Source of the DNA: Saccostrea cucullata
Lineage: Eukaryota
Direction of reading: 5' to 3'
NCBI RefSeq assembly: GCF_032062105.1
Contig: NW_026935665.1
Location: 1 to 64,000 of the forward strand
Length of the DNA: 64,000 nucleotides
How positions within the stretch are numbered: position 1 is the first letter of the stretch; each line of letters opens with the position of its first letter. The position numbers were made by a program, and so were the translations under genes. Under the pieces are notes generated by a model. It ran no database searches. It was not told where the DNA came from and was given only the letters and a program-made list of their open reading frames with translations. Below, piece after piece: positions 1 to 64,000 of the stretch.

Positions 1-23927: not shown

Positions 23928-26832
23928 ATGCACTCACTTCCTCTGTGGTTAGGTCTTTCTTTTGTCGCCTCTCTCGTTGAGGCTGCAACTGAATATCTTC
24001 ACAATGCCGACTTTGAGAATACAAGTTTTAATGGGAGTTGGGTTTGTGAGGATTGTATCATGACGTCATACTCAGCAGACGTTTACCATGGGAGTAAATC
24101 CATCAAAGTTATAAACAGGTGAGTTAAATGGAAGGTTTAACTGATCTGGCAGTATCAATGGATATTTTCTATGAAGGAATATATAAATCAAGTAAGCTTT
24201 CTTCGTCTTTAACTTCGTATATATGAAATTAATGAACAGTAAACAAGCTCAGAATACCACTGAAATAATATAAATTCGGAGCAGACCCCGGATCTCTAAA
24301 CAAATGTTTGATATTTTATCCTCATTAATTTGTCAATAACATGTTAATTTTTGATATTGATCGTAGGTGCTCTTGGACATCAAATTATCTGGGAGACAAA
24401 TCTCTAAAAAAAAAAAAATGAAATAACAAACACTGATCAAGCTCAAAAGCCATTGGGACAATACAAATGTCATTGTATTCACCAACGAATTCGCAACACT
24501 TTTCAACGAGAGGGTTATAATTCGATGGGACCTTCTAAATGGTGCATATATATTTTTTGAATACGGGTGGCTGCTGGCAAACTGAATTATTTTCCTATTC
24601 AACCTCCTTCCAATAAGATTTATTTTTCTAAATTACTATTAACAGCCTACCTTTTATATGATAAAGTAAGGTAAAATAAACCTAGCCCAAGGCTTTACAT
24701 GTATATGTTAAACCAAGGTAAAATAAAACTTAATTTTACCAAATGTCCTTTCTACCAGACATGACAATTCTCGCGTGATCATTGGTAATACACTGAAATG
24801 AAATACGGAGAGAAAAGTTTTAAAGTTCAAAAGTCCTTTAAAGCAATGTAAATCGGTACCAGAGCTAAAACACCTCTAAACACATCTGGGGATGGATCAG
24901 GTGCTATGGAGGAGTAAGCATTTCCTATCGACCTTAGGGCCCATTTGTTCAAGTATTATTTTTGCCCACTTTAAGACATGTTTCATACAAAAGTGAATAC
25001 TGCTACTATTTTTTATTATAAGAAAGGTTATATTTCAAAGGTCAAGGTTATCTAGTCTTGAATGAAGTGTTTTCGTCAGTGATTCCTAATTAGTTCTCCT
25101 CTTGATGAGAAGAATGATAAACTTTCGGTTCTGGATTTATTTTCATTTTTTCATTAAAGATATTGTATTTTAAATCTGAGGATTTCATATTTTTCCCCGT
25201 AAAATATACCTAGTTTTTTGTAGATTCAATTGAATCCGTTTTTAGAATTATTATGGATAAATTTTATTTACTTATTTAAATTCAGATAAGATTTTGGGAT
25301 ACTCCATTGAACGCCTTTCCAGCAATGTTATGGATATTTTCTATAAAGCGATATTACTTTCAGACAATATAACTGGTCGTCACCCCAGGACAACGTACAC
25401 GTCCCTCCCGGACACAACTATGTCGCTAGGATGTATTTCAAACTGCTTGATATGCCACACAATGTGACTACTGTAGAGGTTGATCTAATGGCTGCAGTCA
25501 ACACTCATGGTAAGTTCTAATGGAACATACGGTGTATAGTAAAATACCATGGTGTATATACGGTATCGGTAACATCCTATTGTTAATACATGCGGGTATC
25601 TGCTTAAGTAACTTGGCAACATGTTATGTAATCTGAGTAAGAACACAGTGTATGGTATGTACTTTGGGGTCCATATCTTCTTTACTGTTTTTATTTTTAA
25701 CGTCAAAGCAAAAAAAAGCCAAATAGTTTAGTCTTTACCTCACATTCTTCCCTTATGCAATTTAATCTGGTTTAACAGATATTTACAATTAGTTATCAGC
25801 CTTATCTTTTCAATGTTTCAAGGGAAAATTCACGGAATAAATGTCGCTGTACTTCCTTATCAAGAACTGAGATATGGCTGGACAGAAATAAGCGGCGATT
25901 TCTTTGTACCTGCAGGTAAAAATTAATGAGAAAATCAAAGCAAGATGACAGGATTGAAGATTATCGAAAGAGAAGTTGTTTTTAGATGCTTCTCATTATA
26001 CTTCTCTGAAAGAGAAATATTTTTTAACATTATGACCTAAATTTTCCTACAAACAAATAAAGTAACAATACTCTTTACATAAGGATATATGATAAAAATT
26101 AAATAATGTTACTAAATAAATAATGTTACTAAATAGATTTTTAAAAAAATACGAATGTAAAAAGGCTACTGACGAATATGTCGATATTGTAGGAATGTCA
26201 ACAATGGGGTTGAAAAAAGAGTTTTGTAAATTCCATAGTCGGGGTGATGTCCTTGTTAACGATTCAACCCTATTTTTAAGTCGTATTTGGCTGAAGTCTT
26301 TCATGCTAATTGTTAGACTTTATTTTATATAAAATATGACTACGAGTTGTTCTGTTTATCTACTTAATACATAAGGCTTATAACCGATGTGTCCTGTCAA
26401 CAGGGATGCTTACTCCTCTTGGGCACCTGGTTCCATCACCTGAATTTCCTTGTCCTATCCCCTGTTTAAAGATTTGTATTGTTTTTATAGATCAATCACT
26501 GTTCAATACCTTATTTTCTTCATTGGAGTTTGAACAATAAAGTTGTTAGTAATGCTACTTCTATTTTCTCTGTCAATATTTAAACTTTTACCTATTTTTA
26601 ATTTGATATTACAAAAATGTGAATGATAAAAACTCTCACTAGTCCTAGTTTATTCATATTGTTTTTATTCTCCTACTATAAAAAGTATATGAAATCAATG
26701 TTCAAATTAAAATCCTGAAATATGTTGTCTTGTGGGATTTTTTTTTTCCATTATTACTTTTCACTGCATAACATTCAAAATTTAATTATAAGCATTTATA
26801 AATGAGCTTTGTCAAAGGTTATATTTTCATGT

Positions 26833-26884
<52 letters not shown>

Positions 26885-27546
26885 CACACATAAATTTCTG
26901 AGAAAAAATCGAAAAAACTATTACAGTATGTAAAAAATAAACTTAGTAAAATTCCCTCTGCATTATCGTAGATTTAACCTTTTTAGATATAAAAGTACTA
27001 GTACTAGATTTTGAAATTGTTCTTGAAAAGCATTGATATTGATATTTATTTATTATTTTATCGTGTCTATTTAAAACCTGCTTTATAAGATATTGTGCTA
27101 TTTTGTCAATTAAAACCATCAGTAATCATTATATTTAAGACATTATGCCAAGAATTTCGTTTTGTTGATTACATATTTAACAATTACTAACTTTGAGGGT
27201 AACTTAAAAATGTTTGAACATTTCGATATAAAATATCAGCCTATCAAAATTATCCATGAAAAAATAACTTAATCCCTACTACTGTGTACTAGTACTTCCC
27301 CAGCATTTATATAAGGTCAGTACTTTCTTTTATGCATTACTCTGCAACCGTTACTTTATTCAATTGGCCCTTTCAATAGGTACAACCAGTGTGAAGTTAT
27401 TCCTTCAAGTAACCGAGCCTTCTGTTGACTACTTACTGGATGACTGCAGTTTACAACAGCTTCCTCATATTCAACACTGGCATTCTGATGCTGTCAGTAG
27501 AATAAGTAACATCAGGAAGACGTCTGTGTCGCTCAGGTATCAATAA
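23928..27546 (+). CDS. Diverged xylanase paralogue with only signal peptide + CBM (exons 1-4); ~198 aa if exon 4 reads through to TAA
   Basis: Exons 23928-24118, 25364-25509, 25823-25915 and 27380-27536 have the same lengths and phases as exons 1-4 of the full gene, with no stops. Read-through of the exon-4 donor gives ..VSLRYQ* (TAA 27544-27546). No GH10 exons were seen downstream in the window. Confidence 0.75.
26838..26882. repeat. (TA)n microsatellite
   Basis: Perfect TA run. Confidence 0.95.
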
Positions 27547-28129
27547 AATAGTAAAAAAGAATGGAATTGATAACCATTTTAAAAAGGTAATGACTAGAAG
27601 ATATGGCGTAAAAGAAGTCGAACATGAGTTATCGTTCATATAATGAGTTATCGTTCATAAGATGCGTAATACGTCATCACTAGAGACCTATTCACTCGTA
27701 CATGGAATATTCCACATGCATTAAAATAAACAGAAATAAAATAAAAATTCTTTAATAATATATAATACATATTCGGTTGGTAATTTATTTCTTATTTCAT
27801 CTGTAATTTACAATGGGGTTATTATATATAAATCCGTATGCTGGAAAATGGAAATGTCAGTAAATATAAACAATTTATCAATATAAATTATGGATAAATT
27901 ATAGACTAGCGTGGATTGATTTTAATGAAAAATAAAAGGAGTTGAGGTATAGTGCTTGATATATTTTCCTTTTATATATTTATTTGTATTTCGGTTAATG
28001 CAGTTTGGTACTGTGTATTGTGAATGGAGAATGCGCGTGGGGGGGGGGGTATTACCTACTGGAGACAGGCATCTATCGTTAAATGTGGTCCTGTAAGAAA
28101 CGAAAACCAAACGTGTTTAAATGCTGCAA

Positions 28130-28793
28130 TAAGTTCCTCGCTCCAATTTTTCACTCATGGGAACACTAACAATTGCCGTTGGAAAGCTGCTCGACACTCT
28201 GGGTCACTGAACAGTGAAGGACCTTTTTCGTGCCAGCACCAACAGCGACAGGGAGGGGTGGAGCGGTTGTTTGTCAGAGTTAAGGAGCCCACAACCACAC
28301 TAAAATTATTGAATTATTAAATCTTATGCTTATATTGTAAAGAAAAGGGGGCCCTGGTCCTCTGCACAGTGAGGGATCTTTTTCGTGCCAGCGACAAGGG
28401 ACCTCGGTTTATACGGTCTCATTGGAGGACCGGTCTCCACGTCCTTCAGATGGATTCAAACCTGCAACACAATGATTATCTCCTAAATCAGCGACTTGAA
28501 AGCAGACTTTCTTATTACTGTTTCACACGGCGACGCAGATTTCAGTGGAGAATCCATGAATCTTGAAAGGGGAAAAGGGGGGGGGATGCTGTTGTTTATC
28601 AGAGTTAAGAGTTTGTCAGTATTAAAACATACAGAAATATAATAAATATTTTTGATAATATTTATTCGATTGGTAAATTACATTTTATTAAAATTAAAAA
28701 TTATTGAATTATTAAATCATATGTATATATTCGACAGAAAAAGGGGACCGGGGTGGGGGGGGGGGGCACTAACCTCTAAACTAATCCGCCAGT
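28130..28793. mobile_element. Cluster of decayed SINE fragments and a G-rich MITE remnant
   Basis: SINE core pieces at ~28130-28250 and ~28370-28470; CAGTGGAGAATCCA ... TAATCCGCCAGTG TIR-like ends at ~28544-28793. Confidence 0.45.
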
Positions 28794-29779
28794 GTAATTG
28801 AATGACTATTATACTGAGGTTGTGAGATAGAAATAATTATTTTCTTATTCTAATTAGAAACTTATACCTATACAACAACCACTAATAAGAAATCTGGTAT
28901 TGTTTCACAGGAATATCCAGCTTAGCGATAAGACTTAATTTCTCACAAAACTCAAGATTTTTCCCCCACGAGGCATATCCTAACGCAATAGAGCAAGGGA
29001 TACGTAAATCTACAAATCCTACATTTCTCGCTATTCGGCAGTTACTACTTTTCTGGGTCTGGTATACCTGATATTTCACACTAGATAATTCGAGTGAATT
29101 TTTTTTCTCATGTGATCCAAAGTACAAATATATGACATTGTGCTTACTTTATTTATATTTCTTCACTTAGGGCAGTGATGTTTGTTTAATACTTGTTGTA
29201 AAATATGATTGAAATATAAAAAAAAAAAAATAATTAAACTAATTATAAAGTCCAAATTACTAGATTTCATTTCTTATCTAATGACCATGTATTGAAGGGC
29301 AGCCCCGCGAGAATTCCGAAGCATTTAGGTTATAATGTATAGCGACCATTTTACGTACCTAATAAATGAATGGTCTGATAGTTTAAATCTTGATAAAATT
29401 TTGAAGATGGTATCAAATAATGCTTCACTGAGAATTGTACAAAACTTTGATTTTTGTCCAATTAATTGCACCTTGAATTTTACATAAATTGAAGTTCTAT
29501 GGGCTGCACATGTTTTTATTTAAGATATTGTAAAAAAGTTATTTGATCTGCAAACAAATATCTTTGTAAATATTTGAATAAACTATATCTTTATCAAGTT
29601 AAGATACTTTGAGAAATAATAATTTTTCTTCTTTTCATCAATTGCAGATAACTCTTCATAAACCTTTAAGGTGGAATGTCACACCGACTTTTTATTTTAA
29701 AGATCTTTGAGTCATCCTTTTTAAACAATTGTTTCAGCACTGAAAGGCTGATATTAGCTCTTGATTATTTATATTAATT

Positions 29780-30552
29780 TTTTGCAGTTTGACCCATTTG
29801 TCATGAAAATTATAAACTTTTACTTTGGCCATATCTTTTGAACAGTAGATGCCAAGACATTTATACTTCACATATGTAATCTTTTTTGAATGACCTTTCA
29901 TTTGATACCAACAGCCTTGATCCTTTGACCTTGAACTTGTAGATTTCCGTACTTGTGAAGAAACTTTAACCTTGGCTATAACTTTTGAACGGTAGGGAAT
30001 AGGACTTTCATACTTCAAATACTTCAAATACTTGATCTTTGTGAGAAGTTAATTCATTGGATACCGAGAATTTTGATCCTTTGACCTTTAAGATTGACCT
30101 ACTTTAAAAAAGCAAACATTGACCATAACTTTTTAAGTATTATGGCTAGTGCTTTCATACTTAACATATTTAATCCTTGTGAGAAGTTACTTCATTGGAT
30201 ACCAAGAACATTGACCCTTTGACCTTGACGTTGGAGTTTGACCTTCTTTTTAATAAATAACCTAGGTCATAACTTCTGACCGGTTAGGGTTAGGGCTTTT
30301 ATACTCTATATAAGAATTCTATGTGGCAAGACCTTTCATTTTGATACCAATTACATTGACATTTTTGCCTTGACCTTAGAGATTTTTGTACTTATAAAAA
30401 AAACCTTTAACATTTTCACAAATTTCACAATTGTTTTCCGTTGAGAATACCTTATTTTTGGTAATTATTAATTAAATTTGCATTTAAAAAAAGCTTAATA
30501 TTTGCTATGTTGCCATATGGGGGCATCAGTGCTACACAAACACATCTTGTTT
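29780..30552 (-). mobile_element. Partial Helentron-type element with TTGACCTT repeats
   Basis: Same internal repeat family as 14885-16743; terminus GGGGGCATCAGTGCTACACAAACACATCTTGTTT. Confidence 0.7.
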
Positions 30553-30639
30553 ATTAGGTATTCATATGATGCATTCATTTACAGCAAATTATTTTAAAAG
30601 AAAGCATCTAATTTGGATGTAAATAATCATAATCCTACA

Positions 30640-32340
30640 TGTCATTCATTGCTGATGATTTATTTTAGATTGAAATTATTACCATGATCTTAAAAGGGTT
30701 TTCCTACCTACCTGTAGCTTGTACCAGCTAATAATTCGACATCGAACTCGGCAACTCCTTCCCTTTTACGGAAATTAAAAAGATCAGTTTAACCTGAAGA
30801 TATGTCCCCGATCTCAGAGCTTTCTATCACCTACCTGTACCTTGTACCAGATAAGAATACGACAAAATATTCGTCTTATTCCAACCTGTCTGTCATAGAT
30901 TCTAATTTATTTTATACTGAAATTATTACCCTGATCTTACTTGGCAACTCCTTACCTGTTATGGAGATTCAAAAGATAGGTTTAACATGAAGATATGTCC
31001 CTGATCTTCGAGCTTCTTCTCACCTACCTGTACCTTGTATCAGATAAGAATACGGCCAAAATATTGGTCATATTCCTACGTGTCTTTCATAGATGCTGAT
31101 TAATTTTATACTGAATTTCTTACCCTGATCTTACTAGGCAACTCCTCACCTTTTATGGACATTTAAAGGATAGGTTAAACATGAAGATATGTCCCTGATC
31201 TCAGAGCTTTCTCTCACCTACCTGTACCTTGTACCAGATTAGAATACGACAAAATATTCGTCTTATTCCAACCTGTCTTTCATAGATTCTGATTTACTTT
31301 ATACAGAAATTATTACCCTGGTCTTACTCGGCAACTCCTTACCTGTTATGGAGATTCAAAAGATAGGTTTTACATGAAGATATGTCCCTGATCTCAGAGC
31401 TTTCTCTCACCTACCTGTACCTTGTACCAGATAAGAATACGGCCAAAATATTCGTCTTATTCCAACCTGTCTTCCATAGATTCTGATTTATTTTATACAG
31501 AAATTATTACCCTGGTCTTACCCGGCAACTCCTTACCTGTTATGGAGATACAAATGATCGATTTAACATGTAGATATTCCCCTGATCTCAGAGCTTTCTC
31601 TCACCTACTTGTACCTTGTACTAGATAAGAATACGAAAAAATATTCGTCATATTCCTACCTGTCTTTCATAGATACTGATTAATTTTATACTGAATTTCT
31701 TACCCTGATCTTACTAGGCAACTCCTCACCTTTTATGGACATTTAAAGGATAGGTTAAACATGAAGATATGTCCCTGATCTCAGAGCTTTCTCTCACCTA
31801 CCTGTACCTTGTACCAGATAAGAATACGACAAAATATTCGTCTTATTCCAACCTGTCTTTCATAGATTCTGATTTACTTTATACAGAAATTATTACCCTG
31901 GTCTTACTCGGCAACTCCTAACCTGTTATGGAGATTCAAAAGATAGGTTTAACATGAAGATATGTCCTTGATCTCAGAGCTTTCTCTCACCTACCTGTAC
32001 CCTGTACCAGATTTGAATACATTAAAATATTTGTCATAATCCTACCTATCATTCATGGATGCTGATTTATTTTATACTGAATTTCTTACCCTGATCTTAC
32101 TAGGCAACTCCTTACCTGTTATGGAGATTCAAAACATAGGTTTAACCTGAAGATATGTCCCTGATCTCAAAGCTTTCTTTCACCTACCTGTACCTTGTAC
32201 CAGATAAGAATACGACAATATATTCGCTATATCCCTTCCTGTGTTTCATAGATGTTGATTTATTTTATATCATAATTACCCTTATGTTGGAGGGTTCCTC
32301 TAACCTACCTGTATCTTGTACTAGCTTGTAATCCAGGACG
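30640..32340 (+). repeat. 193-bp satellite array 1 (~8 monomers plus degenerate edges)
   Basis: GATCTCAGAGCTTTCTCTCACCTACCTGTACCTTGTACCAG recurs every 193 bp. Confidence 0.95.
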
Positions 32341-35300
32341 AAATTAGAACCAGGTTTCAGTTCACTTACCTCTAATCAATTTTAGTATTATTACCACCCT
32401 ACCCTTTAGACACATTAGAATATAATACACTTATAATAGATATCAGAATTTACTTCTCACACCTATAAAAGGCCACATACCATATTCTGGTACTTTAACT
32501 AACCTACCTGTCAAAAAATACTTGATAAGAACACTACTACCTGAAACATGTACCATACTTTAGTTCAACTTCCTTCAACAAGTATAAGATATATACAGTA
32601 TACAATCAAAATCTAGTCCTTGAACCATCAGTCCTCTTATATATACCTAAGTTAAACACACCTAACTCTTACAGGTACCAGATATGTATACAATGTACTT
32701 CTAGTATTTTAAGCCTCCTAACTCCGACAGGTGTCTGATTTTAAAATACCTACCTGTAAGAGGTGATACTATTTCTACCTCTAACTAGTACTTGGCTATT
32801 GTCAACTGAACTACAGCAAGAAAGATGGGAATATTATTGAAAATATTTCCAATAGGTACCAAAACATTGTCAAAATGTATTTGTCAAGTGCCTTTTATCA
32901 CATGAAATAGCCTGCGTCTTGGATATTGGCCTGAACAGCAAGTCGGTAGAGCACTTGTATTAAGTGATGCAAGGGTTCAGAGTTAGATTCCTAGACCAGC
33001 CATAAATTTTTTCCTTACCATTACATCATGTAAATCTCGAGTCTATGGAGAGAACAATCATGGACATTTATGTCTGCTATTCATTCAAATTCAATGAATA
33101 TAGTATATTTTAAATCAAATCTCTAATCTATAATGAAATACTCAATTCTAATTACATATACTCTCCTCCAATGACTTCAACAAATTTATGACACTTATGT
33201 GTAACTCTTTTCGAAAGTAATTTATGGCATAGTTTTGATAAGTTCAAATCAACTGAATTTAAGAAATGTTTTTGCACTGGTTTTGCATGCATGTTAATAT
33301 ATATCAAGATAGGACTTTCCCATAAATTTTTCAATTTAGATGAATCGATTTTCATAAGTATTTGAAACAATATCCTTTTTCATTTCCTACTCCGCATTTA
33401 AATATAAGCCACAGTGTAAAGTCAATTAAACTATAGAACAGTTCAAAATCACTGAAAAATTGAATTGGAACATAAATAACAAATATCAGGTAAATCTACA
33501 TGCACTTGATGGTGTATTTTTATTTTTTATCTCAGATATGCCACATGGTTCATTTCACATTTTTCTGCATCTATTTCAGACTTACTTCCATTTCCTCCTA
33601 CGCCTTATCAAGGCCATTGATCACAGATACTTATCAATCATTAATTTAGGTAAATAGCATGCTAAAGTTCAATTACTATATACTATATATATTATATTTA
33701 TAATCCCTTTAATGCTGTGTATCCAACAATGCAAATGTAAATTTTTTTGTTTATGTTTTGTATCAATATTGATAAAAATATTCAATACATGTATGTTCTA
33801 ATATTAAGTAGATCATAATTCAGGTCATTGTTACATCTTATCAGTTTCAGAACATTACAAATTTAAATACAGGTTGAAGTAAATGCTTTTTTCAGAAATG
33901 TTAAATCATATACCCTATTAGCTATAATTGTAAAATCAATATTATTAATTTTATGTTCCTTAGTTCTCCTGCCAAATGACTGAGCTTTTTTTTGTTAAAA
34001 GCAGGCAAAAACAAATAACATCAAGTAGAAGTAAAATATGTCATTTATAATTGTAAATGACGGAAAGGTAAACACAGTTAATGAAATTGGGGTCATTAAA
34101 AGGAGGACGCAAATATAGAGTATTACACATGTTAGTCAAAATATTAAACAATCTGACCCCCAGAACCATAATGACATTGTAACATGATGTACATAGGCAA
34201 AAGGGGGGTCAACCAGACTAGAATAAGAATTCAAACCCTGTAATCTTTCACAAATTACAATATACATGTATTTCAAGTTGACCCCCTTATAAACATCATA
34301 AGTTCCGAAGACATATACAAAATGCTCAAAACTGCTGCCTGCCATCAAAAAAGGTGGGAAAACAAAATAACAAACAGCCAATAACAAAGCAATCAGATAG
34401 GCATTAAATTGAACACAAAAAATGCTTCCCTCACCGCTGAGGAAAAAATATATATAAAAAGTAACACTGATTAATGTTTAAAAATCAAAAGGAAAGCTGC
34501 AGACAGAAGCAAATTTGCGAGGTACACAAAATGAATGGCGGACTCAATCTCAGTAATCTAATACATGGAATTGCTATTTATTACAATGTACAAAAATTTA
34601 CTTTTTCAGTTAGAACGTCCGCTGGAGAATGAATATTAAAAATCACTTTATCCCATTCGAACACTATCATAAAAAGATGGTTAAAACATAACAAAAATGT
34701 CAACCTGAAAGAAATAACAAGCATTGGTGGCAGATGGGGTGGATGGTGGGTTAAAAAAAATTCAGCAGTTCAATAAACCATGCTTTCTCTTTTGGTAAAT
34801 GGATCAATAATGATCACGTGATGGATAAGAATGACAATATGTACAATACAGATACTGTTATATTATAACATTATTAAACAAGAACATGTCACGTAAATGA
34901 AATTATTTGCAATGATTACTTTTTTTCGCTTTACAGAAAATTAACTCCATTTTAAGAAACATCAAGTTGATATGCATTTCAGATTCTATAAATAGTAACT
35001 CAAGTCTATATGCTGTTATATACTTAATCATGTGACCAACTTTAAGCCAATCAGAGGGATTGGAATATTATGATTAAAATAATATGTTCTAATATATAAC
35101 AAGGCACTTAAAGTAAATCATATACAAATTGCAATTTTACAAAACCTTCATGATAAAAAATTGAAGTGCCAATATTTAATTATATTGAAATGGTTTATTT
35201 AAATATGAAAAGACTGCAAAGTAGTTTTTGTTTGCATGTGCTCCTTGGATTTAAAAATCCCTAATAACATTTCTTATGTAGTTAGCTACTACATTAGGCA

Positions 35301-35360
35301 AAAATAAAGAGCCATGGACACATACACTAATACACATCCACACCAAAAACAAAAAAAGGT

Positions 35361-35712
35361 TTATGAACTCTTCGGGTAAAGGCGGCACTCAGCTTCAGAT
35401 GAGGACAAATTCCATAACAGTGCCGCGAGCAAAATCTCCCCTTCAACAAACAAAACATCCCTGAAATACTGCAGTCCTTCATTCATATTTTGGCCCATCC
35501 TGTAAGACAGAAAAATAAGATGATGCAATTATATTCATTTGCTTGTGAATTGATGTAGTTGACCCAAATGACAACCTTCATTCAGAATTCAATTATTACT
35601 GCTTTATGAACTTGAATTTAAAAACTACTGAAAATAATATTATTATTTTTATGGTGTCTTCTTTTTTTTATGCGGGAATATATGCCATCAGATTTGAATT
35701 TGGATTACATGT

Positions 35713-35771
<59 letters not shown>

Positions 35772-35855
35772 TATTTGGCTGTGTATTCTTTTTAGCGCTT
35801 TTGGCGGAAAGGAACTTCCGCTAATATATATAAATAAGAACATTGAGAAATGCGC

Positions 35856-35941
<86 letters not shown>

Positions 35942-38900
35942 TCTCTTCCTGACACAAAATCAATGAAAATTAACCTCCCACAAAAAGTGGTAACTTCTTA
36001 ACTAGAGTTCATTTTTAAAATTTGCCACTTCTGTCTAGAAAATGAACAGAAACTGCCGGTGGACCAACCAATAGACAGCAGCAAAGCAATATGGCCTCCC
36101 TTCTTCAATAGGGAGGGGAGGGGAATAAATTAATGAATAAAATTTATACATAACTTTTGGATGTTTGTATATACATCATATTTCGAACATTGTATAATAT
36201 ACAGAAAAACTTGTTCTTTCAAAATGCAACCATTGCAAATAAATTTTCAGGATACAAAATTCCCTATTTGGGAACATGTTTATCAATTAAATTTATTAAA
36301 AGGATAATAACGGTGGTAGTGCATTAAGCAAGATATTGATGTACTTCAAAAGAATTTTTTCTGCTTCTTTCACTGAAAGTGAGGGATATCAACTTTGCAA
36401 GTTTTTTTTCTGTCAGTCTTTCAGTTTGTATTTCTGTCTGTCTGTAATACTTTTATTTTTGTTCAAATTATCTCTTTTATTCCTATGGCCTGAGGTAGAC
36501 CCCTGCAGATTGCAAGTTCAGAAAGTCAAAGGTCATGGTTGTAAACTATTACATTCAACTTTCCTTTGCAGTGATATCCCAACAAGCTTTTGATTGTTTT
36601 CATTAATTTTTATACATCATTAATGCCTATGGCCCTGCCTGCCCTTCTCAAAGTTCCCCTCTTGACTCCAGTCCCCTAGATCTGTGCATCCTCTCCTTTT
36701 TCCCTGAAGTTGGGGACACTGATTCTCTAATTTAGCTTGATATCTTATTTTTTTCTATATACAGTCAATCTTCGTTATCTAGAACACTGATACCTCTATT
36801 ACCATGGAGATGCAATGTGATTAGGATACCTCAAAAGCTTATTCCTTCATTATTCTACTTTGGATATCTCTAACCCTCAGATGTCTAAATTTTATTTCTC
36901 AATCCCATCAGGTTCCAAATGAAGAATTTCAATAGAGATACAAGTTATTTATTCTGGTGAAGTTTGTACTATTAAAAGTTACTGATGCCACACAACATAC
37001 AGCAGACAGAAATTAGGGACTCATTGAGCTTTGTTCCGAAAAGATTATGAGAACCTTAGGCCTAATTGCAGGAAAAAGTCTCTGATATAGGTTATGCATT
37101 ATGTAATCAAGGATGACAAAATATTTTTCTCTCTTTCTCTCTTACGAAATTGAACAATTTAAAAACAATTCAAATTTAAAAGGAAGAATAAAGGTAGCAA
37201 GTAAACACATACTCATCTTCGAGTGTAGCCATGAGAATTCTGTTGGTGTCATCCTTCATGGACAAATAGTGACCATGGCAGTAACCTATTCTTCTGAAGT
37301 TGGAAATAAGATACATGGAAACATCAATATGAGGAACTTATGTCAATTACCATTGTGATAAAAGAAATATGTATATAAAAGAGGCCCAAGGGCCTTAACT
37401 CTCACCATATAATGTAATGATCTATAGATCAAAATAAAAAAACTGATAAATGAAATTTACAATTTTTGTTTCCCTTTACCCATAGATGATATATGTCGAA
37501 ATTGGTCGAACTGTTTCAAAGGATATTAAGCTGAAAATTTTTCAAATTTTTCAAATTTAACATCAATGCTCCATTGCATGCACAACATGTGGAGAAAACA
37601 GATAGAAAGCAATAGTGGCGAAAATTTACTATCTGGGAAAAATGCATGAAAAAAATGAACTTACATGATTGATTTAGGCTTGAACACCCCAAACTCTCCC
37701 AAAATCAAAGCATTCAATTCTGGTAAACCCTATAGATTGAATAAAATATTTGGTTTGAAATTATAATTTTATCAATATATAAAAGCACATACATATTTGA
37801 TTTCACTAATGACTAATTAATACTAATTCCTTGCTTTTTCATTTTAGGATAGTTAGTTGTATTAAAATCTGATAATCTCTTTTGATACATATGAACAAAT
37901 GATACCTTTCCAAAAAATTTTGCTCTCTCCTCAATTCCCTTCTCCGAATTTCTGAGTTCCAAGGCTTCATTGAGGGGCTGTCTTTGAACCCATCTGATAT
38001 GCCTCCAGTGTGGTTCATAGCAGCTTTAATTAATTTTATAGAACGTCAAATAAAAAAAATCATCAAATGGGCAACTTTAATTAGAGATATTGTATTGTAG
38101 CTGATCTACCAAATTAAAATATAATAATTCCACCAGCAAAATTCTACAGTGCCTAGTACTTTCTCCATTAAACTTTAAAGTTAAAAAGGTTAAATGTAGA
38201 TAGTTTAAAGAATAACCCATCCTTTTGGCATTCATAATCTTTGTACAAGTTTCTCTGTAAAAGAATTATGGAACTGCCTTTCATTCTACACCATAATTTT
38301 CTACCAGTGTACCACCAAGAGATACAGATAAATATTGCCAACTCAGGGTAAATCATCAAAAATCAATCAATTTACCATCAATATTTAACTTCTGTTAGTA
38401 ATTTTCATTTAAGACATATGTACATTCAAATGCCTTAAGTTCCAACTTTTGATAATTATGTATTAGAGTAATACACTCATGACATGACTGATTGATAAAC
38501 TGAATGGTATTTAACATCCCATATGAGTATTTCTGTAATGGGGCATTAATTATGACACCTCCTAAGGTCAAAACAATATTTGTAGAAGTATGACCTTCAA
38601 ATGTCACCTGAACAAAATTGCACAGACAAATGGATAACTATTCAGGCAAGTGATTCTTTAATATATATCCCCAAAACTATGTCGGGTTTAATCAATTAAA
38701 ACATTTGCATCAGGTATATAAAACTATCAGGAATCCTTACTTTGAATTGCCTTCTTTTAAACAAACCACCTCTTTCAGTCTTTCCTTAATGTGATCTTCA
38801 AACTGTAAAGCCATAAATTTTAATTTCATATTAAGATGGTACATGTACAGTTCAAACCAGTTGCTCTAAATTTAGTTTCTTTGAGATTCATGGAAGTTAC

Positions 38901-39009
38901 GTACCAAAACTGAAATCTTTTTGCCTAATATGCTGGCATTTCCTTTTACCAGAACAGTCCCTGGCCGCAACTGGCACACGGCATTTACAAGCTTCTTGCA
39001 TTGTGCAGT
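35361..39009 (-). CDS. Six-exon 3' part of an unknown gene (189 aa), weakly similar to the C-terminal helical domain of PWWP3A/MUM1
   Basis: Exons 39009-38905, 38802-38741, 38023-37906, 37729-37665, 37293-37213 and 35499-35361. All junctions are GT-AG, phases 0,2,0,2,2 are compatible, and the frame is open to TAA: [112 protein letters not shown]. No start codon was found. The family call rests on recalled motif similarity only. Confidence 0.75.
35715..35938. repeat. Two (TA)n microsatellites (35715-35765, 35859-35938)
   Basis: Perfect TA runs; source of the spurious IYIYIY ORFs. Confidence 0.95.
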
Positions 39010-39057
39010 CTGCAAATAAAACCAGCATAAAAGAATATTGCATACTTAAAGAATAAC

Positions 39058-39688
39058 TACAGAAGCCTGTTTAGGACCTATCAAATAATATATTTGAATT
39101 CGATATGACGAATTGTTGATATTGTTAAAACGAATTGAATTCGTTATAACAATTTTTTGGAATTCATTATAACGAATGTAATTTGTTGTAACAGATTTGA
39201 TAAATTCGTTAAAGCGAATTCAAAAATTTGTTAAAACAGATTAAATTTGTGAAAACGAATTCTAAAATTTGTAATAACAAATTAAATTTGTTTAAACAGA
39301 TTTAATTTTTGTTATAATGAAATGAAGTAGTTTCATAAAATTTGGACTATTAGGTCCTATGGAAAAAAATTTGTGAATTTGTTATAAAAAATTCAAGAAA
39401 CTTGATATTACAAATTTAATTTGTTATAATGAATTCAAAAATTGATATAACAAATTTAATTGTTTTAACAAATTTTAGAATCCGTCTGAACAAAATGAAC
39501 TCGCTACAAAAATTTTTTTGAATCGTTATAACAAAAATCAACAGATTTGTTATGACAGATTAAATTCATTATATCTAATTCAAAGAAATTTTTACAACGT
39601 ATCAAATTCGTTGTAACAAATTTGACAATTCGTTATTTTGGATTCAAAAATATGTTAATACACAAGTAGGTCCTAAATGGCTTCCTTA
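39058..39688. mobile_element. MITE with internal short degenerate repeats
   Basis: TIR GAAGCCTGTTTAGGACCTA / TAGGTCCTAAATGGCTTCC; interior is variants of AATTCGTTATAACAAATT. Confidence 0.75.
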
Positions 39689-39743
39689 AATAACGGTCTA
39701 CTTTTTTGAATTTTATGATGTAATCAATCAATTGGAATTTATG

Positions 39744-42700
39744 CGTATTCTTATCTGGTACAAGGTACAGGTAGGTGAGAGGAAGCTCTGAGATCAGGGA
39801 CATATCTCCATGTTAAACCAATCGTTTAAATATCCATAAAAGGTAAGGAGCTGCCGAGTAAGACCAGGGTAATAATTTCAGTATAAAATAAATCAGAATC
39901 TATGAAAGACAGGTTGGTATAAGACGAATATTTTGTCGTATTCTTATCTGATACAAGGTACAGGTAGGTGAGAAGAAGCTCTAAGATCAGGGACATATCT
40001 TCAGGTTAAACCTATCGTTTAAATGTCCATAAAAGGTGAGGAGTTGCCTAGTAAGATCAGGGTAAGAATTTCAGTATAAAATTAATCAGCATCTATGAAA
40101 CACAGGAAGGAATATAGCGAATATTTTGTCGTATTCTCATCTGGTACAAGGTACAAGTAGGTGAGAGAAAGCTCTGAGATCAGGGGAATATCTACATGTT
40201 AAACCGATCATTTGATTCTCCATAACAGGTAAGGAGTTGCCGGGTAAGACCAGGGTAATAATTTCTAAATAAAATAAATAAGAATCTATGGAAGACAGGT
40301 TGGAATAAGAGGAATATTTTGGCCGTATTCTTATCTAGTACAAGACACAGGTAGGTGAGAGAAAGCTCTGAGATCAGGGACATATCCACATGTAAAACCT
40401 ATCTTATGAATCTCCATAACTGGTAAGGAGTTGCCAAGTAAGACCAGGGTAATAATTTTAGTATAAAATAAATCAGAATCTATGAAAGACAGGTTGGAAT
40501 AAGACGAATATTTTGTCGGTTTCATAACTGGTACAAGGTACAGGTAGGTGAGAGAAAGCTCTGAGATCAGGGACATATCTTCATGTAAAACCTATCTTTT
40601 TAATATCCATAGAAGGTGAGGAGTTGCCTAGTAAGATCAGGGTAAGAAATTGAGTATAAAATTAATCAGTATCTATGAAAGACAGGTAGGAATATAACGA
40701 ATATTTTGGCCGTATTCTTATCTAGTACAAGGTACAGGTAGGTGAGAGAAAGCTCTGAGATCAGGGACATATCTTCATGTAAAACCTATCTTTTGAATCT
40801 CCAAAACAGGTAAGGAGTTGCCGGGTAAGACCAGGGTAATAATTTCTGTATAAAATAAATCAGAAACTATGGAAGACAGGTTGGAATAAGAGGAATATTT
40901 TGGCCGTATTCTTATCTGGTACAAGGTACAGGTAGGTGAGAGAAAGCTCTGAGATCAGGGACATATCTTTATGTTTAACCTATCCTTTAAATGTCCATAA
41001 AAGGTGAGGAGTTGCCTAGTAAGATCAGGGTAAGAAATTCAGTATAAAATTAATCAGTATCTATGAAAGACAGGTAGGAATATGACGAATATTTTGTCGT
41101 ATTCTTATCTAGTACAAGGTACAAGTAGGTGAGAGAAAGCTCTGAGATCAGGGGAATATCTACATGTTAAATCGATCATTTGTATCTCCAAAACAGGTAA
41201 GGAGTTGCCTAGTAAGGTCAGGGTAAGAATTTCAGTATAAAATAAATCAGAATCTATGACAGACAGGTTGGAATAAGACGAATATTTTGTTGTATTCTTA
41301 TCTGGTATAAGGTACAGGTAGGTGAGAGGAAGCTCTGAGATAGGGGACGTATCTCCATGTTAAACCTATCGTTTAAATATCCATAAAAGGTAAGGAGTTG
41401 CCGAGTAAGACCAGGGTAATAATTTCAGTACAAAATAAATCAGAATCTATGAAAGACAGGTTGGAATAAGACGAATATTTTGTCGTATTCTAATCTGGTA
41501 CAAGGTACAGGTAGGTGAGAGAAAGCTCTGAGATCAGGGACATATCATCATGTTTAACCTATCCTTTAAATGTCTATAAAAGGTGAGGAGTTGCCTAGTA
41601 AGATCAGGGTAAGAATTTCAGTATAAAATAAATCAGAATCTATGAAAGACAGGTTGGAATAAGACGAATATTTTGTCGTATTCTTATCTGGTACAAGGTA
41701 CAGGTAGATGAGAGGAAGCTCTGAGATCGGGGACATATCTCCTTGTTAAACCTATCGTTTAAATATCCATAAAAGGTAAGGAGTTGCCGAGTAAGACCAG
41801 GGTAATAATTTCAGTATAAAATAAATCAGAATCTAAGAAAGACAGGTTGGAATAAGACGAATATTTTGTCGTATTCTAATCTGGTACAGGGTACAGGTAG
41901 GTGAGAGAAAGCTCTGAGATCAGGGACATATCTTCATGTTTAACCTATCCTTTAAATGTCCATAAAAGGTGAGGAGTTGCCTAGTAAGATCAGGGTATGA
42001 ATTTCAGTATAAAATTAATCAGCATCTATGAAACACAGGAAGGAATATAGCGAATATTTTGTCGTATTCTTATCTGGTACAAGGTACAGGTAGGTGAGAG
42101 AAAGCTCTGAGATCAGGGGAATCTCTACATGTTAAACCGATCATTTGATTCTCCATAACAGGTAAGGAGTTGCCGGGTAAGACCAGGGTAATAATTTCTA
42201 AATAAAATAAATAAGAATCTATGGAAGACAGGTTGGAATAAGAGGAATATTTTGGCCGTATTCTTATCTAGTACAAGGCACAGGTAGGTGAGAGAAAGCT
42301 CTGAGATCAGGGACATATCCACATGTAAAACCTATCTTATGAATCTCCATAACTGGTAAAGAGTTGCCGAGTAAGACCAGGGTAATAATTTTAGTATAAA
42401 ATAAATCAGAATCTATGAAAGACAGGTTGGAATAAGACGAATATTTTGTCGTATTCTAATCTGGTACAAGGTACAGGTAGGTGAGAGAAAGCTCCGAGAT
42501 CAGGGACATATCCACATGTAAAACCTATCTTATGAATCTCCATAACTGGTAAAGAGTTGCCGAGTAAGACCAGGGTAATAATTTCAGTACAAAATAAATC
42601 AGAATCTATGAAAGACAGGTTGGAATAAGACGAATATTTTGTCGTATTCTAATCTGGTACAAGGTACAGGTAGGTGAGAGAAAGCTCTGAGATCAGGGAC

Positions 42701-43971
42701 ATATCATCATGTTTAACCTATCCTTTAAATGTCTATAAAAGGTGAGGAGTTGCCTAGTAAGATCAGGGTAAGAATTTCAGTATAAAATAAATCAGAATCT
42801 ATGAAAGACAGGTTGGAATAAGACGAATATTTTGTCGTATTCTTATCTGGTACAAGGTACAGGTAGATGAGAGGAAGCTCTGAGATCAGGGACATATCTT
42901 CTTGTTAAACCTATCGTTTAAATATCCATAAAAGGTAAGGAGTTGCCGAGTAAGACCAGGGTAATAATTTCAGTATAAAATAAATCAGAATCTAAGAAAG
43001 ACAGGTTGGAATAAGACGAATATTTTGTCGTATTCTAATCTGGTACAGGGTACAGGTAGGTGAGAGAAAGCTCTGAGATCAGGGGCATACCTTCATGTTT
43101 AACCTATCCTTTAAATGTCCATAAAAGGTGAGGAGTTGCCTAGTAAGATCAGGGTATGAATTTCAGTATAAAATTAATCAGCATCTATGAAACACAGGAA
43201 GGAATATAGCGAATATTTTGTCGTATTCTTATCTGGTACAAGGTACAGGTAGGTGAGAGAAAGCTCTGAGATCAGGGGAATATCTACATGTTAAACCGAT
43301 CATTTGATTCTCCATAACAGGTAAGGAGTTGCCGGGTAAGACCAGGGTAATAATTTCTAAATAAAATAAATAAGAATCTATGGAAGACAGGTTGGAATAA
43401 GAGGAATATTTTGGCCGTATTCTTATCTAGTACAAGGCACAGGTAGGTGAGAGAAAGCTCTGAGATCAGGGACATATCCACATGTAAAACCTATCTTATG
43501 AATCTCCATAACTGGTAAAGAGTTGCCGAGTAAGACCAGGGTAATAATTTTAGTATAAAATAAATCAGAATCTATGAAAGACAGGTTGGAATAAGACGAA
43601 TATTTTGTCGGTTTCATAACTGGTACAAGGTACAGGTAGGTGAGAGAAAGCTCTGAGATCAGGGACATATCTTCATGTAAAACCTATCTTTTTAATATCC
43701 ATAGAAGGTGAGGAGTTGCCTAGTAAGATCAGGGTAAGAAATTGAGTATAAAATTAATCAGTATCTATGAAAGACAGGTAGGAATATAACGAATATTTTG
43801 GCCGTATTCTTATCTAGTACAAGGTACAGGTAGGTGAGAGAAAGCTCTGAGATCAGGGACATATCTTCATGTAAAACCTATCTTTTGAATCTCCAAAACA
43901 GGTAAGGAGTTGCCGGGTAAGACCAGGGTAATAATTTCTGTATAAAATAAATCAGAAACTATGGAAGACAG
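39744..43971 (-). repeat. 193-bp satellite array 2 (~22 monomers), inverted relative to array 1
   Basis: Reverse complement of the array-1 monomer, period 193 (e.g. 39783 -> 39976), sharp edges on both sides. Confidence 0.97.
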
Positions 43972-44439
43972 ATTAAAATATGCCAAGTAATGATTCATAT
44001 CTTGTTTTCTTACATTTTGGGGAATTTTCGTTTTCTAAATCATTTATTTGAGAAATTTTGGAGTATATAAGACGCACATGTGTAAAGATTTTATCACCAA
44101 ATAAAACCTAACCACATATACTAATGAATGTTTGTATATATTCACTAAAGGGATCGAGTTCATTTGAAATTAAAAGTCCAATTAAATACAAATTGAGTAT
44201 TAACTGCTCAGTTCCTTGTAATTGTACTAATGAAATATTGAGATAACTAACTCTTGTTCAAGCTAAAGTTCATTTAAATAACACATATCGGAGCTGACCC
44301 ATAAGCAATTCAACATGAAAATAATGGTCGAACAATTACCGTCAAATCACATATTTCCTAGGGGTCAATTTTTTGTTGTTTGAGAAAAATATATTGCTTC
44401 TTGGAGAATTTATTTCGTGTATGAAGAACTGATCAACTC

Positions 44440-47430
44440 AGAACCAGATATGTCAGACTCAAATGTATTTTATATTTTGAATTCACTGAGATATATCGAG
44501 TCGAAATATTACAGAGGCAGTTATAGTTTATTGATTATATTATCTAACTAAGGAGTCATTAGGAGTTTACAACAATAACGCAAGGAAGCTCTATCTCATC
44601 ATATAATTTTGTGCATATTTAAACAATTTCATTCATTTTCATTTCATAATCCTCGCATATTTCTTCTATTATTCAATATGTAATTTTAATTACAATTCAC
44701 TTTGAATCTTAAACAGCATAAACAAGACTCTTCCGTGTTCTGTGTTTAGAACTTTCTAGAAAATTTTATTGGAAGGCTGTGCATCTGTGAATCAGAAAAA
44801 AAATCACTTTGCTTTAACAGAGACACAGTTTTTTTCTTTCATTTGAAAATTACTGGAAATAATAAATTCATTTACGTATAATCCGACCTACATAATCCTA
44901 GCATATTTATTCTATTATTCATTGTGTAATATATTGTAATTTCTTTCTTATCTCTACTTCTGAGGGCGGATCTCTCTAACAGCATAAACTACCCTGCAAC
45001 TCTTCAGTGTTCTGTGTTTAGAACTTTCTGGGAAATTTTATTGAAAGGCTGTACATCTGTGGATCAGATTACGTGTTGATTTTAAGAAAGAACATGCTAG
45101 ATATATTTCTAGAGATGCAATGAAAGCAGGAATTTCAGAAATAACAAGAAATTAATTTTGGTAACACCTTTGGAAAAGCAACAATTTGAAAATTGGAAGT
45201 CAGACAATATTCTTATTCGTATTTGTATGTGATATTTCGAATGGAAAAAGTAAATTTATCATCAGATAGAATTCAACAATATTATGAATAATAAATCAGT
45301 TATATCTGCCTTTCAAAAGCATACGACAAGCGATTCTAGAAAAAGAAAAGATAGGCTAAGGATCCATTACGTCCACTATTTTGGGTCCTCTTTTAGAATA
45401 ATACAACAATTTATCAATTAAAACCTGTTGCCATACCTTTTTAAAAAATAGTAATGGCTTTAGTTATTTGATACACAGTGGGCTCAGAAATGTCAGAAAT
45501 CTAAATTTAATCTAATCTAAATTTCCGATTGTTCTCATTTTTATGCAAATTTTGTTTAAGAAAACAAAAAACACAAGCTTGTCTATCTGCAAAATTTATA
45601 TGCATGTATCAAACGTATATCATGTACCTATATCAGATGCATTTTAGATATAAAAAATTTAGAATCTTTTCGAAATGAAAACTCAAATTTTACGAAATTC
45701 CGACAAAATTGAAAAATGTTGTTAAAACGTCCCAGTTCTGCGCCCTCTTGTAATCTCTTTTTAAGATTATAATCAAAATGTCTCTGTTTAAGATTAGAAT
45801 CAAAATAAAGTCTAAGTTTTAAAAATATTCATTATTTTTGTGATTGGCTACAGAATATCAAAATTGTAACTATGTTCTCTTAGGAAATGAATTAGTTGAT
45901 AAAACAAAACAAATATTCAATAAGTATTTGTGTTTACCAGAAAAAAAAACCAACTACATATAAGACTATGAACATATGTTTAATAAATCAGATATTAAAC
46001 TTCTAAAGTCAAAAAAATCAATTTAATTAAATAAAATTGTCAGTATCATAATTTATCCTCAAAGGATATTCCTTAGTTTATAAAAAAAGTCATTTGTAAT
46101 CTTTTGATAGCTTTCAGTTATATTATGATTGATAAATTAATTATTTCTGACATACAAGAGTATTAAAAAAGCAATACTGAATAAAGACAAGGTAGGCAAA
46201 GATCGCATTCTGCCCCTATTTTGCATTTTCTATTAGAATAATACAACATTTAGAAAAAAAAAACCTGTTGTAGCCCCTAACCTAAATTATTATAGGTTTT
46301 AAGTTATGAGATACACAGAGGGCACAGAAGAGTCGAACAAAAGTAAGAATGTTCTCATTTTTATGCAGTTTCTTTTGGATTGTACATCAAATTTTGTCTA
46401 CGGAGGTAAAGAACACAAGTTTTGTCAATTGCTAAATTGACATACATATATCATACACTTATGTTGGATATATCTTAGATATAGAAATGCAGACGTTTTT
46501 CGTAAATGAAAACTACTTCAAATTTTACTTACTTTCAACAGAATTGAGAAAAGTTCGGTAAATGTCCCAATCCCTGGCCTTCCTGTGGCCATTGTTTAAT
46601 CTTTAAATCAGAATTAGAGCTTAATTTTAATAAGAATCATATTAAGTTCTTGACTACAAAATATAACAAATTTCACTGTTTTGGCTTTCACATAATATAA
46701 GGGGTCTAATTCGGCCGTTTCCATATCTTGTCCGTAAAAGAGAACTTTTGTAAAAAAAAAAAATAGTTTATAATCAAGAAATTCAACGCAAGATCAAAGT
46801 CTATTTGTTGACAAAATGTATGGTATATGTATGCTAACAAAATCAGTAATTTAACTTCTAAGGACGAAAAGAAAAAAAAATAAAGTAAACAAATAAAGTT
46901 GTCAATATAATCAATTTTTCATAATGAGAGTAGACGGACATTTTCAAATGTTGTATTACATTAATAAATAAAATAGTAATAGAACACGGGATCTCATTTG
47001 TATTATAATTAAACTTAATGTTTTAAGACTTGTGACGAAAATATATCCCTACTCTGTAGTCATTTAAATACATTTGAAACATTCATGAGAAACACACTCT
47101 ATATTCTTGATTGGAAGGGAAAGGATTTGTTATATGATAGCTTCATGTCCTTTAATTTTAGAACACTTAATGTTTCTATGAAAGTCTGCTTCCCCCGGGA
47201 ATAAATAAATGCCAAGCAAAGTTTGGATGAAATCGGAAACTATATCAGCAATTAAATAAATTTCAAAAATATTACAGTTACTGTTTAATAAAAGCTTTTT
47301 TCATGTTGACAGTTTTAATATTTCAGAATTTTTTTGTGTTTGCTTACTTGGTCAATGGTTTGTTAACTTTATAAGAACCCAATTTTGGCAATAAGATTGT
47401 TTACAAGATCATCCACGTAACATTAGATTA
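44440..47430 (+). repeat. Old non-coding duplication; partner at ~59750-62050
   Basis: Collinear shared blocks, e.g. GAGTCGAAATATTACAGAGGCAG (44498/59808) and CTTCTGAGGGCGGATCTCTCTAACAGCATAAACTACC (44957/60185). Confidence 0.85.
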
Positions 47431-48642
47431 CATTTACTAAAAAATAAATAAAATAAGGGTTTTGATATGTTGATTAATTGTATACTATTTAACGTTCCTC
47501 TCCACAATATTTCACTGATATGGATACGTCACGATTGCCTCTCGTTAACGAAGCGAACTCTCTACCATTAGGCTACCGTGACCGGCCAGAACATTTTATT
47601 AATGTTGAAGAAAAGCTTTTTAAAAACATTTCAAAATAAACTTTTAAAAATATTTTAATTCTATTTTCAAGAAGCTTATGGTAATTTTTTTTATGGAGCA
47701 TTTTCTGAATTGTTTTTGAAACATATTAAAACTGTTTCCAATGTTATGTTAGTTTACAAATATTAACGATTTTTGCATGTCATTTTCTTTTTTTAAAAAA
47801 TGCTAGGGAAAACACCTAGATGAAGCTAAGGAGCAATTTACAATTTGATATAGTAACAGGAAACTTATTCGTTTCCACATATAAAACTAAATTCGGTAAG
47901 TTACAAAGAAAAATGCATTTGTAAAGGTTAACAATTATTTATTTAATGAAAAGATAAATCACAGTGAACAATATTAAATGTCTAGGGGACGATAGATACC
48001 TACTCGCAGTTATGTCTGTCTAGTTATGGCCGTTGACAACGCCACGGTGGTCAGCATCAGATGTGAAGGTGTTGTCCATAACGGGCTGACATACGCGCAA
48101 AGTCGGAGACAATTGCAAACCCGACGTGAAATGTAAAAATACTATAAGTATTATAATAACAACAATACACAACAGTTAAATAAATATGTGACCAGATATA
48201 ATAGCTAACACTGAACTAATGTAATTTAAAGATTTATAACTATAATGATAAGTCGATATAGGGCTGGATTCTGTTTTTCTTTATTTTATGGAGATAGAGA
48301 TTATTAAAGATGAAGTAAATGATAGAATCAAACAAGCTGAATTAATCCCTTAGATATCAATAACACTTTAAGGACAGATGATACAAACAAACAATCATCC
48401 GGGTTGGTATATATATATTTTTTTTTACCTAATTTCATTGCAATAAATTCTAGAATATAAAGAAATTGTAAACCGTCGGTGATGTTTAAAATTCTACCCT
48501 TCTGAAACCATCCTTATAATTCTATTCAGATATTTTTCACTTCAATTTCCATTTTGTGAAACTTTGAATAGAAATTATATTATAAACTACGCGGCGAAAC
48601 TTATTTTTTTTATTCATTAAAACATGACTTAAGTCGTTATTT

Positions 48643-49981
48643 ACAAGACTTTGAACAAAAGTTTGTTTGTATCATTTGTCATTAAAGATACATAGACAAA
48701 GAAGTATATAGGGTAAGGGCCATTTAAGGCCCCCACCCAGAAAATGTTTATCTTTACTATGGAGAGGGATAAGGCAAGGATGTTACTAAAAATATATAAT
48801 TTAATTTGACCAGGCGTACCGTTGCCATGGAAACCGTCGTCAAAATCATACACCTTCAGACCTCTAAATCTGGCATCTAATGCCATCTATTGTCATTTAA
48901 CCAATCTTTAATTTTGATACCAACTATATTGTCTTAAGTTAATGATAGTATGTATCCTTTTGGATATGTCAAAGTGACTATTTTACTAAGAAAATATATT
49001 TTAAATTTAATAGGGATTCCGTTACCATGGAAACTGTATTCAAACTTATTCCATTATATCTGAAATTATGGCTTTATTGACAATTAAGAGATCTGTAATT
49101 TTGGTAGCATCTATAAAATCTTCCATAAATATTTATATTTTGGATACCCTAAGATGATTTTGTACTTAGAATTATATTAAATTGATAGCAAGTCCGTTGC
49201 CATAGCAACCATTTTGTACAAACTTATTCCCTTAGATCAGTTTTTGTTGTTGTTTACCTAACAAAAGCAATCGTTTTTTTATACAATTTTTTTCCGATTT
49301 TTTTTTTTGTTGTTAAACTTTATATTTTTAGGAATAAAGAAAACAAGATAAGTTTGTTAAACTCTATGCGCCCGGTGGCAACAAAGTTCGAAAAAGCTAT
49401 TTTTAGCATATAGGTTACAGTCAAGGTCACAAGATCTTTGACCTTGGTGTCATTTGAAAGCACTTTACTAGTGAAGTATGCATACCAAATGTAAAGTCTA
49501 GTGAAGTATGCATACCAAATATAAAGTCTATCTCCTATGGTTCAAAAGTTAGAGCAAAAGTTCGAAAAAAAAACACTATTTTTAGCATAAAGGTCACAGT
49601 CAAGGTCACAAGTTCATTGACCTTGGTGTCAGTTGAAAGTGTTTAGTTAGTGGAGTATGCATTCTAGTGAAGCTTAAAGATGACAACAGACAGACAAACA
49701 GAAAAACAGACAGTCAAACATATAAACAGACAGACAGGACAAAAACAATATACGCCCCAAATAAATTCGGGCGCATAAATATTTAACATTTTAACAAAAA
49801 CTTGGTATTGAGGGACGTGGTTGTTGACAGGAATCAAATTGTCTCTCTTACAATTAGTCTGCCCGTTAATGCAGTCAATTCCGATAATAACTTTGTAACT
49901 TAGAAAAATTAGAAGTTTATATTCTAGTACATGTATACATATGATTTATGATTTGATAAAATCTCTAGTTCAAAGTCTTGT
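48643..49981. mobile_element. Decayed TIR element with X-box-like repeats and a nested Helentron-type element (49342-49779)
   Basis: 14-bp inverted ends ACAAGACTTTGAAC / GTTCAAAGTCTTGT; GTTRCCATRGMAAC at 48821, 49021 and 49196; the nested element has an AACAAG start, CAAGGTCA repeats, (ACAG)n and a 3' hairpin. Confidence 0.6.
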
Positions 49982-50261
49982 CAAAAATTGTTATACCATA
50001 ATCATTTATAAAAATCAAATCACTGGCAGATGAAAATATGAAATGCTAAGTATTAATTGGATTTTATCAATTATCGTTTTACAGAGGAATTCATGAAAAA
50101 AAAATACATCTGTATCATTCAGCATAATTTTGCAATATGAACATTAAAATTTTGCATTGCATGATCATATTTGAAGTGCAGAAATAACTAGTGGAACGAC
50201 TTATTGACTTATATTTTTTTATATTTATGAATTTTTAATTTATGATTCTGTAGCCAAAGTG

Positions 50262-50468
50262 TCGCCCACGTGGCGCAGTAGTTAAAGCATCTTTCGTTTA
50301 AACTGAGTTCCCGTATGTAGTAGGAGATGGCACGAAAAAGATCTCTCGCTGGTCAATTGCCTTAAGTGCCGGGTATAGGTTAGAATCTGTTGCCCTTCAT
50401 CTGCAAGTGGTGGTATCTCAATATAAAGAAAAATTCTCAACAGGGACATTGAAAACAATCTATCAATC
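50262..50468 (+). mobile_element. Decayed tRNA-headed SINE
   Basis: A-box-like GTGGCGCAGTAG, body homologous to the 4839-5105 SINE, CAAT-type tail. Other decayed SINE or tRNA-like heads at ~32925-33005 (+), ~47470-47590 (-) and ~50690-50855 (-). Confidence 0.55.
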
Positions 50469-51699
50469 ATTTTTTAATTTTCTCTTCATTGAAATCGATG
50501 GCATTTTCCTAATAACATGTACAAAAATGTTAGTATCAGAAAGGGAAGATCGTGTAAATACTGCCTACAATACATTGTTAAAAAATTCAAAAGGCATAAT
50601 GATATAAGGTTTTAAAAATTAAACATAAAAATGTAACTGGAATTCATGTAACTGGCCATTGAGGAGATACACAAATTCAATGAACAGGTTTGTTTGTTTG
50701 ATTTTTTTATCTACCCTTTCGAGAACTTTTTTTTTAATATTTGAAATCTTATGTCTCGATTCCGAAGTGAGATTTGAACCCTGTACTTAAGGATATTCTG
50801 CGCTATACTCTGCGACTCATGGGCAAATGATCTAACCACTGCGCCACACAGGTGCACCAATAGACCTGGCGAAATATCGGAATCTTGTTTTGATATCATA
50901 GAGGGGGGAGGGTGCAATCAGTAAAATATACTGAGTAATCAATATCTTTCTAGTATTTTGCCTCTTCGATAAAAAATTAATTTCAACTGGTACAGTGTAC
51001 TTTTTTGAGATTTTTCCGAGAAGAAATACAACTACACGGGTAAGAACCTTGACTGTATTACAAACTACGAAGGTTTAAGCAATGACACATGCCACTTTCT
51101 CAACACTAAAAAAAAAATGTATTTTAAAACTTCCTATCTGTACAGTCCGGAAAAGAAATCACAATGTTTTAACTATTTAATTAAAATTAAAGGGAAATAA
51201 ATATTATAATATTAAAAAAGAAATAAAATAGTTGAGGTTAAAAATACTATATCATGTTGAGTGTTACTGCAGTAATCAGTAAAAAAAAATGTTTAGACAA
51301 AGGGTATATGACCTTATGTATATGTACGTGTATAATAGGTCCTTCGTAACTAAGTATAAACCTATTTAATTTAATAATTCACACTATGATAGTTTTTATA
51401 ATAACACATTAACCCTAAAAATTCAGAAATTAAATTAATGAATTTTTAGAATTAAAAATGTGATGCATTTTTATTGTTTTGTTTTTACTATATAAATAAA
51501 ATGTTGATTCAAAACTTTCTTACTATTTATTTTTATCTAGGCCTATTCATTATTTTTTTTGTACATATAAATAAGTTAATTATGCAATAAAATTAAATTA
51601 TAGAAATACTAATATTATTTCTATTTGAGTATTTGTACTCAACATTTATAGAAAAAAAATGTTTTAGTTGGTTTTATTGAAATTACTAATGCCCCGAAC

Positions 51700-64000: not shown

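Follow-up and report, generated by a model that had tools for sequence, protein, structure and literature searches.

Within the window (the whole 64,000-nucleotide stretch of Saccostrea cucullata DNA that was analyzed), we found that the region spanned by two inverted satellite arrays is probably an internally deleted, end-less and immobile copy of a foldback-type MULE, with arms that carry a 193-bp satellite. We consider this likely because six predicted exons lie between the inverted arrays and correspond to the final 190 residues of oyster MULE transposases. The first-pass annotation had proposed a large DNA-transposon-like unit with satellite arms, and this is still the best reading, although the arrays are assigned to the element by inference. 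Its suggestion of an undescribed system does not hold, because Rehavkus, Tetris and Tm1 show the same architecture. The system is thus of a known kind, and the copy here is broken.

Array 1 (30746..32269, plus strand) was detected by TRF with a period of 193, 7.9 copies and 87% matches; array 2 (39744..43971, minus strand) was detected as 21.9 copies of the 193-bp monomer, also with 87% matches. BLAST aligned them in opposite orientation (best alignment 91.8% over 1535 bp), confirming that the same satellite forms two inverted arrays of ~8 and ~22 copies, which have the same reading sense from outside inward. Array 1 would be the arm downstream of the gene and array 2 a remnant of the upstream arm. 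The monomer at 31524-31716 differs from the one at 41209-41017 in 2 of 194 columns (12 for the next best partner). When the arrays were compared in mirrored register, 5 of the 13 100-bp windows were 97–99% identical, including three consecutive windows at 99% that make up a mirrored tract (31524-31823), and the other 8 were 67–90% identical. Because of this split, the common order of monomer variants that had been noticed between 31520-31760 and ~40970-41200 stands for a patch of 300–500 bp and not for the whole array. Monomers differ on average in ~21 of 194 columns, whether a pair is taken from array 1, from array 2 or across the two arrays. Array 2 contains internal duplications of 6 monomers (1159 bp) and 16 monomers (3092 bp). 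Both of its edges had been described as sharp; the inner edge is, whereas ~30 bp of weak monomer likeness continue past the outer edge up to 44001 (E 3.2).

Array 1 grades into degenerate flanks, as had also been noticed. On its outer side (30627..30745, plus strand) there are partial, shortened monomer pieces with ACCTACCTGT (nhmmer 30627-30692, E 2.4e-9; 30699-30741, E 8.8e-6). On its inner side, a moderately repeated flank (32278..33300, plus strand), which may be an inner arm domain, has a degenerate monomer piece reaching 32337 and three ACCTACCTGT motifs. Outside the arrays, ACCTACCTGT occurs only at 30706, 32303, 32502 and 32748; three copies were observed in 32280-32800, where just 96 of 20,000 shuffles had at least one. 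Similar degenerate units are present at both ends of array 1 (score 42 compared to shuffles up to 32), and no counterpart of its inner flank was found beside array 2 (local alignment score 23, shuffles up to 29). Of two foldback traits, long inverted arms of tandem repeats with unequal copy number are present, and non-repetitive outer and inner arm domains on both sides are absent. Because arm domains adjoin array 1 only, we class the region not as a complete foldback element but as a likely broken one with the same way of working. Between arm and gene, 33800..35100 holds pieces of high-copy repeats (depth up to 5,364 in run X1 and 11,924 in run X2) with many loose ends and joints, likely one or more nested insertions. 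An AT-rich, palindromic, MITE-like element with short inverted ends (39062..39684) is separate and is inserted upstream of exon 1.

The gene between the arrays is predicted on the minus strand as exon 1 (38905..39009), exon 2 (38741..38802), exon 3 (37906..38023), exon 4 (37665..37729), exon 5 (37213..37293) and exon 6 with the stop codon (35361..35499). All joins are in frame with AG/GT at each junction, giving 570 nt that encode 189 aa and a stop, which bears out the six-exon spliced gene seen at first pass. The gene is not complete: exon 1 is an internal exon with an AG acceptor and no ATG, it matches the M. gigas transposase from residue 799, and upstream exons are missing from the window. 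The RefSeq model XP_062581778.1 begins at an in-frame ATG just upstream of exon 2 (38814). When the 3625 peptides of the window were searched with a profile of everything upstream, no further transposase exon was found (best E 1.3); a control profile recovered all six exons from the same peptides. The DDE catalytic domain is not encoded in the 64-kb window, so the copy is not an autonomous MULE, and a PHD finger is absent from the window as well. One oligo-dT run, possibly from another species, has a depth of ~1 on exon 6 and covers no splice junction.

The spliced product shows 72% identity with M. gigas P0052 (residues 799-984) and 70% with O. edulis P0008 (residues 1142-1325). Both proteins have ALS2CR8, MULE/ZSWIM RNase H and SWIM domains (PF10551, PF21056 and PF04434 above cut-off), with Ulp1 C48 in P0008 too, and the motifs of their D-D-E region are LLDATY, MTDFD, CDFH and TTNGLE. 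The link to a transposase that had been proposed as a check exists, and what had been read as a chromatin-protein cargo gene matches the C-terminal end of MULE transposases. Judged by sequence, the six exons are what is left of the 3' end of a MULE transposase gene, and their assignment to the MULE superfamily is by descent of that gene. Full-length relatives are built as ALS2CR8-MULE-SWIM, often with Ulp1 and PHD, which lie C-terminal of the transposase in P0008, P0054, P0056-58 and P0061; PHD-type matches are weak in P0008 (zf-HC5HC2H, E 0.094) and better in P0056 (PHD, E 0.0011) and P0061 (PHD, E 1.6e-5). Among 17 short relatives scanned, 5 have ALS2CR8, MULE or C48 pieces before the domain, 10 have no Pfam domain and 2 gave chance matches (P0033 and P0037; FG-GAP, TPR), which we rejected as relatives. 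Related short models are present at 5 named loci in S. cucullata (some may be haplotype duplicates in a fragmented assembly), 4 in S. echinata, 4 in M. californianus and 2 in O. edulis. In P0047 and P0003, the transposase N-terminus is fused to the C-terminal domain (13.4 bits compared to a best of 7.4 in 200 shuffles); some of the short gene models pair the 5' part of a transposase with this domain, as in deletion derivatives. No description of this transposase family or satellite was found in the openly searchable literature. In JGI metagenome contigs, the 193-bp monomer motif had 0 matches, and a protein alignment search gave 42 pattern matches, of which 0 were confirmed.

The AlphaFold2 model of the C-terminal domain (P0004, 26 sequences) is mainly helical, with a mean pLDDT of 63.5. 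Foldseek returned 0 matches at E ≤ 0.001, the best VIA-align Z was 3.9, a PDB sequence search gave a best E of 0.28 and the ESM Atlas gave no usable match. No fold is assigned to the modeled domain, which says nothing on its novelty. Pfam PWP3A-B_C scored weakly in 2 of the 26 relatives that were aligned (best E 0.11; none for P0001 or P0004) and, among Mytilus MULE proteins, in the C-terminal tails of two (E 0.012 and 0.023), and Pfam scans of the relatives gave no PWWP match. The domain may distantly resemble PWWP3A/MUM1 chromatin proteins. A profile of the domain gave no match to the C-terminal ends of 9 remoter members of the family (best E 0.15), so any link to their PWP3A-B_C-like tails is tentative.

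To compare the abundance of these parts, we used summed contig depth, which by the depth tool's own caveat is not copy number: it is 19,571 (run X1) and 96,310 (run X2) for the 193-bp monomer, compared to 30–290 for the inner flank and 6–10 for exon 6. By this measure, most monomers sit outside arms like those here. In near-identical contigs of run X1, depth rises from 7.4 at exon 6 to 13 at 35045-35270, 22 at 33545-33821 and 35 at the inner flank (a 704-bp contig with 3 letters different), as expected if transposon ends outnumber interiors.

A comparison of 27000-30745 with 43972-53000 by local alignment and shuffles revealed no common outer flank, terminal motif or partner end; a single poly-A match scored above chance (39 compared to a maximum of 34). 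The only 9-bp direct repeat (30544 and 43999) was rejected as a TSD, as 816 of 2000 flank pairs drawn at random also had a 9-mer in common; we take its left copy to be also the end of a neighbouring 147-bp-repeat element. Around array 2 alone, no TSD was found (the longest word in common is 7 bp and lies off the edges). The Sola2-like end proposed at 29294 has no second copy at ≤5 mismatches on either strand, and the linked transposase family is MULE, so we abandoned it. The outer ends of the element may have been deleted or interrupted by an insertion ending at 30552.

In the history that we propose, arrays 1 and 2 would be the two arms of one element. A single deletion with one end within array 2 (39744) and the other in the intron that precedes exon 1 would have taken the inner arm domain, the promoter and the DDE core, SWIM, Ulp1 and PHD exons, and the sharp inner edge of array 2 would be its junction. 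Array 2 would then have grown by unequal exchange (the 6- and 16-monomer duplications are seen as sequence), and conversion may have exchanged sequence between the arms. The outer termini would be lost or obscured, and the copy would therefore not be excisable, even in trans. The monomer or its ACCTACCTGT core is a putative transposase-binding subterminal repeat, and the monomer would also have been amplified into far larger arrays elsewhere.

A foldback MULE is supported by known systems, because arm architecture and an excess of monomer over flank are described for Rehavkus and Tetris. In Tribolium, the MuDR-related Rehavkus-1_TC and -3_TC and Rehavkus-like elements carry TfSat06/15/23/25; the available text describes long inverted termini with variable numbers of monomers (2–12, 6–8, up to 50), sometimes >11 kb, and satellite escape into an 80.5-kb array (bioRxiv 2024.12.02.626372). 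The Rehavkus transposase has a PHD finger; the elements have a 9-bp TSD and are listed, in the accessible part of their source, from arthropods and annelids only (PMC6446971). Inverted satellite arrays are present here too, and PHD is weak in relatives of the gene. In contrast, the element here is from a bivalve, its intron-rich gene family has ALS2CR8, SWIM, Ulp1 and an extra C-terminal domain, and no TSD was found. Tetris, a Drosophila virilis foldback, is described in the text available as having three-domain arms with ~220-bp tandem repeats far commoner than the flanking domain, mostly rearranged copies, seeded satellite arrays and a non-coding middle, its complete copies being flanked by TSDs of 8-10 bp (PMC4079207). 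Putative tandem-repeat arms, monomer excess over flank and rearrangement are shared with our copy; however, the middle here is the predicted tail of a spliced transposase gene, and no ends were found. The Tm1 / Phantom-class Mutator-Foldback elements likewise have a MULE-family transposase and composite TIRs of variable repeat number, with unequal arms ~93% identical, but 14-bp units, a FLYWCH domain and nematode hosts (PMC3169594, as far as its text was available). Ulp1-carrying Mutator elements of hydra, lancelet, Arabidopsis and melon have the Ulp1 protease and PHD C-terminal of the transposase, according to the available text (PMC2836005), like the six relatives listed above, whereas all that remains in the window is the domain behind Ulp1/PHD, which has neither a Pfam family nor a relative of solved structure. 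Oyster Helentron-borne satellites (Cg170 type) form short arrays on mobile elements, with one central array between conserved boxes, and MuDR-linked satellites of C. gigas are CgiSat23 (1295 bp) and CgiSat28 (182 bp), as given in the accessible text (PMC11136912, PMC8268682). Here, in contrast to Helentrons, two inverted arrays surround a transposase-gene remnant. If the arrays are arms, an abundant Saccostrea satellite would have a transposon origin, and the path by which transposon ends give rise to satellites, as in Rehavkus and Tetris, would extend to bivalves, where the literature, in the portions available, stresses Helentron carriers.

A possible, if doubtful, alternative is that the monomer is an independent abundant Saccostrea satellite, with its own carrier or as plain arrays, that the MULE 3' remnant lies between the arrays by chance, and that array 2 was inserted later, or was copied locally from array 1 in inverted orientation, and in doing so also separated the gene from its 5' part. 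This is a real rival because monomer depth is hundreds of times flank depth, and it is >2,000 times that of exon 6. Array 2 has nearly sharp edges and no flanks common to array 1, the degenerate units at both ends of array 1 are like those of a self-contained repeat, the region is dense in repeats, and the available text reports oyster satellites scattered genome-wide as short arrays (PMC8268682). However, two arrays would have to land inverted around a transposase-gene remnant, which is the known foldback layout, and the depth gradient from gene to flank, the mirrored 99% tract and the missing TSD around array 2 argue against it.

It is very improbable, and already largely refuted, that a foldback element captured a host chromatin gene or that the exons are a domesticated single-copy host gene. 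The intact frame and splice sites and the weak PWP3A-B_C scores would fit such a gene; against it, two transposases that were annotated independently end in this domain, which is multi-copy in four genera-level sets and has no non-bivalve relative among 10 representatives looked up (9 named), while the start exon is absent and the depth over exon 6 is ~1 in that single oligo-dT run. Hardly any credence goes to a misassembly, or to an inversion of 32.3-39.7 kb through recombination between the satellite arrays. The contig is short (65.6 kb) and unplaced, array 2 has recent duplications, and inverted repeats can recombine. But the arrays differ by ~11%, so neither is a read-level mirror of the other, and an inversion would leave inverted arrays inverted and the origin of the arrays and the missing exons unexplained.

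Beyond the broken foldback-type MULE, we consider it rather unlikely, as a wider scenario, that a bivalve clade of intron-rich ALS2CR8-MULE-SWIM-Ulp1 transposons with satellite-filled foldback arms seeded a major Saccostrea satellite (thousands of monomers), and that its deletion derivatives in oysters and mussels repeatedly keep the helical, distantly PWWP3A/MUM1-like C-terminal module as an anti-silencing or repressor protein acting in trans. The analysis also gives a set of gene models from oysters and mussels, so far called 'uncharacterized', a new label, that of MULE deletion derivatives, and draws attention to a domain at the transposase C-terminus that has no name yet.

The enclosed gene lies on the minus strand and consists of six exons (39009-38905, 38802-38741, 38023-37906, 37729-37665, 37293-37213 and 35499-35361), and the window matches the RefSeq protein XP_062581778.1 (Saccostrea cucullata) exon for exon. 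The exons splice in frame, with AG/GT at every junction, to give 189 codons and a stop; exon 1 starts at an acceptor, without a start codon. No Pfam family was found in the 189-aa product. The product shares 72% identity with a 986-aa Magallana gigas protein (residues 799-984) and 70% with a 1327-aa Ostrea edulis protein (residues 1142-1325). In both proteins, ALS2CR8, ZSWIM1-3 RNase H-like/MULE and SWIM domains score above curated cut-offs, and the O. edulis protein additionally has Ulp1 (Peptidase C48). A search with the O. edulis protein found 11 long relatives; they come from bivalves (2 from S. cucullata), a brachiopod, a sea urchin and a frog, plus one unnamed record. When we searched the window by tblastn with 12 full-length proteins, the six exons alone fell below E 0.1 and no upstream exons were found; a profile of the upstream part gave a best E of 1.3 against 3625 window peptides, while a control profile recovered 6/6 exons. 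Oligo-dT reads cover exon 6 at a depth of about 1.

An exhaustive search gave 24 matches; 10 were looked up, 9 of them named (Saccostrea, Mytilus) and 1 unnamed. Counting cluster members, the named loci number 5 in S. cucullata, 4 in S. echinata, 4 in M. californianus and 2 in O. edulis, some of which may be haplotype duplicates. Among 17 short relatives scanned, we found ALS2CR8, MULE or C48 pieces ahead of the domain in 5 and nothing in 10; the other 2 are themselves chance matches. The transposase N-terminus is fused directly to the C-terminal domain in the gene models of the relatives P0047 and P0035, and probably P0003. As gene models, in which some joins may be annotation artefacts, the short relatives show the pattern of internal-deletion derivatives. 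The first-pass annotation had proposed, as one reading, that the enclosed gene is chromatin-protein cargo; this reading fails, the gene being homologous to a transposase C-terminus, multi-copy and often deleted. The repeated retention of the domain may simply reflect its position beside the downstream end.

The structure model of the domain is helical, at modest confidence, and structure searches with it found no match. Its presumed likeness to the PWWP3A/MUM1 C-terminus gave only sub-threshold Pfam scores when tested. Separately, the last 50 residues of two Mytilus MULE-Ulp1-PHD proteins (P0056 and P0057) score weakly on PWP3A-B_C (E 0.012 and 0.023), a possible transposon link to the PWWP3A/MUM1 C-terminal domain.

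Around the gene, TRF places two arrays of one 193-bp repeat in opposite orientation, array 1 at 30746-32269 (7.9 copies) and array 2 at 39744-43971 (21.9 copies). The 28 whole monomers, 7 from the left array and 21 from the right, differ on average at about 21 of 194 columns, alike within and between arrays. Just 2 columns separate the monomers 31524-31716 and 41209-41017, one from each array. In the mirrored register of this pair, 5/13 100-bp windows are at 97-99% and 8/13 at 67-90%, so that the monomer-variant order said to be common to both arrays is seen in a mirrored patch and not in the remainder. Array 2 contains exact internal duplications of up to 443 bp, with periods of 6 and 16 monomers. 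Both ends of array 1 grade into degenerate units with ACCTACCTGT, whereas array 2 does not fade into such units at its ends. Apart from the extent of the mirrored order, the earlier description of the sequence is accurate. The GC-rich motif at 29294 is present as a single copy.

We found no inverted match above shuffles between the left and right outer flanks, and the inner flank of array 1 was not found beside array 2. Positions 30544 and 43999 share a 9-bp direct repeat at the level of chance (816/2000 random pairs share as much), and it was rejected as a target site duplication. The left end may have been broken up by an element with 147-bp repeats, presumably a Helentron, whose own end at about 30552 lies 75 bp to the left of where traces of the monomer begin.

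From this anatomy, it is likely that a MULE with composite arms inserted first and that a deletion reaching from within the upstream array into the intron, 735 bp above exon 1, took the promoter and the DDE core, SWIM, Ulp1 and PHD exons. Insertions at 39062-39684 and 33800-35100, array growth and inter-arm conversion would have followed, and the termini would have decayed. The earlier interpretation of a transposon-like unit with a cargo gene is, as a whole, partly supported. Alternatively, independent satellite arrays could have come to surround a MULE remnant, and sequencing-run depth bears on this reading. Contigs of 4 of the 24 runs listed were aligned to 32103-35690 at 80% likeness, and their summed depth, which is not copy number and is read as orders of magnitude only, was 19,571 (run X1) and 96,310 (X2) for the monomer, 30-147 and 40-288 for the inner flank at 32343-33300, and 7-9 and 6-10 for the exon 6 region. 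The several hundred fold or greater excess of monomer over flank counts against all monomers sitting in such arms and fits satellite arrays that lie free, whether they left arms or arose independently. In X1, the depth of near-identical single contigs climbs from 7.4 at exon 6 to 13, 22 and 35 toward the arm, in keeping with ends that are more numerous than interiors. Under a second organism label, the inner flank was seen with 8 differences in 644 bp (X7), and exon 6 was seen too (X2). We regard independent arrays as the less likely reading, yet give them appreciable weight as a rival, since this copy was the only one that could be read. If a MULE with composite arms did insert, the monomer may be a transposase-binding array, because Muta1 transposase binds the element's ends, where a terminal motif and subterminal repeats affect transposition (PMC5499845); a copy that lacks its termini would not move.

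The arrangement works like Rehavkus and Tetris and descends from a MULE gene; it is likened to them by architecture, not placed in Rehavkus, and is probably a remnant rather than a complete element. The inverted termini of Tribolium Rehavkus contain 2-50 satellite monomers, and an 80.5-kb array goes back to these elements (bioRxiv 2024.12.02.626372); Tetris carries 220-bp repeats in three-domain arms, the repeats being far commoner than the flanking domain (PMC4079207). The TSDs of Tm1, a Mutator/Foldback family, are 9 bp long (PMC3169594), and Mutator transposases with Ulp1 and PHD tails are already known (PMC2836005). In the available text of PMC6446971, arthropods and annelids are the only listed sources of Rehavkus, and the TIRs of molluscan MULEs are either absent or measure 48 or 296 bp; arthropod MULE TIRs span 13-1193 bp (PMC13359780). 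The accessible portion of PMC10294476 describes a library with 39 curated MULE consensus sequences and does not use the word foldback. Literature searches found no published description of the MULE family or satellite in the window; Repbase could hold one, and the supplements of work covering Crassostrea and Ostrea satellitomes (PMC8268682, PMC11136912) may hold a related monomer.

The window also contains other elements. The stretch 33800-35100, likely one or more nested insertions, consists of other high-copy repeat; its pieces show numerous loose ends and transcription on both mate strands, and joints in other contigs skip about 990 and 1160 bp. A second foldback-like element, a small AT-rich palindromic MITE at 39062-39684, is bounded by short inverted ends (GAAGCC..TTTAGGACCTA), of which the right one alone has TTAA, and its interior holds 21/42-bp repeats that run in both orientations. 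In intron 5 (35715-35938), an 84-bp piece between (AT)30 and (AT)40 may be the remnant of an element targeting TA microsatellites. Copies of the 147-bp tandem-repeat element (14967-15832, 16371-16602 and 29782-30552) and 166-bp repeats (6016-6325 and 13041-13345) are presumably Helentron-type. A Ty3/Gypsy-type LTR retrotransposon at 53092-57725, with a 1284-aa open frame for protease, RT, RNase H and integrase, looks young; on its two sides lies a 149-bp direct repeat whose copies are 100% identical. A tandem duplication of about 6.4 kb (1-12496, 98% identity) has a 265-aa rhodopsin-family GPCR exon in each copy. Plus-strand exons at 17447-23563 look to us like a GH10 xylanase gene, and a 43-bp x 12 tandem repeat (19929-20443) begins at an exon end within them. 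An old duplication (44440-47453 and 59750-62062, 70-87% identity) holds a short, repeated stretch, perhaps an exon, and short self-complementary hairpins lie at 12883-13038 (94%) and 58221-58414 (87%).
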